Part shown: in pieces, positions 1-64,000 of the stretch
Numbering within the stretch: position 1 is the first letter of the stretch
How the letters are laid out: each line of letters opens with the position of its first letter
Assembly: GCA_021828195.1 (NCBI GenBank)
Contig: JAKASQ010000001.1
Span: 169,202 to 233,201 of the forward strand
Source of the DNA: Thermoplasmata archaeon
GTDB taxonomy: Archaea; Thermoplasmatota; Thermoplasmata; Lutacidiplasmatales; UBA184
Direction: 5' to 3'
DNA: 64,000 nucleotides
Notes under the pieces: model-generated
Databases searched by the model: none
What the model saw: the letters and a program-made list of their open reading frames with translations, nothing else
Told to the model about the DNA's origin: nothing
Made by a program: the position numbers and the translations under genes

Positions 1-1145
1 GCCAGGGCGTCGCCACCTTGCTCAAGGCGGCCGGCGTGAGCGTCCTAGTCGGCGGGGCCAAGTTCACCGGCCCGAAGTCCGCGGAGTTCCAGGCGCCCGA
101 CGGCGGCTCCGAGCGGATCGATTTCGACAGCGCGATCGTCGCCACCGGCGCCGTCCCGGTCACGATCCCGGGCTTCGAGACGGACGGGAAGCGGGTCATC
201 AACTCCTGGGAGTTGCTCTCGCTGACCCAGCTGCCGAAGTCCCTCCTCGTCCTGGGGGGAGGAGTCAGTGGCTGCGAGCTCGGCGAGTTCATGGCCCGGG
301 TCGGGGTCTCCGTGACGATCGTCGAGCTGATGCCTCAGATCCTCCCCGGCCTCGACGCCGATCTCGCCCGGGAGCTCTCGAAGACCCTCGAAAAGTGGGG
401 CGTCGGCGTGCGAGTGGCCACCAAGGCCGTCCAGCTCGATCGGTCCGGCCCGGTGCTCGCGCTGACCGTGGAGGGCGCGAGCGGCCGCGAGACCCTGAGC
501 GCCGAGACGTTGTTCGTGACGGTCGGCAAACGGGCCGACAGTGCCCACCTCGGCCTCGACGATGCCGGTGTGCAGTTCGATCCCAAGAACGGGTTCATCG
601 CCGTCAACGATCGGATGCAGACCAACGTTCCCCACATCTACGCGGCCGGCGACGTCTGCCGGCCCCCGATGCTGGCTCACAAGGCCTACCGCGAAGGAAT
701 CGTGGCGGCGGAGGTCATCGCCGGCCGTACGACCCGGTTCGACTTCCAAGCGATCCCGTCGGTCGTCTTCACGACGCCCGAGCTCGCATCGGTCGGCCTG
801 ACGCTCGCCGAGGCCCAGAAGCAAGGACTGTCGGCCCGAGAGGCTCGCTTTCCGTTCGCCGCTCTCGGCCGTGCGCACGCGAACCATGCGACCGACGGCT
901 GGCTCAAGGTCGTCGGGGAGGACTCGACCGGTGCGTTCCTCGGTGGCCACGCCGCCGGCACCGCGGCGGGAGAGTACGCCGCGGAGTTCGCGCTGGCAAT
1001 CGAGATGGGCGCGACGATGCGCGATCTCGCGCAAACGATCCACCCCCACCCCACGTTCGCAGAGTCGATCGCGGAAGCGGCGCTCCTGTGGCTCGGCGAG
1101 CCCATGCACGTCGCCCGGAGAACGAGCGATGCCCGCGCACGTTGA
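1..1145 (+). CDS. lpdA: Dihydrolipoyl dehydrogenase (E3), 5'-partial (continues upstream of window)
   Basis: Translation shows FAD/NAD pyridine-nucleotide-disulfide oxidoreductase dimerisation region (GKRADSAHLGLD, HIYAAGDV, HPHPTFAE); ORF open to window start. Confidence 0.85.
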   Translation, partial: QGVATLLKAAGVSVLVGGAKFTGPKSAEFQAPDGGSERIDFDSAIVATGAVPVTIPGFETDGKRVINSWELLSLTQLPKSLLVLGGGVSGCELGEFMARVGVSVTIVELMPQILPGLDADLARELSKTLEKWGVGVRVATKAVQLDRSGPVLALTVEGASGRETLSAETLFVTVGKRADSAHLGLDDAGVQFDPKNGFIAVNDRMQTNVPHIYAAGDVCRPPMLAHKAYREGIVAAEVIAGRTTRFDFQAIPSVVFTTPELASVGLTLAEAQKQGLSAREARFPFAALGRAHANHATDGWLKVVGEDSTGAFLGGHAAGTAAGEYAAEFALAIEMGATMRDLAQTIHPHPTFAESIAEAALLWLGEPMHVARRTSDARAR

Positions 1146-1794
1146 CTGGGGGCGCCGGGAGTACCCGGCGTCGCTCGAAGCGATGCGTCGGCTGCGCGCG
1201 GAGCGCCGACGTGGGATGATCGGGGACACGCTCATCCTCGTGGAGCATCCGCCCGTGGTCACCGTTGGGGTCGAAGGGGACGACGGCGCGGCGATCACCT
1301 CCGGGCTTCCCGTGATCCGGGTGGAGCGCGGAGGGAAGAGCACCTATCACGGACCCGGCCAGCTCGTGGGGTACCCGATCGTGGACCTTGACGCGCGGGG
1401 CCGCGATGTGCGACGCTTCGTCCACCAGTTGGAGGAGATGCTGGTGAGCAGCGTCGCCGAGTTCGGAATCGTCGCCGGCCACGTATCCGGGCGGCGTGGC
1501 GTGTGGGTCGAGGGGGAGCGGAAGATCGCCTCCATCGGCATCGCCGTGGAGCAGTGGGTCACGTTCCACGGGTTCGCTCTGAACGTCGATGTCGACCTCG
1601 CGCCGTTCTCGATGTTCCATCCCTGTGGCTTCGACGGTCGCATCATGACCTCGATCGCGGAGGAGACCGGCCGGCCCGTGAGCATCGAGGAGGCGAAGGG
1701 ACCGGTCCTGCGGGCTTGGGCGGCCACCTTCGGGGTGGGAGGGATGCGGGCGCAGTCGGCTGCCGTGCCCTCGGCGGGTGCCCCAGCCGTATGA
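1129..1794 (+). CDS. lipB: Lipoyl(octanoyl) transferase LipB
   Basis: MPAHVDWGRREY...LILVEHPPVVTVG...HGPGQLVGYPI...KIASIGIAVEQWVTFHGFALNV typical LipB; start overlaps lpdA stop by 17 nt. Confidence 0.8.
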   Translation: MPAHVDWGRREYPASLEAMRRLRAERRRGMIGDTLILVEHPPVVTVGVEGDDGAAITSGLPVIRVERGGKSTYHGPGQLVGYPIVDLDARGRDVRRFVHQLEEMLVSSVAEFGIVAGHVSGRRGVWVEGERKIASIGIAVEQWVTFHGFALNVDVDLAPFSMFHPCGFDGRIMTSIAEETGRPVSIEEAKGPVLRAWAATFGVGGMRAQSAAVPSAGAPAV

Positions 1795-2708
1795 CCGCCC
1801 CGGACGGACGGCCGCTCCTCCTCCTCGTGGGAGGCGGAGGAGGATTGGTCGGACGCTCGGTGCTCGCCGAGTTCAAGACGGACTGGGCGATCCGCTCCGT
1901 TCACCGTCACCCGAGCCCGGAGGAGCAGCGCGGGGGTGTGGAGTGGATCGCTCAGGATGCCGGAGGGCTCGCGAACTGGGATCCGCTCCTGAAGGACGTC
2001 GATCTCGTCGTCACCCTGGCGTGGTACCGCCCCGGCCACGACCGTCGATTCGCGCCGCTCACTCAGGGATTGCTGCGGCTCTTGGAGGCCGCGAGCCGCT
2101 GCGCGATTCCGCGATTCGCCCACCTCAGCGTTCCGGACGCGCCCGCTCGCCTCGAGCAGGACCTGCCCTACCTTTCCCTGCGCCGACGCTTCGATCACGC
2201 GCTCGAACGGAGCGGGATCTCCCATGTGATCGTGCGGCCAACGATGCTCTTCGGCACCGGCGACCGCCTCCTGACGGTGATGCTTCGCCAGATGCGGCGC
2301 TACCGCTTCTTCCCGCTCTTCGGGGACGGCGAGTACCACGTCAGCCCGCTGGCCGTGCGCGACGTGGCCCGCATCCTGGCAACGGAGGTCGCCCGCCCGG
2401 GGAGCCGCAACGTCCTCGCGGGCGGACCCCGCCGTTGGCGGTACCGGGACCTCACGGACCGCATGTTCGAGGCGCTCGGCCAGCGACCCCGATACTGGCA
2501 CCTGTCCCCTCGGAACTCCGTGCGGCTCGCATCAGCGATCGAATGGCTCGGTTCCTCGCTGATCTACCGGTACGAGGTCGAGTGGCTGCTCTCCGACATG
2601 CTCGGCCTGCCTCCGTACGCGGGGCTCGATCCGCCCCTCGCCGATGTCGAGCCGTTCATCGTGGCCGAAGGAGCCCGCAGGCGCGCTCGCGGAGCACCCG
2701 CCGCCTAG
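1791..2708 (+). CDS. NAD(P)-binding Rossmann-fold protein, epimerase/dehydratase / NmrA-like family
   Basis: N-terminal LLLLVGGGGGLVGRSV glycine-rich dinucleotide motif; ATGA overlap with lipB stop; family assignment by general fold signature only. Confidence 0.55.
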   Translation: MTAPDGRPLLLLVGGGGGLVGRSVLAEFKTDWAIRSVHRHPSPEEQRGGVEWIAQDAGGLANWDPLLKDVDLVVTLAWYRPGHDRRFAPLTQGLLRLLEAASRCAIPRFAHLSVPDAPARLEQDLPYLSLRRRFDHALERSGISHVIVRPTMLFGTGDRLLTVMLRQMRRYRFFPLFGDGEYHVSPLAVRDVARILATEVARPGSRNVLAGGPRRWRYRDLTDRMFEALGQRPRYWHLSPRNSVRLASAIEWLGSSLIYRYEVEWLLSDMLGLPPYAGLDPPLADVEPFIVAEGARRRARGAPAA

Positions 2709-3000
2709 CGCGGCCGGTCGATCCCGTCCTACGCTCCCCCGGGAGTGCGGGGTCATGTCGGCACCGGCACGCGTGAGCGAGAGCGGCACGATCCTCGACG
2801 TAGAGAACGCACTCGCCGATCGAGAAGGCGAGCGGGGGATCCGGCTCGATGGAACGCGGCTCGTCCGCCGGCGCATGCGCGGACGGAGCGAGGAGGGGAA
2901 GCGCGCCCACTCCGATCGCTCGGTCCGGCGCACCAAGGCCTAGGTTCCGGCCCGGAAGTCCGGGTCGCTCTCCGGCTCGATCCCCCGGGGTGGGCGAATC

Positions 3001-3747
3001 CTACGCCATGCCCGGGGCGAAGATGTTCAGGAAGTAGCCCGCGAGGAAGCCCGCCCCGCCGGCTCCCAGGCCGATCAGCAGCATCCGAACCCCGCTCTCC
3101 CACACCGATCCGACGGTCGTGCGCGCCTCGTACCAGCCCACGAGGAAGAGCACGGCCGCGCTCAGCCCGATCGCGATGATCCCGGCGTCCAGGATCGACA
3201 GGTCGATCCCGAAGAGGAACGGGAGGAGGGGGATGATCGAGCCGACGAGGGTGGCGAGGAAGACCACGGACGCGCTGCGGCCGGGCTGGCTCGCTTGGAC
3301 CGGCGAGATGTGGAGCTCGAAGGCCATCATGAGATCGAGCATCATCTTCGGCTTCGCGATGATCTGGTCGAGCATCGACTCGACCTCGTCGCCGTGAAAG
3401 TCCCACTCGCGGAGGATCTCCCGGATCTCCTGCTTCTCCATGGCGGGGACGTGTTCCATCTCCCAGATCTCGCGTTGGCGCTCGGCGAGGTAGAGCTGGC
3501 GGCGTGCGCGCGTGGACGTGTACGCGACGGCGCCCATCGAGACCGATTCGGCCGCCAGCGCGGCCGCCGCCGCGACGATGATGATGAACCGGCCCTGACC
3601 GGTGGCGGCGAGCCCTAGAACGATCCCGAGGACATTGACGAGCCCATCTTGGCTTCCCAGGATGAAATCGGAGAGGAAGCCCGGCTCGGCGTGGGTCTCG
3701 CGAACCGGACTCCCCGGTGAGGTCGATGCCATCGAGCGCCGGAGCAC
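3001..3747 (-). CDS. VIT1/CCC1-family iron/manganese transporter
   Basis: Acidic helical N-domain (EIREILREWDFHGDEVE) followed by glycine-rich TM helices; architecture of VIT1/DUF125 proteins. Confidence 0.65.
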   Translation of the reverse strand: MLRRSMASTSPGSPVRETHAEPGFLSDFILGSQDGLVNVLGIVLGLAATGQGRFIIIVAAAAALAAESVSMGAVAYTSTRARRQLYLAERQREIWEMEHVPAMEKQEIREILREWDFHGDEVESMLDQIIAKPKMMLDLMMAFELHISPVQASQPGRSASVVFLATLVGSIIPLLPFLFGIDLSILDAGIIAIGLSAAVLFLVGWYEARTTVGSVWESGVRMLLIGLGAGGAGFLAGYFLNIFAPGMA

Positions 3748-3772
3748 CCGCGGTGGTTAAGGGATTGGCGCT

Positions 3773-4786
3773 TCAGGGCCGGGCGGGAGCCACCGAACGG
3801 GCCCGGTGCTGGAGGAGGAACCGAGAGAGCCCCCCCGGCCGCATGACCCCGACCGGGGTGACGAACCCCGTGACGTACTTCGCCGGAGTGATGTCGAAGG
3901 CCGGATTGCGGGCATGGCTCTTCTTCGGAGCGATCCGCTGCGTCCCGAGATCGAGCACCTCGGCTTCGTCCCGTTCCTCCACGGGGATCGTCGTACCGTC
4001 CTTCCGGGCCACGTCGAACGTGCTCCACGGCGCCGCGACGTAGAAGGGCACGCCGTTCTCGTGGGCGAGGACGGCCTTCTCGTACGTCCCGATCTTGTTC
4101 GCGAAGTCGCCGTTGCGCGCGATCCGGTCGGCACCGACGATGACCGCGTCGACGTCCCCGTTGCGCAGGTAGTAGCCCGCGGCATTGTCCGCGATGATCG
4201 CGTGGGGAATCTTCTCCTGGTCGAGCTCCCAAGCGGTGAGGCGAGAACCCTGCAGGAGCGGACGGGTCTCGTCCACCCAGACGAAGAGACGCACCCCCCG
4301 GTCGTGGGCGACGCGGATCGGCGCGAGGGCCGTGCCCCACTCCACGGTAGCGAGCGCTCCGGCGTTGCAGTGCGTGAGCACCTTGTTGGCCTGGCGGAAG
4401 AGCGGAGCCCCCGCCTCGCCGATCTTCCGGCATTCGCCGACGACCCGGGCGCAGTACGCGAGCGCGGCGGCCTCCGGGTCGTCGCCGCGGGCCCAGGCGC
4501 TTCGCACGACCTCGATTCCGACGAAGAGGTCGTAGGCCGTCGGTCGGGTCGCGCGCAGGAGCACCGCCGCCCGCGTGGGCGTCATCCCGCGTTGCCGCGA
4601 GGCGAGCGCCATCCCGTACGCCGCCGCCACGCCGATGGCCGGCGCTCCGCGGACCACCATCGTTCGGATCGCCTCCGCGGTGCCCTGGACCGTCCGCAGA
4701 TGACGAACGATGAGGTGGCCGGGCAGCCGGTGCTGATCGATGAGGTGGAGCGTGTGACGATCGTACCAAAGGGCGCGTACGGTCAT
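3773..4786 (-). CDS. eIF-2B alpha/beta/delta-family isomerase (methylthioribose-1-P or ribose-1,5-bisP isomerase)
   Basis: MTVRALWYDR...IDQ..LP...VRGAPAIGVAAAYG...THCNAGALAT...GADRIARNGD motifs of MtnA/aIF2B family. Confidence 0.75.
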   Translation of the reverse strand: MTVRALWYDRHTLHLIDQHRLPGHLIVRHLRTVQGTAEAIRTMVVRGAPAIGVAAAYGMALASRQRGMTPTRAAVLLRATRPTAYDLFVGIEVVRSAWARGDDPEAAALAYCARVVGECRKIGEAGAPLFRQANKVLTHCNAGALATVEWGTALAPIRVAHDRGVRLFVWVDETRPLLQGSRLTAWELDQEKIPHAIIADNAAGYYLRNGDVDAVIVGADRIARNGDFANKIGTYEKAVLAHENGVPFYVAAPWSTFDVARKDGTTIPVEERDEAEVLDLGTQRIAPKKSHARNPAFDITPAKYVTGFVTPVGVMRPGGLSRFLLQHRARSVAPARP

Positions 4787-4790
4787 CGAT

Positions 4791-5813
4791 TCACGCCTCG
4801 AAGGTGTGCAGGAGGTCGATCCACTCCGGGGGAACGAGCTTCGAGGTCCCCACGGCCTCCGCGAGAGGGATGCCGGTCACGTGGGCGCCTCGGAGGACGG
4901 CGACCTCACCGAACCGGCCGGTGAGCGCGAGGTCGACCGCCGCGGCCCCGAGGCGGGTCGCGAGGATTCGGTCGAAGAGCGTGGGCGCACCTCCGCGCTG
5001 GATGTGCCCGATCTGGGCGCTCCGCGCTTCGATGCCGGTCCTCTGCTCGATGCGGCGCGCGAGCTCCGCTCCCACCCCGCGCTCGCGCAGGAGCTCGTGG
5101 CCGAACTCGTCCTTTCCGCCGGTCGATCCGGCCTTCGAGCCGAGGTCGATCCCTTCGCTCACGACGACGAGGGCGTAGCCCCGTGCGTCGCACCCGGCGC
5201 GCACGTGGTCAAGGAGCCGCTCTTCACGATACGGTTCTTCCGGCAGCAACGTGACGTCGGCGCCGCCCGCGAGCCCGGTGGCGAGCGCGACCCACCCGGC
5301 GTTCCGCCCCATGACCTCGAGCACGATCACGCGATGGTGGCTCCCCGCGGTGTCGCGCAGCCGCTCGAGGGCGTCGACCGCGACCGAGGACGCCGAATCG
5401 AAGCCGAACGTCCAATCGGTCCCCGCGACGTCGTTGTCCATCGTTTTCGGTACGCCGATCACACGCCTCCCGTACGCGTGCAACGCCTTCGCGGCCCGGA
5501 GCGTATCGTCCCCGCCGATCGCGATCAGGACGTCGATACCGTTCGCTCTCAGGGTTTCCAGAACGGCGCGCGTGCTGGCCTCCTGGGAGAACGGATTCGT
5601 GCGAGAGCTTCCAAGGATCGTGCCGCCGCGGCCGACGATCAACGCCACGTCGGCCGGGAGGAGCGGGCGCGCGAGGTTGTCGCGCACCCCCTTCCAGCCA
5701 TCTAGGAATCCGAGGGTCGAGTGTCCGCGCTGCGCAGAGCGCAGGACGATCGCGCGGATCGCCGCGTTGAGCCCGGGGCAGTCGCCGCCCCCCGTGAGGA
5801 CACCGAACTTCAC
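4791..5813 (-). CDS. pfkA: 6-phosphofructokinase (PfkA family)
   Basis: GVKFGVLTGGGDCPGLNAAIRAIV, MGRNAGWVALA motifs; ORF extends to 5990 but upstream 59 aa are Arg/Gly-rich. Putative GTG start gives GTGA overlap with stop of upstream M24 peptidase. Confidence 0.7.
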   Translation of the reverse strand: MKFGVLTGGGDCPGLNAAIRAIVLRSAQRGHSTLGFLDGWKGVRDNLARPLLPADVALIVGRGGTILGSSRTNPFSQEASTRAVLETLRANGIDVLIAIGGDDTLRAAKALHAYGRRVIGVPKTMDNDVAGTDWTFGFDSASSVAVDALERLRDTAGSHHRVIVLEVMGRNAGWVALATGLAGGADVTLLPEEPYREERLLDHVRAGCDARGYALVVVSEGIDLGSKAGSTGGKDEFGHELLRERGVGAELARRIEQRTGIEARSAQIGHIQRGGAPTLFDRILATRLGAAAVDLALTGRFGEVAVLRGAHVTGIPLAEAVGTSKLVPPEWIDLLHTFEA

Positions 5814-6919
5814 GCCGAGACCTCGAGGTATCCCCGTGGAGCGGTGGTGAGGAAACGGTAGCCGTCCTTCGTGACCACTACGTCGTCCTCGATGCGGACG
5901 CCGCCGTGCCCGGAGAGGTAGATCCCCGGCTCGATGGTGATGGCCATCCCTTCCTCGATCGGTTCCTCGACCAGCTGGTTCATGCCCCATCCGTCGTGGA
6001 CGTTGAGACCGATGGAGTGGCCGAGCCCGTGCATGAACTTGCCCTTGTACGGAGAGGCATCGATGACCTTCGCCGCCGCGTTGTGGACGTCCTTTCCCGG
6101 CACGCCCGGTCGGAGCACGGCGAGCGCGGCCTGCTGCGCCTCCTCGACGAGCTCGTGGACCCTCTTCATCTCGTCATCGCGCTTTCCGAAGTGAAAGGAG
6201 CGCGTAATGTCGCTCGCGTACCGACGGTAGAACGCGCCGAAGTCGCAGACCATCGAGTCGCCGCTCTGGAGTTTGCGATCGCCGGCGAAGTAATGGGGCT
6301 CCGCGCCGTTCGGCCCGAAGCCGACGATCGTCGAGAAGGATGGGCCGCTCGCTCCGTGCTTCATCATGCGGTAGTTCATCTCGGTCGCTAGCGCGAGCTC
6401 GGTCATGTTCTCCTCGAGCATCCCCGGGATTTCGCGAGCGACGACGGAGCCGATGTCGGCGGCCTTCTGAAGGCGCCCGAGCTCCTCGGCGTCCTTCGTG
6501 ACCCTCGCGCGCTTGATCGCGCGGCTCGCGTCGACCCATCGAACCGACGGGAACATCTCTTCGAACCTCAGGAACTGCTGGTGGGTCAGCTCCTGGTAGT
6601 TCATGCCCACCGACGCCTTCGAGTCGAGCAACTTGTGGAGCGTCGCGTCGCTCTCCTCGCGGGAGGTCGGCACGTGCACCGTCAGGTGCCGGTCGGTCTT
6701 GGCCGCTAGGTGGGCGCTCGTGGCCTCGAGCGGCGAGCTCAGGACGTCGAGGTTCCCATCCGGGTACGCGACCGCGACCGAGCCCTCGAACAGCCCGCTT
6801 GGAACGTCGAACAGATAGAAGAAACTGCCATCGAGGTGGGGATCCACCGAGTTCGCCAGCAACAGGGCCTCCGGCTTCGGATCGAGATGCCCGAACACCT
6901 TCTCCACGCGCGCTTTCAT
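5810..6919 (-). CDS. Xaa-Pro aminopeptidase/dipeptidase (peptidase M24B)
   Basis: HGLGHSIGLNVHDGW and EPGIYL motifs (metal ligands of the pita-bread fold); start placed at MKARVEKV. Confidence 0.8.
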   Translation of the reverse strand: MKARVEKVFGHLDPKPEALLLANSVDPHLDGSFFYLFDVPSGLFEGSVAVAYPDGNLDVLSSPLEATSAHLAAKTDRHLTVHVPTSREESDATLHKLLDSKASVGMNYQELTHQQFLRFEEMFPSVRWVDASRAIKRARVTKDAEELGRLQKAADIGSVVAREIPGMLEENMTELALATEMNYRMMKHGASGPSFSTIVGFGPNGAEPHYFAGDRKLQSGDSMVCDFGAFYRRYASDITRSFHFGKRDDEMKRVHELVEEAQQAALAVLRPGVPGKDVHNAAAKVIDASPYKGKFMHGLGHSIGLNVHDGWGMNQLVEEPIEEGMAITIEPGIYLSGHGGVRIEDDVVVTKDGYRFLTTAPRGYLEVSA

Positions 6920-6984
6920 CGCCGGACCCACGGAGCTTGCCCGCTTGAAGCTTATTGGCCCCGTCGGGCCGTACGGGGAAGGCG

Positions 6985-8490
6985 CTACGGCGGTGCGGGC
7001 GTCGTCGCGGGCCGTCCCGCGGGCGCCGAGGGGACCGGGACCGTGCGCAGGTCTTTCCATGAGAGCTGGAGCTCGCGGGCGGCGCGCACCTCGTCCACGC
7101 GCCCGACGGAGAGGTTCTTCGGAGCCTCCCGCAGGTGCTGCGGGGTGTCGTGGATCGCGCGGTCGAACGCCTCCACGAACGCGTCGAGCTCGCGTCGGCT
7201 CTCTGTTTCCGGGAACTCGATCATGAGCGACTCCTCCACGAGCGAAGGGAAGTAAACGGTCGGGGCGTGTACGCCCTCGTCGAGCAGGCGCTTGGCGAGA
7301 TCGAGCGTCCGGACGCCTTCCTCCTTCAGCCGAGCACCGGAGAGGACGAACTCATGCTTGACGAGCTTGCCGAACGGTCGCGGGAGGAACTTCCCGAGCC
7401 GGTCGGCGAGGTAGTTCGAATTGAGGACCGCGCGTCGGGAGACGTGGGCGAGGCCCTCTTCGCCGTGGGAGAGGATGTAGACGTACGCGCGCAGGTCGAG
7501 GCCGAAGTTGCCGTAGCCGGTCTTGATCTTGCCGATCGATTTCGGCCGTTGGTAATCGAGGTAGTACCGGCGCTTGTCCTTGGCCACCCGGGGGACGGGA
7601 AGGTACGGAGCAAGCTCCTCCCCGGCGCCGAGGGCGCCGGCCCCGGGACCCCCGCCACCGTGGGGAGTGGCGAACGTCTTGTGCAGGTTCAGGTGCGCGA
7701 CATCGAACCCCATTCTTCCTGGGGACGAGACGCCCATGATCGCGTTGAGGTTCGCTCCGTCGTAGTAGAGCATCGCGCCCGCCTCGTGGACCGTGCGCGC
7801 GATCAACATGATGTCGGACTCGAACAGCCCGGCGGTGTTGGGGTTCGTGAGCATGAAGCACGCGGTCCTCTCCGAGATGGCCTCCTTGAGCCTCCCAAGG
7901 TCGACGCACCCGTTCTTCGACGGGATCTCGCGGGTGGTGAAGCCGGCCATCGCGGCCGAAGCGGGGTTGGTGCCGTGCGCCGTGTCGGGGAGGAGGACCT
8001 CCGTGCGCTGCCCGAGCTTCCCCTGGTCCTGGAAGTAGGCACGCACCATGAGCAGGGCCGCATACTCCCCGTGGGCCCCGGCCGCCGGCTGGAGGGACAC
8101 TTCGCGCAGCCCGGTGACCTTCGCGAGGAGCTTCTCCAGGCGATAGATGAGCTCGAGCGAACCCTGGACGGTGTTCTCGGGCTGGTACGGGTGGACATCG
8201 GCGGCGCCGGGCCGGCGGGCGAGCATCTCGGAGACCTTCGGATTGTACTTCATCGTGCACGAGCCGAGCGGATACGCCGAGGTCTCGATCCCGAAGTTCA
8301 TCTGGGAGAGCCGAGTGTAGTGACGTGCGATCTCGGGCTCGCTGAGCTCGGGCCATCGGAGGGCCGTCTGGCGCCGCCATCGGTCCGGCACTCCGGGGAG
8401 GGCGATCGCCGGGCCGTTCGTGGTCGCCGTCTTCGGCGGAGCGAGCTCCCACAGTGGGGGTTCGTCCCATCGCGCCTGGCGGAATGTCAT
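6985..8490 (-). CDS. gcvPB: Glycine dehydrogenase (decarboxylating) subunit 2
   Basis: Typical GcvPB N-terminus (MTFRQARWDEP...), PLP-fold; immediately downstream of gcvPA with 4-nt overlap. Confidence 0.9.
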   Translation of the reverse strand: MTFRQARWDEPPLWELAPPKTATTNGPAIALPGVPDRWRRQTALRWPELSEPEIARHYTRLSQMNFGIETSAYPLGSCTMKYNPKVSEMLARRPGAADVHPYQPENTVQGSLELIYRLEKLLAKVTGLREVSLQPAAGAHGEYAALLMVRAYFQDQGKLGQRTEVLLPDTAHGTNPASAAMAGFTTREIPSKNGCVDLGRLKEAISERTACFMLTNPNTAGLFESDIMLIARTVHEAGAMLYYDGANLNAIMGVSSPGRMGFDVAHLNLHKTFATPHGGGGPGAGALGAGEELAPYLPVPRVAKDKRRYYLDYQRPKSIGKIKTGYGNFGLDLRAYVYILSHGEEGLAHVSRRAVLNSNYLADRLGKFLPRPFGKLVKHEFVLSGARLKEEGVRTLDLAKRLLDEGVHAPTVYFPSLVEESLMIEFPETESRRELDAFVEAFDRAIHDTPQHLREAPKNLSVGRVDEVRAARELQLSWKDLRTVPVPSAPAGRPATTPAPP

Positions 8491-9896
8491 GGACCCCCCG
8501 CGGGACCGGGCGCGAGCGTCTCACGCACCGCCCTCACGTACTTGCGGATGTCCGCGGTGTCCGCGGCTTGGCTCGGAGCCACATGGACGAGCTCGGGCCC
8601 GGACTTCACGGCGCGGAGAGGATCGGAGAGGGAGTGGCCGGCCAGGACGCCCTTCGCGAGCATGCGGTCCAGGAATCCCACAGCGTTCCCGTGGGCGAGC
8701 TCCATCGTGAACTCGCCAAGGAATGGGGCGGTGAATCGAGGGACCTTGAGGCCCTCGAGGCCATGGAGGGCCGTCGCGAGCGCATGCGCCTTCTCCGCGA
8801 GTTCGGCCTGGAGCCGGGCGAGCCGCGTGGGTCCGACGCTCGAGGCGTACAGAACGAACGCGAGCGCGACGAGCGACTGGTTGGTGCAGATGTTGGACGT
8901 GGCTCGCGAACGGCGGATGTGCTGCTCGCGGGTCTGGAGGGTCAGGGTGTACGCACGCCGACCGTTCACGTCCTGCGTCGCCCCCACGAGACGGCCGGGC
9001 AGGAAGCGCACGTGCTCGCGCCGGCAGGCCATCAGGCCGAGGAGGGGCCCACCGAAGCTGGGAGGCATCCCGAATCCCTGGCCCTCCCCGACGACGATGT
9101 CGGCCCCGTACTCGCCCGGCGGCTGGAGCACGGTCAGTGCGAGCGGGTCGGCGCTCACCACGAGCGGGACGGTCCCGATGGCCGATTTGAGGTCGAGAAC
9201 GCGCTCATCCACGAGTCCGAAGCCGTTGGGAACATCCGCGAGCACCCCGAAGACGTCCCCCCGGCGCACCTCGCGGTCGATCCACTCCCCATCGAGCGTC
9301 CCGGTCACTGGGTCGAACGGGATCTCCGCGACCTTCAGGCCGAGCCCGACTCCGTAGTTCCCGAGGACGCTCTTCTCCTCCCAAGGCAGGCTCGCCGGAA
9401 CGAGGAAGCGATCTCCGGGGTGGATGCGTCGGCATAGGAGCATCGCCTCGCCGGCGGCCGTGGCGCCGTCGTACAGCGAGGCGTTCGCAACATCGAGGCC
9501 GGAGAGCTCGACCCACAGGCTCTGGAACTCGAAGAGGGCTTGGAGCATTCCCTGGCTCGCTTCGGGCTGGTACGGCGTGTACGAGGTCAGGAACTCGCTC
9601 CGTGAGATCAGCGCGTCGACGACGGCGGGGAGGTAGCGCGAGGAGATCCGGCCCCCGAGGAAGTTCGAGAAGCGGGAGGCCGGCTTGTTGCGCGCGAGGA
9701 TCTTGTCCACGTCGGCGACCACTTCCGGTTCCGTGCGACCCGGTCCGATGCCCATGCGGCCGACCCGGACCCCCTTCGGAATGTCGGCGAACAGCGCATC
9801 GAACGATGGGAGCCCGAGCGAGCGGAGCATCTCCGCCTCCTCCGCCGGGCTGTCCGGAATCCACCGCGACACGAGGCTCTCCCGGACCGGTCGCAA
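8487..9896 (-). CDS. gcvPA: Glycine dehydrogenase (decarboxylating) subunit 1
   Basis: YIP-type start (SRWIPDSP), SYTPYQPEASQG motif. Confidence 0.9.
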   Translation of the reverse strand: MRPVRESLVSRWIPDSPAEEAEMLRSLGLPSFDALFADIPKGVRVGRMGIGPGRTEPEVVADVDKILARNKPASRFSNFLGGRISSRYLPAVVDALISRSEFLTSYTPYQPEASQGMLQALFEFQSLWVELSGLDVANASLYDGATAAGEAMLLCRRIHPGDRFLVPASLPWEEKSVLGNYGVGLGLKVAEIPFDPVTGTLDGEWIDREVRRGDVFGVLADVPNGFGLVDERVLDLKSAIGTVPLVVSADPLALTVLQPPGEYGADIVVGEGQGFGMPPSFGGPLLGLMACRREHVRFLPGRLVGATQDVNGRRAYTLTLQTREQHIRRSRATSNICTNQSLVALAFVLYASSVGPTRLARLQAELAEKAHALATALHGLEGLKVPRFTAPFLGEFTMELAHGNAVGFLDRMLAKGVLAGHSLSDPLRAVKSGPELVHVAPSQAADTADIRKYVRAVRETLAPGPAGGP

Positions 9897-9995
9897 GTGG
9901 CTCTCGGATTAAAGCGGTTGGTGTCGGGATTCGCGCCGGCCCGCTCGATAGGACAAGCCTATGCGCCCGGTCCGGTGACACGCGGAGAGGAACCC

Positions 9996-11075
9996 ATGGC
10001 ACAAACCGCCCCCGCACGCCGGCCGTCCCGCTCCGGGGCGGAACGACCCTCCCCGGCGTCGGTCGAGATCCTCGACATCGCCTTCCACCGCGCGGACCTC
10101 TCCAACCCGAAGGGGCGCACGAAGGCCGAGCGCGACCGCCACCGGGCCGAGCTCAAGGTCGTCCGGAGCGCGGCGACGGTGATCCGGCTCCTTCAAGCGG
10201 AAACGCGCCGGTTCCGCCGCCCCCCGCTGACCGACTTCGAACGAGCCCTGATCGCCCGCCGGTTCGGCGAGGGGACGCTCGATCGATCGCTCACCCGAGT
10301 CGGACGTGCCGTGGACCGCATTCGGGGTCTGCAACGGGACTCCGAGCGGGCCGTCCATCACGCGGCGGGGGCCGACGAGCTCGGGGTCGAAGTTCGCCGG
10401 TTCTACGGTCGCATGGCGAGCCATGTGCGCGAGATCGACGCCGACCTCGCCCGGCTCAAGCAGCTCGATCGGTTCCGAGAGGACCGGCCCCGACTCGATC
10501 CGAACGCCCCCACGCTCGTCGTCGCGGGGTTCCCGAACGTTGGGAAGTCCTCGCTGGTCGCGCGCCTGTCTTCGGCGCACCCGAAGGTCGCCGACTATCC
10601 GTTCACCACGCTCGCGATCGCCGTGGGACACGCCGACCTCGGCTTCGACCGCTGGCAGGTGCTCGACACCCCGGGAGTCCTCGGCCGCTCCCACCGAGCG
10701 AACCCGGCCGAGGCCGAGGCGCGGACCGCCGTCGAGCGGGCCGCCAGCGTCGTGCTCTTCGTGCTCGATCCGACCCCCGGGGCCGAGCCACCGCTCGAGG
10801 AACAGGAAGAACTTCTCGCCCGCTGGAAGCGGGAACTGCCCGGTCGCCCGATCCTCGAGGTCGAGACGAAGGCCGATCTGTTTCGTCGCCCGGGAAGCGA
10901 GCGCCTCCACGTCTCTTCGGCCACGGGCGAGGGGCTCGACGAGCTCTGGGAGAGGATCCGAGGGATCTGGAGCTCGATGCCGCGACCCGAGCGCCTCCCC
11001 GAGGAAGAGGACGCGCCGGAGGACGAAGAGCGCCCGCGCGCCGGCGCCTATCGAGGGCGCCACGCGGCCCGGTAG
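9996..11075 (+). CDS. NOG1-family GTPase (archaeal/eukaryotic nucleolar GTP-binding protein homologue)
   Basis: VVAGFPNVGKSSLV (G1), DTPG (G3), TKADL (G4); alternative start at 9897. Confidence 0.7.
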   Translation: MAQTAPARRPSRSGAERPSPASVEILDIAFHRADLSNPKGRTKAERDRHRAELKVVRSAATVIRLLQAETRRFRRPPLTDFERALIARRFGEGTLDRSLTRVGRAVDRIRGLQRDSERAVHHAAGADELGVEVRRFYGRMASHVREIDADLARLKQLDRFREDRPRLDPNAPTLVVAGFPNVGKSSLVARLSSAHPKVADYPFTTLAIAVGHADLGFDRWQVLDTPGVLGRSHRANPAEAEARTAVERAASVVLFVLDPTPGAEPPLEEQEELLARWKRELPGRPILEVETKADLFRRPGSERLHVSSATGEGLDELWERIRGIWSSMPRPERLPEEEDAPEDEERPRAGAYRGRHAAR

Positions 11076-11339
11076 CCAAAGGATCGGTGCAAGCCCCGTA
11101 GTGGGGGAGGATACGGGGGTCTCCGCATCGAAGGTCCCACCGGGGGAGGTCGTGGGGGCGGTTGTGGAGGGAGTCCCGATCGTGCTCGTGAACTTCGGGG
11201 AGTCGATTCGAGCCCTGTAGGGAGAGCGCCCTCATCTCGGAGCCTCGCTCGCGGAGGGTTCTAACTGCTAATGGGAAAACACATGTATAGGCGTAAGGAC
11301 ATGTCGAGAACAATCCCTGGAAACGGGGAGGTGCGCCCG

Positions 11340-11620
11340 AGCAACCGAGTGAACTCGGGTGTAGATGGGCGGTATCCGGTTGTGCGCCCAGCACGTAAAA
11401 CCGCAAGGAATCTGGGCTGCAACAGGGCCGACGAAAACCAAGTCGGCCCGATGAAACTCCTCGACAACGAAGAGCGTCGCGGCCAGTTCGGCCGAGACGG
11501 AAAACGCCTGCGGAGGAAGGAGGTTCATGCCGAAGACGGCAGGTGCCTTCCAAGGAATCAGGAACCCAGCATCATCGGTGCTTGTCACCAATGTATAGGT
11601 ATGGGAGAACGGAACACTCG
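11340..11620 (+). ncRNA. Candidate structured ncRNA in a 720-bp GC-poorer spacer, with possible RNase P RNA-like P4 motifs. Strand and ends are uncertain
   Basis: No convincing ORF on either strand. Several perfect hairpins (GGGCCGAC-N9-GUCGGCCC; GCCG-AAGA-CGGC; GGAAGG...CCUUCC). GGAAUCUGGGCUG resembles RNase P CR-I (GGAAAGUCCGGGCUC). CAGGAACCCAGCAUCAUCGGUGCUUGUCACC resembles CR-V/P4-P2 3' strand (ACAGAACCCGGCUUAUCGGUCAGUUUCACC). I could not find CR-II/III. Confidence 0.25.
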
Positions 11621-11798
11621 TCGGCCGGCGGCTGACGTGCCTCCTGCACGAGGCGGCCTTCGACGCGGGCACCGGGGCGGTCCTGGCCGATCCGTTCGGG
11701 GCCGAATCCCCCGCGGGGGAGATCCCTGCGGCCCGCACCGATCCGGTCCGGATCGACGGCGACCGCGTCGGGGTCGATCTTCCGTAGACCCCGGGCGC

Positions 11799-13031
11799 TC
11801 AGATCGTGAAGGACTTCCCGTTCTCGGGGAGCACGACCTCGAACTCGGTCGCGAGGGCGTCGCGGAGCGGCTCGCGGTGATCGCCATGCATGAGCACGAT
11901 CTTGCGCGCGTGGGTACTGCGTGCGAGCTCCACGAGTTCCGAGTGCCCGGCGTGAGCGGAGAAGTCGTACTTCTGCACCTCGCACGCGGGCCGGATCGTC
12001 GTCTCGTCGATCGTCAGGGTCCCTTCGTCCATGAGCTGGCGGCCGTTCGATCCTTCGACCTGGAAGCCGGTCAGCAGGATCGAGGAGTTCGCGTCGCGAT
12101 ACAGCTCCCCGACATAGAACAGCACCGGGCCTCCGTCCATCATGCCGCCGGTCGTGACGATCACGTCGGCCTCCCGGACGGCGTGCCGTCGTTCGCCCTG
12201 GTGCTCGATGACGTGCACGGAGTCCATGGCCCGGCGGAATCGCTTCGGATCGGACAAGTACTCCGGAGCGGCGGCGTAGATCGAGTTCACCGCGCGAGCC
12301 ATCCCGTCGAGGTAGACCTCCAGCCCGGTTCCTCCGAGCGTCATCAGGACCTCCTGCGCTCGCCCGACGGCGAACGCCGGTACGATGACCTTGCCCCCTC
12401 GTTCGACCGTCTCGCGGACCTTGTCGCGGAACTGGTGCTCGGTCTGCTTGCGGTCCGGGTGCTCCTTTCCGGAGTAGGTCGACTCGAGGACAAGGATGTC
12501 GCACTCGAGCGGCTCGGCCCCCTTGACGAGGTGGGTGGGGATGGTCTGCACGTCGCCCGAGAACAGCACATCCTTCTCGCCTCGGTAGCGGAACATCGTC
12601 GCCCCGGGAATGTGCCCGGCCGGCGTGAGCTCGACCTCGATCCCGTGGTGGCGGAACGTCTCGTGGCGGCCCATGGCGGTCGCATGCGCATGGAGCGAGC
12701 CGATGTCCTGGGACTGGTACGGAGGCAAGTATCCCTCGAGACGAGCAATCTTGAGCGCATCGCGCGCGAGGAGGTTGGACACCGCGAGCGTGACGGGAGT
12801 CGCGATCACTCGGGCCTTGGGCAGCCGCGAGAGGATGGGGGTCATCCCCGAGTGGTCGAGGTGGGCGTGCGTGAGAAAGGCGACGTCTACGTTGTGCGGC
12901 ACGCGCAGCGGATACGAGGGCGGGTCGGTCGGCGTCATCCCGTAGTCGAAGAGCAGCGTGCGGCCCGCATCGCGGACGACGAGGCCGAGGGAGCCGACCT
13001 CCGACGCTCCCCCCAGGAATTGGAACTCCAT
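11799..13031 (-). CDS. Beta-CASP metallo-beta-lactamase ribonuclease (archaeal aCPSF2-like, no KH domains)
   Basis: HAHLDHSG MBL motif, beta-CASP region; start at MEFQFLGGASEVG. Confidence 0.8.
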   Translation of the reverse strand: MEFQFLGGASEVGSLGLVVRDAGRTLLFDYGMTPTDPPSYPLRVPHNVDVAFLTHAHLDHSGMTPILSRLPKARVIATPVTLAVSNLLARDALKIARLEGYLPPYQSQDIGSLHAHATAMGRHETFRHHGIEVELTPAGHIPGATMFRYRGEKDVLFSGDVQTIPTHLVKGAEPLECDILVLESTYSGKEHPDRKQTEHQFRDKVRETVERGGKVIVPAFAVGRAQEVLMTLGGTGLEVYLDGMARAVNSIYAAAPEYLSDPKRFRRAMDSVHVIEHQGERRHAVREADVIVTTGGMMDGGPVLFYVGELYRDANSSILLTGFQVEGSNGRQLMDEGTLTIDETTIRPACEVQKYDFSAHAGHSELVELARSTHARKIVLMHGDHREPLRDALATEFEVVLPENGKSFTI

Positions 13032-13206
13032 TGGCGGCACGAGCCGGGTCCGTGATTTAACGTAACGTGCGCTCACGAGAGGAGGCCGGTCGCGCGAGGG
13101 ACCCGGGATCCTCTCCGTGCGGCGGGTGCCCGCCGCTCCCCGCGCTCCGGCGGCCGGCTCGTAACCGTCAATACGGGATCCCGGATACGTCGTCGATTCC
13201 CGACGC

Positions 13207-13731
13207 ATGACGCACTGCTATCGCGCGAGCGTACGTTGGACCGGGAACCGGGGGACCGGCACGAGCTCCTACCGGGCGTACGGTCGCGACCATCTCATCG
13301 CTTTCGAGGGAAAGCCCGAGCTCCTCGGATCCTCGGACCCGGTCTTCCGCGGTGACCGGAGTCGGTACAATCCCGAAGAACTTCTGGTCGCCTCGCTGTC
13401 GGCGTGTCACATGCTCGGGTACCTGCACCTGTGCGCGGAGTCGGACCTCGTCGTGGAGACGTACTCGGACGAGGCGAGCGGGGCGATGGAAACAACCCCC
13501 GATGGATCGGGTCGGTTCGTCCTCGTGACCCTTCACCCGGCCGTTACGATCCGCAGCGGATCCCCCGATCGAGCGACGGAGCTCCACACGCGGGCCCACG
13601 AGATCTGCTTCATCGCGAACTCGGTGAACTTTCCGGTCCGGTGCGAGCCCACCGTTCGTCTCCTCTCCCAAGCGGACCGGGGAGCGACGCACGCGGAGGG
13701 CCGGGAGCCGGCGGGGCCAAAGGGGTCTTGA
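13207..13731 (+). CDS. OsmC/Ohr-family peroxiredoxin-like protein
   Basis: EELLVASLSACHMLGYLHLC and C-terminal ...HEICFIANSV conserved Cys pair arrangement of OsmC. Confidence 0.65.
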   Translation: MTHCYRASVRWTGNRGTGTSSYRAYGRDHLIAFEGKPELLGSSDPVFRGDRSRYNPEELLVASLSACHMLGYLHLCAESDLVVETYSDEASGAMETTPDGSGRFVLVTLHPAVTIRSGSPDRATELHTRAHEICFIANSVNFPVRCEPTVRLLSQADRGATHAEGREPAGPKGS

Positions 13732-13753
13732 GCCCTCCTCTCGTCCCTCCTCC

Positions 13754-14566
13754 GTGCCCGGCCTGACCTCGCCCGACCTCGAGATCCTCTTTCGCATCAC
13801 GGCCGCTGCCCATGCGGCGGTCCTCCAGGCCTCGAGCTCGCCCCACCGGGCGGACGTGGTGGCGATGGGGGCGGACGGATCCCCCACCGAGGAGCTCGAC
13901 CGCGTGGCCGAGGCCGAGATCCTCTCCGTGCTCGATCGCGAGGCCGTGGACTGGGATTTCCTGAGCGAGGAGATCGGCCACGTGCGACGCGGTGGAGACC
14001 GCACGCTCGTCGTCGATCCGATCGACGGGACTACGAACGCCTTGCGGGGACTGCCGTTCGCGGCGATCTCCCTCGCGCTCGGCCGCGAGCACCTCGACGG
14101 CATCGAGACCGGGGTCGTCTACGATCTCTACCGCGGGACCACGTACTGGGCGACCCGCGGGGGCGGCGCGTTCTGCGACGGCCGACCGATCCACGTGCGC
14201 CCCTGGAACGCGAAGGCCGAGCTCCTGTTCGCGAATCTCGGTCGGTACGCGAGCGATCGAACGGTCGAGATGTCCCGGCAGGCGCGTCGGATCCGCGCGC
14301 TGGGCTGCGCGTCGCTCGAGATCGCCAAGGTCGCGCAGGGCACCGCCGACGGTTACATCTTCGAGAACCTCCCGGCGAGCCGCAACCTCCGAGCCACGGA
14401 CATCGCGGCCGGTTACCGCATCCTGGTCGAGGCGGGAGGGGGCATCTCGGACTTCGAGGGCCGCCCGATCGGCCCCTTCCCGCTCACCGTCCAGGAACGG
14501 ACGAGCGTCCTCGCCTGGGGCGATGCCGAGTTCTTGAAGGCGCGTGCACCTCGGAGCCCCCCGTGA
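13754..14566 (+). CDS. suhB: Inositol monophosphatase / fructose-1,6-bisphosphatase family (archaeal IMPase/FBPase)
   Basis: FLSEE...VVDPIDGT...WDxxAG-like motifs (ATDIAAG). Confidence 0.8.
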   Translation: MPGLTSPDLEILFRITAAAHAAVLQASSSPHRADVVAMGADGSPTEELDRVAEAEILSVLDREAVDWDFLSEEIGHVRRGGDRTLVVDPIDGTTNALRGLPFAAISLALGREHLDGIETGVVYDLYRGTTYWATRGGGAFCDGRPIHVRPWNAKAELLFANLGRYASDRTVEMSRQARRIRALGCASLEIAKVAQGTADGYIFENLPASRNLRATDIAAGYRILVEAGGGISDFEGRPIGPFPLTVQERTSVLAWGDAEFLKARAPRSPP

Positions 14567-15447
14567 AGATCGCGATCACGGCGAACGCGGAGAAGCCGAG
14601 CGCTCTCGATCTCGTCCACCGCGCCATCGACCTGATCGGAGATCGGGCGGAGGTCGTCCTCGCGGAGGGCGCCCATCTCCCCATCGAGACCCCGCTCCGG
14701 CGCGCCCCGCTCGCCGACCTGACGGCCGACGCGATCGTCGCCATCGGCGGCGACGGGACGTATCTATCGACCCTCCAGCGGACCAACGTCCCGCTCCTCG
14801 CCGTGAACGCCGGGACCGTCGGTGTCCTCGCCGAGGTCGACGGACGGAACGAGACCGAGTTCGAGTCCGCGATCGGGAGGCTCCTACGGGGGTACTTCTT
14901 CGTCGAGGAACGGATGAAGCTCGCCGTCCAAGCGGCCGGCGTCGCGATGCCGGATGCGACGAACGAGGTGGTCATCCATTCCGGCCGCCCGGCGAAGATG
15001 GGACGCTTCGACATCATCCTCGACGGCCGACCTATCGGCCGGCTCCAGGCGGACGGCGTCATCATTGCGACCCCCACGGGTTCGACCGGGTACTCCCTGA
15101 GCGCGCTGGGTCCGATCGTCGAGACCGGGGTCGAGGGGATCGTCATCGTCGCGATCGCTCCGTTCCGCGCGGTCGCCCGCGCCATCGTGGTCGAGCCGCT
15201 CCACACGATCACGATCCGCCCCGTGAGCGGCGTGATCCATTCCCTCGCGGTCATCGACGGTCAGGTCGAGACCCGGATCGCGCCCGGTGGCTCGGTCCTC
15301 GCGTACCGTTCGCCGCGGCGCGCCCGGTTCATTCGCTTCGGGGCGACCAACCTCTCGCGCCTGCGCGGCAAGGGGATCCTACCGTGGGCCGAGGCCCCCG
15401 AGGAGAAGGAGGGACCGAACGGTGCCGATGTTCCGCCCCCAGCGTAA
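14563..15447 (+). CDS. nadK: NAD kinase
   Basis: GGDGT motif (AIVAIGGDGTYL), NEVVIHSG, ATPTGSTGYSLSA; GTG start overlapping IMPase stop. Confidence 0.85.
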   Translation: MKIAITANAEKPSALDLVHRAIDLIGDRAEVVLAEGAHLPIETPLRRAPLADLTADAIVAIGGDGTYLSTLQRTNVPLLAVNAGTVGVLAEVDGRNETEFESAIGRLLRGYFFVEERMKLAVQAAGVAMPDATNEVVIHSGRPAKMGRFDIILDGRPIGRLQADGVIIATPTGSTGYSLSALGPIVETGVEGIVIVAIAPFRAVARAIVVEPLHTITIRPVSGVIHSLAVIDGQVETRIAPGGSVLAYRSPRRARFIRFGATNLSRLRGKGILPWAEAPEEKEGPNGADVPPPA

Positions 15448-15940
15448 GCCGGCACCGGGAGCCACGGCTCGCCTCGGTGACACCCCTACCGTGATCACGC
15501 GCAATGCGCTCGACAGCGCGCTCGCCGCCGCCGGTTCTTCCTACCCCAACGAGTTCGGGGGGATGCTGCGGGCCGATCCTCCCGGGGTGATCTCCGAGCT
15601 CTTGCTTCTCCCGGGAACGACGGCGGGTCGCCGACACGCGAACTTCCAGTTCTGGATGCTCCCGGTCGATCTCGCGATCGTCGGAACCGTCCATTCGCAT
15701 CCCTCCGGCGCCCTGCACCCGTCGGACGCCGACCTCAACCTGTTTCGGACCTGGGGACGCCGGCACATCATCCTCGGCTACCCGTACGACAGCGGATGCT
15801 GGAGAGCGTACGACAGCAACGGCCGGGAGACCAAGCTCACGGTCCAAGGCCACGACACGATCGGGATGCGGCCCCGCCCCCTCAAGCCGGTCCACCGGCC
15901 CGTGGCGCAGGACGACCCCGATCGGTGGCGGCCGCCCTAG
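15428..15940 (+). CDS. JAMM/MPN+ metalloprotease (deubiquitinase/desampylase-like)
   Basis: E(NEFGG)...HSHPSGALHPSDAD = E-x(n)-H-x-H-x(7)-S-x2-D JAMM motif; overlaps nadK end by 20 nt. Confidence 0.65.
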   Translation: MFRPQRKPAPGATARLGDTPTVITRNALDSALAAAGSSYPNEFGGMLRADPPGVISELLLLPGTTAGRRHANFQFWMLPVDLAIVGTVHSHPSGALHPSDADLNLFRTWGRRHIILGYPYDSGCWRAYDSNGRETKLTVQGHDTIGMRPRPLKPVHRPVAQDDPDRWRPP

Positions 15941-15945
15941 CCGGC

Positions 15946-17538
15946 CTATTCCCGCACGGGGATCGTGGGGATCGGGAGCCGGTCCGGGTAGCGGTTCGGG
16001 TCCTCGATCGAACGGCCCGGCCGGTTCGCCGGGCTGTACAGGCCATGCATCTTCGCGATGAGCTCGAGGAACCCGATGAACCCGCGGAACGCCGACCGAT
16101 ACGCCGTGGTGTGCGCCCCTTCCCAATCGAAGAACTCCGTGAGGAGGCCCTTGGACTGGCGGATGCCGTGGGTGAGCGCGCGCTTGAGCAGCTCCTCCTG
16201 GACGTCGGAGAGCATATCGCGCTGGAACCAGTCCCGGGACTTCAGGTGGCCCAGGGGTACGAAGAACATCGGCACCAGGAGCGCCTTGAAATCCCAGAGG
16301 TCGTCGATCAGGTCGATCGTCTTCAAGACATCGTCCTCGGTCTCCTGAGGGAGCCCAACGATGAACGTGCACGCCGGATAGACGTGGTTGTCGTTCAGCA
16401 GGCCCGCCGCCTGGACCACGAGCTCGGGCCACTGGGAGGCCTTGAACGGGGCGACCTTGCCGGGCATGGCGGCGGTGATCATGTGCGGAGAGCCGGTCTC
16501 GACCCCGATCTCGACGCCCCACCACTTCTGCTTATCGTCGATGAGCACTTCGGCGCACTTCGGCAGGAGCTTCGGCTTGGTCATCAGCGAGGCGATGGCG
16601 ACGTGGCTCCACCCGACCTGCTCGTAGTAGCGTTTCGCGAGCTGGAGCAGCGGGATCAGCTTCTCCTCGCGGGGCATCACGTTCGGGCTGCCGTAGAAGA
16701 AGACGTCGTCCGAGTGCAGGATCCCCTTGCGGTTGTTGACCTTGGCGTTGACCCGAAGCTCCTCCTCGATCTTGTCGAGCCCGTACCACCGAGTGGGTCG
16801 CGTGGTCACCGAGCAGAACGAGCACCCACGGCAGCAGCCGCGGCCGATCTCGACGAGCCCGTTGACGCTGGCGTACTTGATCGTGGAGATCTGCTCGACC
16901 TTCGGCGCCTCCTTCGGGGTCATGATGACGTGGGGGGGCAGGTACTCATCGGCGAGCGCCTTCCGGACGATCTCCTTGACGTAGATGTCCCCCTCGCCCT
17001 CGACGACCGAGTCGATGCCACCGAAGGAGTCGACGAACTCCTGGATCCAAGGGAGCTTCATCCGCGTGGGCGGGGCGATCTGCCAGGCGCACGGTCCGCC
17101 GGCGATGATCTTCATGCCCTGCTTGCGGGCCTCGACGACCGCGGGCTGGGTCATCATCCGCTTGAAGTTGACGCAGTTGAGCGGGTCGCGGTGCATGACC
17201 CCGCCGAAGGTCGACGCCGGAGGGTTCAGGCCGAAGTAGTCGTGTCCCGAGATGAGGAGCACCTTCGCCGAGCCCGGCATGTAGCGGTCAAGGTGGGAGG
17301 GGTGGACGATGCGGGCGTCGAACCCGCCGTCGATGAGCGCCGCCTCGATCTTGCGCATCCCGTACGGCGCGGCCACCGGGAAGCCGTTCTCATCGACCGG
17401 CATGTCCGGATAGAACAGCCGCTTGTACACTCGCTCCGGAAGGACGTAAGCCGGAGTGGTGGTCCCGAAGCCGAGGAACTCCTTCCCATTGTGATTGCTC
17501 ATCATCGTCCAGTCGCAGGTGATGACCACTTCCGGCAT
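15946..17538 (-). CDS. B12-binding-domain radical SAM protein (class B)
   Basis: N-terminal cobalamin-binding Rossmann-like domain then GCCRGCSFC (CxxxCxxC) radical SAM cluster motif. Confidence 0.8.
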   Translation of the reverse strand: MPEVVITCDWTMMSNHNGKEFLGFGTTTPAYVLPERVYKRLFYPDMPVDENGFPVAAPYGMRKIEAALIDGGFDARIVHPSHLDRYMPGSAKVLLISGHDYFGLNPPASTFGGVMHRDPLNCVNFKRMMTQPAVVEARKQGMKIIAGGPCAWQIAPPTRMKLPWIQEFVDSFGGIDSVVEGEGDIYVKEIVRKALADEYLPPHVIMTPKEAPKVEQISTIKYASVNGLVEIGRGCCRGCSFCSVTTRPTRWYGLDKIEEELRVNAKVNNRKGILHSDDVFFYGSPNVMPREEKLIPLLQLAKRYYEQVGWSHVAIASLMTKPKLLPKCAEVLIDDKQKWWGVEIGVETGSPHMITAAMPGKVAPFKASQWPELVVQAAGLLNDNHVYPACTFIVGLPQETEDDVLKTIDLIDDLWDFKALLVPMFFVPLGHLKSRDWFQRDMLSDVQEELLKRALTHGIRQSKGLLTEFFDWEGAHTTAYRSAFRGFIGFLELIAKMHGLYSPANRPGRSIEDPNRYPDRLPIPTIPVRE

Positions 17539-17655
17539 TCGTACTACTCCTAGCTCGCCGATCCGATGGATACCACGAAAGCGGAGGCTCTTATTGGTTG
17601 CGTCGAGCCGGGCGCGACAATTCCGGCACCGTGGGTCCCGCCGAGGTCCGATTCC

Positions 17656-17931
17656 TCACTCGAAGGTGTTGTCCTCGTCATCGCGCGGGAGGACCCCGTC
17701 GAGCGATTCCGCCCCCTCGTCCGGAGCCTCGTCCGCCTCCCCGCCCATCTCCCGAAAGGCGGGGTCCCCCTGGATCAGGTGGATCCGGACGCAATCGCGA
17801 TGGGCGGGCCGCCCGTTCCAGGCGCTGGTCTCGGCGGGCAGGCCCAACGGCTCCCGACACAGGCAGCAGATCTCCGGTGGGGCGACGATCCACTCGGTGC
17901 GGCGAGGCATCGACATCGGGCGTACCCCCAA
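17656..17931 (-). CDS. Small hypothetical protein with Cys-Cys-x-Cys...His...Cys metal-binding-like motif and acidic tail
   Basis: PEICCLCREPLG...NGRPAHRDC; lies between radical SAM gene and regulator; coding status unproven. Confidence 0.3.
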   Translation of the reverse strand: MGVRPMSMPRRTEWIVAPPEICCLCREPLGLPAETSAWNGRPAHRDCVRIHLIQGDPAFREMGGEADEAPDEGAESLDGVLPRDDEDNTFE

Positions 17932-18065
17932 CGACGCGCCGGTGGATGTATCTTTCCGCGCGAGGGTGGATGGCCCTTCCGTCCTCGCTCCGACGCGAGG
18001 CGTTCGTGGGGAGGCCCCGGGCGGGCCGAGGAAAGCCCCATAAGAGCCCGACCGTCACCCTCCCT

Positions 18066-18650
18066 GTGGAATCCCTCGCCGAGATCCGCAAGCGCCGGCG
18101 CGCCCTCAGCATGCCCCTGGGGGAGCTCGCGAGAGCCGTGGGGCGCAGCGACGCCACGATCTCCCGGATCGAACGGGGCCAGATCCGGCCCTCGTACGAG
18201 CTCGTCCAGCGGATCGTTACGTACCTCGAAGCCCAGGAAGGGATCGCAACCCCCCGCCTGACCGCGCGAGACGTGATGACCCGCAACCTCGTCGTGATCG
18301 ACGCTTCTTCCCCTCTGCACGCGGCCGCGCAGTTGATGGAGCAGCGTGCGATCTCCCAGATCCCCGTGGTCGAAGGGGGGAAGGTGACCGGTTCGCTGTC
18401 GGAAGCGGCCCTCCTGCGCGCGTTGGGAGAGGGAGCCAGCTCGCGCTCCCGCGTGTGCGTCCGGGACGTCCAGGAGAGCGCCTACCCGCAGGTGGACACT
18501 GACTTCCCGGCCGACATTCTCGCGACCCTCCTGACCCAGATCCCGGCCGTCCTCGTCGCGCACCGAGGCACGCTTCAGGGGATCGTGACGAAGACCGATC
18601 TGATTCGGGGACTGCGCGGCACCACGATGCGGCGTGCCCCCGCACCCTAG
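18066..18650 (+). CDS. HTH (XRE-type) + CBS-domain transcriptional regulator
   Basis: LGELARAVGRSDATISRIERGQ HTH followed by tandem CBS-like segments (MTRNLVVID..., IPVVEGGKVTGSLS...); GTG start inferred. Confidence 0.65.
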   Translation: MESLAEIRKRRRALSMPLGELARAVGRSDATISRIERGQIRPSYELVQRIVTYLEAQEGIATPRLTARDVMTRNLVVIDASSPLHAAAQLMEQRAISQIPVVEGGKVTGSLSEAALLRALGEGASSRSRVCVRDVQESAYPQVDTDFPADILATLLTQIPAVLVAHRGTLQGIVTKTDLIRGLRGTTMRRAPAP

Positions 18651-19591
18651 GCGCTCGGGCGCACGGCCCGAGCGGCGACTTCGGAGGCCAGTTCCGCGGC
18701 GCGGACCCCGATTCGGTCGACGAGCTCCCCCGCGCGTCGCTCGAGGGGGAGGGCGGTCCGGTGCTCCGTCGAGGCTGCGAACACGAGATCGCCGTCGACC
18801 GAAGTGTGGAACGGGACGATGACGCGCGCCAGTCCCGCCGAGACGTTCGCCGCGATCCGCTGGAGTCCGGGCCGTCCGATCGCGAGATCGGTGACGGCGA
18901 TGGCCAGGGTGGTGTGCGAGTCGGTTCCCTCCACCGCCGTTCCAGACCGGGGTGGGGATATCCGACCGCTGCGGGCGCGAGCACCGGCGATCCAGGCGCC
19001 GTTGCGAGGATCGCGCACCGCCCCCACCGCGTTGACCACCACGAGGACACCTAGGGTGCCACCACGGGCGATCCGTACGGCCGCGCTCGCGAGGCCACCG
19101 CGCATCGCCCGAGACCGCCCCAGGTACTTGCCCACCGTCGCTCCGGCGCCGGCGCCTACGTGGCCGGAGGCCGCCGCCGAGCGGCCCGCGACCCGGGTCG
19201 CTTCGTACCCCAGCGGAAGGTAATCTGGGATCGCCGCGCTCTCCACGGGCAGGTCGAAGAGGGCGGCGCCGGCGATCGGGACCACCCGGCTCGGGCTCGC
19301 GAAGGCCGGCTGGCCCTCGCCCTCCTCCAGGATGCGGGTCCGGACCCCGCGTGCCGCGTCGAGACCGTAGAGGCTTCCGCCCGAAAGGAAGATCGCCCAC
19401 CGCCGTCCGAAGGTGGCATCGAGCGCGAGCGATGCGATGTCGTAGGTCGCCGACGCTCCGCCCCGCACGTCGACGACCACGGGGCGGGCGCGGTCGAACC
19501 GGACCACCGTCACGCCGCTCGCACCGTCGAGGGTCGTCGCGTGGCCGAGCCGAACGCCCGGTACGCGTGCAAAGGTGAGCGGGGGTGGCAT
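18647..19591 (-). CDS. DmpA/OAT-fold aminopeptidase family (peptidase S58 / P1 family)
   Basis: Ntn-hydrolase-like pattern with GTVVGKYLG, GGSLYGLDAA, GTDSHTTLAIA motifs; start at MPPPLTFARVPG. Confidence 0.65.
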   Translation of the reverse strand: MPPPLTFARVPGVRLGHATTLDGASGVTVVRFDRARPVVVDVRGGASATYDIASLALDATFGRRWAIFLSGGSLYGLDAARGVRTRILEEGEGQPAFASPSRVVPIAGAALFDLPVESAAIPDYLPLGYEATRVAGRSAAASGHVGAGAGATVGKYLGRSRAMRGGLASAAVRIARGGTLGVLVVVNAVGAVRDPRNGAWIAGARARSGRISPPRSGTAVEGTDSHTTLAIAVTDLAIGRPGLQRIAANVSAGLARVIVPFHTSVDGDLVFAASTEHRTALPLERRAGELVDRIGVRAAELASEVAARAVRPSA

Positions 19592-19707
19592 CCGATCTCC
19601 GTCGGGGCTAGGATTCGAAGGTATAGGAGAGCAGTCGGTCCCAGGGTGCGGCCGTTCACGAACCCGTCCGGTGGATTTTATCAGGGGAAGAGGTTCGGCT
19701 CCTCGCG

Positions 19708-20289
19708 ATGTCTCCCCCTGCGAAGCCGGCCTCGCCACGGGGGGAACCCCCGAAGGAATTCGAGATCCGGCGGGAGCTCCCCCTCGGTCGACACCCGATC
19801 CTCGGGGTCTTCCCGACCCTCGATCGTCTGCCGACCGCCCGCCGGCTCGAGCCGGATGCGGACAAGCGCGCAGCGCTGTTCCGATCCACCGAGATCGAGC
19901 TCGTCGCCGACGACATGTGGATGTACGTCGCCCCGAAGAAGAAGTTCCCGGGCGCTCCGCGCGGCTGGAAGCCGGTGGTCTCGCCGGCGTCCGACTGCAT
20001 CGTCGTCGGCGCCGCCCACCTCCGGAAAAGCTCGGCGACGATGCTGTTCATGGACATCTACCACGAGCTCTGCCATGTCCGCCAGCGTCGGGATGGGGCC
20101 GACCTGTACGATCGGTCCGTGGGGTATACCCAGCGATGGACGGAGGTCGAAGCATACCGGTTCGTGGTGGAAGAGGCCCGGCGGTTCGACGTCTCGGACG
20201 AGTACCTGCGCGACTACCTCAAGGTCGAGTGGATCTCCACGGAGGAGCATCGCTCCCTGCTCCACGAGCTCGGCGTTCCCGTGGCCTAG
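19708..20289 (+). CDS. Hypothetical protein with HExxH zinc-metallopeptidase-like motif
   Basis: MDIYHELCHVRQ single HExxH; otherwise no recognisable family. Confidence 0.45.
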   Translation: MSPPAKPASPRGEPPKEFEIRRELPLGRHPILGVFPTLDRLPTARRLEPDADKRAALFRSTEIELVADDMWMYVAPKKKFPGAPRGWKPVVSPASDCIVVGAAHLRKSSATMLFMDIYHELCHVRQRRDGADLYDRSVGYTQRWTEVEAYRFVVEEARRFDVSDEYLRDYLKVEWISTEEHRSLLHELGVPVA

Positions 20290-20394
20290 AGCCGCCGAGC
20301 GGCGGTCCGGCTCCCCCTGCTTCCTGAGTAACGGACGCTTTATGCCTCGGCCCCAAAGTCGAAGCGTTCGTCCGAAGGGCACTGGACGGCGGTC

Positions 20395-21948
20395 GTGGTC
20401 GACATCACCATCCACCAACCGATCCGGCCCTCGACGAGCGATCTCTGGTTCCTCGCCTACCTCCCGCTCGCCATCTCGGACGGGATCGCAACCCCGCTGA
20501 TCCCACTGCTCGCGCTCCAGCACTTCGGAGCCTCGGCGTTCGCCGTCACGATCATCATCGGCGCGAGCAGCATGAGCCAGGTCCCGTTCACGATCCTGTG
20601 GGGGAACCTGTCCGATCGCGTCGCCCACCGGAAGTACTTCCTCGTCGGATCGTTCCTCGCCACCGGCCTCAGCATCATCGCGATCGCGTTCGCCCCGGAC
20701 CTCTCCAGCTACTTCTGGCTCAACGTCGTCGAAGGGCTCGCCTGCGCCGCGAGCGCGCCGATCGGCACGATGCTCCTGTTGGAGACTCGCCACAAGCGAT
20801 GGTGGCCGGGGGACATCGGTCTCTTCGGTCTCATCTCGGGGATCGGCACGACGGTGGGGCTCGCCATCGGGATCGTCTGGCTGTTCGTCATCGGGGTCAA
20901 CCAGTCCGCCGTCCAGGTGATGACGGGGCTCCTCGTCGTCTCCGGGATCCTCGCGGTCGTCGGCGCGATCATCGCCTGGGCTTGGATCGAAGAGCCGACG
21001 AGCCGCATCGAGCGACGTGCCGTCGCCGAGCTCGTCAATCTGCATCGCGGGGTCGTCGAACGCTACCGCCACTTCCGCTCGCGCGTGCTCAACATCGTCG
21101 ACATCGCGCGAGGTCCCGTCGAGCGGTTGAAGGGGCGAGAGATCCTCTTCCTCGCGGCCCTCGGCGTGATGAGCGTCGGCTTTGACATGTTCTACGGACC
21201 ATTCCCGGTCTTCCTCTGGCAGAACGCTCAGCTGTCCGACGCGTCGATCTTCATTGTCTACCTCGGGTCCAGCGCGGCCGCGACCGCGCTGTTCTTCCAA
21301 TCGGGCCGGGCGGTCGAGACCCGCTCGCCGAAGTCGGTGTTCTTGGGCTCGCTCTTCGGTCGGGTGCTCTTGATGCTCCTGTTCCTGTGGGGGCCGATCT
21401 ACATCCTCCTGGGACGCGGCAGCCCCGCGCTCACGGGTTGGTTCACGCTGTTGAACGCCCTCCTCGGGGTCACGTGGGCCTTCATCAGCACCGCGAGCAC
21501 GCTTTTCCTGATGCGACTGGTCGGTCGATCGGCGCGCGGCCGCGCTCTCGGCCTGTACAACGCGATCGCCGGCCTTGGCGGGTTGTTCGGCACGGTGGCC
21601 GGAGGGTATCTCTTCTCGACCTACGGCGTCGGTCTCACCTACTCGCTCGCGGCGGGGATCGTTCTGTTCGGGATGGCCATGCTCGTCCCGATCCCCTACC
21701 ACTCCTTCCGTGTTCCGTACCGGGTCGTCTCCCATCGAAGCTGGGGTCGCGACATGCGCGGAACGACCGCTCCGCCCCGCGGAGGGCACTCTGCCGGCGA
21801 GCCGGGTTCCTCAGGGGGAAGGAGGGAGGGCGACGCGCACCCGCCCGCAAGGGCCCCACACGGTCCGCCCACCTCGGCCACGCACCCTAAAGACCCACCC
21901 CCTCGTGGCGCGGGCCGTGAGCGCGGACCTCCAGCCCCCCGAGAATGA
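20395..21948 (+). CDS. MFS-type transporter
   Basis: 12 predicted TM helices, two 6-helix halves with basic intracellular loops; disordered C-terminal tail overlaps truD start. Confidence 0.7.
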   Translation: MVDITIHQPIRPSTSDLWFLAYLPLAISDGIATPLIPLLALQHFGASAFAVTIIIGASSMSQVPFTILWGNLSDRVAHRKYFLVGSFLATGLSIIAIAFAPDLSSYFWLNVVEGLACAASAPIGTMLLLETRHKRWWPGDIGLFGLISGIGTTVGLAIGIVWLFVIGVNQSAVQVMTGLLVVSGILAVVGAIIAWAWIEEPTSRIERRAVAELVNLHRGVVERYRHFRSRVLNIVDIARGPVERLKGREILFLAALGVMSVGFDMFYGPFPVFLWQNAQLSDASIFIVYLGSSAAATALFFQSGRAVETRSPKSVFLGSLFGRVLLMLLFLWGPIYILLGRGSPALTGWFTLLNALLGVTWAFISTASTLFLMRLVGRSARGRALGLYNAIAGLGGLFGTVAGGYLFSTYGVGLTYSLAAGIVLFGMAMLVPIPYHSFRVPYRVVSHRSWGRDMRGTTAPPRGGHSAGEPGSSGGRREGDAHPPARAPHGPPTSATHPKDPPPRGAGRERGPPAPRE

Positions 21949-23230
21949 GCGGGCGGTGGGACTCGCGTTCTACGCGACCCGCGCCCACGGGGTGCCGGGG
22001 ACCCTCAAAGCCAACCCTGAATCCTTCCACGTACGCGAGATCTCCGCCTACCCGGTTCCGCAACCGGACGGACGCTTCGTCGTGGTCCGGATCGAGAGCC
22101 GAAACTGGGAACAGCACGAACTCGCGAGCGCGCTCGCCCGCAGGCTCGGCCTCGCTCCCAATTCGGTCCGGTGGGCCGGGACCAAGGATCGGCGCGCCCT
22201 CACCGAACGACTGTTCTCCTACGTGGGTCCCCTGCCCGCGGCCGATCTCCATCTTGCCGATGCGACGATCGTTGAGGCGTACCGCGCTCGGGACGGACTT
22301 TCCCTGGGGCACCATTATGGGAACTCGTTCGAGATCCGCGTCTCGGACCTTCCGATGTCGTCGGAGGAGGCGGTGCTCGCGTACGGCGCAGTCCTCCGAG
22401 AGCTCGAAGAGGCCGGCCGCTTTCCGGACCTCTTCGGCCTGCAGCGCTTCGGGGAGGTCCGTCCGGTGACCCACGAGGTCGGTCGCGCGCTCGTTCAGGG
22501 TCGAGTGGACGAGGCGGTGGAGATCTACCTCGCACGGATTCCTCCCGGAGACGATTCCTCCCGATCCCCCGCCCGCGCGGCTTATGCTGCGGACCACGAC
22601 GCGGTGCGAGCCCTCCGCGACTTCCCGCGCGAGTACCGGTTCGAGCGCTCGATGCTCGAACACTTGGCCCACGGCCATCCGCCCGAACGCGCCTTCCGCG
22701 CACTCAATCGCGAACTTCGCCTGCTCTTCGTCCATGCCTACCAATCCCTCCTGTTCAATCGCTGGGTCAGCCGGCGCCACTCGCTCGGAATCCCACTGAA
22801 CATGCCCGAGGAGGGCGACTACATCCTGCGGGTGGGGCGGGACGGCACGATGCGGGGGCAGGATGCGATCCCCGTCGATCGAGACAATGTTCCGGAATGC
22901 GCCGATCTCGTCCGCCGCGGGCGGGCGGTCGTCGCCGGCCCGCTCATCGGGTTCGAAACGCCGCGACGCGCGGGTCGGGCGGGGGAGCTCGTCGATCGGG
23001 TGCTCGCCGACGAAGGGGTCACGCCGAAGGAGTTCGAGCTTCCTCATACCCCCGACATCTCGAGCGCAGGATCGTGGCGCCCCGTGACCCTGGCCCTACC
23101 GCCGATCGGGATCTCTCCGGACCCTTCAGGGGAGGGAGGAGACGGAGTCTGGTTCCGGTTCGCGCTCCCGAAGGGCGCCTACGCGACCGTCCTGCTCCGG
23201 GAGTTCCTGAAAATCGGCTCGAGCGGGTAG
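21905..23230 (+). CDS. truD: tRNA pseudouridine(13) synthase TruD/Pus7 family
   Basis: WAGTKDRRALTERLFSYVG catalytic Asp motif, FGLQRFG; GTG start inferred. Confidence 0.8.
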   Translation: MARAVSADLQPPENERAVGLAFYATRAHGVPGTLKANPESFHVREISAYPVPQPDGRFVVVRIESRNWEQHELASALARRLGLAPNSVRWAGTKDRRALTERLFSYVGPLPAADLHLADATIVEAYRARDGLSLGHHYGNSFEIRVSDLPMSSEEAVLAYGAVLRELEEAGRFPDLFGLQRFGEVRPVTHEVGRALVQGRVDEAVEIYLARIPPGDDSSRSPARAAYAADHDAVRALRDFPREYRFERSMLEHLAHGHPPERAFRALNRELRLLFVHAYQSLLFNRWVSRRHSLGIPLNMPEEGDYILRVGRDGTMRGQDAIPVDRDNVPECADLVRRGRAVVAGPLIGFETPRRAGRAGELVDRVLADEGVTPKEFELPHTPDISSAGSWRPVTLALPPIGISPDPSGEGGDGVWFRFALPKGAYATVLLREFLKIGSSG

Positions 23231-23300
23231 CCCGCGCGCGCGTGGAGCCGCATCTACAAATACTGAGCATCGGGGTTGGAAGCGCGCGGAGCTCAGGTTC

Positions 23301-24215
23301 GTGGCGCTCGAGTCCCCCCGGCCATTCCTCATGGGCCCGGGCACCGTTCCTGCGACGGCCTCCGAGGCCGTTCGGGGTCCCGCCCGAGCGCCGACCGGGG
23401 TTCCCGACCTCGACTACCTGACGGGCGGGGTCCCGGCGGGATCGGTCATCCTGCTCCTGGGAGAGCCTGGAGCGGGGCACCCCGAGTTCGCGTTGACCTC
23501 GGCCGTCCACCTCATGCTTCATCGCGAGGATCCCTCCCAGCATCGGATCTACCTCGGCACGGCCCCCGGCCCGTTCGTCTACCCGGATGGCATCCTCTAC
23601 GTCAGCCTGACCCGATCCCGGGAGCAGATACTCGACGAGGCGCGTGCCGCGTTCGACTCGAGCTACCCGGACGCGCTCACGCGCCACCTCACCTTCCGAG
23701 ACCTCTCCTCCGCCTACTTCGCCGACACCGTCGTTCCCTCCGCGTGGGCCGCCGTGCCGAGCCCGCTCCTCGGAGGGGGCCCTCGGGGAGGGAGCGCGGA
23801 CGCGGGACCTCTCGCGGCTCTGGCCAACGCGCTCGAACCGGGAGGGCAATCGAACCTCGTCATCGTCGATTCCCTCACCGATCTCCTCGTGCGCCGGGGT
23901 GTCGAGCCCGGAGACCTCCTGACCCTCGTAAAGGGACTGCGCCGCCGGGCGAAGGAGTGGGGCGGCATCGTCTATCTCCTGCTCTCCCAAGGGGTCGCGG
24001 CGCCCGCCACGGAAGAGGCGATCATCGATTCGGTCGATGCCGTGTTCGCCTTCCGTTGGACGACCGCGCCGAACCGGACCCACCGGCAACGCGTGCTCCT
24101 CATCGAGAAGTCGATGCCCGTGCTCGCTCACCTCGCCGAGGAGTACCAGGGTCGGTTCGTCGTCCGCGTCCATCACCTGACGGGGCTGGTGACCACGCAG
24201 CATGAGCGGATCTGA
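23301..24215 (+). CDS. KaiC/RecA-superfamily protein with degenerate Walker A (probable pseudo-ATPase)
   Basis: GVPDLDYLTGGVPAGSVILLLGEPGAGHPEF - P-loop lacks the GK[T/S]; Walker B-like LVIVDSLTDLL retained. Confidence 0.6.
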   Translation: MALESPRPFLMGPGTVPATASEAVRGPARAPTGVPDLDYLTGGVPAGSVILLLGEPGAGHPEFALTSAVHLMLHREDPSQHRIYLGTAPGPFVYPDGILYVSLTRSREQILDEARAAFDSSYPDALTRHLTFRDLSSAYFADTVVPSAWAAVPSPLLGGGPRGGSADAGPLAALANALEPGGQSNLVIVDSLTDLLVRRGVEPGDLLTLVKGLRRRAKEWGGIVYLLLSQGVAAPATEEAIIDSVDAVFAFRWTTAPNRTHRQRVLLIEKSMPVLAHLAEEYQGRFVVRVHHLTGLVTTQHERI

Positions 24216-24930
24216 GCCGCCTCACCCCAAGGTCCCGACGGGGATCGCGGGTCTCGACCAGATGCTCCGGGGAGGTCTCCCCGCCGGGCACGTCGTGCTC
24301 GTGACCGGACTACCGGGGACCGGGAAGACCTGCTTCGGCCTGCAGTTCCTCATGGCCGGGGTCGCACGCGGCGAGACGGGCGTCTTCCTCTCCCTCGAGG
24401 AGGATGTCCCGCAACTCCTCGAAAGCGCCCGGCAGTTCGGCTGGCCGGTCGACGCGGCGGTGGAGCGCAAGACGCTCAATGTGATTCGGCTCGATCCGCG
24501 GGAGACGAAGCAGAGCATCCAGCGGATCCGCGGCGAGTTCGCGGGCGAGCTCGCGAAGATGAAGGCGCGGCGGATCGTGGTCGACTCGATTTCGCTGCTG
24601 CAGATGCTCAGCGATGACGAGACGGGCCGGCGCGAGACGCTCTTCGCCCTCGCCGGAGCGTGCCGGGCCTCCGGCGCGACGACGGTGTTCACCGCCGAGG
24701 CCGATCCGCGCCACCCCGGGGTGAGCCGCGACGGTCTCTCCGAGTACGTCGCCGATGGGGTCATCCTGCTCGGCTACTCCACCCCGGCGGAAGGCCGGAG
24801 GATCGATCTGTCGCTGCGGATCCTGAAGATGCGGCGCACGGATCACGCGCGATCGATCCAGCCGTACTGGATCCGCGCCGATGGGATCGAGGTCGACGCC
24901 CAGGCGATCGACTTCAGCCGGGGCGGCTAG
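24202..24930 (+). CDS. KaiC-like single-domain RecA-superfamily ATPase
   Basis: GIAGLDQMLRGGLPAGHVVLVTGLPGTGKTCFGLQF intact Walker A; RIVVDSISLL Walker B; overlaps previous gene by 14 nt. Confidence 0.75.
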   Translation: MSGSEPPHPKVPTGIAGLDQMLRGGLPAGHVVLVTGLPGTGKTCFGLQFLMAGVARGETGVFLSLEEDVPQLLESARQFGWPVDAAVERKTLNVIRLDPRETKQSIQRIRGEFAGELAKMKARRIVVDSISLLQMLSDDETGRRETLFALAGACRASGATTVFTAEADPRHPGVSRDGLSEYVADGVILLGYSTPAEGRRIDLSLRILKMRRTDHARSIQPYWIRADGIEVDAQAIDFSRGG

Positions 24931-24947
24931 TACCTCGGATCGCCCGA

Positions 24948-25502
24948 TCACGCGTCGCTCGAAGGGGGCGACCAACCCACCTTCTGAGACCACGAATGGG
25001 CCCGCACGAGCAAGCTCCAGAGCGTCGGCTCTTTGGCTGCGACGTACCCTTCCCGGTCCGTCCGGAAACGCTCCGCCAGCGACCGCTTTTCCGAAGCGTA
25101 GAGCTGCGCCGCCGCGGGCTCGGCCCTCAGGAAGTCCCGGAACAGTAAGTTGAGCTGCTCGTCGAAGCTCCCCTGCGCGCGAACGTGAACGTGGGTGCGG
25201 CGGCGCCCCTCCGGTTCACGGAAGTACCGTTGGGTCCGGTCGGGGTTCGCGGGGCGCAAGACATACCCGAGGGTCTCGAGCGGTCCGCGGATACGTCTTT
25301 CGGCCGTCCGTTGGGCCACCGAGATCTGAATGTCGATCACGTCCTTGGCCGCGAGCCCGGGTACGGCGGTCGATCCGACGTGATCGATGCGCGTCGCGAC
25401 CTTCCCCAGCTCGAGCCGCAGCGCCGTCGCGATCGCGCGGAACTCCTGCGGCCACCTCGGATCATACGGTACGATGATGATCGGATCGTCGTTCGGGGAC
25501 AT
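24948..25502 (-). CDS. GrpB/UPF0157 nucleotidyltransferase-fold protein
   Basis: PYDPRWPQEF...HVGSTAVPGL.AKDVIDIQI signature of GrpB family; start at MSPNDDP. Confidence 0.6.
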   Translation of the reverse strand: MSPNDDPIIIVPYDPRWPQEFRAIATALRLELGKVATRIDHVGSTAVPGLAAKDVIDIQISVAQRTAERRIRGPLETLGYVLRPANPDRTQRYFREPEGRRRTHVHVRAQGSFDEQLNLLFRDFLRAEPAAAQLYASEKRSLAERFRTDREGYVAAKEPTLWSLLVRAHSWSQKVGWSPPSSDA

Positions 25503-25913
25503 CGAGAGTGAACCGGGGCGAATCGCCCCACCGGTCACCGGCTCTTGAAACGGCCGGGATAGGCGCGCACTCCGTCCGACCGCGGGTCGGAGGCGGGCGC
25601 CACGGGCCCGCCGGAGAACCTTCCGTTGGAGAGGCGGGATGCGAGCGCCGACGGTAGGGAGCGGAGCGGCCCCGGTCATCCCATCTCCCGCCCGTCGAGG
25701 AGGGCCGAGCCCGCTCGACTGCGTTTGCTTAGCCGCGTTTCGCGCTACCGCCGACGAAGGCCGCATGGATCGAGGCGTACCCGGGCCCGTAGGGTGGGCC
25801 GGAACGCGGAATCGCCCTCGGTTCGAGGCTGCTCCTCGGCCCGCGCGGACCGCCGTCTGCCCTATCCGCGGCCCCCGCCTGCGGGGGCTGCCAAGAGGGA
25901 CGACCGGACAACC

Positions 25914-27545
25914 ATGAAGCGCCTCGAGGACGTCGCTGTCGATCTTGGCCTAACGCCGGGGGAGATCGTCCCATACGGTCCCGGCATCGCCAAGATCCCT
26001 TCCTCGGCCGTCCGCGCGCGGACAGGCCCCGCTCGGGCCAAGCTGATCCTCGTGACGTCCATGACTCCGACGGCTCATGGAGAGGGAAAGACCGTCACCG
26101 CGATCGGAACGGCGATGGCGCTCGTGCGTCAAGGGTTCCGGGCGGTCCCCTGCCTGCGGCAGCCATCGTTCGGCCCGGTCTTCGGCACCAAGGGAGGCGC
26201 GACAGGCGGCGGACGCGCCACGGTCGAGCCGGGCACGGAGATCAACCTCGGCCTGACCGGCGACCTGTACGCCATCGCCAGCGCTCAGAACCTTCTAGCG
26301 TCCATGGTCGACAACCACCTCCATTATGGCAACGATCTCGAGATCGATCCCGACCGGATCACGGTCCCTCGCGCGATCGATCTCGACGATCGGGCGCTGC
26401 GCCGCGTTCGCGTGGGGCTCGGCGGCACCGCGAGCGGTCCGGAGCGCTCGGATGGCTTTGTGATCGCGGCCGCCTCCGAGGTTGCAGCGATCCAATGCCT
26501 CTCGCGCAATCTCGACGACCTCCACACCCGGCTCGATGGAATGCTCGTGGGCTTCTCACGCGCGGGACGACCCATTCAGGCCTCGGACCTGGGCGCGGGC
26601 GGCGCGATGACGGCGATCCTCCGACACGCGATGGAGCCCAACTTGGTCCAGACCGCCGAGGGGACCCCGGCGCTCGTACACGCAGGGCCGTTCGCGAATC
26701 TGGGCCCCGGCACGGCGAGCGTGAGCTCGGTCCGGCTGGCCCTTTCGCTCGCGGATTACGTCCTGGTCGAGGCCGGGTTCGCTTCCGAGCTCGGAGCGGA
26801 AAAGTTCGTCGATCTCGTCGGGCCTACTGGCGGATTCCAACCTGTCGCCGCCATCGTCGTGGCCACGGTCGATGCTCTCCGCCACCACGGTCGGGCCCTT
26901 TCTTCGGATACTCCGGTGACGGGCCCGGACGCGATCCGGCGCGGGCTTGCCAACCTCGATCGGCATCTCGCCAACGTACGCACGCTCGGACTCGAACCGG
27001 TCGTCGCGGTGAACGAGCACCCTCACGACACGCCCGAGGAGCTCGCCGTTCTGGAAGAGCATCTCCGCTCCCAGGGGGTGCGCTGGGCACGCTCCACCGT
27101 GTACGCGGACGGTGGGGCCGGCGCGGAGGTCCTCGCCACGGAAGTGCGAGGCGTAGCCGCTCGAGGACGGGCCGCCCGTCCGATCTTTGCGGCGGACCTA
27201 GCGGTGACCGAGAAGCTTCTCACCGTCGCCCGAGCGCTCTATGGGGCCCGCGAGGTGGCCTCCCTACCCCAGGCGATGACGGACCTCGGGGCCCTCGAAT
27301 CGGTGGGGCTCGGCCGCGGGCCGCTGTGCGTCGCCAAGACCCAGCTTTCGCTGTCCGATGACGCGCATCTCCTCGGCGCACCGCAGGCCTTCGATGTCCG
27401 GATCCATTCCTGGCACCCGTGGACCGGGGCGGGGTTCGCGCTCGCATCGCTGGGAGAGATCCTTAGCATGCCGGGTCTTCCCCAGGACCCGGCGGCGCGG
27501 CATATCGGTGTGAACGGCACCGGAGAGGTCACCGGCCTTCTCTGA
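25914..27545 (+). CDS. fhs: Formate--tetrahydrofolate ligase
   Basis: MKRLEDVA...TPTAHGEGKTVT(A)IG, ...HAGPFANL conserved FTHFS motifs. Confidence 0.9.
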   Translation: MKRLEDVAVDLGLTPGEIVPYGPGIAKIPSSAVRARTGPARAKLILVTSMTPTAHGEGKTVTAIGTAMALVRQGFRAVPCLRQPSFGPVFGTKGGATGGGRATVEPGTEINLGLTGDLYAIASAQNLLASMVDNHLHYGNDLEIDPDRITVPRAIDLDDRALRRVRVGLGGTASGPERSDGFVIAAASEVAAIQCLSRNLDDLHTRLDGMLVGFSRAGRPIQASDLGAGGAMTAILRHAMEPNLVQTAEGTPALVHAGPFANLGPGTASVSSVRLALSLADYVLVEAGFASELGAEKFVDLVGPTGGFQPVAAIVVATVDALRHHGRALSSDTPVTGPDAIRRGLANLDRHLANVRTLGLEPVVAVNEHPHDTPEELAVLEEHLRSQGVRWARSTVYADGGAGAEVLATEVRGVAARGRAARPIFAADLAVTEKLLTVARALYGAREVASLPQAMTDLGALESVGLGRGPLCVAKTQLSLSDDAHLLGAPQAFDVRIHSWHPWTGAGFALASLGEILSMPGLPQDPAARHIGVNGTGEVTGLL

Positions 27546-27778
27546 GGGGCGGCGATCGCACGACGTAGCTCTCGGGGTAGGAACCGTAACGTCATCGGGC
27601 CGCGAGCGCGGCCGCCTCCTCGGGCGGTTCGACCGAAAGGCCCGAGGTGTTACAGGAATCTCGAGGTACACCCCGATCGACCACGGGCCGGGGACTCCGA
27701 TGGGTTCATCGTGCCCTCCTTCCCTCGCCTCTCCTTGGGGAACGCGGCCATGAGATGGGTCGTTTACATGTATGACCC

Positions 27779-27922
27779 ATGAATCAGGGGAAAAGAGGAA
27801 CCTCGTATGAGAAGGCGCTCGAGCGAGGAGGTTTCGCTCGGGACGACGAGGACGTGTGTCCGATCCGATGGGATGCGGATCGGAAGGTGGACGAGTTCCT
27901 TCGCTCGCGACGGCGGGCGTGA
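27779..27922 (+). CDS. Possible 47-aa small protein upstream of xpb (MNQGKRGTSYEKALERGGFARDDEDVCPIRWDADRKVDEFLRSRRRA)
   Basis: Only non-Arg/Pro-biased ORF in the 490-bp fhs-xpb spacer. Below ORF-track size cutoff; by-eye translation. Confidence 0.2.
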   Translation: MNQGKRGTSYEKALERGGFARDDEDVCPIRWDADRKVDEFLRSRRRA

Positions 27923-28038
27923 TTGGCGCCGCCTCATGAAGCATGATCCGCTGCCCTTCCTGTGCCAGTGTGTCGGCCGCGTAGGACGAGCGGGAGAGTC
28001 GCCTCACCTTTTTCAGCGGGACCGGCATCGCCCTCGCA

Positions 28039-29490
28039 ATGCCCGGCGCCAACCCTGCTGCCGTCCCGACGCTGTCGTTTGACAAGGGGACGTTGCTGGT
28101 CAAGGGCGCCCGGCCCCCCACGGGCCTGTGGGACGAGCGCGTGGGAGCGTATCGTGCCCTTGCGATAGCATACGCCGACCTCGCGGCGTGGGGGGCAACG
28201 CTCCCGGGCGGTTTCGAGGACCGGGCTCTCGACCCTCTCCCGGCACCTCGACTCGAGCATGCGGAGCGCCTGCGCCCGTACCAGAAGGAGGCGGTGGCGG
28301 CGTGGAAGGAGGGAGGCCGCCGGGGGGTCATCGTCCTGCCCACCGCCGCGGGGAAGACGCACGTCGCACTGGAGGCGATCCGCGAAGTGGGAGGATCGAC
28401 CCTCGTGGTCGTCCCGACCATCGACCTCATCGACCAGTGGGTGGCGAAGCTCGCCGAGGTCTTCGGCGTGGACGTGGGGCGCCTCGGCGGAGGCGTCGCG
28501 GACGTCAAGCCGATCATGGTATCGACCTACGATTCGGCGTTGATCCGGGCCGAGAGCCTGGGGAACCGGTTTCGTCTCCTGGTCGTCGACGAGGTCCACC
28601 ACCTCCCCTCGCCCCAGTACCGCCACATCGCCGAGATGTACTGCGCTCCGGCCCGCCTCGGCCTCACGGCGACGTACGAGCGGGCCGATCTCCTCCATCT
28701 CGAGCTCGAGACGCTCATGGGCGGCAAGCTGTTCGAACGCGGCTACGAGGAGCTCACCGACTACCTCGCCGACTTCACGCTCGTGAAGGTCAAGGTGGAG
28801 CTCTCGCCCGAGGAGCAGGAGGAGTACGAGACGACGCACGAGACGTTCCTGCGGTACCTGCGCTCGCGTCGGATGGTCCTGCGGGGTCCTTGGGACTTCG
28901 AGAAGTTCATCCGCCGTTCGTGGAACCCGGAGGGACGCGAAGCGCTGATGGCGTGGCGGCGCTCGCGCGAGCTCGCCTTCAACCCGCGGGCGAAGCTCGA
29001 GGCGGTGCGGACGGTCCTCTCCCGCCACCGTGGGGCGCGGACCCTGATCTTCGCAGAACAGACCGACCAGGTCTACGACCTCGGGAGAGCGCTGCTCGTT
29101 CCTTGCCTCACGTACAAGACCCCGGACGAGGAGCGCAAGGGGATCCTCGCCCGCTTCAAGGAGGGGAGGAACACGGTCCTCGCGACCTCCCGAGTGCTCG
29201 ACGAGGGGGTGGACGTTCCCGAGGCGTCGGTGGCGATCGTGCTGTCGGGGTCGGGCAGCCCCCGGCAGTTCCGCCAGCGGCTCGGGCGGATCCTCCGTCC
29301 CCGGGAGGGGAAGCAGGCGGTCCTCTACGAGGTGTTGTCGCGGGACACGAGCGAGATGGGGACGGCGGCCCGGAGGAAGCGCGGAATGGGGAATAGCGGA
29401 CGGGAGAACGAGGGCGACCCTCCGCCGGTGCCGACCCGGACGCGACGTGCGCCGCGGGGCCGTCCCCGTGGAGCCTCCGCTCCGGGGTAG
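28039..29490 (+). CDS. xpb: XPB/Rad25-type SF2 DNA repair helicase
   Basis: RPYQKEAV, VLPTAAGKTHVAL (motif I), LVVDEVHH (motif II), TATYER, helicase C-terminal domain. Confidence 0.85.
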   Translation: MPGANPAAVPTLSFDKGTLLVKGARPPTGLWDERVGAYRALAIAYADLAAWGATLPGGFEDRALDPLPAPRLEHAERLRPYQKEAVAAWKEGGRRGVIVLPTAAGKTHVALEAIREVGGSTLVVVPTIDLIDQWVAKLAEVFGVDVGRLGGGVADVKPIMVSTYDSALIRAESLGNRFRLLVVDEVHHLPSPQYRHIAEMYCAPARLGLTATYERADLLHLELETLMGGKLFERGYEELTDYLADFTLVKVKVELSPEEQEEYETTHETFLRYLRSRRMVLRGPWDFEKFIRRSWNPEGREALMAWRRSRELAFNPRAKLEAVRTVLSRHRGARTLIFAEQTDQVYDLGRALLVPCLTYKTPDEERKGILARFKEGRNTVLATSRVLDEGVDVPEASVAIVLSGSGSPRQFRQRLGRILRPREGKQAVLYEVLSRDTSEMGTAARRKRGMGNSGRENEGDPPPVPTRTRRAPRGRPRGASAPG

Positions 29491-29492
29491 CC

Positions 29493-31061
29493 GTGTTCCC
29501 GAGCGCGCTCCTCATCGCTCGGGCGTACAAGGATGGCGTGCGCCCGGTCTTCCTCGGCGAACCGATGCTGCCGCAGGCCGAGGCGGTCCTGCGGATCTAC
29601 CGCGAAGGCGTTGGGGGCACGAGGCGCGAACTCGTCACACGGGTCCGCGACCTCGAGGCGAAGGTCGACAAGTACAAGGTCGTCCGAGGGCTCGCGCTGC
29701 TGGTCGAACGCCGGTGCGCCTTCTCGCCCCGGGAGGGGCCGCCTCCGTCGGGACTGAGGGAACGGCTGTTCGACGAGACGAAGGGCGCCGCCGTCACCCC
29801 CGAGGAGCGTGACGCGGTCCTGGCGCGGCTGGCTCCGGAGTTCGGTCTTCCGCCCGAGCGGCTCGCCGACCATCTATGGAGCGATCTCGAGGAGGAAGAG
29901 GTTCTGCGCTCCGTTCCCGAGCTCGACCCCCGCGACCTGCTCCGACGGTTCAATCTCGGGCAGTGCCAGACGCTGCTGTTCAAGGCGGATCAGCTCTCCC
30001 TCACCTTCGGGACCTCCGAGGCGTATCGGGTCGCCGTCCGACGCGTCAAGCGTCACGGTCTGATGTTCACCGCGGAGGCGCCCAAAGGCGGGGAGAACCC
30101 GACCCTCCGAGTCGAGGGGGTCGTTGCTTTTCTCCGCTCCACGGAGCGGTACGGAACGCGTCTCGCGAGGCTCCTCCCCGACCTCCTCTCGTTGCCGGGG
30201 TGGAAGCTCGTGGCGAAGGTGCTCTACCGGGACTCCACAGGGCGGAAGCGTCACCTCGACTTCCGCTTGGACGAGGCGATGGCCGAGTATCTCGACGTCC
30301 CGGTCGAAGACCCCGGCGAACCCGCCTTCCCTCCGGTCCTGGAGGGTCTCGCCGCCGCGGCGGAACGCGACGGCTTCGCCGTGGACCGTCTCCCGCCTCC
30401 GCTCGCGATGGGAGGCGGCCTCGAGTATCCCGACCTCGCGCTCTCGCGGGATGGAACGACGGTGTATGTGGAGTCCGTGGGCTACTGGTCTCCCGCGTGG
30501 GTCGAGCGGAAGCTCGAGCGGACGGAGAGGGCACCGGGACCCTATCTCGTGGTGGCGCCGAAGGGCCTCGCGGTTGCGGAGGGGACCCGGCACGCGCGGT
30601 TACGGATCGTGAAGCCGAAGGGCCCGACGCTCGGAGAGCTGCGTCCCTTCTTGCCAAGATCGGGAGTGGTCGAGGAGCTTCCCCGTCGAGACCTTTCGCC
30701 CGAGATGCTGATCGTGCCGGACCGCGCCTCCTTGGTCGTCGCGGACGTGGCCCGGGCCAATCGCGTGCCGGTGGCTCAAGCGACGGAGCTCCTGGAGGCC
30801 CGGGGATTCCTCTGTGCGGGAGGCTTTGCCTTACGTCGCGAGCTCCTCCCCGAGGTTCTCGCGCGAGTCCGTTCGGCACTGCCCGACCTCGAACGCGTGG
30901 AACGCGCGCTCCGGGAGTGGGACCTCCCTCCGACCGTCCTCCCGGACCTCGGCTTCCAGGTGAAGTGGAAGGGTCTCGAAAGCGCGACCGTCCAGGAAGG
31001 GTCCTCCCGCTCCCGCGCGCTCCGCGCCGTTCGCTGGAATCGGAAGGTGCCCCCCTTGTAG
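29493..31061 (+). CDS. bax1: Bax1 (binds archaeal XPB) nuclease, DUF790
   Basis: Immediately downstream of xpb with 2-nt spacer, the conserved archaeal XPB-Bax1 arrangement; similar length (522 aa). Confidence 0.7.
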   Translation: MFPSALLIARAYKDGVRPVFLGEPMLPQAEAVLRIYREGVGGTRRELVTRVRDLEAKVDKYKVVRGLALLVERRCAFSPREGPPPSGLRERLFDETKGAAVTPEERDAVLARLAPEFGLPPERLADHLWSDLEEEEVLRSVPELDPRDLLRRFNLGQCQTLLFKADQLSLTFGTSEAYRVAVRRVKRHGLMFTAEAPKGGENPTLRVEGVVAFLRSTERYGTRLARLLPDLLSLPGWKLVAKVLYRDSTGRKRHLDFRLDEAMAEYLDVPVEDPGEPAFPPVLEGLAAAAERDGFAVDRLPPPLAMGGGLEYPDLALSRDGTTVYVESVGYWSPAWVERKLERTERAPGPYLVVAPKGLAVAEGTRHARLRIVKPKGPTLGELRPFLPRSGVVEELPRRDLSPEMLIVPDRASLVVADVARANRVPVAQATELLEARGFLCAGGFALRRELLPEVLARVRSALPDLERVERALREWDLPPTVLPDLGFQVKWKGLESATVQEGSSRSRALRAVRWNRKVPPL

Positions 31062-31085
31062 CACCTCACGTTTGCGGTCAGGTCA

Positions 31086-31424
31086 TCAGCCGCGCGCGTC
31101 CTTCGTCTCTCGGTGAGGAGGCCCCATCAACTCGATCCAAATGCCGTCAGGGTCGGTCACCATGGCAGCGCGGCCATCGAACCAAGGCTCCGGGGGGATT
31201 ACGACCTGGGTGTCGTACGGTGCCCACTTCACCTTCCCGCCAGCCCGAACCAACCTCCGGACCCAGCGGTCGACATCGTTGACCCAGAACCCGAAGTGGT
31301 CCATCTCGGACCCTTTGCGGTAAGGTTCGTAGACCCGGCTCCCACGGCGAAACCGATTCAACTCAATCGTGAACCGGCCTGTCGGGTGCTCGAGTTGCAC
31401 GAACTCGCCGATCTCGGTCCGCAA
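31086..31424 (-). CDS. Glyoxalase/VOC-family protein, possibly 5'-truncated by IS insertion
   Basis: HFGFWVNDVD...VTDPDGIWIEL VOC beta-alpha-beta-beta-beta module; ORF begins 20 nt from IS left end. Confidence 0.5.
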   Translation of the reverse strand: MRTEIGEFVQLEHPTGRFTIELNRFRRGSRVYEPYRKGSEMDHFGFWVNDVDRWVRRLVRAGGKVKWAPYDTQVVIPPEPWFDGRAAMVTDPDGIWIELMGPPHRETKDARG

Positions 31425-31444
31425 GCGGATAGTCTGTCCCGAGT

Positions 31445-33300
31445 TTGGAGACCGGGGGCGATTTCACCTCAGAAACGGTGTAAGGGGTACACGGTCAATT
31501 AGGGACGAATCGAGCCAGTCCTAACGCCTTCACGACCGCGGTCTGCTCGCGGTCCAGCTTCTGGAGCACCACCTTCATCTTCTTCGAGCCCGGGCGCGCC
31601 ATCGCCACCACCTGGATCCGATCCAGTCGACTCGCCAACTGACCGATCGGGATCGTTCCCTTCGTGGCGACCTCCACCCGCCGCTGGATCCACCGGTAGA
31701 ACAGCAACCCCACCACGCACAGGAACGCGTGCACCCGGATCCGTTTGTCCAGCCGGTGGAAGATCGGCATCACCGGCATCAGCAGCACGTCCTTCAGGAC
31801 GTGGAACTCCTCCTCCATCCCCGAGCGGGCGAAGTAGGTCCGCACGATCTGTTCGTCACTCCAGTCGACCCGGTCCGTGAAGACCACCGTCTTCCCAAAC
31901 CCCTCCTTCAGCTCCGCCTCGTGCTTCGCCTCGACCCATCCCGTCACCGTGAACTTGGGCGGGTCGTGGTCGAGCGTCGCCCCGACCCGATATTTGAACA
32001 CCCCCCGCCACTTCGGCGGTAGGGCATCCTCGATCCGCTCCGTCACGCTCTGCACGGTCGAGCGACGACCGCGGTGGGGCTTCGACATCTTCTCTGCCAC
32101 GCTCTGGCACGTCGCGAGGAACCGCTCCTTCGCCCGCTCGTAGTCCCTCGCCTGCCGCTTCCGAGCGCTCTCGTTGAACGCCACCACCACGACCCCGTCC
32201 ACCCCGAGCACCCGCCGCTTCGACCGGAACCCGTGGATTGCCTCCTCCTGCTCGGTCGTGTAGAGCGTTCGGTATGCGGTCCGGGGTTTCGCGAGGAGGT
32301 CCCGCACCTGGTTCCGTTTCAGTGAGGAGAGGAAGTGCACCTGCGCCGCTCGGATCGACTCCAGCCCGTCCTCGGAGTTCACTCCCTTGTCGAAGACGAA
32401 GGTGAGCTCCTCCGCCACCGCGCCGAACTTCCTCAACTGCTCGACCATCGTCCCGACCACCTCCTGAAACAGCCGCGCGTCGTTCTCGTTCCCGGGGTAG
32501 ATTCGGTGGTAGACCGGCAGATGCTGCTCGGTCACCGCCATGGCGAGCCCGACCAGCTTCGCCTGAAGGTTCCCGTCCTTCGCGTGGCCCGGACGAGGCA
32601 GAAGTCGGTCGGGGTCGTCCTCGTCGGGCTGCTGCTCGGTCGAGAAGTTCGTGGGATCGAAGAAGACGAGCGAGGGGCGGTGTCCCTTGCGGACCAGCTC
32701 CTCGCCGAGACGGAGGGTGATCTGCTCCACCACGTCGTCGGTCAGGAGGTCCATGCGCTCGAGGTAGCGACGGCAGGAGAGGGAGGGGAGGTCGGGAACG
32801 AACCGGAAGAGGGACCGGTGCGCCCACTCTGCCATCCCGTTCTTCGAAACCGGCTCGTGAGCACGTCCGGCGATGAAGGCGAGGAGACTCAGCGCGGTGG
32901 CCCGACTGCCCGTGAGTTCCTCGACGACCCTCGAGAAACCGAGCTCGGCGTCCGCGGCCAGGAACGCCGCGCTGGTGCCGAAGGGATAGGGGAGGAACTC
33001 GATCCCTTCAGCGAAGGCGTCCGGGTTCGTCAGGCGCTGGACGAGTTCCTCCTGGGTGCCGAGGTACATCTCGGCGACATTGACGACCTTGCCGTCACGG
33101 CGAGCCTTCTGGACGAGGTAGACGTAGGTGTGGGGGCCGCGTCGGCGAAAGCGGAACTGCACGCGTGCGATAATACCCCCAACATAATGAACATGTCGGT
33201 CGTTCTGCCGATATCACACTGCCCCATTGTCTAATTGATCCTGATGCCCCCAACTCCCTTCTGAGGTGGATCGGGCCTTACCGCCAAAGTGAGGTCTGGG
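31445..33300 (-). mobile_element. IS element, IS1634/IS4-like, with imperfect terminal inverted repeats
   Basis: Left end ...GATTTCACCTCAGAAACGGTGTAAGGGGTACACGGTCAATTAGGG. Reverse complement of right end is ...GATCCACCTCAGAAGGGAGTTGGGGGCATCAGGATCAATTAGACAATGGGG. Encloses a single transposase gene. Confidence 0.6.
31495..33162 (-). CDS. IS1634/IS4-family DDE transposase
   Basis: 555 aa; FVFDKGVNSEDGL..., C-terminal HVLKDVLLMPVMPIFHRLDKRIRVHAFLCVVGLLFYRWIQRRV typical of IS1634-type transposases. Confidence 0.75.
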   Translation of the reverse strand: MQFRFRRRGPHTYVYLVQKARRDGKVVNVAEMYLGTQEELVQRLTNPDAFAEGIEFLPYPFGTSAAFLAADAELGFSRVVEELTGSRATALSLLAFIAGRAHEPVSKNGMAEWAHRSLFRFVPDLPSLSCRRYLERMDLLTDDVVEQITLRLGEELVRKGHRPSLVFFDPTNFSTEQQPDEDDPDRLLPRPGHAKDGNLQAKLVGLAMAVTEQHLPVYHRIYPGNENDARLFQEVVGTMVEQLRKFGAVAEELTFVFDKGVNSEDGLESIRAAQVHFLSSLKRNQVRDLLAKPRTAYRTLYTTEQEEAIHGFRSKRRVLGVDGVVVVAFNESARKRQARDYERAKERFLATCQSVAEKMSKPHRGRRSTVQSVTERIEDALPPKWRGVFKYRVGATLDHDPPKFTVTGWVEAKHEAELKEGFGKTVVFTDRVDWSDEQIVRTYFARSGMEEEFHVLKDVLLMPVMPIFHRLDKRIRVHAFLCVVGLLFYRWIQRRVEVATKGTIPIGQLASRLDRIQVVAMARPGSKKMKVVLQKLDREQTAVVKALGLARFVPN

Positions 33301-33316
33301 AGGCGGACTGAGTCGG

Positions 33317-33778
33317 GTGGGGGCCGTGGTCTTCGCCCTGGTCGTGTACCTGCTCTACAACCTGGTCTATGCCGGGGTCAGCTTCCCGGTGGGGCGACTC
33401 GCGGATCGACGGCCGGGGGTCGGGCTGGTCGCGGCCAGCTATCTCCTGTTCCTCCCGGTGGACGTTCTTCTCATTCTCGAAAGCGGGATCGCCGGAGCCG
33501 TCGCCCTGATGGTCGGGGCCGGCCTCCAGATAGCCCTCCTCGACGTGGTCGAATCTACTTGGATATCCCGAGCGGTGCCGCGGGAGTTGACGGCCACGGC
33601 GTTCGGGTGGTTCGGCGTTCTCCGGGGTCTCGGGACCCTCGTAGGCTCCATCCTTGTCGGGGCGATCTGGGAGTATGTCTCTGTCTCCCTGGCGTTCGCG
33701 GTCTCGGCCGTGTTCGTGGTCGCAGCGACCGCTATCCTGCTCCTGAAGGTGAGGAGCACTGACGCCTCACTCTCGTGA
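33317..33778 (+). pseudogene. C-terminal fragment of an MFS transporter abutting IS right end
   Basis: Six TM helices (GRLADRRPG loop motif) without an N-terminal half; starts 17 nt after IS terminus. Confidence 0.45.
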
Positions 33779-34028
33779 GTGCGGCTCCGCGGGAAGTCGC
33801 GGCTTGGCCGTTCAATTCGGCGTCCACCGAAATCCGGAATCGAGACAGGCGAACGAGTCCCTCCATTCCATCGTGTTTCCATGGCCGGACCCACCCGAAC
33901 CGTGACCTAAGCCCACCCCCGGAATCCGCCCGTGTTGGCGTCTCAGTGTCCGAGGGGGTGCGATCGAACGGCTGCTTTTCGACAGGGTTGACTCTTCGAG
34001 CCTCTTGAGACGGGCCCGGGCCGCTCCG

Positions 34029-34535
34029 TTACCTCGCCCGGCCGCCTGCGATGAGGAGACTCAGAAAGGCCAGGGTGAACGCGAGCAGGAAGCCCACCGA
34101 CATCCCGTACGAGAAGGCGTTGTTCTGCCCGGAGAATAGAAACTCCATGCCGCTGATTCCCGCGCCCAGTACGGCGGCAAACGTTCCCCCGGTCGTGGCG
34201 AGGAGTAGTGTGTTTCGGGAGAGCGCGGATGCCGCGAAGGTGAGAAGGGCGAGGACGCCCAGGACCATGCCGGTGAGCATGTGGGCCATTACGGCCCCCA
34301 TTCCCGGTAGGAACATCAGCTGCATCATTCCGTACATCCCAAGAATGGGCGACGGAAGCGTTACATACAGGTTGACGAACATTCCCAGCACGAATTGGAG
34401 GGCCAACAAACCGAGCTCCACCGACACTAGGGCGACGAGAATCGGGTGACGGGTCCTCGCGACTCTGGGGGCTTCGCGCGTCGTGACGCGGATCGAATCG
34501 ACAGCAGCCGGCGGCATGGAGGAGAGCCTCGTCAT
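34029..34535 (-). CDS. Hypothetical polytopic membrane protein (Met/Gly-rich TM helices)
   Basis: Hydrophobic segments throughout; divergent from first paralog gene; no family recognised. Confidence 0.35.
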   Translation of the reverse strand: MTRLSSMPPAAVDSIRVTTREAPRVARTRHPILVALVSVELGLLALQFVLGMFVNLYVTLPSPILGMYGMMQLMFLPGMGAVMAHMLTGMVLGVLALLTFAASALSRNTLLLATTGGTFAAVLGAGISGMEFLFSGQNNAFSYGMSVGFLLAFTLAFLSLLIAGGRAR

Positions 34536-34644
34536 GGGGGAACGCCACACAGGCCTTAGACTTAACTCGGGACAACCCCAGTCCGCAGGCGGGCAGGCTT
34601 CTTCTCCTCTGACGACCTGTCGCCACCGGCGGTCTGGCTCCGGA

Positions 34645-35391
34645 ATGTCAGGACTGTTCGTACCGGCCGAGTTCGCCGCGATGTTCATGGCCGTCGTGGC
34701 GGTCGTTCTCGGGGTACTGTTCGCGTTTCCGACGACGTTTCGGCTGCGGTCTCCGGGAAGGCGTGTGGCCTTCCTCCGCCTCCTGGTTGGGACGGTCCTA
34801 GCCGTGGATGCGACTCTCCAGTTTCTGCCCGGAGCTTCCCCACAGGTGGCTTACCTGCTCGTGGTCGGAGCCGGTCAGGAACAGCCTGCGCTCTCCGGGT
34901 GGTTCTCGTACTGGGCCAGCGTCATCGCCGGAGACCCCGGATTCTGGTGGTATGGAACGGGAATCCTCATGGCGTGCCTCGCCACCTGCCTGATACTCGG
35001 AGTCGCCCGCAGGCTGGCGTATGTCACGGGGTCCTTCTTCGGCCTGTTGCTTTGGGCGATCCCGAACGGGTTCGGCGGTCCCTACGTCGCCCCCCACACC
35101 GACGTCGGCGCCGGCCTGCTTTACGCCCTCCTGTTCCTGTTCCTCCTCCAGATGGATTCGGTATCGGGCCCGGTCCGTCTTGCCGGCGACGTCATGCTCG
35201 AACGCAGGTGGCCGAAATGGCGAGTGCTCGGCGGCAGGTCATTTCGCCCGCTGCCGCCGCCCGAATCCTACGAGCGACGAGTGACCCGTGATCTATCCGC
35301 GGAGGACTACGTGCCGTCCCCGGATCCTTGCTTGACCGAAGACGCACCCAAGACGCTCGGTCCGCCACCGCAACTCGGGTCGAACCGATGA
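34645..35391 (+). CDS. Paralogous 4-5 TM membrane protein, copy 1 (FGGPY family; possibly DoxX/DoxD-like)
   Basis: LRLLVG..W..DA.LKFLP, WWYGTG, LWAIPNGFGGPYVAPHTDVGAGLLYALLFL conserved blocks shared with six other ORFs in the window. Confidence 0.6.
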   Translation: MSGLFVPAEFAAMFMAVVAVVLGVLFAFPTTFRLRSPGRRVAFLRLLVGTVLAVDATLQFLPGASPQVAYLLVVGAGQEQPALSGWFSYWASVIAGDPGFWWYGTGILMACLATCLILGVARRLAYVTGSFFGLLLWAIPNGFGGPYVAPHTDVGAGLLYALLFLFLLQMDSVSGPVRLAGDVMLERRWPKWRVLGGRSFRPLPPPESYERRVTRDLSAEDYVPSPDPCLTEDAPKTLGPPPQLGSNR

Positions 35392-35508
35392 TCGAGTCGT
35401 CGCTTCCGCGGGAAGGTGTCGCCGTTGTGGAGCGAGGCACGAAGCCGTGCGCCCTGAAGAGTGCAGAGGGTTCCACACCCGCCGAACGGGAATGGGAGTG
35501 ACCGACGA

Positions 35509-36246
35509 ATGAACGATATCGCCCTGGCCTTCGAGGTGGCCGTCCTGCTGTTCGTCGGCGTGACGGTGGGAGTCGCTTTGGCGGCTGCCGTGGGAGGACG
35601 GCTCCGAACGATCCTCACCCCGTCGGTTCGCACGACGGTACTTCGAATCTTGTTCGGGGCGGTCTGGATCGCGGATGGCCTGCTCCGCTTCGTTCCCGGG
35701 ACCTACGCGCAGCTTTCGTACTGGCAGGTCGTCATGATCGAGGACGGTCAGCCGCCTTGGCTTCTTGGTTGGCTCACTTTCTGGGCGGGCATCATCGCGG
35801 GTACTCCGGCCTTGTGGTGGTACGGGTTTGGGCTGATCGAGCTCGCGCTCGGCTTCTGCCTGTTCACGGGGTTCCTGCGCCGACCCATCTACCTTGTCGG
35901 TCTGGCCGTCAGCATCCTCCTCTGGACGGTCCCCCAAGCTTTCGGAGGACCCTACGGTCCCGGAAGCACCGACATGGGCACGGGGATCCTCTATGCCGTA
36001 ATCTTCCTCGCCTTACTCCATCTCGACTCGATTTCGGGACCGCCCCGGTTCACGCTCGACACGACCGTGGGACGGCAGTGGCCGGCGTGGCAACGGCTGG
36101 TCCAAGCCCGGGTCCCGACGCAGCCAGCCGCTGCACCGCGGGAATCCAGCGTCAGCCTCGGACGGTCAGCTGACCGTACATCCCTGATTGAGCGTGGCCC
36201 GGCATCATACAGAGATACCAGAACGTCCCCGGGCCCGCGAAGCTGA
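35509..36246 (+). CDS. Paralogous 4-5 TM membrane protein, copy 2
   Basis: LWTVPQAFGGPYGPGSTDMGTGILYAVIFLALLHLDS; same block order. Confidence 0.6.
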   Translation: MNDIALAFEVAVLLFVGVTVGVALAAAVGGRLRTILTPSVRTTVLRILFGAVWIADGLLRFVPGTYAQLSYWQVVMIEDGQPPWLLGWLTFWAGIIAGTPALWWYGFGLIELALGFCLFTGFLRRPIYLVGLAVSILLWTVPQAFGGPYGPGSTDMGTGILYAVIFLALLHLDSISGPPRFTLDTTVGRQWPAWQRLVQARVPTQPAAAPRESSVSLGRSADRTSLIERGPASYRDTRTSPGPRS

Positions 36247-36874
36247 GCGTGGCAGCGGTAGTCTCGTAGACCGGGTTGGCACTCGTTGCCGTCATTCCAT
36301 CGACCATCATCGACCCCACGGAAAGCCAGCAGCCGCTCCCGTCACCCATTCCCATCATCCCTCCCCCGCTCATCATCGGCATGTACGGATATGGCGGCGG
36401 CTGGGTTGTCAGGGCGAAGTCGTGGGACTCGTTGTCCATGTTGATGAATTCGAACCGCACCGGCTCTCCCGACGGCACGGAGACCTGCGGGTTCACGAGT
36501 CCGTAGCTCAGGAAGTAGTTCCCGGAGTGAGGATACCACACGGGCGCCCCCTCGACGAGCAACGTCGCCCCGGGGGCAGTGACCGTGATCGAGTTCATCG
36601 CCGGAGTTTCGCTGACCCCGGGGGGCAATGAGTTTTCTTCGGTGAACGTCTGATTGTTGATCGTTGAGACCGTCGGGTCGTGCTGAGCGACCGAGGAGCA
36701 TCCCGCCGGAGCCAGTGCCGGCTTCTCGACGATCATATAGGCAAAGGCAATCCCCGCGAGACCGACGAGGATCGCCACCACCAGAACGACGACCACGGGC
36801 CCGAGAGGACGACCCGGAGGGTGCCGGCCGGGCGCCGACGAGTCGATCGTGACATTCTCCGTGCCGGCCGTCAT
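36152..36874 (-). CDS. Membrane-anchored cupredoxin (type-1 copper site) with Met-rich segment
   Basis: N-terminal TM anchor; ESHDFAL (His1) ... FWYLCMMPGHAQSGMYGQLTV = C-x2-P-G-H-x3-G-M type-1 Cu ligands; PPYPYMPMMSGGGMMGMGDGSGCW Met-rich motif. Confidence 0.65.
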   Translation of the reverse strand: MTAGTENVTIDSSAPGRHPPGRPLGPVVVVLVVAILVGLAGIAFAYMIVEKPALAPAGCSSVAQHDPTVSTINNQTFTEENSLPPGVSETPAMNSITVTAPGATLLVEGAPVWYPHSGNYFLSYGLVNPQVSVPSGEPVRFEFINMDNESHDFALTTQPPPYPYMPMMSGGGMMGMGDGSGCWLSVGSMMVDGMTATSANPVYETTAATLSFAGPGTFWYLCMMPGHAQSGMYGQLTVRG

Positions 36875-37515
36875 GGGTTCTGCTGGCCCGGAGGAGTTGC
36901 TGGGACCTCATCAGGTCTGCGAGAGACCCTCTCCGAACGGCGGAATACCGAAGTAGAGACCTCCGCCCAGCGGGCCCAGCCCGGCCAACTGCGCTCGATC
37001 CAGCCGTCGACGGTCCCCACCTTCGCGGATGGGTCGGCGTCGAGCACCAACAGGAACAGGAATGCGATCGCGTAAATGACACCCACTCCCACGTCAAAAG
37101 TGCCGACGTCGTAAGGGCCCCCGAACCCATTGGGAACCGCCCAAATGAACAAGCTCAGGCCCATCCCCCCGAGGTAGGCTGTCTTTCTCAAGAGTCCCAG
37201 GGTGAGCGAAACGCACAACGCGAGCTCGAGAAAAGTGACGACCCCCACGTCCATTGCCGCGTATTGCTGGGATTGGACGACCCAGAAGGCATACCAGCCG
37301 GAGAGCCAGGAAGGCTGGCCGATGCTCGCGGCGAGAACGCTCTCGGAGAACCAGAACGGAGTCTGCGGGAAGAACGCGAGCGCGGCATCGATTCCCCAGA
37401 CGAATCCGAAGATCATACGGGCTGACCGACGAACCGCTCCGCGATGGCGGAGGATCCACCCCTCACCATGCTCCGCGACGCCGATCATCGCAGGATGTCT
37501 CCCTCGGGATTGCAA
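36871..37515 (-). CDS. Paralogous membrane protein, copy 3 (lacks first TM helix), co-oriented and overlapping with cupredoxin gene
   Basis: IFGFVWGIDAALAFFPQ...WAVPNGFGGPYDVGTFDVGVGVIYAIAFLFLL; 4-nt overlap with downstream cupredoxin. Confidence 0.55.
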   Translation of the reverse strand: MQSRGRHPAMIGVAEHGEGWILRHRGAVRRSARMIFGFVWGIDAALAFFPQTPFWFSESVLAASIGQPSWLSGWYAFWVVQSQQYAAMDVGVVTFLELALCVSLTLGLLRKTAYLGGMGLSLFIWAVPNGFGGPYDVGTFDVGVGVIYAIAFLFLLVLDADPSAKVGTVDGWIERSWPGWARWAEVSTSVFRRSERVSRRPDEVPATPPGQQNP

Positions 37516-37716
37516 CCACTCATCCCGCTACTTGTGGGGGCCGTATGAACCGCGGGGGCGGCGCCCGTCGTGTCCTCTGTTGGCACTTGTCGATGCGGCC
37601 GTCCAAGAGCCCGACCGTTCGGTGGGAGAATCCGTCCGTCGACTACTGGTGACCCAACACCTCGTTCCCGTCCGTTGCCCGCTCGCAGTCAATCTTTATA
37701 CCAGCCGTCCGGGTAG

Positions 37717-38577
37717 GTGCGACGCATGACCGACTGGGAGCGCGTCGAACAGCTTCGCGCCGACGGGGTCAGTTGGGACAAGGTAGCCAGTGATCGGAAG
37801 GCCGGTTTCCACCCCCCTCCGGGCGCCGACGCCGGCCGCGCCCTGCGGACTCTCTATTTCCAGCGTCGCTCCCGGAGCAGCCGTTCGGGGCCCCAAACTC
37901 CAGGAGGTTCCGAGCGCCGGGGAGACCGGGCCGGCAGAGGCGGACCGAAGCGATTGCGCTCGATCATAATCGGCGGTTCCGCCGTCACCGTGCTGATACT
38001 GGTGATCTACCTCATCCTCACGTCGGGTGTTCTCTTCGGGGGTCCGCCGAAGCCAGGAACCAACCCGGGTCCGGGGGCAGCTGGGACTCTTGCGGAGTTC
38101 AACTACCTCAGCCAACAATCCACCGACGCGTGTGTGTGGACGGGAGTCAACCTCGGCGATGAAACGTCGTACGTCAACTGGATCAACGGATTGGCGGATA
38201 ACACCTACATCCAAGGCTCGTGTTGTAGCCCGATGGATTTCACCCCCGACTATTCGTCCCAGATTCCCGGCCTCACGAGTTACGCCTCGATCTCCCTCAT
38301 CCCACCGGATCCCTACAATGTGGTCGCGCACACGGCGAAAGCCGATGTCGCCCATGCCGGTGACGCGCTCACCTCGAGCCAGCAATCCGTCTTCAACACG
38401 GCGGCGAGCAACACGAACGACAACGGCTGGTGCTGCTGCCAGTGCTGGGCCTACTACGCTCATGAGGGCCTGGCGAAGGCCCTGATCGTGCAGTACGGCT
38501 ACACTGCCCAGCAGGTGGACACGGTCATCAACCTCGAAGACTGCTGCGGCGGGCCCGGCCCGATGAACATGCCGTAA
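37717..38577 (+). CDS. TM-anchored Cys-rich protein of unknown function (CC, CCCxC, CC motifs)
   Basis: Basic cytoplasmic N-term, one TM helix (IIIGGSAVTVLILVIYLILTSGVLF), then extracytoplasmic Pro/Gly/Asn-rich domain containing GSCCSPMDF, NGWCCCQCWAYYAHEG, LEDCCGGPGPMNMP. Confidence 0.5.
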   Translation: MRRMTDWERVEQLRADGVSWDKVASDRKAGFHPPPGADAGRALRTLYFQRRSRSSRSGPQTPGGSERRGDRAGRGGPKRLRSIIIGGSAVTVLILVIYLILTSGVLFGGPPKPGTNPGPGAAGTLAEFNYLSQQSTDACVWTGVNLGDETSYVNWINGLADNTYIQGSCCSPMDFTPDYSSQIPGLTSYASISLIPPDPYNVVAHTAKADVAHAGDALTSSQQSVFNTAASNTNDNGWCCCQCWAYYAHEGLAKALIVQYGYTAQQVDTVINLEDCCGGPGPMNMP

Positions 38578-38622
38578 CCTCCCGGGGTCGCCCTGCCCCT
38601 CCTCGGAAGGTCGCAAGGAACC

Positions 38623-39213
38623 GTGTCGACCGCGGGTGTTCGGGACCGAACCCTGCCGACGTGGTTCTTCCACAATCCGCTTCGACGGTGGTTCAAGAAG
38701 CCGGGCCGCCTGATTGACTTCTGCCCGCCAAGGTCGGGGGACGTGGTCGCGGATCTTGGTGCCGGAGGCGGGTTTTTCCTGGCAGAGCTAAGTCGAAGAG
38801 TCGGGTCAGCGGGACGGATCTACGCCGTCGATATCGACGACGGCGCCCTGTCGTTGGCGCAGCGGGTCGCCACCACCTTGGAGGTGACGGACCGGGTGGA
38901 GTTCATCCATTCCTCCGCAGCTTCGGTGCCATCCATCCCTTCCGGCGGTGTGGATTACATCCTTTCGAACGGGCTCCTTTGTTGCCTGATCGACAAGGAG
39001 CGAGCGATGGAGGAGATGTGGCGAATCCTCAAGCCGGGTGGCCGTGCCTTGGTGACCTTCGTAACGATTGGTCCGCGCTTTACCGCCCGCGGTAGGGCCC
39101 TGCGGACATCGGAGCGGAGATTCCGCGAGTTGCTTTCGAGACGTTCGTGGGAGGTAATCCCAGGCAAAGCCAAGCCGTTCTCGCGGCGGTTCATCTTGAG
39201 GAAGTTCGGTTGA
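38623..39213 (+). CDS. Class I SAM-dependent methyltransferase
   Basis: VVADLGAGGGFF motif I, IYAVDIDD post-I, DYILSNGLLCCL motif II, LKPGGRALV motif III. Confidence 0.65.
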   Translation: MSTAGVRDRTLPTWFFHNPLRRWFKKPGRLIDFCPPRSGDVVADLGAGGGFFLAELSRRVGSAGRIYAVDIDDGALSLAQRVATTLEVTDRVEFIHSSAASVPSIPSGGVDYILSNGLLCCLIDKERAMEEMWRILKPGGRALVTFVTIGPRFTARGRALRTSERRFRELLSRRSWEVIPGKAKPFSRRFILRKFG

Positions 39214-39626
39214 CCCCCGTTGATAAGAAACCGGATGGACAAGGTCCGGCGCCGTCGCCATCGAACTCGGTCTCGGACCGCGGCTGCGTCAATCGGCAGT
39301 TCATCCGCAGTCGACTACTCTACAGGGAGGGCCGCCGACACTCCGGAGCGTACCGCTCAGCATCCGCAGGATCTCGAAGTAGGGGAGCGATGTGAGCGGT
39401 TCGCGCCGACCACGAGGGCCTCAACTCTGGGCTGACGGACCCGGTGAGGGCGTGCGCGATCCGCTGCACTCTTTCCCGGCGCCAATCTCCTGAGCGCCGT
39501 CGACCTGCGTGCCGTTCCGACGTGGTCAGCGAATGGGTTCGAGGCGGCCGCGGATTCCCGCCTCCAGAGTCGATTCTCGTGGACCGCGACGTCGAAGGAT
39601 GCGAACGCGACTGGAGGTCGGACCCT

Positions 39627-40217
39627 TCATTGCCGAGGCGCCGCCAGCCAGCGCGACAACCTTGAGAATCTCGCGCGTCCGGTCGCCCAGATCCAGTGGT
39701 CGACGGCCACGTACTTCCCAGCTCCTCCGGTGAAGAGAATCAGATAGATCAACAGGTAGAGCGGATGCGGTCCCACGTCGGTACCACCGGGAATCTGAAA
39801 CGTGCTCAGGAATTGGGTCGCGAGGAAGATGACAGAGGCTAGCCCGCCCACAATGCACGCCAAACGGGTGGTGACCCCGAGAACAAAGGCGATGGCGAGG
39901 TAGGCCGTGAGGAGGGCGGTCATCCATGCAAACGCGGTCGCATGGGCCGCAACAAAATTCGCGACACTGGGGCCTCCAAGACTCGTAGGTGCAAAGGAGA
40001 GCACAGTCTCCCGGAATGTGGGGAAGAACTGATTGGCCGGATCCACGATGAAGATCATGTTCAGGACCCAGACGAGGCCTACCCCCACGCGAAGAAGGTC
40101 GATGGACATCCCCTTTGGGTCGGATTGCCACAAGTCACGCAGGTGTCCGTACCAGGTCCGCCCGGACGGCCCGACGGAAGGGGATTCGGACTTGTTCTCG
40201 TCCCGACGGTTCACCAT
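39627..40217 (-). CDS. Divergent paralog of the FGGPY membrane family, copy 4
   Basis: TFQIPGGTDVGPHPLYLLIYLILF corresponds to FGGPY..TDxGxGxLYAxxFL block; downstream of second cupredoxin-like gene on same strand. Confidence 0.45.
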   Translation of the reverse strand: MVNRRDENKSESPSVGPSGRTWYGHLRDLWQSDPKGMSIDLLRVGVGLVWVLNMIFIVDPANQFFPTFRETVLSFAPTSLGGPSVANFVAAHATAFAWMTALLTAYLAIAFVLGVTTRLACIVGGLASVIFLATQFLSTFQIPGGTDVGPHPLYLLIYLILFTGGAGKYVAVDHWIWATGRARFSRLSRWLAAPRQ

Positions 40218-40360
40218 TCCACCGCTGGACGACTTGACAAGCGAAAACCCCTTGGGTCGACGTCCGACCAGCGTAGCGCTCTCTGTTCAACTACCGGTGA
40301 GTGAGGGCCGGGTGCTCGCGACCGAGTCTCGGCGCACCTTCGTGTCGCTTCGGTACAAAG

Positions 40361-40930
40361 CTACGAGACGGTCATCGTGCCGCTCATGTACCCGGGAGTG
40401 CTCATTGGTCCCCCCGTGAATCCCCCCGGGCCGGTTCCGCATGGCGACATGCAGAACCACGAGAACGTCCCGGCGTTGGTGACGTCGACTGTGAACGACA
40501 CGACGCTCTGCCCCGGACTCAGAACGTTCAAGCCGAACGCTGGAATCGAGAACGTGTGCGCGACATTGGAGATCGGGACCGTGCTGTACGGCGTGCCGTT
40601 GATCGTCTCCACTCCGTTAACGGTCCCCTTTACGGCACACGGGCACCCCGTCCACTCCGCGACGGCGTCGTGATCGGTGATCGTAAAGGCGACCTTTCCC
40701 TGGGGGACGTCAAAGCTCGTGGGGGAATACTGGGGCCAGCCGGTCGTGGTGTTGAACGAGACCGTGAGGTTGACGTACGACGTCTGACCCGAGGTCGACG
40801 TGGTCGTCGCCGGACCTGCGGCACTGGGAAACGTCACCAGCAAGACACCCGCCGAAACCACGACGGCAATTGCCAACACGCCTGCGACGGCGTTGAAGTA
40901 ATCCTGATCCTTCATCGTTCTTCCCTCCAC
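40361..40930 (-). CDS. Secreted/anchored cupredoxin-like protein with atypical Cys motif
   Basis: Signal/TM anchor, Thr/Ser-rich linker (GPATTTSTSGQTS), beta-rich domain with AHTFSIPAFG and FSWFCMSPCGTGPGGFTGGPMSTPGYMSGTM (C-x3-C-G as in CuA, but no His-x2-Met directly after). Confidence 0.45.
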   Translation of the reverse strand: MEGRTMKDQDYFNAVAGVLAIAVVVSAGVLLVTFPSAAGPATTTSTSGQTSYVNLTVSFNTTTGWPQYSPTSFDVPQGKVAFTITDHDAVAEWTGCPCAVKGTVNGVETINGTPYSTVPISNVAHTFSIPAFGLNVLSPGQSVVSFTVDVTNAGTFSWFCMSPCGTGPGGFTGGPMSTPGYMSGTMTVS

Positions 40931-41487
40931 TTACCGGATTCCCTGAGGCGGTCCTTCGCGGAACAAGAGCGACTGTACGGGCACGTATTCTATGCCCGCG
41001 TACGGGGATAACCTCTCCCACTCGCATTCTCGGGGTTGAGAACGATGGGTCCCGAACCGGTCGACGGGACGGACCAGGACCGGTTGACCGCCATCCCCCG
41101 GGAAGGGGTCAAACCGCTGGCGAAGATGGTCCGGGTGACGTCCCTCCATTCCAGGCCCTGTGTCTCGACCTTCACCGGGCTCCCTCGTTCGGCAGTTCCC
41201 GCCGGCAAAGGCGCCCTCCATCGCAGTCGAGAGCTCGAATGTCTCCGGGACCACTAAAGGCGGGTGAGCGACCTGGGCACTCCGGGTTGGCTCCCAACCC
41301 AGGACTTTCGACGCACGTCCACGGTTCACTCTCTGACGAGAAACGGACCCGGAGGTCGCGCCGTAAGTGCTGGTCTCGTTCCCATAGCGTCAGTCTCTGT
41401 GAGCGGATCGTTGTTGAAGAGGCGCCCCGTTGGTCAGGGGGGCCCGGGGACGGGTGGTGGGGACGCCCGTTCGGAGTAGCCCGCAAG

Positions 41488-42384
41488 TCAGTGCGGCTGA
41501 CCTCCGCAAGTGCAATCGGGAGCTTCCACCTGGATCGTCACATGTCGTATCCGAAAACGCTGGCGGACGATGTCCTGGGCGACGTGAGTCACGTGATCGT
41601 CTTTGGGTTCCGCCTCGAGCACTAGGTGGACGCTCATCGCCTCCGAGCCGGAAGTGAGCGTCCAGACGTGGAGGTCGTGGACCGCCCGCACGCCCGGGAG
41701 GTCGCTCAACGAGTTTTCGACCTCTGCCGGGTTGATGTGCGTCGGCGTCCCCTCGAGCAAGATAGTGAGCGTGTCCCGGGAAAGCCGGAAGGCGAAGACC
41801 CCAATCAGCGCCGCGACGAAGAGGGTCGCCACAGGGTCCGCAATCTCAATCCCTCCAAATAGGATCAGGGCCCCGGCGACCACTGCGCTGAGTGAACCGA
41901 GCACGTCAGAGAGGATGTGCAGGTACGCCGCGCGAATGTTGATGTTCAATCGGCCTCGGACGCGGAGGACGCGGGCGATGGCGAGATTGGCGACCAGGGA
42001 GAGCGCGCCCACGACCAGCACGACCGGACCATGAACGGGCGCGGGTGTTCGGAAGCGCAGGTATCCCTCGACGACGAAGAGGGCGGCCAAACCCCAGAGG
42101 ATGAGGGCATTCGCAAACGCGGCGACTACCTCGCCCCGGCCGTGGCCGAACGAGTGGGCCGAGTCGGCCGGTCGGCTCGCCCAAGTGACAGCAAGGAGCG
42201 CGAGCCCTAGGGCGGCCAGGTCGGTGAGGTAGTGACCGGCATCCGCCAATAGGACGAGGGAGTTGGCCGCGAACCCACCGATGAGCTCTATCACCATGAT
42301 TACCGACCCGGCGGCGACTACCCAGAGGAGTTGCCGCCGATTTTCCCGGGCGAAGGCGCGAAGGTGCTCGGATTCGTTGCCCAT
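41488..42384 (-). CDS. Cation diffusion facilitator (CDF) family metal efflux transporter
   Basis: LLADAGHYLTDL, HSFGHGR, HILSDVLGS motifs; C-terminal cytoplasmic domain ending in CTCGGQPH; start at MGNESEHLR. Confidence 0.85.
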   Translation of the reverse strand: MGNESEHLRAFARENRRQLLWVVAAGSVIMVIELIGGFAANSLVLLADAGHYLTDLAALGLALLAVTWASRPADSAHSFGHGRGEVVAAFANALILWGLAALFVVEGYLRFRTPAPVHGPVVLVVGALSLVANLAIARVLRVRGRLNINIRAAYLHILSDVLGSLSAVVAGALILFGGIEIADPVATLFVAALIGVFAFRLSRDTLTILLEGTPTHINPAEVENSLSDLPGVRAVHDLHVWTLTSGSEAMSVHLVLEAEPKDDHVTHVAQDIVRQRFRIRHVTIQVEAPDCTCGGQPH

Positions 42385-42720
42385 GGAATGCTGGTCGCTC
42401 CCAGTGCCGCCGAACCGCTTTAACCGAGACGGTCCGGGAGAGATCCCCTCCTCCGTGTTCAGCTTCGACCGCGATCTCTCGGTGTCATTCCTAGGCTTCC
42501 TCTCCCCCCAAGCCCACCGTTGATTCTCGGGGCCGGTCCCACGAGGGATGGGGTACAGGTCTACAGGGGTCCGCGCCGGCCCCCCAGTCAAGAGCATTGG
42601 TGAGGCCGGGGGATGGCCTCGTGCCGTCGGCACGGGAGGCGCCCGAGGAGGGGCCGTCGGAGTCCATGCGCGACTCTCTTCAGCCTCGTGGCCCTCTCCC
42701 AAGGCGGGGTTAACCGAGGG

Positions 42721-43437
42721 ATGACAGTTCTCTTCCTGCCGGCCGAGGTCCTGGCAGTTTTTGTTGCAATCTCAGCCGCTGGACTCGGCGTACTCCTCAC
42801 TGCCCCCGAGACCTTCCGCCTCCGCTCTCCGGGAGGTCGAGTTGCCTTGCTTCGAGTGCTCGTCGGCGCCCTTTGGGCCACCGATGCCACGCTCAAGTTC
42901 CTACCGAGAGCCCCTCCCGTACTCGCATATTGGCTTGTGGTCGGCGCGGGCCAGGATCAACCGGGGCTCTCTTGGTGGTTTTCATACTGGGCTGGCGCAG
43001 TTGGTGCGAATCCTGCCCTCTGGTGGTACGGCACCGGTGCGCTCGAGGCGCTCTTGGCGACTGCCCTGCTGCTCGGATTCGCCCGCCGCCTTGCATATGT
43101 TGCCGGATTCCTTCTCAGCCTCTCCCTATGGGCAATCCCAGAGGGATTTGGCGGCCCCTACCTTTCGAGCACGACCGATGTCGGCGCGGGCCTGCTTTAC
43201 GCGCTTCTGTTCTTGATGCTCCTTCAGATGGATTCCGTCTCGGGTCCGGCACGGTACGCGGTCGACGCAGCCTTGGGGCGCCGCTGGCCCAGTTGGCGCT
43301 TCATCGGAGGCGGTTCCTCCCGTGTCGTTTCGGCCCACGGCAGCGAAAGCCGCGAGCAGGCGTCCCCTCCGCTCGTGGCGGATCCGATCATCGAGGGTCG
43401 CCGGGGAGAGGTTCCCAGAGCGGGTGCAGACCGATGA
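42721..43437 (+). CDS. Paralogous membrane protein, copy 5
   Basis: LWAIPEGFGGPYLSSTTDVGAGLLYALLFLMLLQMDS; most similar to copy 1 (same block order and near-identical C-terminal motif). Confidence 0.6.
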   Translation: MTVLFLPAEVLAVFVAISAAGLGVLLTAPETFRLRSPGGRVALLRVLVGALWATDATLKFLPRAPPVLAYWLVVGAGQDQPGLSWWFSYWAGAVGANPALWWYGTGALEALLATALLLGFARRLAYVAGFLLSLSLWAIPEGFGGPYLSSTTDVGAGLLYALLFLMLLQMDSVSGPARYAVDAALGRRWPSWRFIGGGSSRVVSAHGSESREQASPPLVADPIIEGRRGEVPRAGADR

Positions 43438-43551
43438 CCCATACTCCTCGCCCTTCGGCGATCCACGTAGCCGGCCTCCCAGCTCCCGGCCCGCCCGTGC
43501 CGCTGGGGACCTCTTCGCGCCGCCGGCAAGCCAGGTTCGGGTGACAAGAAC

Positions 43552-44232
43552 ATGGGCGTAGTCGTTCTTGCGTTCGATGTTTTCCTCCTCCTGACGATGG
43601 GCACGATAGTGTCGATAGCCCTGGTGGCGGGCTTCGAGAAGGAACTGAAGACTATCTTCTCCCCGTCGGGCCGGACGGGCTTCCTACGGATTCTCTTCGG
43701 TGGGGTCTGGCTGGTTGACGGCCTGCTCAGGTTCCAAGCGGGAGCGTCCCCGCAGCTCTCCTATTGGATGGTCGTCATGGCCGGCCAGGGACAGCCCGCA
43801 TGGCTCTCGGGGTGGTATGCCTACTGGACAGGCTTCATTGGCGGCGCCCCGACATTCTGGTGGTACGGGGTCGGCTCCATCGAACTCGTGATCGCGGTCT
43901 GTCTTATCGCGGGATTCCTCCGCAAGCCGGTGTATCTCGTCGGCCTGTGTCTCAGCCTCTTCCTCTGGACGGTGCCCGAAGGTTTTGGTGGACCCTACGC
44001 TCCCGGGAGCACCGACATGGGGGCTGGAATCCTGTACGCCGTCGTGTTTCTCGCCTTGCTGCATCTCGACTCGGTTTCGAGTCCCCCCCGGTTCGCTCTC
44101 GACACGGTGATCGCGCGGCGGTGGCCGACGCGGAGACGGCACGTCCCGGCCGAAGTCTCGATTTCGGCGGTCGTCGCACAGGAGGATTCCGTACTCGCCG
44201 TCGGCTCGTCGGAAACCGGTACGTACCGGTGA
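43552..44232 (+). CDS. Paralogous membrane protein, copy 6
   Basis: LWTVPEGFGGPYAPGSTDMGAGILYAVVFLALLHLDS; most similar to copy 2. Confidence 0.6.
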   Translation: MGVVVLAFDVFLLLTMGTIVSIALVAGFEKELKTIFSPSGRTGFLRILFGGVWLVDGLLRFQAGASPQLSYWMVVMAGQGQPAWLSGWYAYWTGFIGGAPTFWWYGVGSIELVIAVCLIAGFLRKPVYLVGLCLSLFLWTVPEGFGGPYAPGSTDMGAGILYAVVFLALLHLDSVSSPPRFALDTVIARRWPTRRRHVPAEVSISAVVAQEDSVLAVGSSETGTYR

Positions 44233-44331
44233 GCCCTCCGGGCGGAGCATCCAAACCCGCCTAGGGACCCCTTGCTACCTCTGACCGCGGGTAGCCCTGG
44301 CTCAGCCACGGTTCCAGCCGGTCCCATCCCC

Positions 44332-44850
44332 TCAGCCGCCTCCCATATCCCCGTCCGCAGTCGAGCGGCGTTGCGGAACTACTTCGGCCCACCGGTCCCA
44401 GCCGGGTATCCTCCGCTCGATCCGGGCATCCAGAGTTCCCCGGCTCGAATCGTGGCTGACCTCCAGGGCCAGGAGGAGTAGGAACGCGAGGGCGTAGACG
44501 AGCCCGGTTCCGATATCGAAGCTACCGGGGACGTACGGACCGCCAAACCCCTCCGGCACGGCCCAGATGAGGAGACTGAGGGCGATGCCGCCGATGTAGG
44601 CGAGCTTCCTCAGGAACCCGGTGAACAGCGCGAACGCCAAGGCGAACTCGAGGCCGGTGACGAGGGAGACATCGAGTGCCGCGCTCGCGCTCGTCTGGTG
44701 GACCCAGAAGGCGAACCAGCTACCGAGCTAGGCCGGCTGGCCGATGCTCGCTGCCAGGACCCTCTCGGAGAACCAGAAGGGGGTCTGGGGCAGGAACTTG
44801 AGCGCCGCATCGAGCCCCCAAACGAGTCCGAAGAGTTTCCGGAGGGAGGA
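44332..44850 (-). pseudogene. Paralogous membrane protein, copy 7, disrupted by in-frame TAG (minus-strand codon at 44728-44730) and lacking a start
   Basis: By-eye translation KLFGLVWGLDAALKFLPQTPFWFSERVLAASIGQPA*LGSWFAFWV...WAVPEGFGGPYVPGSFDIGTGLVYALAFLLLL; stop replaces the conserved Trp (SIGQPSWLSGWY in copy 3). Confidence 0.55.
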
Positions 44851-45387
44851 TCGTATTTGGCCAAGGTTCCGTTCGGCCCATTCATCCTCGGATACCAAGG
44901 GACCGCTCCGACCGCGGAGACGGGGCGGGCCGCTTATACGAGCGATGTCCGAATCGGATCGCGACAGCGGTGCTTTACTGTTGACCGCCGAGAGATCGGC
45001 CGCCTTCAGGCCGTGGTGACGTGGGTCGGAGCGACCGGAGTATCAACACGACGAGAAAGGCGATGAGAAGCCCGCCGATTGCCACACCAATGAGCATGTA
45101 CACCCACATGAGGGCCGACATGGCGGGACCGGTCATGCCGAAACCCATGGCCCCACCCGCGAGGACATGTCGCACATCGCGAGCGAGATGGCCGTGGCAA
45201 TAGAAGCCTCTTGCGGAACTCACGACCAAGCTTGAGACCGGGGCCGGCCCGCGGGACTCGGGAACACGGCGATTGCCCATGGCGGAATGCAGGGCGCGCT
45301 CTTCCTTGCCTAGACTATCTCCAACCCGGGACTTGGCGAACCAGAGTGGCCTCTGCCAGCCAGCGACCCGAACACGGGGATCGAGTT

Positions 45388-45465
45388 ACATGCTCATCGC
45401 GCCGGGTCCACCGCAGCAGTCTTCAAGGACCAAGACCGCAGCCACCTGCTGGGAATCATACCCCT
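45388..45465 (-). repeat. Inverted ~78-bp copy of the 3' end of the Cys-rich gene (38521-38600), encoding ...KGYDSQQVAAVLVLEDCCGGPGAMSM* with no upstream gene body
   Basis: Direct by-eye comparison: GTTAC.CATG.TCATCG.GCCGGG.CC.CCGCAGCAGTCTTC.AGG...GACCG...CCACCTGCTGGG shared. Upstream in-frame TGA ~40 codons before stop. Confidence 0.5.
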
Positions 45466-45786
45466 TTCCGGTTCCGACCCTTGCCGGTTCGGGTAACGGA
45501 GCCTCCCTTCAGGAAGTACCAATACGAACCGCGAGTTCTTAGCGGGGGTCCCCGGTCGGTCGCCGAACGGAAATGGGGGTGAGCCGGGAAGTCCTCTTAC
45601 AATGTCCCATCCCCCGCGATTCTTGCCGTCAGGTCCCCCGGCTTCTTCGAGGTAGGGCATGAACGATCTGCTGCCCGCCCTGACCTGGCTTCACGTCTTC
45701 TCCGTGATTCCCAACGATGGCAGAGCGGGGTTTGAGAACGAGGCGTAGCTCACGACTCGTGTGATCCCGGTCTCGGATCAAACGGC

Positions 45787-46140
45787 TCAGCTGACGACTC
45801 GGATTCCTTCGCGGATGGTTTGAATGAGCTTTTCCTGCTCGGCCTTGGGCGTGTTCTCTAGAGCCTCAAGCATGTCCTCGAGAATCAGCCCGGTCGCCTT
45901 CTCGAGCGCCCCCCGAACGGCCATCAACTGGAGAAGGACGTCGGCGTACGGCTGATTCTCATCCAGCATACGAATCACGGCATCGAGATGTCCACTCGCG
46001 CGAGACATCCTACCCCGCACAGCACCTTGCAAGTGATGCTCCATACGGCCATCCCCATGCCGGGAGGGGGATTTACCCTTTTTTCCTGTCGCCCTCCTGC
46101 GCAGAAGAAGGTCAAGTTCGTTCCCTTGTCCTTCCGTCAA
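45787..46140 (-). CDS. CsoR/RcnR (DUF156)-family regulator-like protein lacking the canonical Cys/His metal ligands
   Basis: HLQGAVRGRMSRASGHLDAVIRMLDEN.PYADVLLQLMAVRGALEKATGLILEDML resembles CsoR helical core, but Ala replaces the conserved Cys (YCID position) and no HxxxC/H at C-terminus; real start may be M33 (46044). Confidence 0.45.
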   Translation of the reverse strand: MTEGQGNELDLLLRRRATGKKGKSPSRHGDGRMEHHLQGAVRGRMSRASGHLDAVIRMLDENQPYADVLLQLMAVRGALEKATGLILEDMLEALENTPKAEQEKLIQTIREGIRVVS

Positions 46141-46220
46141 TGCCTCGGCCGCATCCTGGCCCTCGGCACGATGGGTTTCCTCGGAAGTAGTTTATAGTTC
46201 ATTCGAATCCCCTGGGGGGG

Positions 46221-47117
46221 ATGGTTGCCGTGGCGGCAGTGGGAGGCCGCGGATCCCAGTCACAGCCGGAGCCGCGTTCCAGGACTCCCACGTTAGGGAC
46301 CACTGGAGCGCTCTCGGCAGAAACTCTTGAGATCAACCGGGCCGCGATCGAGCTCGAGTGTACCCGTCTCTCGTACTCGTACCCGGCGATCAAGGGCTCA
46401 CCCGCGAAACCTGTCTTCCACGGCATCGACATCAAAGTGTGCAAGAATGAACTCGTGGCCATCGTCGGGCCCACGGGCGCAGGGAAGTCCACGATCCTCC
46501 GTTGCCTCGGGGGATTCGTTCACCCGAACGAGGGGCACGTCTACCTGCACGGACAAGAAGTCCTCCGCCCTTCGTCGAAGATCGTCCTCATCCACCAGTC
46601 AATCGCCACGTTCCCGTGGATGACGGCCTTGGACAATGTGAAGCTCGCTCTGACCTGCAAGAAGGTGGATGAGAAAGAAGCGGAACGAACGGCGGCCGCG
46701 ATGCTCGACCTCGTCGGACTAGGCGCCAACAAGTCGAGTTACCCGAAGGAACTAAGCGGCGGGATGCGGCAGAAGGTGGCGGTCGCGAGAGCGCTCGCCG
46801 CGTCCCCATCGATCCTGTTGATGGACGAGCCGTTCGTCCATCTGGACGAGATCGCGGCGGAGGAGCTGCGTCGGGAGATTCACTCCCTGGTCTTCAACCC
46901 CGAAAGCACGCTGGATGCGGTCGTTCTCGTCTCCCACAACCTGACCGAGGTGGTCGAGCTCGCGGACCGCGTCTACGTGATGAATGGTTCGCCCGCAACC
47001 GTGATCGACGAGTTCGGCATCGACCTCCCGCGTCCGCGAGCCTTGCGGGACTCCTCCTTCCTTCTCAGCGTTGACCACCTGATGGGCGACCTGAACACCC
47101 CGAAAACGAAACCGTAG
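46221..47117 (+). CDS. ABC transporter ATP-binding protein (NitT/TauT-like importer family)
   Basis: GPTGAGKSTIL Walker A, LSGGMRQKVAVARAL signature, LLMDEPF Walker B, H-loop VSHN. Confidence 0.85.
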   Translation: MVAVAAVGGRGSQSQPEPRSRTPTLGTTGALSAETLEINRAAIELECTRLSYSYPAIKGSPAKPVFHGIDIKVCKNELVAIVGPTGAGKSTILRCLGGFVHPNEGHVYLHGQEVLRPSSKIVLIHQSIATFPWMTALDNVKLALTCKKVDEKEAERTAAAMLDLVGLGANKSSYPKELSGGMRQKVAVARALAASPSILLMDEPFVHLDEIAAEELRREIHSLVFNPESTLDAVVLVSHNLTEVVELADRVYVMNGSPATVIDEFGIDLPRPRALRDSSFLLSVDHLMGDLNTPKTKP

Positions 47118-47128
47118 GGACCACCGCC

Positions 47129-48745
47129 ATGGAGCCGGTACTCGTCGTTCTGGCCACCCTCGCGACGTTGGGTCGGGTATGGCTCCTCATCGGTCTCTCC
47201 ATCCTCTCCGGATGGGCCTTGGCATTTCTCTCGATCCGAAGTCGGGCCTTCGAAACGGTCTACGTCCCGCTGGTGAACGCGTTCGAGTCCATCCCGGTCA
47301 TCGCGTTCCTTCCCATCGTCCTGGTGGTCTTTGTCTCTCGGCTCGGTGGCCCCCTCGGGAGCGAGCTCGCCGCCGACTTCCTCGTTTTCGACGCGGTTGC
47401 CTGGAACGTCTGGATCGGAGCCTACCAGAGCTTCAAGACCGTTCCGGAACACCTCGGGGAAGTCGCGGAGAACTACAACTTCGGCGTGGTGCGAACTCTC
47501 TGGAACCTCTTCATCCCACACTCGATCCCGCGCATAACCTCCAATCTCTTCTCGAGCTTCGCGGATGCCCTGTTCTACATCTCCGTCAGCGAGGTCTTCA
47601 CCATCGGGCTTCACACCTACTCGACCTTCGGGATTGGGACCCTCATCGTCATGTTCACCGCGAACGGCGATATATCCGACCTGATCCTGGCCTTGACAGC
47701 GATCGGAGTCGCGGTCATCCTCACCACGCTGGCCCTCACTCGCCTCTCCCGGAAGGCCGTGGCCCGCTACGGTCTCGATACGCGGGGAGACATCACGACC
47801 CGACCGGGACCCGCGAACGCTCGGTCGCGCTGGCTCCGCGCGTTCGGGGGCCCGAGACGCAGGATCTCGGCTCGCCTCACCCGGACCGCCGCCGAACGAG
47901 ACCTGCGAACCGGCGCGCCGACACCGACGAAAACCGGAATGCTGGTTAAGTGGGGGGTTTACGCCATTTTGCTGGGCATAGCGGCCTACATCCTCTACGG
48001 TGCGGCCCAATTGATCGTCTCGGTGCCGGGGACGGAGTGGAACTCGCTGTTCGCGCAAACCCCCTTCTTGCTCCTTTCGATGGGTGCCGATTACCTTCGG
48101 GTCTTCGCGGTCGCGGGTGCCGCGCTCGCCGTGTCGATCACGCTGGGATACTACCTCGCGACCCACCCTCGCGCGAATGAGTTCGTTGCTCCTGTAGTTC
48201 AGACGGTCGCCGCGTACCCGGCCCCGACGTACTTCCCACTCTTTGTGGGCGCCACCATCGGGTTCCTCGTCGTCGCCTTCCCTTTCGGGTACGTCGAGTT
48301 GTACGTGTTCATCCTGGGTTTCCTGGCCTGCTTCTACTACGTCTTTTTCGACTTCTGGATCGGCGTGCAAGCCATCCCTTCGGAGTTCTGGGAGGTGATG
48401 GAAAACCATGAGCTCACGTTCCGCCAGCGGATGCGACGGGTCATCCTACCCGCGACCTTCCCGTACCTGATCACGGGGATATCTAGCACGATCAACAGCG
48501 CCTGGGCGGGAATCGCCATCGGCGAGTTCTGGCCGAATATCGTCGGAAATCGAACCCTGGTCGTACAGATCGGGATGATGAAGTTCATCGGCGAGAATCT
48601 GGCGGCCGGGAACGTCGCCTCGGCCGCCTGGGTCTCCTTGCTGTTCGCCGTCGTCGTCGTGATCTACGGCCTCTTCTTCACGCGGAACCTGATGGACCTC
48701 GCCCGTCGTCGGTACGTGGTCGAAGAGGGCGTCTACGCCGGGTGA
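47129..48745 (+). CDS. ABC transporter permease with two fused transmembrane domains
   Basis: 538 aa; two successive ~250-aa permease-like halves each with 5-6 TM segments (second begins MLVKWGVYAILLG). Confidence 0.7.
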   Translation: MEPVLVVLATLATLGRVWLLIGLSILSGWALAFLSIRSRAFETVYVPLVNAFESIPVIAFLPIVLVVFVSRLGGPLGSELAADFLVFDAVAWNVWIGAYQSFKTVPEHLGEVAENYNFGVVRTLWNLFIPHSIPRITSNLFSSFADALFYISVSEVFTIGLHTYSTFGIGTLIVMFTANGDISDLILALTAIGVAVILTTLALTRLSRKAVARYGLDTRGDITTRPGPANARSRWLRAFGGPRRRISARLTRTAAERDLRTGAPTPTKTGMLVKWGVYAILLGIAAYILYGAAQLIVSVPGTEWNSLFAQTPFLLLSMGADYLRVFAVAGAALAVSITLGYYLATHPRANEFVAPVVQTVAAYPAPTYFPLFVGATIGFLVVAFPFGYVELYVFILGFLACFYYVFFDFWIGVQAIPSEFWEVMENHELTFRQRMRRVILPATFPYLITGISSTINSAWAGIAIGEFWPNIVGNRTLVVQIGMMKFIGENLAAGNVASAAWVSLLFAVVVVIYGLFFTRNLMDLARRRYVVEEGVYAG

Positions 48746-48831
48746 TCATGCTGCGGCTTGGCCACAGGACGCTCCGGACCGTCCTAAACCTGGTACGCCG
48801 ACCCTTTCAGCCCGGTCGAGATGGTGTCCGT

Positions 48832-49434
48832 ATGCCCCGAAGGAGCCCCTCCTCGCCGCGTCGCCGGGGGGGTTCCCGGCGGCCCCGAACCCTTTCCGCC
48901 GCCACGGCGTGGGACGCCCACACGAGCGCCGAGTTCGCCGCCCACGATGTGGACGCGACGATGCGCACCATGACCCGCCGACCTCACAACCTCCACATCC
49001 CGACCCTGGCGGGAGGGGCGAGCCGGGCGGAGATCCGCCGGTTCTACACCCACCACTTCATCCCGCACCTCCCGGCCGACATCCGTCTCGAACTCCTCTC
49101 CCGTACCGTCTCCCCGGATCGGGTGGTCGACGAGTTCATCCTCGAATTCACCCACGATCGGGTCATGGACTTCATCTTCCCGGGAATCGCCCCCACCTTC
49201 CGCCGGGTCTCCCTGCCGACCGTAGCCGTGGTGGGCATCCGAGACGGCCGGGTGGACTACGAGCACATCTACTGGGACCAGGCTTCCGCGCTCCGGCAGA
49301 TTGGAAAGCTGGAGGCGGCCGGCCTCCCCGTGGTCGGGGCGGAGGCCTCGGATCAACTCCGCCGGCTTCTGCGGCCCTCCTTACGTCGTCGCCCCGGATC
49401 CCCGAGGTCCGGGACGGGAAGGTCCAGAACTTGA
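48832..49434 (+). CDS. NTF2-like/SnoaL-like domain protein (hypothetical)
   Basis: AEFAAHDVDATMRTMTRRPHNLHIP...EIRRFYTHHF...VVDEFILEFTHDRVMDFIF...HIYWDQASALRQIG pattern of SnoaL-like cyclase/NTF2 fold; start uncertain. Confidence 0.4.
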   Translation: MPRRSPSSPRRRGGSRRPRTLSAATAWDAHTSAEFAAHDVDATMRTMTRRPHNLHIPTLAGGASRAEIRRFYTHHFIPHLPADIRLELLSRTVSPDRVVDEFILEFTHDRVMDFIFPGIAPTFRRVSLPTVAVVGIRDGRVDYEHIYWDQASALRQIGKLEAAGLPVVGAEASDQLRRLLRPSLRRRPGSPRSGTGRSRT

Positions 49435-49555
49435 TGCCGACGCCTTGCCGGGTCGGGTGGGAATCCCCCGTCGTCCCATCGATCTCATGAATCCCGGGAC
49501 CTCACGTCGTGGGCGAACTCCTCCCCGACCCGTTCGCCTTCCGGAGCCGAAGGAT

Positions 49556-49960
49556 ATGACTTCCGAGCGGGCCGGTGCGACGATGCGGACGCTCGAGGAG
49601 TTCTGGAGCCGCATCGGGCTCCCACCGAGCGAACTCCCACGCCAACGGTTCAACCGGCGTCGCTACCTGCCGCTGCTTGATTTCGTGGATCCCACCCCCG
49701 ACGCGACGATCTTGGATGTGGGTGCCGGAATCGGGAACCTGTGCGTCGCGATGCATGCGCCCTACGGGGGTGTCTTCCATTACGCCGACTTCGCATTGCC
49801 GTCGCCCGCCCATCAGGAGAGCCTGCGAAGCCATGGCGTTGAACGGTTCTTCGCCGTGAACCTCGCCGATGCGGATCCGTTCCGGGCGATGCCCGGCGGG
49901 TATGACTGGGTCCTCTTTACCGAGGTCATGGAGCGCCTTGCGGGCAAGGGGGTGCGGTCG
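49556..49960 (+). pseudogene. Class I SAM-dependent methyltransferase, apparently 3'-truncated at the left boundary of an integrated element
   Basis: ILDVGAGIGNL motif I and YDWVLFTEVMERL motif II present. Reading frame then runs antisense through the recombinase gene with Arg/Pro-rich nonsense. Confidence 0.45.
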
Positions 49961-50665
49961 CTATACACTGGGGGTAGCCACCCCCGATTCCGACCCTTTT
50001 CCGCACACCGAGTTTTGCGCCGGCGGGCGCGGGACCCGGACCTTCCGGCACGTTCCCGCAGGCAACCCTACGTGTTGGGCGACCACCTTCCATGGAAGAC
50101 CCCGCTCGCGGAGACCCCGAATCTTCGCGGCCAGCTCGGCCGTGACACGCCGCGGGCGTCCCGGTGGCCTCCCACTCCGCGTTCGCCGTCGTCCCGACTT
50201 GATCTCCTGCATGGCGACCCGCACCCGCTCCGATCGGCGCTGGGACTCGAACGACGCGATCACTGGGAGCAGAGCGAGCAGCACGTCCCGACCGAGGTTC
50301 GGCTTCCCGTCTCCGGGGGTGTCGAGCGTCGGCTCCCTCAAGCTGTGGAACGAGACACCGAGTCGCTCGAGGTCGAGGACCGCTTGCGTGGCTCGGGTGA
50401 ACGTCGCCTCTCGGCTGAATCGGTCAAGCGCCCAGACGAGGAGGTGATTCCAAGGGCGGTGGCGCAGGTTGGCCTCCGCGAGGAGCCGGTCATACTCGCG
50501 GCGTTCCACCTTCCCGGTCCCGCTGACCTTCTCGGCGTAGACCTTGACCACGTCCCAGGCGCGCCGCTCCGCCTCGGCCCGGAGCTCCCGCTCCTGGCCA
50601 TCGAGATCCTGGTCCTCGGTGCTGACCCGGGCGTAGATCGCGACGGACGTTGGCGGGGTGGTCAT
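49961..50665 (-). CDS. Serine recombinase (resolvase/invertase family)
   Basis: VAIYARVSTEDQDLDGQ catalytic Ser motif, C-terminal HTH (LPWKVVAQHVGLPAGTCRKV). Confidence 0.8.
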   Translation of the reverse strand: MTTPPTSVAIYARVSTEDQDLDGQERELRAEAERRAWDVVKVYAEKVSGTGKVERREYDRLLAEANLRHRPWNHLLVWALDRFSREATFTRATQAVLDLERLGVSFHSLREPTLDTPGDGKPNLGRDVLLALLPVIASFESQRRSERVRVAMQEIKSGRRRTRSGRPPGRPRRVTAELAAKIRGLRERGLPWKVVAQHVGLPAGTCRKVRVPRPPAQNSVCGKGSESGVATPSV

Positions 50666-50853
50666 GGATCTCCTGTCAGCTGGTCGGCGGTGACAAAGCC
50701 CGGCAGATCGGAGGACCCGCGGGGCTTCGGCCGATCGGTGAACCACCGGCGACAGATCCGGCAGACGCGCACGACCCTCGGGCCCCGACGTATCCGATAG
50801 GCTCGAGTCCTCGAGTGACCGCACGGCAACCGTGGTTCATCAGGCTCGGTCAT
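50662..50853 (-). CDS. Small zinc-ribbon protein
   Basis: PCGHSRTRAYRIRRGPRVVRVCRICRRWF (C-x-H...C-x2-C). Confidence 0.35.
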   Translation of the reverse strand: MTEPDEPRLPCGHSRTRAYRIRRGPRVVRVCRICRRWFTDRPKPRGSSDLPGFVTADQLTGDP

Positions 50854-51080
50854 GGTGATTCCCCCTCCTCCCCACCCGGACGCTCTTGGGTGCCACCCGA
50901 AAGCGTCCGGGGCGGGGGCATCCCCCGATTCAAGGACCCCGACCTCTTGCCCGTCCGACGATCTTCCCCGTCCGTCTCCACGGAGGCCGGCTCCGCGTCT
51001 ACGACGAACCGTTCGAACTGGCGGTCGAGGGAGGCCGGGTCGCTCAAGCCCCGCCCCCCTCGGGCCGCGCCCGGGCGCGG
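50850..51080 (-). pseudogene. Remnant encoding a paralogous C-terminal segment of the element helicase (…DPASLDRQFERFVVDAEPASVETDGEDRRTGKRS)
   Basis: Amino-acid match to helicase C-terminus (…DPERLDRQFERFVVDAESKRGRFPDASRQRT) with diverged DNA; upstream part of ORF is Arg/Gly-rich nonsense. Confidence 0.35.
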
Positions 51081-51212
51081 TCCCTGGACGGGACGCTCCA
51101 GTTGCGCTCCTCCTCCATGACTGGGCTCGATTGAGAAGGTGGAGCGCGGTTGAGGTAGCGGCCTTCCGACTCCGACCCTCACGAGACCCACCATCCCCGG
51201 CCGCTCGTGCCT

Positions 51213-51246
51213 TTCGGGAGTACGCGCGCAGGCGCGCGCGCGTGTG
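51213..51246. repeat. Alternating purine-pyrimidine (CG/CA) tract, Z-DNA-prone
   Basis: ACGCGCGCAGGCGCGCGCGCGTGTGCGCGCGCG read directly. Confidence 0.6.
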
Positions 51247-51376
51247 CGCGCGCGTTCTACTCTTGATACCGGAACGGGCCGAGTGGTGCCAAGACGGACC
51301 GGGGCGGCGTGTCCGAGGAGCCTCCGAGAGAAGCCCCCCGGACCGGCGCCGCCAAACCCCGCGGGTGGCACGCCGT

Positions 51377-52444
51377 TCATGCCCCCCCGGTGGCTCCGTC
51401 TTTGGCGGCCGACTCCGCTTCGGAGGTAGCAGGAGTCGGGTCGGGGTCGGTCGGTCTTGGGGCCGTGGAGGTCGGGGCGTCCGGCGTCTCCCTCTTGCGG
51501 TCTCCCATCTCGCGGCGGACGCGATGGATGCGCGAGACCCCCACCTTGTAGGTTTGCTGAATGTCCCGGCGCGGGTTGCCGGCGGCGAGTTCGATCGCGA
51601 TGTATCGGTCCACCTCCCTTTCCGCCCAGGGCTTGCCTCGATTCCCCCTTACTTTCCGCACGTGACCTTCGCGGGCATGCACCTGAGTTAGCGACACTCC
51701 CTCCGAAGCGACGAGTGAGTGCACGTAGTCGGCCCCCTCGCCGCACCAGAACTGCAAGTCGATGCTGTCCTGCCTTCGCGCGAGCGCTTCCTGCTCTCGG
51801 GCACGGGCCAGCTCGCTCCTCGCCTTCGCCGATTCGGTTTGCAAGCGCCCGAGCTCCGCGGCCGCCTGATCGAGTTTCCCGACGAACTCCCGACGCTGTC
51901 CCGCGAGTTGCTCACACTCCGCGAGGAGGGAGGCGCGCTTGCGCCCGAGCTCCACGACTTGATCCCGAAGGCGGCCCATCTCCGATTCGAAGCGCCTGCG
52001 GACCGGTTCGATCTCGGCCTGGACCCGGGCCTCTGCTTCCGCCTGGGCCCCTGTGGCGCGTTGCTCGGCCTCCGCCCGATCGGTCTCGAGTTGGGCGATC
52101 CGCACCTTGAGCTCCTGCGCCTGCTCCGACAGGGTCCGCACAATGGCGGCGCGTTGGCGGCCGGCCGACGTGGGCACCATCCGGCCTGTCGTGGCGGAGT
52201 AAGTTGCGATCGCAGCGGCGATCACGAGGGCGCCCCACACCAGAGCCACGAGCCAAGCCGACACCCAGTGATCGGACACGACCAGGGCCCCGACCACGGC
52301 GCTGAGACCCCCAAAGGCGACGGGTTGACCCCAATCAACGCGGCCGCGGACGAAACGCGCGTCTGGCTCAGGACTCGTGAACACGGCTTCGTCCGTTGGG
52401 GCCGGAACCGGGGCAACCCGAACGGACGGTTGCCCACTCATGCG
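51377..52444 (-). CDS. Element-encoded membrane/coiled-coil protein with C-terminal HTH-like segment (hypothetical)
   Basis: Two TM segments, long Ala/Glu/Arg/Gln coiled-coil (RIAQLETDRAEAEQRATGAQAEAEARVQAEIEP...), then REVDRYIAIELAAGNPRRDIQQTYKVGVSRIHRVRREMG. Confidence 0.4.
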   Translation of the reverse strand, partial: RMSGQPSVRVAPVPAPTDEAVFTSPEPDARFVRGRVDWGQPVAFGGLSAVVGALVVSDHWVSAWLVALVWGALVIAAAIATYSATTGRMVPTSAGRQRAAIVRTLSEQAQELKVRIAQLETDRAEAEQRATGAQAEAEARVQAEIEPVRRRFESEMGRLRDQVVELGRKRASLLAECEQLAGQRREFVGKLDQAAAELGRLQTESAKARSELARAREQEALARRQDSIDLQFWCGEGADYVHSLVASEGVSLTQVHAREGHVRKVRGNRGKPWAEREVDRYIAIELAAGNPRRDIQQTYKVGVSRIHRVRREMGDRKRETPDAPTSTAPRPTDPDPTPATSEAESAAKDGATGGA

Positions 52445-53208
52445 TCTGCTCCCGTGCAGAACCCCGCGTCTTCCCGCTCCGCGCCCCCGTGTAGCGGGGG
52501 TTTCCGCACGCCCCGACAGGCCCAACGGACCGAGGAGAGTGCGCGGGGTGGCAGGCGCAGCGTGCGCAGGATCCCGCGCCAGGACTCTCCGCCGGCACGG
52601 AGCCGTCGGGCGTCGTCCCGGCTGTAGATGTAAGACCAGGGGCGCCCACCATCGCCCGGGGTTCCGACGGCGTCACGCCCCCAGAAGACCCATCCCTTCG
52701 GGGGTCTTCCCCTCGCGAACAGTTCGATGTACGAGTGAGCCCACCGACGGGTCAGCCGCCGAATGAGATCGCGCACTTGGGGGGGCTTCTGACTGTGGAC
52801 GCTCGACCGGGGGTACATCAAGACCGAGGGCGGTCGGATGCTCTGAGGTTGAGGCGTAGGGGCGTCCCCGCGCGTCGCGATGAGGAGGAGTTCGTGCCGT
52901 GCCCGGGACCACCAACCACCTCCCTGGTGCTGCTTGTCCCAGACAATCTGCGACTTGTAGTCGAATCCCCACGCGTCGATGACCAGGAACGCCTCTCGGT
53001 TCTTCGGGCCCGGGACCCACAGGAACAGCACGGAGCGCGGGGCCGCTATCTGGCGGATCGGGAGCGTGCAGATCTCCTCGAGTGACATGGTCGGGTAGTG
53101 CGCGTCGACTGACTTCACCTCCCCAATCGACCAATCGTACCTCCAGGGCGGGTCCGCGTAGACCACGTCGAAGGGACCCGGGGGGAGCGAGGGTGTCGCG
53201 GCCCTCAT
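52438..53208 (-). CDS. MT-A70-family N6-adenine DNA methyltransferase
   Basis: VVYADPPWRY (DPPW catalytic motif), LFLWV, phage/plasmid-type orphan methylase. Confidence 0.75.
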   Translation of the reverse strand: MRAATPSLPPGPFDVVYADPPWRYDWSIGEVKSVDAHYPTMSLEEICTLPIRQIAAPRSVLFLWVPGPKNREAFLVIDAWGFDYKSQIVWDKQHQGGGWWSRARHELLLIATRGDAPTPQPQSIRPPSVLMYPRSSVHSQKPPQVRDLIRRLTRRWAHSYIELFARGRPPKGWVFWGRDAVGTPGDGGRPWSYIYSRDDARRLRAGGESWRGILRTLRLPPRALSSVRWACRGVRKPPLHGGAEREDAGFCTGADA

Positions 53209-53726
53209 GCGGGCTCACCCCCGGTTGCTCCCGCTTTCGCGGCCGAGCCCCCCGCGGAGGTATCAGGAGCCGAGGCGAGGGCGGTCGGTCTTGACGCTCG
53301 GAGATCCCGACCCGAAACGCGAGCGGTCAGGTAGGCGCAGAGGGTCGTGGTCTCGCCCCCGGTTACAGGCTCGCTCGGGGCGGGGAGTGTGGGTGTGTGG
53401 GCCGGGACCTCCGGGACCGTTCGACGCTCGGCCGGTGCAAGGGCACGGGTCTCGGCGGTTGGGTGGGCCCTCCCCGTCGTGCAGCACTCCGTGGGGCAGA
53501 AGGCCGTGCAGATCTGGCACCACCGCCTTCCGAGGTGGCCGCGGAAGCGCCGGTCCTTGGAGTCGTACCAGTGGAACCGCGTGATGTGGCCGCACGCCGT
53601 GCACCGGCGGAGCGAGGAGTCGCCCTCGCGGTACGGGACCGGGGCGATCCGTCCCGCCTTGCCGAGCTCCCGGGTCTTGGCCGCATTTCGCTCCGCGAGA
53701 GTGAGGGGGCGCGGGGGCGCGGTCAT
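53205..53726 (-). CDS. Element-encoded Cys-rich hypothetical protein
   Basis: RRCTACGHITRFHWYDSKDRRFRGHLGRRWCQICTAFCPTECC; no family recognised. Confidence 0.3.
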   Translation of the reverse strand: MTAPPRPLTLAERNAAKTRELGKAGRIAPVPYREGDSSLRRCTACGHITRFHWYDSKDRRFRGHLGRRWCQICTAFCPTECCTTGRAHPTAETRALAPAERRTVPEVPAHTPTLPAPSEPVTGGETTTLCAYLTARVSGRDLRASRPTALASAPDTSAGGSAAKAGATGGEPA

Positions 53727-55654
53727 GATGGTTCTCCATCAGTGGAGTCGCCCTTCTTCCGATGGCCGGCTTCGTCAGAGAGCGCGTTTCCGGGGGTATA
53801 CGGGGTTATGGGCGGACCACTTTGGCCAGTCGGGCCACCTTGCGGGGAAGGGTGGCCCGACTGGCCCGGTTGGCTCGCCGCAACCCCCGTCGCCCCCGGG
53901 ATTCCGCTGCCTCCGTCAGAGCAGTCGAACGTTCTCTGACGAGAAGCGTCGGGGAAGCGGCCGCGCTTCGACTCCGCATCGACAACGAAGCGCTCGAATT
54001 GTCGATCGAGACGCTCGGGGTCGAGTACCCGGACGATTCCCTTGTACCGCCTCCCGTCAATCTCCTTTCGAGGGTGGATCCCGAACTGAAGCCCGCGGAG
54101 CCAGCGGGCACACTCACTGAACGTGATGGTCTGGCCAAGAGACTCGACTATCGTCTTGACGGTGAGCGGGACGCGGCGCTCCTCCGTCTGCTCCTCTACC
54201 CTGCCATCTTTGACGACCTGCTTCTTGCCGCCGATCCTCCGCTCGAGGCGGAAGCCAGTCCCGTCCGTCACGACCTCACAGTCGTTGTCGAGCCACTCGT
54301 AAACGACGTTGAGGATCAAGCCCTCGATAGAGTCCGAATTCTGCCGAACGAGGCGCTGTTGAAGTTCCTCGCCGACGGATCGGACTACCTCCATCACCGC
54401 CGGCTCTTCTGCGCCGAGTGCGGCCAGTACGAGAAGAGCCTCCTTCACTCGGTGCGCCTTGACGTTGGCGAGGTCGAGCCTGCTCGGGACCCGGAGCTCG
54501 CCGCGCCGAATCCGAACGAGTGTTCGAAGTCTCCAGAGGAGCAACTTGCGCCGTAAGGCCCGGGCTCTCTCGGCCCATCCGTTCGTCAGGATCAGATCGA
54601 GGTCCTTCGCCGTCGATTCGGCGCTCAGCGGGGTCGTCCTCGAGATTGTCCCGGTGTCGCTGTAGGTCTTGCGAAGCGCGAGGCACGTGATCCCGAACGA
54701 CAGGAAGTTGTCGTTCCGCCCTTTCTCGGAACTGTACCGAGGGATCGTAGCTCCGTCGGCCCTGCTGTTGAGGAACTGGATGAAGTCCGCGGCCTCGCCG
54801 GAGTCGTATACGTCCGCCTCGTCGAGGATCAAGAAGACCGTCCCCCAGGGGTCGATGGCGCGGTAGAGACTCGGAGCGCGGGTTGTCTTGAGGAAGTAGA
54901 GTGCGCGGTATGAGATCCCGCGCATCATGGAGAGCGCCCGTTTCTTTCCCGAACCCGACGGCCCGATCACGGCGAGGATCGGGAGGAACCGTTCGGGGAG
55001 ATTCGCGAAGAGGTCGGCAGCCACCCACGAGGCGATCCCGTTCAGGACCCAGAGCTTCCAGATCGGCGTCTCGGTCTTCGAGCCGGGGTCGTACACCTCC
55101 TCCGTGAGTTTCTGGGCCTCCTGGATGAGTTCGGCGAGCGAGTCGTATTCGGCAACCCCGTCGGGCAGTGTCAGCGCGTTCCGAAGCTTGTCGTCCACCG
55201 GGATGGGCCGGTACGTCGTCCCTTCGACCTCAATCTCGGGGACGATCTCCCAGGACTCGGGGGATGGCGTATAGACAAGGAGCGCCGGACCCGCGTCGGT
55301 GTAAATCTCCTCGACGAATCTGCAGTCGGGTAGCCTCTCGGAACTCGTCGTGACGACGGACGGTCGGAAGACCTCGAGCGCCCAGTCCTTGAGTCGCGGT
55401 CTGGCCTCCCCCTTCTTCTTCGGCCCAAAGTAGAAAGCGTCCCTCGCCTTGACGGGTTGGAGCTCGACCAGCACACCGTAGAGCGCAGTGTAAAGCCGGT
55501 CGAAAACGTAGGTGTACTTCTCGGGGACGAGTTTCTCCTTCTCCCAAACACGCACGGCGAGCTCGTCCGGTGTGAGGTCCAGCAATCCGGCCTTCTCCTC
55601 GACGATCTTGCGGACTGGACCGGGCAGCCGTCGGAGCGAGTCGCTCGCCGTCAT
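53723..55654 (-). CDS. P-loop NTPase / replicative helicase-like protein of the integrated element
   Basis: AVIGPSGSGKKRAL Walker A, VFLILDEAD Walker B; 643 aa; follows PrimPol gene with 4-nt overlap. Confidence 0.6.
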   Translation of the reverse strand: MTASDSLRRLPGPVRKIVEEKAGLLDLTPDELAVRVWEKEKLVPEKYTYVFDRLYTALYGVLVELQPVKARDAFYFGPKKKGEARPRLKDWALEVFRPSVVTTSSERLPDCRFVEEIYTDAGPALLVYTPSPESWEIVPEIEVEGTTYRPIPVDDKLRNALTLPDGVAEYDSLAELIQEAQKLTEEVYDPGSKTETPIWKLWVLNGIASWVAADLFANLPERFLPILAVIGPSGSGKKRALSMMRGISYRALYFLKTTRAPSLYRAIDPWGTVFLILDEADVYDSGEAADFIQFLNSRADGATIPRYSSEKGRNDNFLSFGITCLALRKTYSDTGTISRTTPLSAESTAKDLDLILTNGWAERARALRRKLLLWRLRTLVRIRRGELRVPSRLDLANVKAHRVKEALLVLAALGAEEPAVMEVVRSVGEELQQRLVRQNSDSIEGLILNVVYEWLDNDCEVVTDGTGFRLERRIGGKKQVVKDGRVEEQTEERRVPLTVKTIVESLGQTITFSECARWLRGLQFGIHPRKEIDGRRYKGIVRVLDPERLDRQFERFVVDAESKRGRFPDASRQRTFDCSDGGSGIPGATGVAASQPGQSGHPSPQGGPTGQSGPPITPYTPGNALSDEAGHRKKGDSTDGEPS

Positions 55655-56712
55655 AGCCTCCTCCGCGCGTTTCCGTAGGCCCAGCGGGCGAGTTCCGGAT
55701 CGAGAACCGGGCGGACCGGTTCGGACGGACGCGCCGCGAACCTTTCCGTCTTGAGCGCGCGGAAGGCCGCCGCGCCCTCAACGTGCTTCAGCAGGCTTTG
55801 GACCCCCGCGGCCCGTGCGAGCTTGATCGTCACGACCTTCCACGCCGGCCAGTACGGGCAGCCTACGACCTCCGCCGCTTGGTCCGCGCTCGCGCCGGCC
55901 TCGAGCGCATGAACGACGAGTTTCGGGCAGAGGTCCCAATCTCGCGACTTCCCGTCGGTATGCTCGCAGATCCAGGCGGCGGTCTTCCCGGCGTCGCTCG
56001 CCCGGCGCATACGATCCCGGACATCCGCAGTGCTCGCCGCCGGAGCGACCTTCCGCGCGACGACCTGCGTTCCTCCGGCAGGCGGCTCGCTCCGTTCGGA
56101 GGCACCCCGCCAAGCCTGGTAGAGCCAGTCAGCCCACCGCGCGACCGGTTCGCCAATCCCGGAGAAGACCGGTATCGGGCCGCCGGTGAGGACGCGACAC
56201 GCCCCACCGTCAGAGCCGTCCGGTTTCACGAAGTGGCTCGGCGCGCAGAAGAGGATCCCTCGGGCTAGAACATCGACGTACCCACAGAGCGAAGTCCAAC
56301 GGCCCCCAACCCACTCGGGAATCGAAGTCGTGTACGCCGCGAGGTAGTGCCTCCCGTCGGATTTTGAGCTCTCAGCGTACTGTCCGCCGAACGGCCGAGG
56401 GATCGGGCGACCCTCGGGGGCTACCCCGCCGGGAAGCTTCTTGGTGTCCACGTCGCAGCAGACGAGTTTGAGGCCCTCGTTCTCGAGGACGATGGCGAGC
56501 TGGTCGTCCGGGTGCGTCGACCAGTGGGCCCGGACTTGCTCTTCGGTTCGGAGCGAGCCGTCACGCTGCCAGCGGATCGTCGGGATCGGTGCGAACTTCC
56601 ATGTCCTCGTCTTTGGCTCAAGCACAGCGTTGAGCGTACGAGAGACGGGCACGGCGCTGATCCCTCGGCGGACCCGGGCGACGGCTGTTTCAAGGACCAA
56701 TGGGTCGCTCAC
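55651..56712 (-). CDS. PrimPol-domain (bifunctional primase-polymerase N-terminal domain) protein
   Basis: LAIVLENEGLKLVCCDVDTKK (DxD catalytic motif) and downstream SHF-like segment, typical of pRN1-type plasmid/integrated-element replicases. Confidence 0.55.
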   Translation of the reverse strand: MSDPLVLETAVARVRRGISAVPVSRTLNAVLEPKTRTWKFAPIPTIRWQRDGSLRTEEQVRAHWSTHPDDQLAIVLENEGLKLVCCDVDTKKLPGGVAPEGRPIPRPFGGQYAESSKSDGRHYLAAYTTSIPEWVGGRWTSLCGYVDVLARGILFCAPSHFVKPDGSDGGACRVLTGGPIPVFSGIGEPVARWADWLYQAWRGASERSEPPAGGTQVVARKVAPAASTADVRDRMRRASDAGKTAAWICEHTDGKSRDWDLCPKLVVHALEAGASADQAAEVVGCPYWPAWKVVTIKLARAAGVQSLLKHVEGAAAFRALKTERFAARPSEPVRPVLDPELARWAYGNARRRL

Positions 56713-56924
56713 TGGTTCCTCGCCTCCGCGACGATTGTGAGCCGTCCCGGGCTGGTCTTCGTATAGACGATTAGAAGGTCCTCGCGGGCTGCGATCGGGC
56801 CGACTGCTGCCAGGAAGTTTTCGATGCGGTCAATTCGGCCGCGAACGACAAGCGCAGCTGTCCGTTTCGGCGCGAGAAAGTCACTCGATTCGCGCATGGG
56901 GTCCTTCCTTCGGAGTCGCGGCAA
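56709..56924 (-). CDS. Small hypothetical protein (element)
   Basis: 71-aa ORF in stop/start-overlap chain. Confidence 0.25.
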   Translation of the reverse strand: MPRLRRKDPMRESSDFLAPKRTAALVVRGRIDRIENFLAAVGPIAAREDLLIVYTKTSPGRLTIVAEARNQ

Positions 56925-57066
56925 GCACGAGAATCGACGGGCCGATCGCGGTGAACTCCTCTGCCGTCAGCGTGTCGGGCAGGTTCTCAAGTAGGACGCG
57001 GACGGGGTGGCCGCCCGGGAAGGCGGCTCGCGCCTTCGCACGGAGCGCGGGAAGGTCGGGCGTCAT
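56881..57066 (-). CDS. Small hypothetical protein (element)
   Basis: 61-aa ORF in overlap chain. Confidence 0.2.
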   Translation of the reverse strand: MTPDLPALRAKARAAFPGGHPVRVLLENLPDTLTAEEFTAIGPSILVLAATPKEGPHARIE

Positions 57067-57308
57067 GCGCCGCCCTCGTTCGCCAGTGGTCCGTCATCCA
57101 AGTCCTCGGTGTTAGTGAGCCCCGAGGGCCGGCGCTCGGCCATGTCAATCAGCCGAAGCCAGTCTCCGACTCGGGCTAGAAACACGTCAGCTGGGAGGGA
57201 GGCGGGTTGAGACAGAATCAACCGCTGAAGCGGGTCGGTAGGATCCAGCTCTCGGCGTGCGATCGTCTTGATGTCACGCAGGGGAACTCGTTCGCTTGCC
57301 CGCATCAC
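57063..57308 (-). CDS. Small hypothetical protein (element)
   Basis: 81-aa ORF, 4-nt overlap with downstream ORF. Confidence 0.25.
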   Translation of the reverse strand: MMRASERVPLRDIKTIARRELDPTDPLQRLILSQPASLPADVFLARVGDWLRLIDMAERRPSGLTNTEDLDDGPLANEGGA

Positions 57309-57364
57309 CGAGACTATGGGCGCGCCAGGTGCCTACCCTTCCGAAATGGGGGGTTTCCGCGTGT

Positions 57365-58408
57365 TTAAGTACCCCTTCGAGCGCGTGCTTGGAGGTACGC
57401 CTGTCTGACGTGGGCGCGCGACGGGGGCCGGCGGCCGCTCCTCCGCTCTTCAGTTTGCACGTCGCGGAGCACAGTATCGAAAGAAGCCTCGGGCCTCTTC
57501 TCAAGCACCTTGACGACGAGGACGAGCGCCTGCTTGAGAGCCTGCCTGTGTGGTTCGACGACTATGGCGCGTGGTGGCCGGCCAACGAGGTGGCCGCGCT
57601 CCTCGCTCTCCCGTCGGGCGCGCTCCGCTCGTTGTTTCAAAGCGTTGTGCTCTTTCTGTATGCCGTCGAAGTCCTGAAGTACGCTGTCGTGCGGACTCGC
57701 GGGGCGTCCGAGTTCGGCACAGTCGGCCCAGTACCCCGTCACGTTATGGGAGTCGATTCCAGCGGGCATCGAGAACATCTCGTCCCATTCCATTTCCTCC
57801 TCCCCGATCTCATCCCAGTAAGCCCTGAGAACGTCGCGACGTCGCCTGATTCTCTCCGGCTTGCTCGCCCCGGCTGGGCCCGGGACCTTGCCGTTGCGCG
57901 GGGTGCTCTCATACGTTGCCTCGTACCTGCCTACAATCCTCTCGTGCTCCTCATTCTTCCGCCGACAGACATACTTGAGGGCGCCCAGGGCGGCCATGAC
58001 TCGCTGGGAGGCACCCCCTCTCTGTCGAATCTCGGCATCGAGGAGGTCTGCCATGCCTTTGGACTTGCTCTGCAGGAGAATCCATCCACGCTCCGTCCGC
58101 CTTGCCGTCGGCCACAGAGCTCTCGCTTCATAGTCGGGAGCGCGAACCGCCACTCCTAGGTCGCTCAGGGTGGAGTTGTTCGTAACCCCGGCCGTGCGCA
58201 CCGACTCGAAGACGCCCATGAGTCGAGCCCGCTCCTCTTCCTTCCTAGATGCGTACCAGTCGGAGATGAGGCCGCGGAGTTGCGGGCCGACTGCGTAGCG
58301 GGCGGCATCAATCAGATACTCATCGAGAACGTCATTCATGTGCACCGGCCCCGCCACCGCACATGTCGTCGCAGTGTGGTTCGCCACCGGGTCGCCAGCC
58401 ACCGTCAT
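57365..58408 (-). CDS. Element-encoded hypothetical protein
   Basis: 348 aa, normal composition, ATGA overlap with integrase stop; no family recognised. Confidence 0.4.
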   Translation of the reverse strand: MTVAGDPVANHTATTCAVAGPVHMNDVLDEYLIDAARYAVGPQLRGLISDWYASRKEEERARLMGVFESVRTAGVTNNSTLSDLGVAVRAPDYEARALWPTARRTERGWILLQSKSKGMADLLDAEIRQRGGASQRVMAALGALKYVCRRKNEEHERIVGRYEATYESTPRNGKVPGPAGASKPERIRRRRDVLRAYWDEIGEEEMEWDEMFSMPAGIDSHNVTGYWADCAELGRPASPHDSVLQDFDGIQKEHNALKQRAERARRESEERGHLVGRPPRAIVVEPHRQALKQALVLVVKVLEKRPEASFDTVLRDVQTEERRSGRRPPSRAHVRQAYLQARARRGT

Positions 58409-59790
58409 GCACCGGCTCCCCCTTGCGGAGAAGACTGAGGCGCCAGCGTGGTAGCTGTCGGCGCCCGCATGACGAGCCGTCCGTCGGGTAGGGCGGTAGT
58501 CGCTTCCCATCCCGAGGCGAGCAGCCCCTCCGCCTCACTGACGCTCACGATTCGACCGGCGCGGCTCGGGCCTCGGAGCCGGTCGCGAACGTATTCACCG
58601 ACCTCGCTCGGCGACATCCCCTCCATCTTCGACTTGTCAGCGTCGGACAGCCCGAGCATGGACGCGACCATGTCCCGGAACTCGCTTCGGGCCTGGGTAC
58701 TGTCGTCGCGGGCGGAGAGATTCGTAAGGTACCGTTCACATCGCTTGTAGGACGCGCGCATCTTCTCCACGGTCGATGCTTCGAGCTTTCGCCGGCTTGA
58801 GTAGAGGGCCGATATGCCGGCGTTGTGGCCCAGGATCGCCTCCCGTGTTTGAAAGTCGATAGCTCCATCCATCGACGCCTCCCAGAGACGAGTCGAGCAG
58901 TACGACCTTAGGACGTAAGGAACCCAGTTCACCGTTTCGGGCTTTGCCCGCGCGATCGCGCTTGACAGTTCGACCATGATCGCCTTCTCGCTGACGAACT
59001 TTCCTAGTTGGTCGTACCGCTCGCCCGTAACGAGCGGCGAGTCGCGGGCAAGCTTCTCCCCCGGGAGTTTCGTCGGGACGAACCGCCCCGCGTCGCCCTC
59101 CCTGCGCCGATAGACCATCTGAATCCCCCGCCGCTGTCGAAGGTACTCGATGATTCGGTCGGCGAGGACTTTCGTCCCGAACGTCAGGTACGCCCGTCGG
59201 TTCTTTGAGATCGCCCCCGGGACCTCGATGATGAACGGAACCGTCGAGAAAGTGAGCGTCTTTACGTCTAGCTCGGGGAGGTTGCGGAGGCGAAGGGCCT
59301 CGCCTTCCCGATAGAAGCCGAGAGTGCCGGGCCGAAGCCCGGCGTGCGCCATCAGGAGCGCAACGACCTTGCCCCGAGGAGTGGAAATCGCCTCAACGAT
59401 TCGCTGGAGCTCATCCACGGTCGGAACCCGCTCTCCGACTACCGTCTCCCCGCCGATTTGGACGACACGGGGAAAGCCATCGAACGCGACGTGCTGCGAT
59501 CGGAACCACGCCCGGAGCGCGGCCACGACGACAGCCGTGTAAGCCGAGGCGTGACCCGCCTTCCTGTCCTCGGTGATGAAATCGACCAGGAGGGCTTCGA
59601 GTTTCCGGGGGTTCGCGACGGCTAGAGCGGCGAGCTCGTTCGGAGAAAGCCCGAGCGAGCGAGAGAGAATGCCGAGCCGAACGACGCTACCGTCGGCCGT
59701 TCGCAGCGAGCGGGCCGCCATGCTCTTGTGCCACTCCGCGATTCGCTCGTCCCTGAGCAGATCGTGGAGCCGTCCAGCTTTCCGCGCCAT
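58405..59790 (-). CDS. Tyrosine recombinase / phage-type integrase
   Basis: N-terminal SAM-like core-binding domain; C-terminal catalytic domain with GLRPGTL (Arg), HNAGISALY, LRSYCSTRL (Arg/Tyr region). Confidence 0.7.
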   Translation of the reverse strand: MARKAGRLHDLLRDERIAEWHKSMAARSLRTADGSVVRLGILSRSLGLSPNELAALAVANPRKLEALLVDFITEDRKAGHASAYTAVVVAALRAWFRSQHVAFDGFPRVVQIGGETVVGERVPTVDELQRIVEAISTPRGKVVALLMAHAGLRPGTLGFYREGEALRLRNLPELDVKTLTFSTVPFIIEVPGAISKNRRAYLTFGTKVLADRIIEYLRQRRGIQMVYRRREGDAGRFVPTKLPGEKLARDSPLVTGERYDQLGKFVSEKAIMVELSSAIARAKPETVNWVPYVLRSYCSTRLWEASMDGAIDFQTREAILGHNAGISALYSSRRKLEASTVEKMRASYKRCERYLTNLSARDDSTQARSEFRDMVASMLGLSDADKSKMEGMSPSEVGEYVRDRLRGPSRAGRIVSVSEAEGLLASGWEATTALPDGRLVMRAPTATTLAPQSSPQGGAGA

Positions 59791-59814
59791 CTCCTAACAG
59801 AAGAGACGCCTCCG

Positions 59815-59821
59815 TATAAAG
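59815..59821 (+). promoter_or_regulatory. TATA-box-like element (TATAAAG) 36 nt upstream of dinB start codon
   Basis: Only AT-rich heptamer in the spacer; spacing compatible with a short or leaderless archaeal transcript. Confidence 0.25.
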
Positions 59822-59856
59822 AGTATCCCTTTTCCCATAGGACGTGGATTCTCTAC

Positions 59857-60972
59857 ATGGACATGGACGCCTTCTACGTCTCCTGCGAGCTGCGGGATCG
59901 CCCCCAGGATCGGGGCAAGCCGGTCATCGTCGGCCCGTCTCCGAAGATCGAGCGGACCCGCGGGGTCGTCCTCTCCGCCAGCTACGAGGCCCGCCGCTTT
60001 GGTGTTCACAGTGCGCAGCCGGTCGGAGAGGCCGATCGCCGGTGTCCGGAGGCGATCTGGATCTCTCCGGACCATGCCAAGTACGCTCGGATCTCCGACG
60101 AGGTGCGGGTCTGGCTCTCCGCACGCTTCGACCCGGTCGTCGCGCACAGCATCGACGAGTTCGCCTTTCTCCTGGACGTCAACACCGCGGAGGAGGCCCG
60201 CGCTCGGGCGGAAGAGTTCCAGCGGGGTTTCCGGGAGGAGCAGGGACTGCCGTCCTCGATCGGGATCGCTTCGCACCGCATCCTCGCGAAGATCGCGAGC
60301 GACCGGGCCAAGCCCGGCGGGATCGTGCTCGTGCCGATGGATCCCGAGTCGATCCAGACCTTTCTCGGCCCGCTCTCCGTCCGCGCGATCCCGGGAGTCG
60401 GACCGAAGACCGAGGAGCGACTCCGCTCGCTCGGGATCGAACATGTCGAGGATCTCGCCCGCCATCGCCGCGCGGAACTACGGGCGGCCGTGGGAGAGTG
60501 GGCAGAGGAATTGCTCGCTCTTGCCGCCGGTCACCCGCGACCCGATCCCGTGGAACGCGACGGTCCGCGGTCCCGCTCGACCGATCGGACCTTGCCGGAG
60601 GACATCGACGACCCCCTCGAGATCGAGGGAATCGTTCGGGAACTCTCCCGGTCCCTCGCGTCGACGCTCGCCCAGGAACGACTGCGCTACGGACGCGGGG
60701 GGGTCGGGATCAAGTGGGCCGACTTCACACGCGTGACCCGGACGCGGGCCCTTCCCGGGCGGGTCGAAGGCCCCGAGCCGCTCGAAGAGACCGCCGTCCG
60801 CCTCGTCCGCGAACTCCTCGCGGAAGAGCGGCTCGGTCGCCGACGCAAGGTGCGCCTCCTGTCGGTGCGCGTCGAGCGGCTCGCGCCGGCGCTGCACCAC
60901 CCGCCCTCGCTCGACCGGTTCGACGCGGAGGTTCCCCCGCAGAGTAATAGCGCGCGGCGACCGTTCGACTGA
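59857..60972 (+). CDS. dinB: Y-family DNA polymerase IV (Dpo4/Dbh/DinB)
   Basis: MDMDAFYVSCE (catalytic Asp pair), SIDEFAF, GIASHRILAKIASD, little-finger domain. Confidence 0.85.
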   Translation: MDMDAFYVSCELRDRPQDRGKPVIVGPSPKIERTRGVVLSASYEARRFGVHSAQPVGEADRRCPEAIWISPDHAKYARISDEVRVWLSARFDPVVAHSIDEFAFLLDVNTAEEARARAEEFQRGFREEQGLPSSIGIASHRILAKIASDRAKPGGIVLVPMDPESIQTFLGPLSVRAIPGVGPKTEERLRSLGIEHVEDLARHRRAELRAAVGEWAEELLALAAGHPRPDPVERDGPRSRSTDRTLPEDIDDPLEIEGIVRELSRSLASTLAQERLRYGRGGVGIKWADFTRVTRTRALPGRVEGPEPLEETAVRLVRELLAEERLGRRRKVRLLSVRVERLAPALHHPPSLDRFDAEVPPQSNSARRPFD

Positions 60973-60977
60973 ATCCC

Positions 60978-62303
60978 ATGCCGAGCATCGCGGAGTCGGT
61001 CCAGAACCTCGTTCGGCCCCGCTCCGGGCTCGACCTGCCTCTGCCCGCGTACGACGGCGCCAGCCTGGCGAACGTGTTTCCCACCGTCTTCGAACGTCTC
61101 GATCGTCCCCCTGCGGCGGGACCCATGCTCGCTCCGGCGCTGCGCGGGGATCTGGACCCGTGGGGTGGCGCGACCCCTCCCGGACCGGTGCTCGTGTTCC
61201 TGATCGATGGGTTCGGCTGGCTCGCCGAACAGCGATGGGCCGCCGAAGCTCCCGGTTCCGCTTCCCGCGCGTGGGCGGAACACTCCCGGCCCATCACGAC
61301 CGTCTTCCCGACCACCACCACGGCCGCTCTCACCGCGTTGTGCACCGGAACGCCGCCGGCCCGGAACGGGGTCGTCGGGTACCGGCAGTTCCTCCCCCGG
61401 TTCGGCGTGGTCGCGGATCTGCTGAAGATGTCCCCGCTCGGGGCGGCCGCCTTCGGGACCCTGATCGGCCCGGATTGGACCCCGGATCTCATTTCCTCGG
61501 CGCCGCCGGTCTTCTCCCGCGGATTGAGGAGCACCGTGCTCACGCGCGAGGCGTTCCAAGGGAGCGGACTCTCGCGCGTTCTGTACGACGGGGCCGAGTT
61601 TGTCGGCTACACGACGGCCTCCGAGCTGGCCCACCAGCTGATCCAGATCCTCGGTCGCTCCACGCCGCCCGAGGTCGTCTTCGCGTACTGGGACGAGCTC
61701 GACACCGTCCAGCATCGTCGCGGACCCACCTCCGCGCTGTTCGCGTTCGAAGCGGATCGGCTGGCCCACCTCGTCGCCTATGTGGCGCGGGGACTTTCCC
61801 CGGAACGCGCGCGTTCGACGACACTTCTCGCCACGGGCGACCACGGCCAGGTCCCTTCGGAGCTCGACCGGCAGACCTGGATCGACCGCATCCCCGAGAT
61901 CATGCAGGAGATGGCGTGTCCGCTCGCCGGTGATCGCCGGTGCGGATACTTCTCCGCCCGGCCCGGCCGGGTCGACGCGCTACGCCGCGCGCTCGAGCGA
62001 CACCTGCCCTCGGGATCCCGGATCGTCGATATGAACGCGGCGCTCGACGCGGGCCTCTTTGGCCCGCCGCCGTACCACGCCGAGGTCCACGAGCGCCTCG
62101 GGGATCTGCTCGCGCTCGTGCCGGTTCCGTACGGCCTCGCTTACCTCGTCCCCGGAACGCCGCCGCCCCGGCGCCATCTGGACGGCTCCCATGGGGGGCT
62201 GGAGACGGCCGAGCTCCTCGTCCCGCTCGTCAGCGGGCCGCTCCGCGACTTCGGCTCCTTCTCCCCGGAGCGCACCGCGCTCGAGGGTGTCGGGCAACGG
62301 TAA
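60978..62303 (+). CDS. Alkaline-phosphatase-superfamily protein (type I phosphodiesterase / nucleotide pyrophosphatase / PglZ-like)
   Basis: VLVFLIDGFGW, TVFPTTTTAALTALCTG (catalytic Thr region), LATGDHG metal-ligand motif. Confidence 0.55.
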   Translation: MPSIAESVQNLVRPRSGLDLPLPAYDGASLANVFPTVFERLDRPPAAGPMLAPALRGDLDPWGGATPPGPVLVFLIDGFGWLAEQRWAAEAPGSASRAWAEHSRPITTVFPTTTTAALTALCTGTPPARNGVVGYRQFLPRFGVVADLLKMSPLGAAAFGTLIGPDWTPDLISSAPPVFSRGLRSTVLTREAFQGSGLSRVLYDGAEFVGYTTASELAHQLIQILGRSTPPEVVFAYWDELDTVQHRRGPTSALFAFEADRLAHLVAYVARGLSPERARSTTLLATGDHGQVPSELDRQTWIDRIPEIMQEMACPLAGDRRCGYFSARPGRVDALRRALERHLPSGSRIVDMNAALDAGLFGPPPYHAEVHERLGDLLALVPVPYGLAYLVPGTPPPRRHLDGSHGGLETAELLVPLVSGPLRDFGSFSPERTALEGVGQR

Positions 62304-62328
62304 AGAGCCGCCATCGGTCGATGGGTAC

Positions 62329-64000
62329 ATGGCCGCGCTGCGAGAGCCGATCGTCAGCGTGATGGGTCATGTCGACCACGGCAAGACCACGCTGCTCGAT
62401 CGCATCTCGGGCTCGGTCCGCGCCTCGCAGGAGGCGGGCGGGATCACCCAGCACATCGGCGCGATCGAGGTCCCCGGAGAGGTCGTTCGCCGACTGTGCG
62501 AGGGCGTCCTGCGCTCCGAGCAGATGCACGTTCCGGGACTCCTGTTCATCGACACCCCCGGACACCGCTCCTTCGAGACGATGCGTCGACGCGGAGGCGC
62601 GCTCGCCGATCTCGCGATCCTCGTCGTCGATGTGCGCGAGGGGCTCATGCCCCAGACCCGGGAGTCGATCCAGATCCTGCGGCACGAGAAGACGCCGTTC
62701 GTCATCGCGCTCACCAAGATCGATCTCCTGGCCGGCTGGCGCAAGCCGACCGGCCGCGTACCGCTGCTCGATCAGATCGCGAAGGGAGGACCCGAGTTCG
62801 GCCGCACCCTCGATCAGCACCTGTACGAGGTCGCCCAGCAGCTCGACCAGATCGGATTCTCCACCGAGCGCTACGATCGCGTGAGCGACTTCACGCGGAA
62901 CGTGGGCATCGTACCGATCTCCGCGAAGTCCGGCGCGGGGATCCCGGAACTCCTCGCTCTCCTCGTGGGGCTCTCCCAACGCTTCCTTGGGGAGGAGCTG
63001 GTCCTCGTCGAGGAGGGGGGCGAAGGCACCGTCCTCGAGCGGAGCGACCAGAAGGGCGTCGGGCCGGTCGGGGATGTCATCGTCTACCGCGGTCGCATCG
63101 CGGTCGGCGACGAGATCGTGGTCACCGGCCGGGACGAGCCGTTCACGACACGCATCCGCGGCATCTACCGTCCGGCCGTGTCGCGCACGGGAAAGACGCC
63201 CAAGGTGCCCAAGCTCGACTCCCTGTCGTCCGTCGAGGCGGCGGCCGGAGTGTACCTCGCCGCCACCGGCATCGAAGGCGCCCTGCCCGGAGGACTGCTC
63301 AAGGTCGTCCGCACGCCGGAGGAAGCCGCGCAGGTCCGCTCGGATCTCGCCCGCGAGAGCCATCCGGTGGCGGAGATCGCTGAAAGCGGCGTGGCGATCG
63401 CCGCCGACACCCTGGGCGGGCTGGAGGCGTTGGCCTTCGAGTGCCGGGAGGCGAAGATCCCGATCCACGAAGCGTCGGTGGGCCCGATCGGCCGACCGAC
63501 CGTGATCCGCGTCGCCACGGTGAAGGAGCCGACCCACCGGGCCGTGCTCGCGTTCAACGTGCCCGTCCTCCCGGATGCCCAACCCGAGGGCGAGGCCGGG
63601 CCGGTTCGGATCTTCCGCAGCGAGGTGATGTACCGGGTGATCGAGGAGTACGGGAAATGGCGGGAAGAGCGCCAGCGCGCGCTCCAGGTCCAGCGCCGCC
63701 TCGAGCTCGTCCACCCGGCCAAGCTCCAGATACTTCCCGGGAACGTCTTCCGCGCGTCGAAACCCGCGATCGTCGGGGTCCGGGTGATCGGAGGAACTCT
63801 CCGCGCGGGCGTCCGGCTCATGCGCCTCGATGGCACCGAGATCGGCATGCTCCGCAGTCTCCAACGAGAGGGGACCTCGGTCGCCCAGGCGGAAGAGGGC
63901 TCCGAGCTCGCCGCGGCGATCGAAGGGGCGATCGTCGGCCGCAACGTCCAGGAAGGGGATCTCCTTCTGGTCGCCGTGCCGGAGTCCGCCGCACGGATCC
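62329..64000 (+). CDS. infB: Translation initiation factor aIF5B (IF2 family), 3'-partial (runs off window end)
   Basis: MAALREPIVSVMGHVDHGKTTLLDRISG...GGITQHIGA...DTPGH...LTKID; no stop before 64000 so absent from ORF track. Confidence 0.85.
   Translation, partial: MAALREPIVSVMGHVDHGKTTLLDRISGSVRASQEAGGITQHIGAIEVPGEVVRRLCEGVLRSEQMHVPGLLFIDTPGHRSFETMRRRGGALADLAILVVDVREGLMPQTRESIQILRHEKTPFVIALTKIDLLAGWRKPTGRVPLLDQIAKGGPEFGRTLDQHLYEVAQQLDQIGFSTERYDRVSDFTRNVGIVPISAKSGAGIPELLALLVGLSQRFLGEELVLVEEGGEGTVLERSDQKGVGPVGDVIVYRGRIAVGDEIVVTGRDEPFTTRIRGIYRPAVSRTGKTPKVPKLDSLSSVEAAAGVYLAATGIEGALPGGLLKVVRTPEEAAQVRSDLARESHPVAEIAESGVAIAADTLGGLEALAFECREAKIPIHEASVGPIGRPTVIRVATVKEPTHRAVLAFNVPVLPDAQPEGEAGPVRIFRSEVMYRVIEEYGKWREERQRALQVQRRLELVHPAKLQILPGNVFRASKPAIVGVRVIGGTLRAGVRLMRLDGTEIGMLRSLQREGTSVAQAEEGSELAAAIEGAIVGRNVQEGDLLLVAVPESAARI

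Follow-up and report, generated by a model that had tools for sequence, protein, structure and literature searches.

Cysteines in adjacent runs on the outer face of an archaeal membrane raise the question of whether the protein that carries them binds a metal such as Cu(I). The case arises from an ORF on the + strand of the 64-kb window (the whole stretch of DNA analysed here), which opens with a GTG at 37717 and ends at 38577, as described in the first-pass annotation of this region. The following features of the gene and its product can be recognized:

37695-37700, + strand: TATA-like box TTTATA, 26 nt upstream of the ATG at 37726
37726-38577, + strand: coding sequence of the cysteine-cluster protein, 283 amino acids from the ATG
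37726-37887, + strand: N-terminal cytoplasmic segment, residues 1-54, with three short helices in the model
37951-38022, + strand: single transmembrane (TM) helix, residues 76-99 (hydropathy peak at 80-98, AlphaFold helix at 76-99)
38068-38553, + strand: conserved extracytoplasmic all-alpha cysteine-cluster domain, residues 115-276, about 160 amino acids
38554-38574, + strand: disordered C-terminal tail PGPMNMP, containing Met-x-Met (pLDDT below 50)

Gene structure and location of the protein

The cysteine-cluster gene is a real gene and not a chance ORF. Its composition is of the coding type (GC3 of 0.78 versus GC2 of 0.54 over 37726-38577), which, together with the TATA-like box, argues against the possibility that the frame is not translated. 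The ATG at 37726 is a likelier start than the GTG at 37717; all close homologues start with MTDW. The hexamer TTTATA occurs three times on both strands of the window, which has a GC content of 67%, and two of the three occurrences are located just upstream of predicted genes. The copy at 37695-37700 lies in a 210-bp divergent intergenic region common to the cysteine-cluster gene and to an operon encoding a DoxX-like protein and a cupredoxin; its spacing to the ATG fits a leaderless archaeal transcript, for which it may act as the promoter.

The basic N-terminus, single TM helix and outer C-terminal domain that had been reported for the protein are all seen in the sequence, the hydropathy profile and the AlphaFold model (m6a1df710d7e8). 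Residues 1-50 are modelled with pLDDT values of 82-92 and are separated from the TM helix, a predicted signal anchor of N-in/C-out orientation, by a basic disordered linker (residues 54-74). The outer domain is modelled confidently as eight helices with only short strands.

As expected of an extracytoplasmic copper-handling protein, a hydrophobic segment precedes the domain in 210 of the 217 full-length family members, and the N-terminus of the window protein is basic. These location signals suggest that members are Sec-exported and either membrane-tethered or periplasmic. Sec-type export would imply that the protein crosses the membrane unfolded, so that any cofactor would have to be acquired outside the cell. 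Binding of an Fe-S cluster was considered and is unlikely because of this mode of export, which leaves no cytoplasmic insertion, and because even a loose Tat-like motif is found in only 12 of the 217.

Conservation of the cysteine pattern

The window protein contains nine cysteines, in agreement with the first-pass annotation, but they do not all fall into three clusters as had been stated: eight are clustered and the ninth, C136, is isolated. By codon position, the clusters are C166-C167 in GSCCSPM, C236-C238 with C240 in WCCCQCW, and C273-C274 in EDCCGG. The conserved positions are as follows:

38131-38133, + strand: codon of C136, the isolated invariant cysteine (Cys in 283/285 homologues)
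38221-38235, + strand: CCSPM, C166-C167-S-P-M170 (Cys in 306/307 and 306/308, Met in 299/314)
38431-38445, + strand: CCCxC, C236-C237-C238-Q-C240 (Cys in 288/289, 285/288, 286/288 and 284/286)
38461-38463, + strand: codon of H246 (His in 138/138 sequences with Cys at 273 and in none of the others)
38542-38547, + strand: C273-C274 (C274 is Cys in 266/266; position 273 has Cys in 138 sequences and Gly in 115)

Eight of the nine cysteines are kept in at least 99% of 336 non-redundant homologues from archaea and bacteria, a conservation far beyond chance. The CCCxC motif, which includes CxxC and CCxC sub-motifs, is placed at the N-terminus of the longest helix, and helix 127-143 (domain model numbering) begins directly after it.

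C274 is invariant, whereas C273 is restricted to the subfamily of the window protein, where it is strictly coupled to H246 (138/138, with zero mixed cases). A His-x-x-His tail (two or more His) occurs in 60 of the 114 members without C273 and H246 and in none of the 138 having both; 44 of these 138 have two or more Met in the tail instead. Flexible tails with His or Met are a common trait of proteins that traffic metals, and on the residue pattern the C273/H246 switch and the tails look like metal ligands. As the C273/H246 coupling separates two clades, however, it may go back to a single evolutionary event or to very few.

Distribution and annotation of the family

One search returned 170 homologues and a wider one 291 representative clusters (about 290 at 50% identity), found in Thermoplasmata, Micrarchaeota, Bathyarchaeota, CPR bacteria and alphaproteobacterial plasmids. 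Homologues with conserved cysteine spacing, the absence of which would have spoken against the initial description, are thus numerous. Cultured carriers include Sinorhizobium sp. M14, S. meliloti GR4, Mesorhizobium delmotii and Chelativorans intermedius. Members lack a Pfam or NCBIfam model and bear only the annotation 'hypothetical protein', even on RefSeq plasmids of Sinorhizobium, Ensifer and Microvirga.

Neither Pfam nor NCBIfam assigned the window protein or any of 40 diverse members to a family, DUF5714 being the sole recurrent weak match, and a sequence profile search of the PDB gave zero matches at E up to 10. The other weakness foreseen for the initial description, a match of the domain to a known disulfide-rich module, is likewise not borne out in Pfam, NCBIfam or the PDB. 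The predicted fold is confident and without known relatives. Full-text literature searches for CCCQCW, CCCKCW, GSCCSPM and CCSPMD yielded one unrelated virology paper and nothing else, and searches for literature linking CopG, DUF411, CsoR or DsbA with CPR bacteria found nothing relevant.

A truncated paralogue in the window

The first-pass annotation also described a decayed second copy of the 3' end of the gene:

45386-45466, - strand: truncated 3' end of a paralogue, 25 codons and a stop (HMM match, E 1.9e-4)

A second copy is indeed present: positions 45389-45463 (-) encode GYDSQQVAAVLVLEDCCGGPGAMSM, which is 68% identical to residues 258-282 of the window protein (tblastn against the window, E 1.5e-6). 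It is a truncated paralogue rather than a decayed copy, since all 25 of its residues recur unchanged at the C-terminal end of P0015, an intact paralogue of 279 aa. The metagenome contig carrying the intact gene is 99.1% identical in nucleotides to the window from 45466 down to 44823; the match stops at 45466, which places a breakpoint (45466/45467) inside the gene. On that contig the paralogue follows the gene of a P-type ATPase with a YHS domain.

Neighbouring genes

Around the cysteine-cluster gene, the window encodes the following proteins:

36152-36874, - strand: membrane-anchored type-1 cupredoxin, rusticyanin/sulfocyanin-like (TIGR03095, 2.6e-23, below cut-off; SoxE, 1.1e-6)
36871-37515, - strand: DoxX-like multi-pass membrane protein, divergent from the cysteine-cluster gene and overlapping the cupredoxin gene by 4 nt
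35461-36246 (+), 39627-40217 (-) and 43552-44232 (+), with a fragment at 44332-44640 (-): DoxX-like paralogues
38623-39213, + strand: class I SAM-dependent methyltransferase (Pfam Methyltransf_31, 1.4e-18), 46 nt downstream of the cysteine-cluster gene
40361-40930, - strand: second cupredoxin-like protein, weakly CuA/CoxB-like (Cupredoxin_1, 0.017; CoxB, 4.8e-4)
41488-42702, - strand: CDF metal efflux protein (Pfam Cation_efflux, 1.6e-40; ZT_dimer, 1.5e-12)
45787-46140, - strand: CsoR/RcnR-family repressor (Pfam Trns_repr_metal, 1.5e-14), upstream of the truncated paralogue and on the same strand

The cupredoxin at 36152-36874 carries a Met-rich loop, YPYMPMMSGGGMMGMG. The DoxX matches are weak (0.001 for 43552-44232 and 0.098 for 39627-40217). 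The methyltransferase gene probably shares an operon with the cysteine-cluster gene; class I methyltransferases are also paired with the intact paralogue and with the family gene in four bacterial loci. The best NCBIfam matches of the window enzyme are arsenite methyltransferase models, all ArsM and UbiE matches being below cut-off. Devoid of cysteine, the repressor at 45787-46140 is no Cu(I) sensor of the canonical kind. Rfam detected no RNA family between 33000 and 47000.

Genomic context and fusions across the family

The wider context was surveyed at 78 non-redundant loci (6 kb), many of which are cut by contig ends. P-type ATPases occur at 23 loci, DUF411/CopG proteins at 15, CsoR-family regulators at 14, cupredoxins at 10, SCO1 at 9 and multicopper oxidases at 7. 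At least one of these six marker types is present at 55 of the 78 loci, as a raw count. The sixth TM helix of the ATPases carries CPH in eight cases, CPC in seven and CPD in six. Co-occurrence with cupredoxins, which the first-pass annotation had suggested checking, holds within the archaeal/acid-mine subfamily (subfamily A): a rusticyanin-like homologue is found within 6 kb at 10 of its 20 non-redundant loci.

The domain is also fused to other proteins. In P0161 it follows SCO1, whose match is confined to a separate N-terminal domain (residues 53-180); in P0187 it precedes a YtkA-like His/Met-rich domain, in P0103 it is joined to a PEMT/ICMT methyltransferase, and in L032 and L035 it follows an unannotated 4-TM protein (TM4/c11). 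This last partner has a GCxxCG motif in a TM helix and a C-terminal cysteine, and over 1100 homologues found in a database search are all unnamed. The partner families TM4/c11, PCCDN and c5 have no member in the 64-kb window.

The family member of Sinorhizobium sp. M14, WP_115422038.1, resides on pSinB, a heavy-metal resistance plasmid (PMC6115938). The gene order there is SCO, a BNR protein, DsbA, CcdA, the family member and an ICMT-type methyltransferase, and genes for a P-type ATPase and a CusA/CzcA pump border the cluster. Counts at 55 of 78 loci, the pSinB cluster and the SCO1 fusion together associate the family with copper-homeostasis genes.

Other features of the context are less specific. 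CDF or RND pumps are found at some other loci, and some loci are multi-metal islands, so that the metal could be other than copper. The CsoR-family genes nearby, that of the window included, lack the canonical Cys-His-Cys set and thus do not prove copper regulation.

Comparison with known systems

CopG (DUF411, PF04214) is a periplasmic copper-resistance protein of thioredoxin-like fold, in which a CxCC motif holds a Cys-bridged tetranuclear copper cluster. The family domain resembles CopG in being extracytoplasmic, in its adjacent-Cys motifs and in its occurrence in copper-resistance clusters, and a small polynuclear Cu-thiolate site like that of CopG is proposed for it. In contrast to CopG, the domain is all-alpha in the model, and PF04214 matches neither the window protein (E up to 1) nor 40 members (E up to 10). 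The two are neighbours at the 15 loci counted above (the neighbour in L060 matches PF04214 at 1.1e-20) and do not replace each other.

Cox17, the Cu(I) chaperone of the mitochondrial intermembrane space, donates to Sco1 and binds Cu(I) at a CCxC site. It shares with the family domain a helical structure and a CCxC beside a helix (here within CCC[QK]C), and the family has its own tie to SCO1, fused in P0161 and adjacent at nine loci. The likeness is an analogy only: Cox17 has about 70 residues and twin Cx9C disulfides, whereas the domain is roughly 160 residues long, with its eight or nine cysteines patterned differently, and no homology between them is detectable.

The metallothioneins and Csp proteins to which the first-pass annotation compared the cysteine runs are also Cys-rich Cu(I) thiolate binders, and Csp proteins are all-alpha as well. 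This comparison too is reduced to analogy, as the protein belongs to neither family. Csp1 and Csp3 are Cys-lined four-helix bundles, and the domain matches them neither in sequence nor in fold. Its size of about 160 residues, cysteine content of about 5%, confident helical fold and export anchor, and the lack of any metallothionein profile match, set it apart from metallothioneins.

In the mercury system, the periplasmic thiol protein MerP binds metal and passes it to a membrane transporter that bears cysteines, MerT or MerC; the family resembles this arrangement where the outer domain accompanies the small 4-TM Cys protein, to which it is sometimes fused (L032, L035). The context of the family, by contrast, is mainly copper, and no homology to MerP, MerT or MerC was detected. 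A MerC-like identity for the 4-TM partner, suggested by a GCAAC motif, found no support in Pfam or NCBIfam and is retained as an analogy.

Two Pfam families share short motifs with the domain. The bacterial PCCCKC fits the P-C-x-C-x-C of PCYCGC/CYCXC (PF13798), a group of exported lipoproteins that share several conserved cysteines but have no assigned function (PMC13068155); only this short motif is in common, and PF13798 gave no match in 40 members at E up to 10. DUF5714 (PF18978) matches the CCCxC region weakly in 4 of 40 members (best E 0.002), P0195 reaching 16 bits against a gathering threshold of 26.2, and the domain is not assigned to it, although the two may be distantly related. Both Pfam families are functionally uncharacterised, so that belonging to either would not supply a mechanism.

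Among thiol-disulfide proteins, the periplasmic domain of CcmH, a three-helix CxxC oxidoreductase, is one of the nearest known systems. The domain does not belong with the thioredoxin-fold Dsb, TlpA or SCO proteins, having eight helices with short strands and no thioredoxin-type Pfam match.

Proposed function

A widespread nameless family with invariant outer cysteines, encoded in copper-handling clusters, is probably a new copper-binding module. With somewhat better than even confidence, we take the window protein to be a Sec-exported chaperone or buffer that binds Cu(I) or another soft metal through thiolates. The metal-thiolate site proposed in the first-pass annotation thus gains support from context, fusions and ligand-like residues; metal binding itself, the identity of the metal, the stoichiometry and the direction of transfer are inferred. 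In this proposal the ligands for Cu(I), and perhaps for further soft metals, would be the reduced thiolates, which may hold the copper in a small polynuclear Cu-thiolate cluster. Auxiliary ligands may be C273, H246 and the Met-x-Met tail in the acid-mine archaeal type and the His-x-x-His tail in the bacterial type. Copper would be buffered or handed over in the cell envelope, with P-type ATPase exporters and, where present, the Cys-bearing 4-TM protein as partners, and with outer cuproproteins such as the cupredoxin in the window or SCO1, multicopper oxidase and CopG elsewhere. The redox state of the cysteines may be under the control of DsbA and CcdA/TlpA-type proteins. Free thiols on the surface of an acidophile in oxidising, iron-rich water would, however, be chemically surprising.

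A more far-reaching version is conceivable, though we consider it doubtful: a new fold with an extracellular polynuclear Cu(I)-thiolate cluster would form the soluble arm of an unrecognised copper-trafficking system made of unannotated families. Its parts would be the domain, the 4-TM GCxxCG protein, a second and possibly related Cys domain (YRPCCDN...CNHG) and an HTHD single-pass protein, with the recurrent methyltransferase adding a further step. Such a system would be widespread in CPR bacteria and in DPANN and acid-mine archaea, where it would fill the role of Cox17-Sco or MerP-MerT.

Alternative functions

It is unlikely that the protein is instead an extracytoplasmic thiol-disulfide oxidoreductase or redox relay, in which the CxxC within CCCxC would cycle between thiol and disulfide with electrons from CcdA or the 4-TM Cys protein. 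Its task could be the repair of envelope proteins damaged by copper, or the reduction of Cu(II) or of partners such as SCO1 and CopG. The oxidant DsbA is the commonest neighbour of the family (39/78 loci) and CcdA occurs at 15/78, often directly upstream; fusion to the 4-TM protein with its paired and C-terminal cysteines and the position of the CxxC-containing motif at a helix start in the model would also suit a relay. However, thiol-disulfide genes normally accompany copper systems because SCO and CopG need reduced cysteines. A relay needs two or at most four cysteines, not eight invariant ones with CC and CCC runs; the His/Met tails and the C273/H246 switch resemble metal ligands; and Pfam finds neither a thioredoxin fold nor a Dsb-family signature in the window protein and 40 members. 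In homologue L039 an in-frame TGA lies close to the first conserved cysteine and is followed by a hairpin; this TGA would favour redox chemistry if it encoded selenocysteine, but an Rfam scan for SECIS gave no match there and the TGA may reflect a pseudogene or a sequencing error.

Rather improbable is a MerP-like role in which the domain would bind not copper but Hg(II), Ag(I), Cd(II), As(III) or a similar soft metal or metalloid, and would work with the adjacent methyltransferase or a MerT/MerC-like membrane partner. The gene is repeatedly accompanied by methyltransferases, and these belong to two unrelated folds, the ICMT/PEMT type being found on pSinB and in L004; the class I enzyme is nearest to arsenite methyltransferase models and the pSinB enzyme to the thiol S-methyltransferase MddA, all below cut-off. 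L004 also has a true MerA 6 kb away, together with a MerR-family gene and ArsR, and the GCxxCG of the 4-TM partner is reminiscent of MerC. Yet the 4-TM protein carries no Pfam signature of MerC or MerT, genes of the ICMT type are known to travel with czc/ncc metal clusters without a defined role, and the class I enzyme, having no signal or TM segment, would be cytoplasmic, whereas the Cys domain lies outside. The copper-specific SCO1, DUF411, multicopper oxidase, cupredoxin and CPH-type ATPase genes are, moreover, far commoner than mer or ars genes.

Slightly less probable again is a disulfide-stabilised structural or sensor domain free of metal or redox chemistry, whose Thermoplasmata form might signal through the cytoplasmic N-terminus. 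Extracytoplasmic proteins often use disulfides, DsbA being the commonest neighbour, and the eight cysteines of the bacterial subfamily are an even number compatible with four disulfides; the nine of the window's subfamily, however, leave at least one unpaired, adjacent CC and CCC runs make a poor disulfide architecture, and the known disulfide-rich modules do not match. The confident three-helix N-terminus of the window protein is confined to close Thermoplasmata-type relatives (conserved in P0002-P0022), and is replaced in a Bathyarchaeota-type group by one resembling a C2H2 zinc finger, which would suit a one-component transmembrane regulator. Most members, though, have no cytoplasmic domain at all, and the fusion partners are copper proteins, not signalling modules. 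A fold search with residues 1-54 found no match, DNA-binding folds included, and a helix-turn-helix assignment is not put forward, as a 14-residue loop replaces the turn in the confident model.

Significance for envelope copper handling

Copper binding by an exported thiolate domain thus remains the preferred reading of the family. Copper handling in the cell envelope has been charted thoroughly for model bacteria but hardly for CPR bacteria, DPANN archaea and acid-mine Thermoplasmata, organisms with high metal loads and tiny genomes, and this family shows the most extreme cysteine clustering within its gene clusters. Since some hosts are cultured, its role is directly testable by genetics. 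If the domain binds copper, a new metal-site architecture would join the short list of periplasmic copper chaperones and offer an entry point to three co-located, likewise unannotated families. It could then explain how exported cupredoxins, SCO proteins and multicopper oxidases gain or release copper in organisms without known chaperones.

Gene and protein

The open reading frame that the first-pass annotation placed at 37717 (GTG) to 38577 on the plus strand is present in the sequence, and its product is, to judge from its homologues, a member of a conserved family and no chance ORF. Translation more likely begins at the ATG at 37726; MTDW opens every close homologue. A TTTATA hexamer, of which there are three on both strands of this 67% GC window (two of the three preceding predicted genes), lies 26 nt 5' of this ATG, at 37695-37700. 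Its position suits a leaderless archaeal mRNA, in which case GTG 37717 would fall upstream of the transcript. GC3 is 0.78 against a GC2 of 0.54, the same as in other window genes.

The product has 283 residues, comprising a basic N-terminal region, a single hydrophobic helix (placed at residues 80-98 by hydropathy and at 76-99 by the AlphaFold model) and a C-terminal domain with nine Cys. Their earlier grouping into three clusters was nearly right: eight are clustered and C136 stands alone. In the CCSPM motif, M170 is kept in 299/314 sequences.

Cysteines of the protein, with occurrence of Cys at the position (counts taken over 336 non-redundant sequences)
C136: isolated; 283/285
C166-C167: cluster 1, within GSCCSPM; 306/307 and 306/308
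C236-C238 plus C240: cluster 2, within WCCCQCW; 288/289, 285/288, 286/288 and 284/286
C273-C274: cluster 3, within EDCCGG; C274, 266/266

Family and distribution

A search of 5.8 billion proteins yielded 170 homologues, all of them without Pfam domains and without informative names; among 1.84 billion cluster representatives, a profile picked out 291 clusters at E ≤ 0.001 (200 at E ≤ 1e-10). Scanning one genome per species located 88 loci. The Thermoplasmata homologue in MAG YP4.bin112 is 93% identical; other archaeal hosts are Bathyarchaeota, Nitrososphaerales, Micrarchaeota, Nanoarchaeota and Marsarchaeota. Bacterial hosts include many CPR/Patescibacteria, Chloroflexota and Actinomycetota, and also Alphaproteobacteria, among them the cultured Chelativorans intermedius, Mesorhizobium delmotii and a Microvirga plasmid. 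On Sinorhizobium, Ensifer and Microvirga RefSeq plasmids the member is labelled 'hypothetical protein', and no description of the family was found in the literature.

Pfam and NCBIfam scans of the protein gave no match, nor did a PDB sequence profile search at E ≤ 10. Among 40 diverse members, the sole recurrent signal was a weak, sub-threshold one to DUF5714 (4/40, best E 0.002). The protein does not qualify as a member of the DUF411, Csp, metallothionein, PF13798 or thioredoxin-fold families; PF13798 and DUF5714 are themselves families without known function.

Subfamily A comprises the window protein, acid-mine archaea and a few bacteria of those same habitats. Its motifs are WCCCQCWAWYAH[EA]GLAK ... 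NLEDCCGG, with the C-terminus there or after a PGPMNM tail. Subfamily B (CPR, Alphaproteobacteria and others) has PCCCKCWRWYVYGGLGK ... NLSDGCGG and then a tail, for example GDHVNH, ADHHH or EEHQHG. C273 and H246 are co-present in 138/138 sequences, with zero mixed cases. In 60/114 members without C273/H246, versus 0/138 in subfamily A, two or more His fall within 15 residues of tail; 44/138 subfamily A tails have at least two Met. Cu(I) binding by Met is pH-independent. The apparent swap of a Cys and His pair for a His-x-x-His tail, with Met replacing His in acidophiles, is the pattern that would be expected of metal ligands; the switch divides two clades, and the evolutionary events behind it may be few.

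In an Anaerolineales MAG homologue (L039), an in-frame TGA at 6208-6210 lies near the first conserved Cys position, with a 5-bp GC-rich hairpin directly 3' and no Rfam match to a SECIS; it could represent selenocysteine, a pseudogene or a sequencing error.

Export and predicted structure

Of 217 full-length members, 210 have a hydrophobic segment ahead of the domain and only 12 a twin-arginine motif, even loosely defined; in alphaproteobacterial members the signal peptide is of the ordinary kind. Export of the domain is therefore by Sec and in the unfolded state. It follows from unfolded export that the cysteines must form disulfides or acquire metal ions outside the cell, and a cytoplasmically inserted Fe-S cluster is unlikely.

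The AlphaFold2 model of residues 115-283 (67-sequence alignment) is confident (mean pLDDT 87.5, pTM 0.85). Eight helices and a few short strands are predicted, with the final seven residues disordered. In the model, CC (166-167) comes after a short strand, CCCxC directly precedes the longest helix and the final CC comes after the last helix. Foldseek gave no match at E below 4. The family and its predicted fold are new, and the job done is probably of a known type.

The window protein's N-terminus is confidently modelled as a three-helix module, versus a cytoplasmic C2H2 zinc-finger-like N-terminus (CPxCG...H...H; Pfam zf-H2C2_5 at 0.0015) in Bathyarchaeota-type homologues (P0034, P0035, P0039, P0041, L008:5887-6687). 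The same outer domain thus bears two different small cytoplasmic modules.

The metal-related island

The gene lies in a metal-related island adjoining an IS element (DDE transposase, 31495-33162). The IS-type transposase (555 aa) adjoins a 153-aa MFS transporter fragment (together 31495-33778), and the two mark the island's edge.

Features of the island
35461-36246: DoxX-like paralogue
36152-36874, minus: rusticyanin/sulfocyanin-like cupredoxin, Met-rich loop
36871-37515: DoxX-like membrane protein, divergent from the nine-Cys gene
38623-39213: class I methyltransferase, 46 nt downstream of the nine-Cys gene
39627-40217: DoxX-like paralogue
40361-40930: second cupredoxin-like gene
41488-42702: CDF exporter
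43552-44232: DoxX-like paralogue
44332-44640: DoxX-like paralogue
45389-45463, minus: second copy, the 3' end of a truncated paralogue
45787-46140, minus: CsoR/RcnR-family gene, zero Cys

Lacking Cys, the CsoR/RcnR-family protein cannot bind Cu(I) through the canonical Cys-His-Cys set and is no canonical Cu(I) sensor. The five paralogous DoxX-like multi-pass membrane genes, one a fragment, lie within 10 kb and have only weak DoxX and HvfX profile matches; two are paired with cupredoxin genes, and their products may be quinone-linked partners of cupredoxins. Near-identical relatives in two MAG assemblies of Thermoplasmata preserve the order cupredoxin, membrane protein, Cys-cluster protein, methyltransferase. 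Their flanks hold ISL3 and DDE transposases, a resolvase, a DNA methylase and a primase-polymerase, a setting suggestive of a mobile island.

The second copy, previously described as decayed, does exist, but it is the cut 3' end of a paralogue. It encodes GYDSQQVAAVLVLEDCCGGPGAMSM and then a stop codon, and its 25 residues agree fully with the C-terminal end of the intact paralogue P0015 (279 aa, 57% identical to the window protein). Between the window and the contig of P0015, nucleotide identity is 99.1% over 44823-45466 and the match ends abruptly, so the window copy is cut at 45466/45467. These comparisons indicate a recent deletion or rearrangement and no decayed pseudogene. On that contig a YHS-domain P-type ATPase is followed by a class I methyltransferase and then by P0015; the methyltransferase and Cys protein pair is thus present twice in the lineage. 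In the 'HuN_forest' sample contig, the stretch matching 44823-45466 (L089:4383-5027) has a sharp breakpoint, beyond which ATPase, methyltransferase and intact paralogue replace the window sequence. Closely related populations differ here through a recent structural change.

Neighbours and fusions across the family

ORFs were called in all loci and clustered, and four families were refined with iterated HMMs.

Neighbours of the family (78 non-redundant loci, ±6 kb, many truncated by contig ends)
39/78: DsbA-like thioredoxin
27/78: TM4, unannotated 4-TM protein, GCxxCG in a TM helix and C-terminal Cys (L037:5450-5992)
9 additional loci of 78: c11, TM4-homologous form in subfamily A, hhalign probability 92.6% (L019:8330-8818)
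23/78: P-type ATPase
22/78: PCCDN, second unannotated Cys domain, YRPCCDNPTAFPDCNHG (L019:7304-8323)
21/78: c5, unannotated single-pass protein, HTHD motif (L037:6581-7111)
15/78 each: CcdA; DUF411/CopG
14/78: CsoR-family repressor
10/78 each: cupredoxin (all subfamily A); BNR propeller
9/78: SCO1
8/78: cytochrome c
7/78: multicopper oxidase
6/78: class I methyltransferase

At least one classical copper marker occurs in 55/78 loci. The TM6 motif of the neighbouring ATPases is CPH (8), CPC (7) or CPD (6), often with a CPMHPE-type N-terminus. CsoR-like genes adjoining ATPases in CPR loci lack the second Cys. In L004, from an acid-mine bacterium with a subfamily-A homologue, a mercuric reductase (15062-16465; TIGR02053, 527 bits, above cut-off), an ArsR-type and a MerR-family regulator lie within 8 kb; this locus is a multi-metal island.

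TM4, c11, PCCDN and c5 have no Pfam or NCBIfam model, and none occurs in the 64-kb window. The 4-TM family ends in Cys-Lys and has over 1100 homologues, every one hypothetical; the c5 motif is HxH...HTHD...H.E. The PCCDN domain (about 260 residues; YRPCCDNPTAFPDCNHG ... GGxxCG) may be a distant paralogue of the Cys-cluster domain, with an hhalign probability of 65% (E 6e-5) over 60 columns around LTxxQQ...PCC...C...GL. The 4-TM protein is joined to the Cys-cluster domain in L032 and L035 and to PCCDN in four other loci. Further fusions combine SCO1/SenC (residues 53-180) with the Cys-cluster domain (211-360) in P0161, append a His/Met-rich YtkA-like domain (P0187, P0199) or join a PEMT/ICMT methyltransferase (P0103).

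Sinorhizobium/Ensifer sp. M14 carries the heavy-metal resistance plasmid pSinB (PMC6115938), whose annotated order is P-type ATPase, DsbE, TlpA, hypothetical, DUF1573, two hypotheticals, SCO, BNR 'sialidase', hypothetical, DsbA, CcdA, the family member, ICMT-family methyltransferase, Rieske protein and CusA/CzcA pump. Two unrelated methyltransferase folds recur beside the family: class I SAM-dependent in Thermoplasmata and some Alphaproteobacteria (window 38623-39213; L089:2752-3354; L087:9568-10152), and membrane ICMT/PEMT on pSinB, in an acid-mine bacterium and in P0103. The best match of the pSinB enzyme, below cut-off, is the thiol S-methyltransferase MddA.

Proposed function

Taken together, the invariant adjacent thiols, the auxiliary pattern of His/Met ligands, Sec export, copper-type neighbours and the SCO1 fusion point towards an envelope module that binds soft metals, most likely copper. 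We consider it on balance probable that the domain binds Cu(I) through thiolates and buffers or transfers copper, its redox state being set by DsbA/CcdA/TlpA-type proteins. The thiolates would hold Cu(I), perhaps in a small cluster after the manner of CopG or Cox17. The protein would buffer copper or pass it along, with exporters or the 4-TM partner on one side and outer cuproproteins on the other; in the window archaeon the cuproprotein would be the adjacent cupredoxin. In its presumed way of working it comes closest to CopG, Cox17 or MerP.

The main rival, a thiol-disulfide redox role, draws support from the neighbouring DsbA and CcdA genes, from the CxxC that opens a helix and from a weak resemblance to CcmH; however, the number and arrangement of the invariant Cys and the His/Met tails tell against it, and we regard it as unlikely. 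Binding of another metal or a metalloid, tied to the recurrent methyltransferases, seems more doubtful still, and a purely structural or sensor role is the least likely reading.

As a candidate copper-handling module, the family is of interest because it is widely distributed across poorly understood lineages, because its commonest partners are likewise unannotated and because cultured, genetically tractable hosts exist.

Follow-up and report, generated by a model that had tools for sequence, protein, structure and literature searches.

The window analysed here, a stretch of 64,000 nucleotides from a Thermoplasmata archaeon, carries on its minus strand a gene for a membrane-anchored, CuA-like cupredoxin, a gene for a DoxX/DoxD-like membrane protein downstream of it, and a paralogous pair made up of a DoxX-like protein and a type-1 cupredoxin. 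The features to which the text refers are the following:

40361 to 40930, minus strand: coding sequence of the CuA-like cupredoxin, 189 residues when read from a GTG at 40930, with the stop codon at 40361-40363.
40832 to 40897, minus strand: N-terminal membrane anchor of the cupredoxin, residues 12-33, FNAVAGVLAIAVVVSAGVLLVT; in the predicted model the helix spans residues 7-33.
40784 to 40831, minus strand: Ser/Thr/Pro-rich linker, residues 34-49, PSAAGPATTTSTSGQ, with a pLDDT below 50 for residues 34-46.
40364 to 40783, minus strand: cupredoxin domain, residues 50-189, beta-rich in the model.
40637 to 40645, minus strand: C96-P-C98, an extra Cys pair of a Thermoplasmata subclade, nearly invariant in the subclade alignment.
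40556 to 40558, minus strand: His125 (in NVAHTF), counterpart of the first CuA His ligand, invariant and aligned with H114 of ba3 oxidase subunit II.
40439 to 40453, minus strand: C160-M-S-P-C164, counterpart of the two bridging CuA Cys, invariant and aligned with C149 and C153 of ba3 subunit II and with CSELC of COX2.
40385 to 40405, minus strand: M176-x5-M182 (MSTPGYM), two invariant Met where CuA has H-x2-M; the loop 161-180 has a pLDDT of 63-66.
39627 to 40217, minus strand: DoxX/DoxD-like four-helix membrane protein (doxC-type) with the conserved loop PGGTDVGxHPLY, 143 nt downstream of the cupredoxin gene.
36152 to 37515, minus strand: paralogous module in the same island as the CuA-like cupredoxin gene, a DoxX-like gene (36871-37515) overlapping by 4 nt a type-1 cupredoxin gene (36152-36874).

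The reading frame at 40361-40930 showed the codon-position profile of a real gene (GC3 of 0.82 in a window of 67% GC), and on this ground, together with its hundreds of homologues, a spurious origin was rejected. The true start is probably the ATG at 40915 (MKDQDYFN...), as the closest homologues begin there and a GGAGGG lies about 8 nt upstream; the product would then comprise 184 residues, as it does in those homologues. A Thr/Ser-rich linker, already pointed out in a first-pass annotation made from the sequence, follows the TM helix (residues 12-33, approximately) and may be glycosylated. Three N-x-S/T sequons were counted in the protein.

A cupredoxin fold was predicted for the window protein (AF2 model, pLDDT 82), and the top Foldseek matches of the model were the CuA domains of ba3 subunit II and nitrous-oxide reductase (N2OR). 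When the family profile was compared with Thermus ba3 subunit II, an E-value of 1.5e-8 was obtained, with H125, C160 and C164 aligned to the ligands H114, C149 and C153. Weak matches to the NCBIfam models CoxB, NosZ and CtaC were located on residues 120-168. Descent from the CuA domain of heme-copper oxidase subunit II is the best explanation for this protein. Nevertheless, no Pfam or NCBIfam model reached its cut-off on it: Pfam COX2 (PF00116) gave no match, NCBIfam CoxB (TIGR02866) scored 19.7 bits against a cut-off of 147.7, and Pfam Cupredoxin_1 (PF13473) scored 15.6 bits (E 0.017) against a gathering threshold of 27 bits, a precomputed match to the last model being present in only a handful of relatives. 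Since it fails both the defining H-x2-M and the curated COX2/CoxB thresholds, the protein should not be filed as COX2.

The window protein keeps the CuA spacing H125-x34-C160-x3-C164-G, with H125 located 35 residues ahead of C160 (residues 156-186 read FSWFCMSPCGTGPGGFTGGPMSTPGYMSGTM). The positions that hold the second His and the Met of CuA, four and seven residues after the second Cys, are taken by P168 and F171. No His is found after H125, and Met residues are present at positions 161, 176, 182 and 186. These observations agree with the first-pass annotation, which had described a C-x3-C-G motif lacking the downstream H-x2-M and followed by several Met instead (176, 182 and 186 lie after the Cys pair). 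It had also named fold prediction and conservation of the Cys pair as checks, and both came out in its favour, the fold as given above and the pair being kept in the homologues collected here. The ligand set of a type-1 site (His...Cys-xn-His-xn-Met) was likewise missing, as no His follows the Cys and a second Cys is found instead. An iron-sulfur or a zinc site was considered and rejected, Met ligands and a cupredoxin scaffold being unsuited to either.

When 1.84 billion representatives were scanned by HMMER with the profile of the family, the matches made up 928 clusters (at 50% identity) at E<=1e-3, of which 362 remained at E<=1e-10. A word-indexed search retrieved 47 close relatives; none of them carried a name that points to a function, and all came from Thermoplasmata MAGs or from metagenomes. 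Members were detected by genome scan in Thermoplasmata, Sulfobacillus and other Bacillota, Acidimicrobiia and other Actinomycetes, and Streptosporangiaceae, and protein searches extended the range to Ktedonobacteraceae and Nitrososphaerota. Many MAG sample names place the relatives largely in acid-mine and soil metagenomes. In the sources and literature searched on the motif or on the DoxX-cupredoxin pair, neither a name nor a description of the family was found. In bacterial relatives the TM anchor is replaced by lipoprotein signal peptides (LAGC, AAGC, LAAC, NACS), which places the cupredoxin domain outside the cytoplasm.

Columns I84, H125, T126, G154, C160, C164, M176, M182 and G184 were invariant in an alignment of 26 sequences from several phyla. 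Among the collected relatives, whose number is a lower bound on the family (at least 279), the pattern C-x3-C-(x3-16)-M-x5-M was found in 271 of 279, and the eight exceptions were truncated, frameshifted or carried a one-residue indel. Trp stands two residues ahead of the first Cys in 235 of the 279 domains (Trp-x-Cys), the second Cys is preceded by Pro in 228 and followed by Gly in 254, and the CuA Met position (seven residues after the second Cys) is occupied by F, W, M or Y with no conservation. The C96-x-C98 pair, present in 68 of the 279, was confined to a Thermoplasmata subclade and absent from the wider family. A His anywhere between the second Cys and the second Met was found in only 6 of the 279 relatives. 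Judged by these alignments, the His, both Cys, M176 and M182 are essentially invariant across the family, and this conservation, together with the scarcity of a loop His, argues that the site is a selected His-Cys2-Met2 set and not a decayed CuA. The suggestion of a novel or degenerate copper site can thus be narrowed: a novel, conserved variant fits, while degeneration does not, given that H125, C160, C164, M176 and M182 are all invariant in the 26-sequence alignment.

The same conservation bears on the idea that the protein is a relic, that is, a former subunit II that has lost its CuA site and retains a structural role like that of CyoA, or else a genuine subunit II whose oxidase has gone unrecognised. 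In a single-sequence comparison with the PDB, the window cupredoxin was best matched by CyoA with an engineered CuA site, its layout of a single TM helix and a cupredoxin domain resembles ba3 subunit II, and some family members are tagged by JGI as COG1622, oxidase subunit 2. Subunit II of natural quinol oxidases no longer has the Cys ligands, whereas here the five candidate ligands are invariant across phyla. Further, neither a COX1 gene nor any other COX1/NosZ catalytic module adjoins the cupredoxin in the window or in any Thermoplasmata locus, and where an oxidase operon does adjoin, as in Actinobacteria, it carries its own canonical CuA-bearing CtaC. With the ligands conserved and no catalytic subunit linked, we consider a relic or a conventional subunit II to be extremely unlikely.

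The protein encoded at 39627-40217 matched Pfam DoxX weakly (E 0.098), and neither DoxX nor DoxD from Pfam was matched at E<=0.05; a weak match to the NCBIfam model HvfX (DoxX-type) was also recorded, and JGI names doxC-type homologues COG YphA/DoxX. Of 32 DoxX-like sequences that were aligned (the paralogues from the window, homologues of the doxC type and a single protein from bacteria), seven matched DoxX (best 6.5e-6) and four matched DoxD. The most conserved motif of the partner is the loop PGGTDVGxHPLY between TM3 and TM4, in which H151 is 98% conserved. Given the outside location of the cupredoxin, the TM1-2 and TM3-4 loops of the DoxX-like protein would also lie outside. No conserved Met or Cys-rich transport motif was detected in the doxC-type partner, which argues against a copper channel. 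DoxX/DoxD proteins are known to recur in copper-stress and thiol-redox operons, with no known mechanism.

Over a range of 47 to 88% cupredoxin identity, 14 of the 23 distinct Thermoplasmata loci had a DoxX-like gene beside the cupredoxin gene or fused to it. Most related Thermoplasmata loci that possess a doxC-type gene have it as the immediate neighbour of the cupredoxin gene: it lies downstream in the window and in loci L003, L004, L005, L006, L013, L014, L016, L018 and L019, and is divergent to it in L007. A single fused DoxX-cupredoxin reading frame was found in L015 and in L048, and a double DoxX-like gene in L037. Altogether, four independent natural fusions were identified (P0271, P0249, P0049 and the L015 reading frame), with the order DoxX-like protein, basic linker, TM helix, cupredoxin. 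In bacteria, Bacillota loci carry one DoxX-like gene on each side of the cupredoxin gene, a double DoxX-like gene closes the operon in Acidimicrobiia, and in Streptosporangiaceae a double DoxX-like protein is fused to Sco1/SenC, which has a CxxxC of its own. Diamond et al. (2022; PMC9038741) describe a subfamily, subfam17112, of proteins with five TM helices and a C-terminal cupredoxin, encoded close to amo/pmo in Ca. Angelarchaeales; its architecture matches that of the present fusions, and it may correspond to the fused form of the family.

The window contains seven intact DoxX-like paralogues and a split one, all inside 11 kb. One of them belongs to the paralogous module, where its gene overlaps, and is translationally coupled to, that of a type-1 cupredoxin (36152-36874, minus strand) with a full ligand set (NESHDF...FWYLCMMPGHAQSGMYG) and rusticyanin/sulfocyanin-like character (SoxE, 1.1e-6; rusticyanin, 2.6e-23). 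The presence of this canonical protein bears out the description of the product of 40361-40930 as a second cupredoxin; the comparison with sulfocyanins that had been proposed for the latter does not apply to it and fits this neighbour. The pair of DoxX-like protein and type-1 cupredoxin is kept in L005 and L006. Adjacency and fusion, together with this conserved pair, indicate that a DoxX-like protein and a cupredoxin form a recurring two-gene module, one version of which contains an ordinary electron carrier.

Respiratory genes were frequent in the wider surroundings of the family. In about 10 Streptosporangiaceae loci, a family member is the first gene of a ctaC-ctaD operon, followed by ctaC (with an intact CuA motif, CAELCGLWHGAM), ctaD, a probable ctaE, Caa3_CtaG, a gene for a small protein and one for a UbiA-family heme O synthase. 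Divergent from it are genes for a response regulator, a histidine kinase, a TlpA-like redoxin and the DoxX-Sco1 fusion. The best NCBIfam match of this response regulator was the heavy-metal CopR/CusR class, below the cut-off of that model; it is the only one near relatives that comes closest to CopR/CusR, the other bacterial two-component systems being of generic NarL or OmpR types, a picture that favours neither copper nor redox regulation. In Acidimicrobiia, two to four tandem family copies follow a NarL-type two-component system and precede a TAT-exported NrfC/DsrO-like 4Fe-4S protein, an NrfD/DsrP-like membrane subunit of the quinone-interacting kind, another family copy and the double DoxX-like gene. 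A SoxL2-like Rieske protein is encoded adjacently in the Thermoplasmata loci L004-L006 and L037, and in L001 and L010 the family gene is surrounded by genes for FNR-like, Rieske, CDGSH and ferredoxin proteins. Five loci from three phyla have, next to the family gene, one for a radical-SAM/SPASM protein (TIGR04053) that comes closest to the heme b synthase AhbD.

The fusions and adjacency to DoxX/DoxD-like proteins, the paralogue paired with a true electron-transfer cupredoxin and the frequent respiratory neighbours favour a redox role. We therefore put it at about an even chance that the window protein is the outward-facing, copper-binding His-Cys2-Met2 redox head of a quinone-linked DoxX module.

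Other loci contain genes for metal homeostasis. In Ktedonobacteria-type loci, an OmpR-type two-component system and a SHOCT protein are encoded upstream, and CopA, CopZ, CsoR and a second P-type ATPase within 5 kb. The window gene itself belongs to a segment of 19 kb bounded by a DDE transposase and a serine resolvase. A CDF transporter gene stands directly upstream of it, and the segment further encodes an ABC transporter, a repressor of the CsoR type, a membrane protein rich in Cys and a SAM methyltransferase; no copA is adjacent to the cupredoxin gene in the window. Two further P-type ATPases beside Thermoplasmata members were rejected as copper pumps, that of L023 being of the plasma-membrane H+-ATPase type and that of L048 having a Cation_ATPase_N domain and no HMA domain.

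The CsoR and CopA neighbours fit a copper chaperone or buffer, in which His-Cys2-Met2 would bind Cu(I), possibly after reduction of Cu(II) as in CupA, and would hold or deliver copper on the outer side of the membrane, either to mature CuA or other cuproproteins or to confer copper tolerance, with the DoxX-like partner keeping the Cys reduced or acting as a scaffold. Apart from CsoR and CopA, such a function draws support from the Sco1, TlpA and CtaG genes nearby, from the loop, which is flexible and rich in Met, and from the copper-stress operons in which DoxX genes recur; in one of these operons, DoxX was dispensable (PMC11626156). CupA of Streptococcus pneumoniae (PDB 4f2e), considered together with the N-terminal domain of CopA, does share a cupredoxin fold with a membrane anchor. 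However, it has the motif C...CxMxM and no His ligand, faces the cytoplasm and is encoded with copY and copA, whereas the family is extracytoplasmic and combines CuA spacing with C-x3-C...M-x5-M; no sequence similarity between the two was detectable. Further arguments against a chaperone come from the many loci whose neighbours are respiratory and not concerned with metal homeostasis, from the P-type ATPases beside L023 and L048, neither of which is of the heavy-metal type, from the paralogous DoxX-like protein, whose mate is a genuine electron-transfer cupredoxin, and from the exact CuA spacing and the Trp-x-Cys that the family retains. Taken together, we regard a CupA/Sco-like chaperone or buffer as the chief alternative to the redox head, though a rather doubtful one.

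DoxD and DoxA form thiosulfate:quinone oxidoreductase (TQO), and the probable membership of the partner in the DoxX/DoxD clan raises a further alternative, metal-free thiol chemistry. The C-x3-C would then be a redox dithiol/disulfide or a substrate site, and the cupredoxin the ectodomain of a TQO-like enzyme. Paired with a DoxD-like subunit, it would play the part of DoxA, with sulfur oxyanions or periplasmic thiols as substrates. DoxDA and the "redox-associated" membrane proteins of DoxX/MauE type resemble the proposed module in combining a DoxD/DoxX-like four-helix subunit with an extracytoplasmic one, also in fused form, but the ectodomain of the family is a CuA-type cupredoxin and not DoxA, Pfam DoxA (PF07680) giving no match to the window protein at E<=0.1. 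The origin of the relatives in acid-mine and soil metagenomes and the fusion of DoxX-like proteins to a Sco domain, whose fold is that of thioredoxin and not of a cupredoxin, are in keeping with thiol chemistry. So is one Acidimicrobiia locus type (L032/L033) with a molybdopterin oxidoreductase upstream and a TtrB/DsrO-like plus NrfD-like pair. However, the molybdoenzyme link rests on that locus type, and the NrfC/NrfD-like pair of Acidimicrobiia, which may belong to the nearby molybdoenzyme and not to the cupredoxins, was given less weight. An invariant His and two invariant Met at the canonical metal site of a cupredoxin would moreover be needless for thiol chemistry, and as this mechanism leaves them unexplained, we judge it to be quite improbable.

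Returning to the putative copper-binding redox head, the closest known counterparts are the CuA domains of heme-copper oxidase subunit II (Thermus thermophilus ba3 CbaB, PDB 2qpe/1ehk/2cua) and of N2OR, with which the family shares the cupredoxin fold and H-x34-C-x3-C-G and, in the case of ba3 subunit II, a single N-terminal TM helix. In contrast with CuA, the second His is absent family-wide, two new Met are invariant, the loop is up to about 7 residues longer, and a DoxX-like partner replaces the COX1/NosZ catalytic partner. In AcoP, the site is mononuclear and of the green type-1 kind (His, Cys, His, Met), and neither CxxxC nor a DoxX-like partner is present. Sco1/SenC shares an extracytoplasmic CxxxC and His copper-binding motif, and in related loci it is fused to the same type of DoxX-like protein that is elsewhere fused to the family cupredoxin. 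The site of PmoD spans a homodimer, each chain providing one Cys, one Met and one His, whereas the family has both Cys in one chain with CuA spacing. PmoD/AmoD represents a non-oxidase cupredoxin with an atypical CuA-like centre outside respiration (PMC6189053).

We regard the protein as a member of an unnamed but conserved family of CuA origin, marked by a DoxX-like partner and by a His-Cys2-Met2 set that is a candidate copper site. His, Cys and Met at the "northern" loops of cupredoxins bind copper, and a C-x3-C located there bridges the two Cu of CuA. From this loop chemistry we infer copper binding through H125, C160, C164, M176 and M182, and likewise the nuclearity of a centre that would probably be thiolate-bridged and CuA-like or CupA-like. 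The second His and the Met of CuA are replaced by M176 and M182, carried on a longer, Gly-rich loop. Such a centre would probably be intermediate between CuA (two His and a Met) and the CupA cluster (two Cys and Met; PMC7558416).

The membrane module proposed here would have two parts, the cupredoxin as its redox-active ectodomain and the adjoining DoxX/DoxD-like four-helix protein. This module would move electrons between the quinone pool and other cupredoxins, Rieske/FeS proteins or a terminal oxidase; electron transfer, the coupling to quinone and the direction of electron flow are what we infer from its partners and neighbours. In its boldest form, which we think unlikely though worth stating, an undescribed but natural thiolate-bridged His-Cys2-Met2 copper centre, with asymmetric His/Met terminal ligation, and its DoxX-like partner would constitute a minimal quinol:cupredoxin (or cupredoxin:quinone) oxidoreductase, serving as a novel type of respiratory coupling module in soil and acid-mine Thermoplasmata, Nitrososphaerota and Gram-positive bacteria and replacing cytochrome-based complexes. 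On this bold view, the loop His of the partner (in PGGTDVGxHPLY) may complete the putative copper site in trans.

CuA ranks among the most thoroughly studied metal centres of biology, and, to our knowledge, its ligand set (two His, two Cys, a Met and a carbonyl) is not known to vary in nature. Here, a large family distributed across phyla, with its 928 clusters, keeps the CuA scaffold and the two Cys, with one His swapped for conserved Met. If copper is bound, the family would allow the tuning of a Cu2S2 core by its terminal ligands to be tested on a site made by nature, and would stand between CuA, dedicated to electron transfer, and CupA, dedicated to Cu(I) trafficking. If the proposed module is real, a branch of the poorly understood DoxX/DoxD proteins would gain a concrete partner and a testable role, and the module may be the missing link from the quinone pool to extracellular cupredoxins in acidophilic and soil archaea rich in blue copper proteins.

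The stretch that carries the cupredoxins and DoxX-like genes has a DDE transposase at one border and a serine resolvase at the other, and a CDF transporter, a CsoR-type repressor and an ABC transporter are also encoded between the two. This arrangement may represent a mobile or variable metal/redox island.

Features of the stretch and its borders
31495-33162 (-), DDE transposase, one border
36152-37515 (-), DoxX-like gene and type-1 cupredoxin gene, overlapping by 4 nt
37717-38577 (+), membrane-anchored Cys-cluster protein
41488-42702 (-), CDF transporter ORF with a Cation_efflux domain
45787-46140, CsoR-type repressor
46221-48745, ABC transporter
49961-50824 (-), serine resolvase, other border

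The CDF transporter ORF has an N-terminal extension of about 110 residues ahead of the Cation_efflux domain; it was probably called too long, and a later start is likely. Adjoining the resolvase, five long ORFs with good coding signal follow in succession (51377-59790, -), for which no match was found among Pfam models. Just beyond the island edge, an XPB-type helicase is followed by a DUF790 protein (28039-31061, +), the XPB-Bax1 pair common in archaea.

A segment of approximately 11 kb in the window (34483-45042) encodes eight DoxX/DoxD-like membrane paralogues of the four-helix type, of which seven are intact and one is split by a frameshift, a number that constitutes an unusual local expansion.

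DoxX/DoxD-like paralogues
34483-35391 (+), paralogue
35461-36246 (+), paralogue
36871-37515 (-), paralogue
39627-40217 (-), doxC-type partner
42613-43437 (+), paralogue
43552-44232 (+), paralogue
44332-44640/44728-44898 (-), entry in two pieces

The genes at 36152-37515 are the second DoxX-like and cupredoxin pair of the window. Here, the cupredoxin is rusticyanin/sulfocyanin-like with a complete type-1 ligand set (His, Cys, His, Met), and the pair is also kept in the Thermoplasmata loci L005 and L006. The N-terminus of the 37717-38577 product is likewise kept in L005. This protein, which had no match in searches of Pfam and NCBIfam models, displays striking Cys clusters (GSCCSPMDF, WCCCQCWAYYAHEG and EDCCGGPGPMNMP) and may be another metal-binding protein.

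Several features also recurred at the loci of cupredoxin relatives. Streptosporangiaceae (L040, L042 and L044; about 340-2660, -) encode a fusion between a double DoxX-like membrane protein and a Sco1/SenC domain that carries the motif CTSDC; this fusion adjoins a TlpA-like redoxin, and opposite it lies a cta operon with the cupredoxin first. Further, Bacillota, Actinomycetes and Thermoplasmatales all have loci where the cupredoxin gene or a DoxX-like gene adjoins one for a TIGR04053-family radical SAM/SPASM protein, whose nearest characterised relative is the heme b synthase AhbD.

TIGR04053 radical SAM/SPASM genes, by locus
L025, 6537-7553
L026, 9378-10529
L030, 2092-3366
L037, 7899-9026
L052, 9650-10798

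The cupredoxin itself is multiplied in two ways: the whole domain is tandemly duplicated in one polypeptide in Thermoplasmataceae (P0201, P0197, P0198 and P0056; about 404-408 aa), each copy carrying the full motif, and Acidimicrobiia (L029-L035) possess 2-4 cupredoxin genes in tandem plus an upstream copy that is more divergent.

With regard to the doxC-type partner (39627-40217, -), H151 lies in the loop PGGTDVGxHPLY and is conserved at 98% across the partner family. This loop His is absent from the other DoxX-like paralogues (GSTDMGTG) and from bacterial double-DoxX proteins (GTDPN). H151 could form part of a quinol site or act as a ligand given in trans.

Follow-up and report, generated by a model that had tools for sequence, protein, structure and literature searches.

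A cryptic plasmid-like element, probably of 32 kb, integrated in the 5' end of dinB of a Thermoplasmata archaeon

Described systems and their likeness to the locus

Cryptic integrated elements (CIE) and integrative plasmids are described from archaea (Krupovic et al. 2019, PMC6563490; Makarova et al. 2014, PMC4158269), and mobile elements bearing an AEP have likewise been described (Kazlauskas et al. 2018, PMC5862659). The window analyzed here, a 64,000-nt stretch of DNA from a Thermoplasmata archaeon, contains an insertion that resembles the archaeal CIE in having a tyrosine integrase at one end beside an att site, short att repeats that are findable only through empty-site comparison, a PrimPol and a helicase (in separate or fused genes, Cch/MCM-like helicases included), a lack of genes for virions or conjugation, cargo that varies and includes IS insertions, and a size within the reported range of 2.6 to 98 kb. 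It differs in its host, a member of the Thermoplasmata, and in its target, since reported protein-gene targets are 3'-distal whereas this element occupies the opening codons of dinB, whose start codon it has removed. Its helicase and PrimPol families are also very small (19 and 28 database matches, respectively), with no Pfam model passing threshold. In a limited literature search, no account of an element of this sort in Thermoplasmata came to light. Overall, it is an ordinary cryptic integrated plasmid-like element of known kind with a few unusual details, and we favor, with some reserve, the reading that the 10 kb flagged by a first-pass annotation of this DNA forms the core, for replication, integration and maintenance, of an element spanning 32 kb.

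In ORF904 of pRN1, the replicase has the architecture PrimPol - PriCT-1 - D5_N/SF3 helicase. The window shares with it the PrimPol catalytic motifs and a helicase gene placed immediately after, and remote homologues of the window PrimPol have exactly the fused architecture of ORF904, whereas in the window the two proteins are encoded by separate genes. The replication modules of the bacterial elements SCCmec and SaPI consist of a Cch or Rep helicase and a primase (Bebel et al. 2020, PMC7581432; Qiao et al. 2022, PMC9371898). Like these, the window holds an integrative element that has a serine recombinase gene and, beside the helicase gene, one for a dedicated primase; the helicase matches Cch best structurally. 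However, sequence identity is only 10 to 14%, the primase is an AEP PrimPol and not an A-family-polymerase-derived CCPol, and SCCmec is integrated by large Ccr-type serine recombinases, whereas the window element uses a tyrosine recombinase and its serine recombinase is a small resolvase.

Suicidal, SSV-type integrases (PMC7253208, PMC8371274) are also archaeal tyrosine recombinases that integrate plasmids and viruses site specifically, but their attP lies inside int, which is split upon integration. In the window, int is intact (461 aa) and the att core lies 55 to 69 bp upstream of its ATG; an SSV-type integrase was rejected because int is unsplit and the core is outside its ORF.

Insertion boundaries and the start of dinB

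The FTHFS-dinB locus is uninterrupted in two related populations, L027 (95% DNA identity) and L025 (90%), and dinB is likewise intact in L003. Empty-site alignment of L027 and L025 showed that position 27770 of the window joins straight to 59845/59852 with an overlap of 8 to 12 nt, and that the DNA ahead of dinB in the relatives equals window positions 27437 to 27770. By this comparison, the inserted DNA amounts to 32,089 bp (27771 to 59859) and lies in dinB codons 3 to 7 (Table 1). The breakpoints coincide exactly with a direct repeat of 15 bp, of which 11 match; the att core is short and imperfect, its longest exact stretch being 6 bp.

Table 1. Features of the insertion and of the flanking dinB gene (window positions)
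Feature	Position	Strand	Remarks
dinB 5' stub at attL	27750-27770	+	Native ATG at 27750, codons 1-7; collinear with L027/L025 to 27770, then divergent
attL core copy	27756-27770		TGGGTCGTTTACATG; 21.8 kb left of the boundary in the first-pass annotation
Left arm, half of attP	27771-27799		29 bp; collinear without gap with L063 sequence just past the core beside the integrase
Captured block, chromosomal type	27800-30976	+	GC 0.70, host-like; 74-78% DNA identity to L044, L029, L051
Gene remnant	27800-27922	+	Final ~41 codons; the full gene encodes 228 aa
XPB helicase	28039-29490	+	Pfam ResIII/XPB_DRD
Bax1/DUF790	29493-31061	+	Pfam DUF790
Cargo mosaic	30977-49555		GC lower, 0.62-0.65; Pfam scans, L024 gene calls with Pfam, composition profile
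Glyoxalase	within 30977-49555		Pfam/gene calls
IS transposase	31495-33162	-	
MFS fragment	33317-33778		
Sulfocyanin-like gene	within 30977-49555		
SAM methyltransferase	38623-39213		
Cation-efflux gene	41488-42384	-	
CsoR	45787-46044	-	
ABC ATPase and permease	46221-48745		
SnoaL-like gene	48961-49434		
Truncated SAM-dependent methyltransferase	49556-49945	+	Methyltransf_12 positions 1-79 of 98, E 1e-3
Small serine recombinase, 234 aa	49961-50665	-	Resolvase/invertase type; PF00239, 93.9 bits
ORF63	50662-50853		Precedes serine recombinase
Helicase C-terminus remnant	50988-51042	-	55 nt; contains LDRQFERFVVDAE
ORF354	51377-52441	-	Coiled-coil middle, HTH-like C-terminal region; weak coiled-coil and Trp_repressor matches only
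Orphan MT-A70 N6-adenine DNA methyltransferase	52438-53208	-	PF05063, 82 bits; phrog_359, 1e-50
ORF173	53205-53726	-	Cys-rich; 56-82% identical to L016, L017, L019
Replicative helicase, 643 aa	53723-55654	-	Cch/MCM-like AAA+ fold, Walker A and B
PrimPol (archaeo-eukaryotic primase), 353 aa	55651-56712	-	Motifs CCDVD, SDGRH, YVDVL
Three small ORFs, 62, 61 and 80/81 aa	56709-57308	-	ORF61 conserved in L020 and L022
ORF347	57365-58408	-	Also follows the integrase in L063, where its counterpart is 40% identical
Tyrosine integrase, 461 aa	58405-59790	-	phrog_1, E 2e-8
Right arm and attR core	59791-59859		Conserved in L063, partly in L015; includes CCCTTTTCCC
attR core copy	59845-59859		TGGATTCTCTACATG; empty-site dinB homology restarts at 59845-59852
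dinB (Y-family polymerase), 371 aa	59857-60972	+	Starts at ATG inside att core

Both ends of the insertion were confirmed because the sister element L063 has the two ends of the window insertion joined contiguously: right arm, core and left arm form one ungapped attP-like sequence there, beside an integrase 79% identical to that of the window. The left arm shares a 13-nt exact run with L063, similarity ends at 27800, and its GAATCAGGGGAA has an inverted counterpart, CCCTTTTCCC, in the right arm, which also carries a conserved TATAAAG (59825 to 59831). A repeat search gave no further att-like site within the inserted DNA. Neither a circular form nor an attP junction of the window's own element was found, and the IMG/VR scan was empty. 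The locus provides an example, cleanly delimited by attL, attR, attB and the attP of a sister, of a family of integrative plasmids from uncultured Thermoplasmata of soil and mine drainage; current concepts are unchanged by it, and its value lies in annotation and in the choice of enzymes (integrase/att pair, primase/helicase pair).

The first-pass annotation had proposed an element of about 10.3 kb (49556 to 59860) between a disrupted SAM methyltransferase gene and dinB, possibly two elements in tandem, and beginning at the junction of serine recombinase and methyltransferase. Direct repeats, for which it had suggested a search, were found at the breakpoints of the 32-kb insertion, orthologous loci without the element do exist (L027, L025), and the tyrosine integrase does stand at the dinB end of an integrated plasmid-like element. 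Methyltransferase homology also ends some 15 nt short of the stop codon of the recombinase gene, the helicase remnant adjoins the recombinase, and GC rises near 49 kb. However, the empty-site dinB is preceded by the equivalent of 27437 to 27770 and not by a methyltransferase, the L063 attP places the left arm at 27771 to 27799, and no att-like repeat was found near 49.2 to 50.0 kb. Position 49556 is no element boundary, the insertion starting at 27771 by empty-site comparison; a start at the recombinase/methyltransferase junction is contradicted by attL, and we give this reading almost no credence.

The attL junction is directly supported by an independent assembly (L028), the block junction at 30976 by the L024 contig and the attR junction by L001 and L002. 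The link at 49218 to 49358 depends on a 141-nt overlap of the L024 and L002 contigs inside the SnoaL gene; the assembly break at 49358 reflects no more than a SNP bubble, which counts against the 10.3-kb model as well. ENA contig L002 differs from the window at 10 places, all within 49359 to 49778 and one of them a 1-nt deletion at 49695, and from 49779 to 59999 the window shows 0 differences from two other assemblies (from L001, 0 up to 60809).

In its relatives, dinB encodes 377 aa and starts with MRWVVYVDMDAFY or MNWILYVDMDAFY. The native start and the upstream region remain at attL, while the window dinB reads ..HRTWILY-MDMDAFY, with no start codon between 59728 and 59857, and the new ATG lies 26 nt downstream of the end of the element-borne TATA box. 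We propose that the tyrosine integrase recombined the attP of the element with attB in dinB codons 3 to 7, that strand exchange took place within the shared TACATG, and that dinB may now be expressed from the TATA box of the element; recombination of attL with attR by Int would release a circle.

Relatives of the element integrate beside tRNA genes, a tRNA-Ala or tRNA-Ile adjoining the element in L015 and L020/L022. One joint reading, which we regard as unlikely, is that a subclade of the integrase family exchanged tRNA genes for the 5' end of dinB as its target and that dinB is transcribed from the divergent integrase promoter region of the element. Under this reading, attP would mimic dinB codons 3 to 7 in frame (W-I-L-Y-M for W-V-V-Y-V), making the new ATG, and would bring the TATA box, the translesion polymerase product being leaderless and N-terminally shortened. 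If this were true, host mutagenesis and damage tolerance would be coupled to the element's own regulation.

Mosaic DNA in the left 21.8 kb

The methyltransferase fragment keeps the N-terminal ~60% of its domain, as the first-pass annotation had recognized, but its frame is not literally ended by the recombinase gene: homology stops near 49945 and the ORF remains open to 50800. The fragment is polymorphic, with a frameshift in one haplotype, and is probably a pseudogene. Since attL lies 21.8 kb further left, it is internal to the insertion and no host gene split by integration.

A second fragment, the helicase remnant, is 87 to 88% identical to the helicase genes of L016/L020 (E down to 6e-12) and about 73% identical (40/55) to the window's own helicase. 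It comes from a different family member, and recombination between related elements is plausible. Of the tandem elements suggested earlier, this remnant of another family member is what stands, but no second att-like site accompanies it inside the insertion.

None of the genes common to the sister elements was found in the left 21.8 kb. Homology of the captured block to L044, L029 and L051 breaks at 27800 and at 30976, that is, inside the 228-aa gene and within the final codons of Bax1, and the MFS and methyltransferase genes are fragments as well. GC varies from block to block, and an IS transposase is present. Together with the past inter-element recombination to which the helicase remnant points, these features speak for a history in which the element proper is only ~10 kb (roughly 49.4 to 59.86 kb) and the 21.8 kb is a post-integration junkyard and not functional cargo, brought in by insertion, either illegitimate or mediated by an IS, or by recombination involving other integrated elements; such a composite may or may not excise. 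Both att arms are nevertheless intact and bracket the full 32 kb, without an att-like site between them, and such cargo is common in integrative elements. We consider the ~10-kb alternative possible but rather doubtful, and it differs from the 32-kb model in history more than in present structure.

In the 32-kb model, the left part would be acquired DNA (the chromosomal XPB-Bax1 block, an IS, metal-resistance and transporter genes, gene fragments) sitting between the genuine 29-bp left arm and the core genes. With its truncated genes and one block of host-like GC, it could be trapped instead of carried DNA. If carried, it would make this an element able to take along 20 kb of genes for repair and metal resistance and, at the same time, to rewire the start of a DNA-repair gene of its host. 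The element that targets dinB also carries the XPB-Bax1 repair pair.

Core genes

The conserved family genes sit in the right-hand 10.3 kb (49.6 to 59.9 kb) and comprise Int, ORF347, small ORFs, PrimPol, the Cch/MCM-like helicase, ORF173, a methylase slot and the small serine recombinase. Their order is conserved in L015, L016-19, L020-23, L063 and L064, while the variable ORFs differ among these elements. Every gene from 49961 to 59790 is on the minus strand, as had been noted before, and the 4-nt overlaps reported with it, of ATGA type, occur at most core junctions (58405-08, 56709-12, 55651-54, 53723-26, 53205-08, 52438-41 and 50662-65). The core shows no decay, its genes being intact with overlapping start and stop codons.

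The identity of the tyrosine integrase was borne out by phrog_1, by its catalytic residues and by its predicted fold. R153, K196, Y292, R295, H322 and Y330 are invariant in 36 sequences, the first His of the catalytic set R-K-H-R-H/W-Y being replaced by Y292 (YxxR for HxxR). The AF2 model (pLDDT 87.6) has the fold of a two-domain tyrosine recombinase, and all but one of the Foldseek PDB matches listed were tyrosine recombinases (Xer/XerA, IntI, Cre, lambda Int etc.), the best being the archaeal Xer recombinase 4a8e (E 2e-9). With a PF00589 score of 12.3 bits, below the gathering cutoff of 27.1, it belongs to a large Thermoplasmata-specific family of more than 172 homologues that is undetected by any Pfam model.

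PrimPol scored 22.1 bits against PF09250 (E 2e-4), 0.7 bits short of the 22.8 cutoff. Its phmmer homologues (E 1e-15 to 1e-29) score 30 to 49 bits against PF09250 over the aligned region, and some also carry PriCT_1, D5_N or DUF5906. D87, D89, G120, H122 and D147 are invariant in the homologue alignment (motifs DxD, sGxGxH and hD), and hhalign gave a collinear alignment (E 0.0015). In the helicase alignment, G231, G236 and K237 of Walker A and E279 and D281 of Walker B are invariant and D278 is nearly so. The helicase matched no Pfam family, D5_N, DUF5906 and Pox_D5 included, and SF3 structures scored lower than Cch, the best structural match, and MCM. Its fold is Cch/MCM-like and not of the pRN1 SF3 type, documenting a very small helicase family with a PrimPol partner. 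The replication module of PrimPol and Walker A/B helicase that had been annotated was thus recovered, but not its assignment to the pRN1 type: an ORF904-type replicase was rejected on these matches and on the presence of two genes. No origin of replication was identified in the element. Episomal replication may proceed with PrimPol priming and the predicted hexameric helicase unwinding.

ORF347 and ORF173 matched no family in Pfam scans, and ORF354 gave weak matches only, in agreement with the first-pass annotation; sister elements have a conserved ORF173 on the downstream side of their helicase. These orphans, and two distant helicase relatives (31%) on IMG/VR contigs, would suit a provirus in which some of these ORFs (ORF347, ORF354, ORF173 or small ORFs) code for the virion proteins of an archaeal virus not known so far. 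We hold this to be very improbable: PHROGs matched integrase, resolvase and methylase only, no capsid, portal, terminase or packaging ATPase family was matched among the ORFs scanned, INPHARED phages gave no match, and the variable ORFs are not the same across sister elements. No VirB4/VirD4-type conjugation ATPase was found among the ORFs scanned in 27.8 to 59.8 kb, small ORFs being scanned non-exhaustively.

The serine recombinase, correctly named before, carries the motif YARVSTEDQ and is 60% identical to the resolvase of L015; phrog_125 (DNA invertase) covers residues 60 to 262 of the long ORF. A large serine integrase was rejected on account of its length. In L015 and L019 the gene comes after that of the helicase, and in L064 it stands at the far end; it is a regular component of the family and no marker of a second element. 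It may resolve multimers or reshuffle the helicase-proximal cassette region.

The methylase was rightly called an orphan MT-A70 enzyme: it has ADPPW at residues 18 to 22 and matches PADLOC MTase_II (1e-43), and no restriction enzyme was matched among the element's other proteins scanned in PADLOC. It may methylate element and host DNA and so protect against restriction. The 3' tail of ORF354 (51384 to 51459) is an 80% direct repeat of the tail of ORF173 (53218 to 53293); these D1 repeats, at the 3' ends of the two genes and 1834 nt apart from start to start, bracket the MT-A70 gene and most of ORF354.

Extent of the insertion in dinB

We compared the window with two relatives in which dinB is uninterrupted. 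Their contigs, L027 and L025/L026, encode the DinB homologues P0140 (95% identity) and P0141 (89%), and BLAST of L027 and L025 against the window aligned the sequence upstream of their dinB with 27437-27770 and their dinB with position 59845 onward. This places an insertion of 32,089 bp in codons 3 to 7 of dinB, and the insertion is site-specific. The first-pass annotation had put the element at 49556-59860. Its gene identities hold, but its extent is overturned by the empty-site comparison, and its reading as an integrated plasmid- or provirus-like element is supported in part. The empty sites also led us to reject the methyltransferase as the integration target. When 48.6-51.5 kb and 59.7-60.05 kb were compared for direct repeats, only chance 10- to 12-mers turned up and no att repeat linked the two regions, because the left end lies elsewhere.

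The empty site of L027 reads ..ACC ATG AGA TGG GTC GTC TAC GTG GAC ATG GAC.., the left junction of the window ..GCC ATG AGA TGG GTC GTT TAC ATG followed by TATGACCC.., and the right junction ..CATAGGACG TGG ATT CTC TAC ATG followed by GAC ATG GAC... The direct repeat bordering the insertion matches at 11 of 15 positions, its sole exact run being TACATG. In a more distant relative (L003, 76%), dinB is intact and its product starts with MNWILYVDMD.

The nearest relative of the integrase, P0021 (79% identical), is encoded by a sister element on the 1,989-bp contig L063. Upstream of int, L063 is collinear without gaps with 59791-59859 and then directly with 27771-27799, showing a 13-nt exact run past the junction (GAATCAGGGGAA) before similarity ends at 27800. 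The two ends are therefore joined in L063 as an attP, in a circular or tandem form, and at the level of sequence this proves 27771-27799 to be the genuine left arm of the element. About 17 nt on either side of the core lies an inverted repeat, CCCTTTTCCC...GGGGAAAAGAGG in the window and TTCCCCTG...CAGGGGAA in L063. An exact scan of IMG/VR gave no match to the attP junction predicted for the window element. SSV-type integration was ruled out, since int is intact.

Coordinates of the insertion and its features in the window
Feature	Coordinates	Strand	Remarks
dinB stub at attL	27750-27782		10 codons, MRWVVYMYDP*
attL core	27756-27770		
Insertion	27771-59859		
XPB-Bax1 block	27800-30976		XPB, Bax1/DUF790; GC 0.70, host-like
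Left stretch	31 to 49 kb		Glyoxalase, IS transposase, MFS fragment, sulfocyanin-like gene, methyltransferase, cation-efflux protein, CsoR, ABC transporter, SnoaL-like gene
Transposase	31495-33162	-	555 aa, DDE_Tnp_1
MFS transporter fragment	33317-33778	+	153 aa
Methyltransferase fragment	49556-~49945	+	
Serine recombinase	49961-50665	-	PF00239, 93.9 bits
ORF63	50662-50853	-	
Inverted repeat	50870-50916		23 nt, hairpin-forming
Helicase C-terminal remnant	50988-51042		55 nt
Alternating CG palindrome	51223-51252		CGCGCGCAGGCGCGCGCGCGTGTGCGCGCG
ORF354	51377-52441	-	
MT-A70 methylase	52438-53208	-	PF05063, 82 bits; phrog_359, 1e-50; PADLOC MTase_II, 1e-43
ORF173	53205-53726	-	
Helicase	53723-55654	-	643-aa NTPase
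Imperfect inverted repeat	53789-53901		51 nt, 73% complementary, 11-nt spacer
PrimPol	55651-56712	-	
Integrase	58405-59790	-	461 aa
TATAAAG	59825-59831		34 nt upstream of int ATG, 26 nt upstream of dinB ATG
attR core	59845-59859		
Predicted attP junction			GGACGTGGATTCTCTACATGTATGACCCATGAATCAGG
Restored attB, predicted			ATGAGATGGGTCGTTTACATGGACATGGACGCC

Replication genes and the family of sister elements

As first described, the minus strand carries all plausible genes between 59790 and 49961, most of them meeting in ATGA-type overlaps. The gene next to dinB indeed encodes a tyrosine integrase (phrog_1, 2e-8), which has more than 172 homologues in Thermoplasmata and in whose alignment R153, K196, Y292, R295, H322 and Y330 are invariant. 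Its AF2 model (pLDDT 87.6) matched tyrosine recombinases in all but one of the Foldseek matches listed, the best being the archaeal Xer recombinase 4a8e (E 2e-9). The PrimPol assignment, marginal by its PF09250 score alone (22.1 bits against a cut-off of 22.8), is backed by homologues, motifs and profile alignment. Only 28 relatives were found by phmmer among 1.84 billion representatives; those at E 1e-15 to 1e-29 match PF09250 at 30-49 bits, some together with PriCT_1, D5_N or DUF5906. The family alignment shows no variation at the catalytic DxD, GxH and D positions, and profile-profile alignment with bona fide PrimPol domains is collinear. Pairwise BLAST against fused PrimPol-helicase homologues did not reach significance; this link required comparison of profiles and transitive Pfam hits.

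The helicase matched no family in Pfam, NCBIfam, PHROG or PADLOC, and a word-indexed search of 5.8 billion proteins returned only 19 homologues, several of which carry PF09250 or PF01807 as a fused N-terminal domain. Sequence searches of the helicase, PrimPol and integrase against the PDB gave noise only. In tblastn comparisons with plasmid and phage collections, the helicase had no match in PLSDB or INPHARED and PrimPol had none in plasmids. The replication module had been likened to those of pRN1- or pTN-type plasmids, and we reject the pRN1 type: the helicase fold is not SF3-like but Cch/MCM-like, and the two genes are unfused, ruling out an ORF904-type replicase. In IMG/VR, helicase relatives occurred on only two contigs (L061 and L062), as a 31%-identical segment covering query residues 144-451. 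The inverted repeat within the helicase gene lies in the part encoding the C-terminal tail, which has low complexity and low pLDDT.

Contigs encoding helicases 72-75% identical to that of the window share much of its gene order, namely, integrase, variable gene(s), small ORFs, PrimPol, helicase, an ORF173-like gene, a methylase slot and a second recombinase. The PrimPol-helicase pair is the sole part common to all family contigs compared, no integrase having been found on L016-L019. In the methylase slot the window has MT-A70 and L020 has N6_N4_Mtase; as second recombinase, L015, L019 and L064 encode a resolvase and L020 a Phage_integrase. The serine recombinase, correctly identified before, therefore belongs to the regular gene set of the family and does not point to a second element. 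L064 has the same layout and a 59% identical integrase, but a canonical D5_N/DUF5906 helicase. Since the integrase adjoins tRNA-Ala in L015 and tRNA-Ile in L020-L023, the dinB target is a departure in a family usually aimed at tRNA genes. Among relatives, conservation of the helicase (72-75%) far exceeds that of PrimPol (38-41%) and of the integrase (32-43%), a sign of modular exchange. In L020, a 238-aa Phage_integrase-type recombinase occupies the position of the resolvase, and a 38-codon remnant of a resolvase N terminus (8142-8255) overlaps the end of the N6_N4 methylase gene. L015 carries an IS (DDE_Tnp_1, DUF4096; 7522-8208) between the integrase-proximal genes and PrimPol.

The element, not recognisable as a provirus or ICE, belongs to the cryptic integrated elements, or integrative plasmids, as described by Krupovic et al. 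2019 (PMC6563490). Their list already has elements in which PrimPol and the helicase are encoded by separate genes, helicases of the Cch/MCM-like kind, short att sites, inserted IS and protein genes as targets. The separate genes parallel those of such archaeal elements and also the primase-helicase pairs of SCCmec and SaPI (PMC7581432, PMC9371898). Compared with the elements of Krupovic et al. (PMC6563490), the host lineage is different, the protein gene is targeted at its 5' end and not 3'-distally, the integrase family is missed by Pfam, and the families of the helicase and of PrimPol have very few members. Judging from the protein families, Int would excise and integrate the element through the TACATG overlap, PrimPol and the Cch/MCM-like helicase would then replicate the excised circle, the resolvase could serve multimer resolution or cassette exchange, and MT-A70 might protect against restriction. 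The methylase is an orphan, as proposed: PADLOC gave no restriction-enzyme match for any of the other element proteins scanned.

Mosaic interior of the insertion

Exactly at 27800 the window becomes homologous to the sequence upstream of XPB in other Thermoplasmata (L044 and L029), a breakpoint that leaves the last ~41 codons of a 228-aa gene. The XPB-Bax1 block ends within the last codons of Bax1, and GC content drops to 0.62-0.65 between 31 and 49 kb. The transposase adjoins the MFS transporter fragment, and no terminal inverted repeats that would delimit an IS were found around it. No gene of the left part (27.8-49 kb) is present in the sister elements, and an internal scan detected no att-like copies that would signal tandem elements; the insertion is therefore described as one att-bounded unit with a mosaic interior. 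That the mosaic belongs to a single 32-kb element is the reading we favour, with some reserve. The competing history, in which this DNA was trapped after integration and is not cargo of a still-mobile 32-kb plasmid, is the less likely of the two.

Between ORF173 and the resolvase, two 76-nt direct repeats (80% identical) form the 3' tails of ORF173 and ORF354 and enclose MT-A70 and most of ORF354. Downstream of ORF354, ahead of ORF63 and the resolvase, lie ~330 nt without a called gene and the foreign helicase remnant noticed at first pass, which is 87-88% identical to sister helicase genes and ~73% (40/55) to that of the window itself; the next ~190 nt are overlapped by ORF114, on which gene callers disagree. 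To judge from these sequences, the region has clearly been reshuffled by recombination among family members. ORF173 and ORF347 had no match in Pfam, NCBIfam or PADLOC, and ORF354 gave only weak coiled-coil noise. Candidates for res, regulatory or origin sequences are two features upstream of ORF63 and the resolvase, the CG palindrome and the hairpin, the latter falling within the disputed ORF114.

dinB, flanks and assembly support

The native dinB ATG and upstream region remain at attL, whereas the element DNA at attR contributes W-I-L-Y codons in frame but no start codon. The first usable dinB start is the ATG at 59857, inside the att core, giving a predicted DinB of 371 aa, against 377 aa in relatives, that is devoid of the six residues of beta-strand 1. 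The conserved TATAAAG is probably the int promoter and could also drive a leaderless dinB transcript, whose start is predicted near 59853-59857.

The junctions are backed by other assemblies. An NCBI contig, L028, runs across attL and matches the window without a difference over 18039-30920; L024 covers 30883-49358, L002 covers 49218-59999, and the NCBI MAG contig L001 extends from 49586 to the window end. L024 and L002 are linked by a 141-nt overlap at 49218-49358, within the SnoaL gene. We first read the assembly break-points (49218/49358 and 59859/59999 in k141 contigs, 49586 in the NCBI MAG) as element boundaries and dropped this reading. The break at 49358 is a SNP bubble, because the 10 differences between the window and L002 all fall within 49359-49778. 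They include a 1-nt deletion that frameshifts the truncated SAM methyltransferase fragment, itself present as described, which fits a decaying pseudogene. Differences from island contigs thus cluster in 48812-49778, four further sites (48812-49021) being against L024; there were none across 37129-48811 and 49779-59999, and the fragment region has at least three haplotypes. Right of dinB (60810-63063), the window differs from L001 at 11 sites, in contrast to full identity over the element and the first 950 bp of dinB; the element with the dinB start may have been shared or swept more recently than this flank. Two independent assemblies break at ~30883-31023 (a megahit contig begins at 30883 and L028 stops at 30920), close to the homology breakpoint at the Bax1 end (30976); strain variation or a repeat could be the cause.

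The GC content of the window is 62-71%, its closest named relatives are "Thermoplasmata archaeon" MAGs, and archaeal markers, TFIIB and aIF5B, are encoded nearby, as seen at this locus in NCBI MAG GCA_027378235.1. A 2.4-kb segment (25070-27437) with a GrpB-like gene and a formate-tetrahydrofolate ligase gene, also present in L028, is missing from the otherwise collinear L025, so that the sequence ahead of dinB varies within the lineage. The ligase gene lies upstream of dinB in L027 too, and L003 carries a toxin-antitoxin-like pair there.
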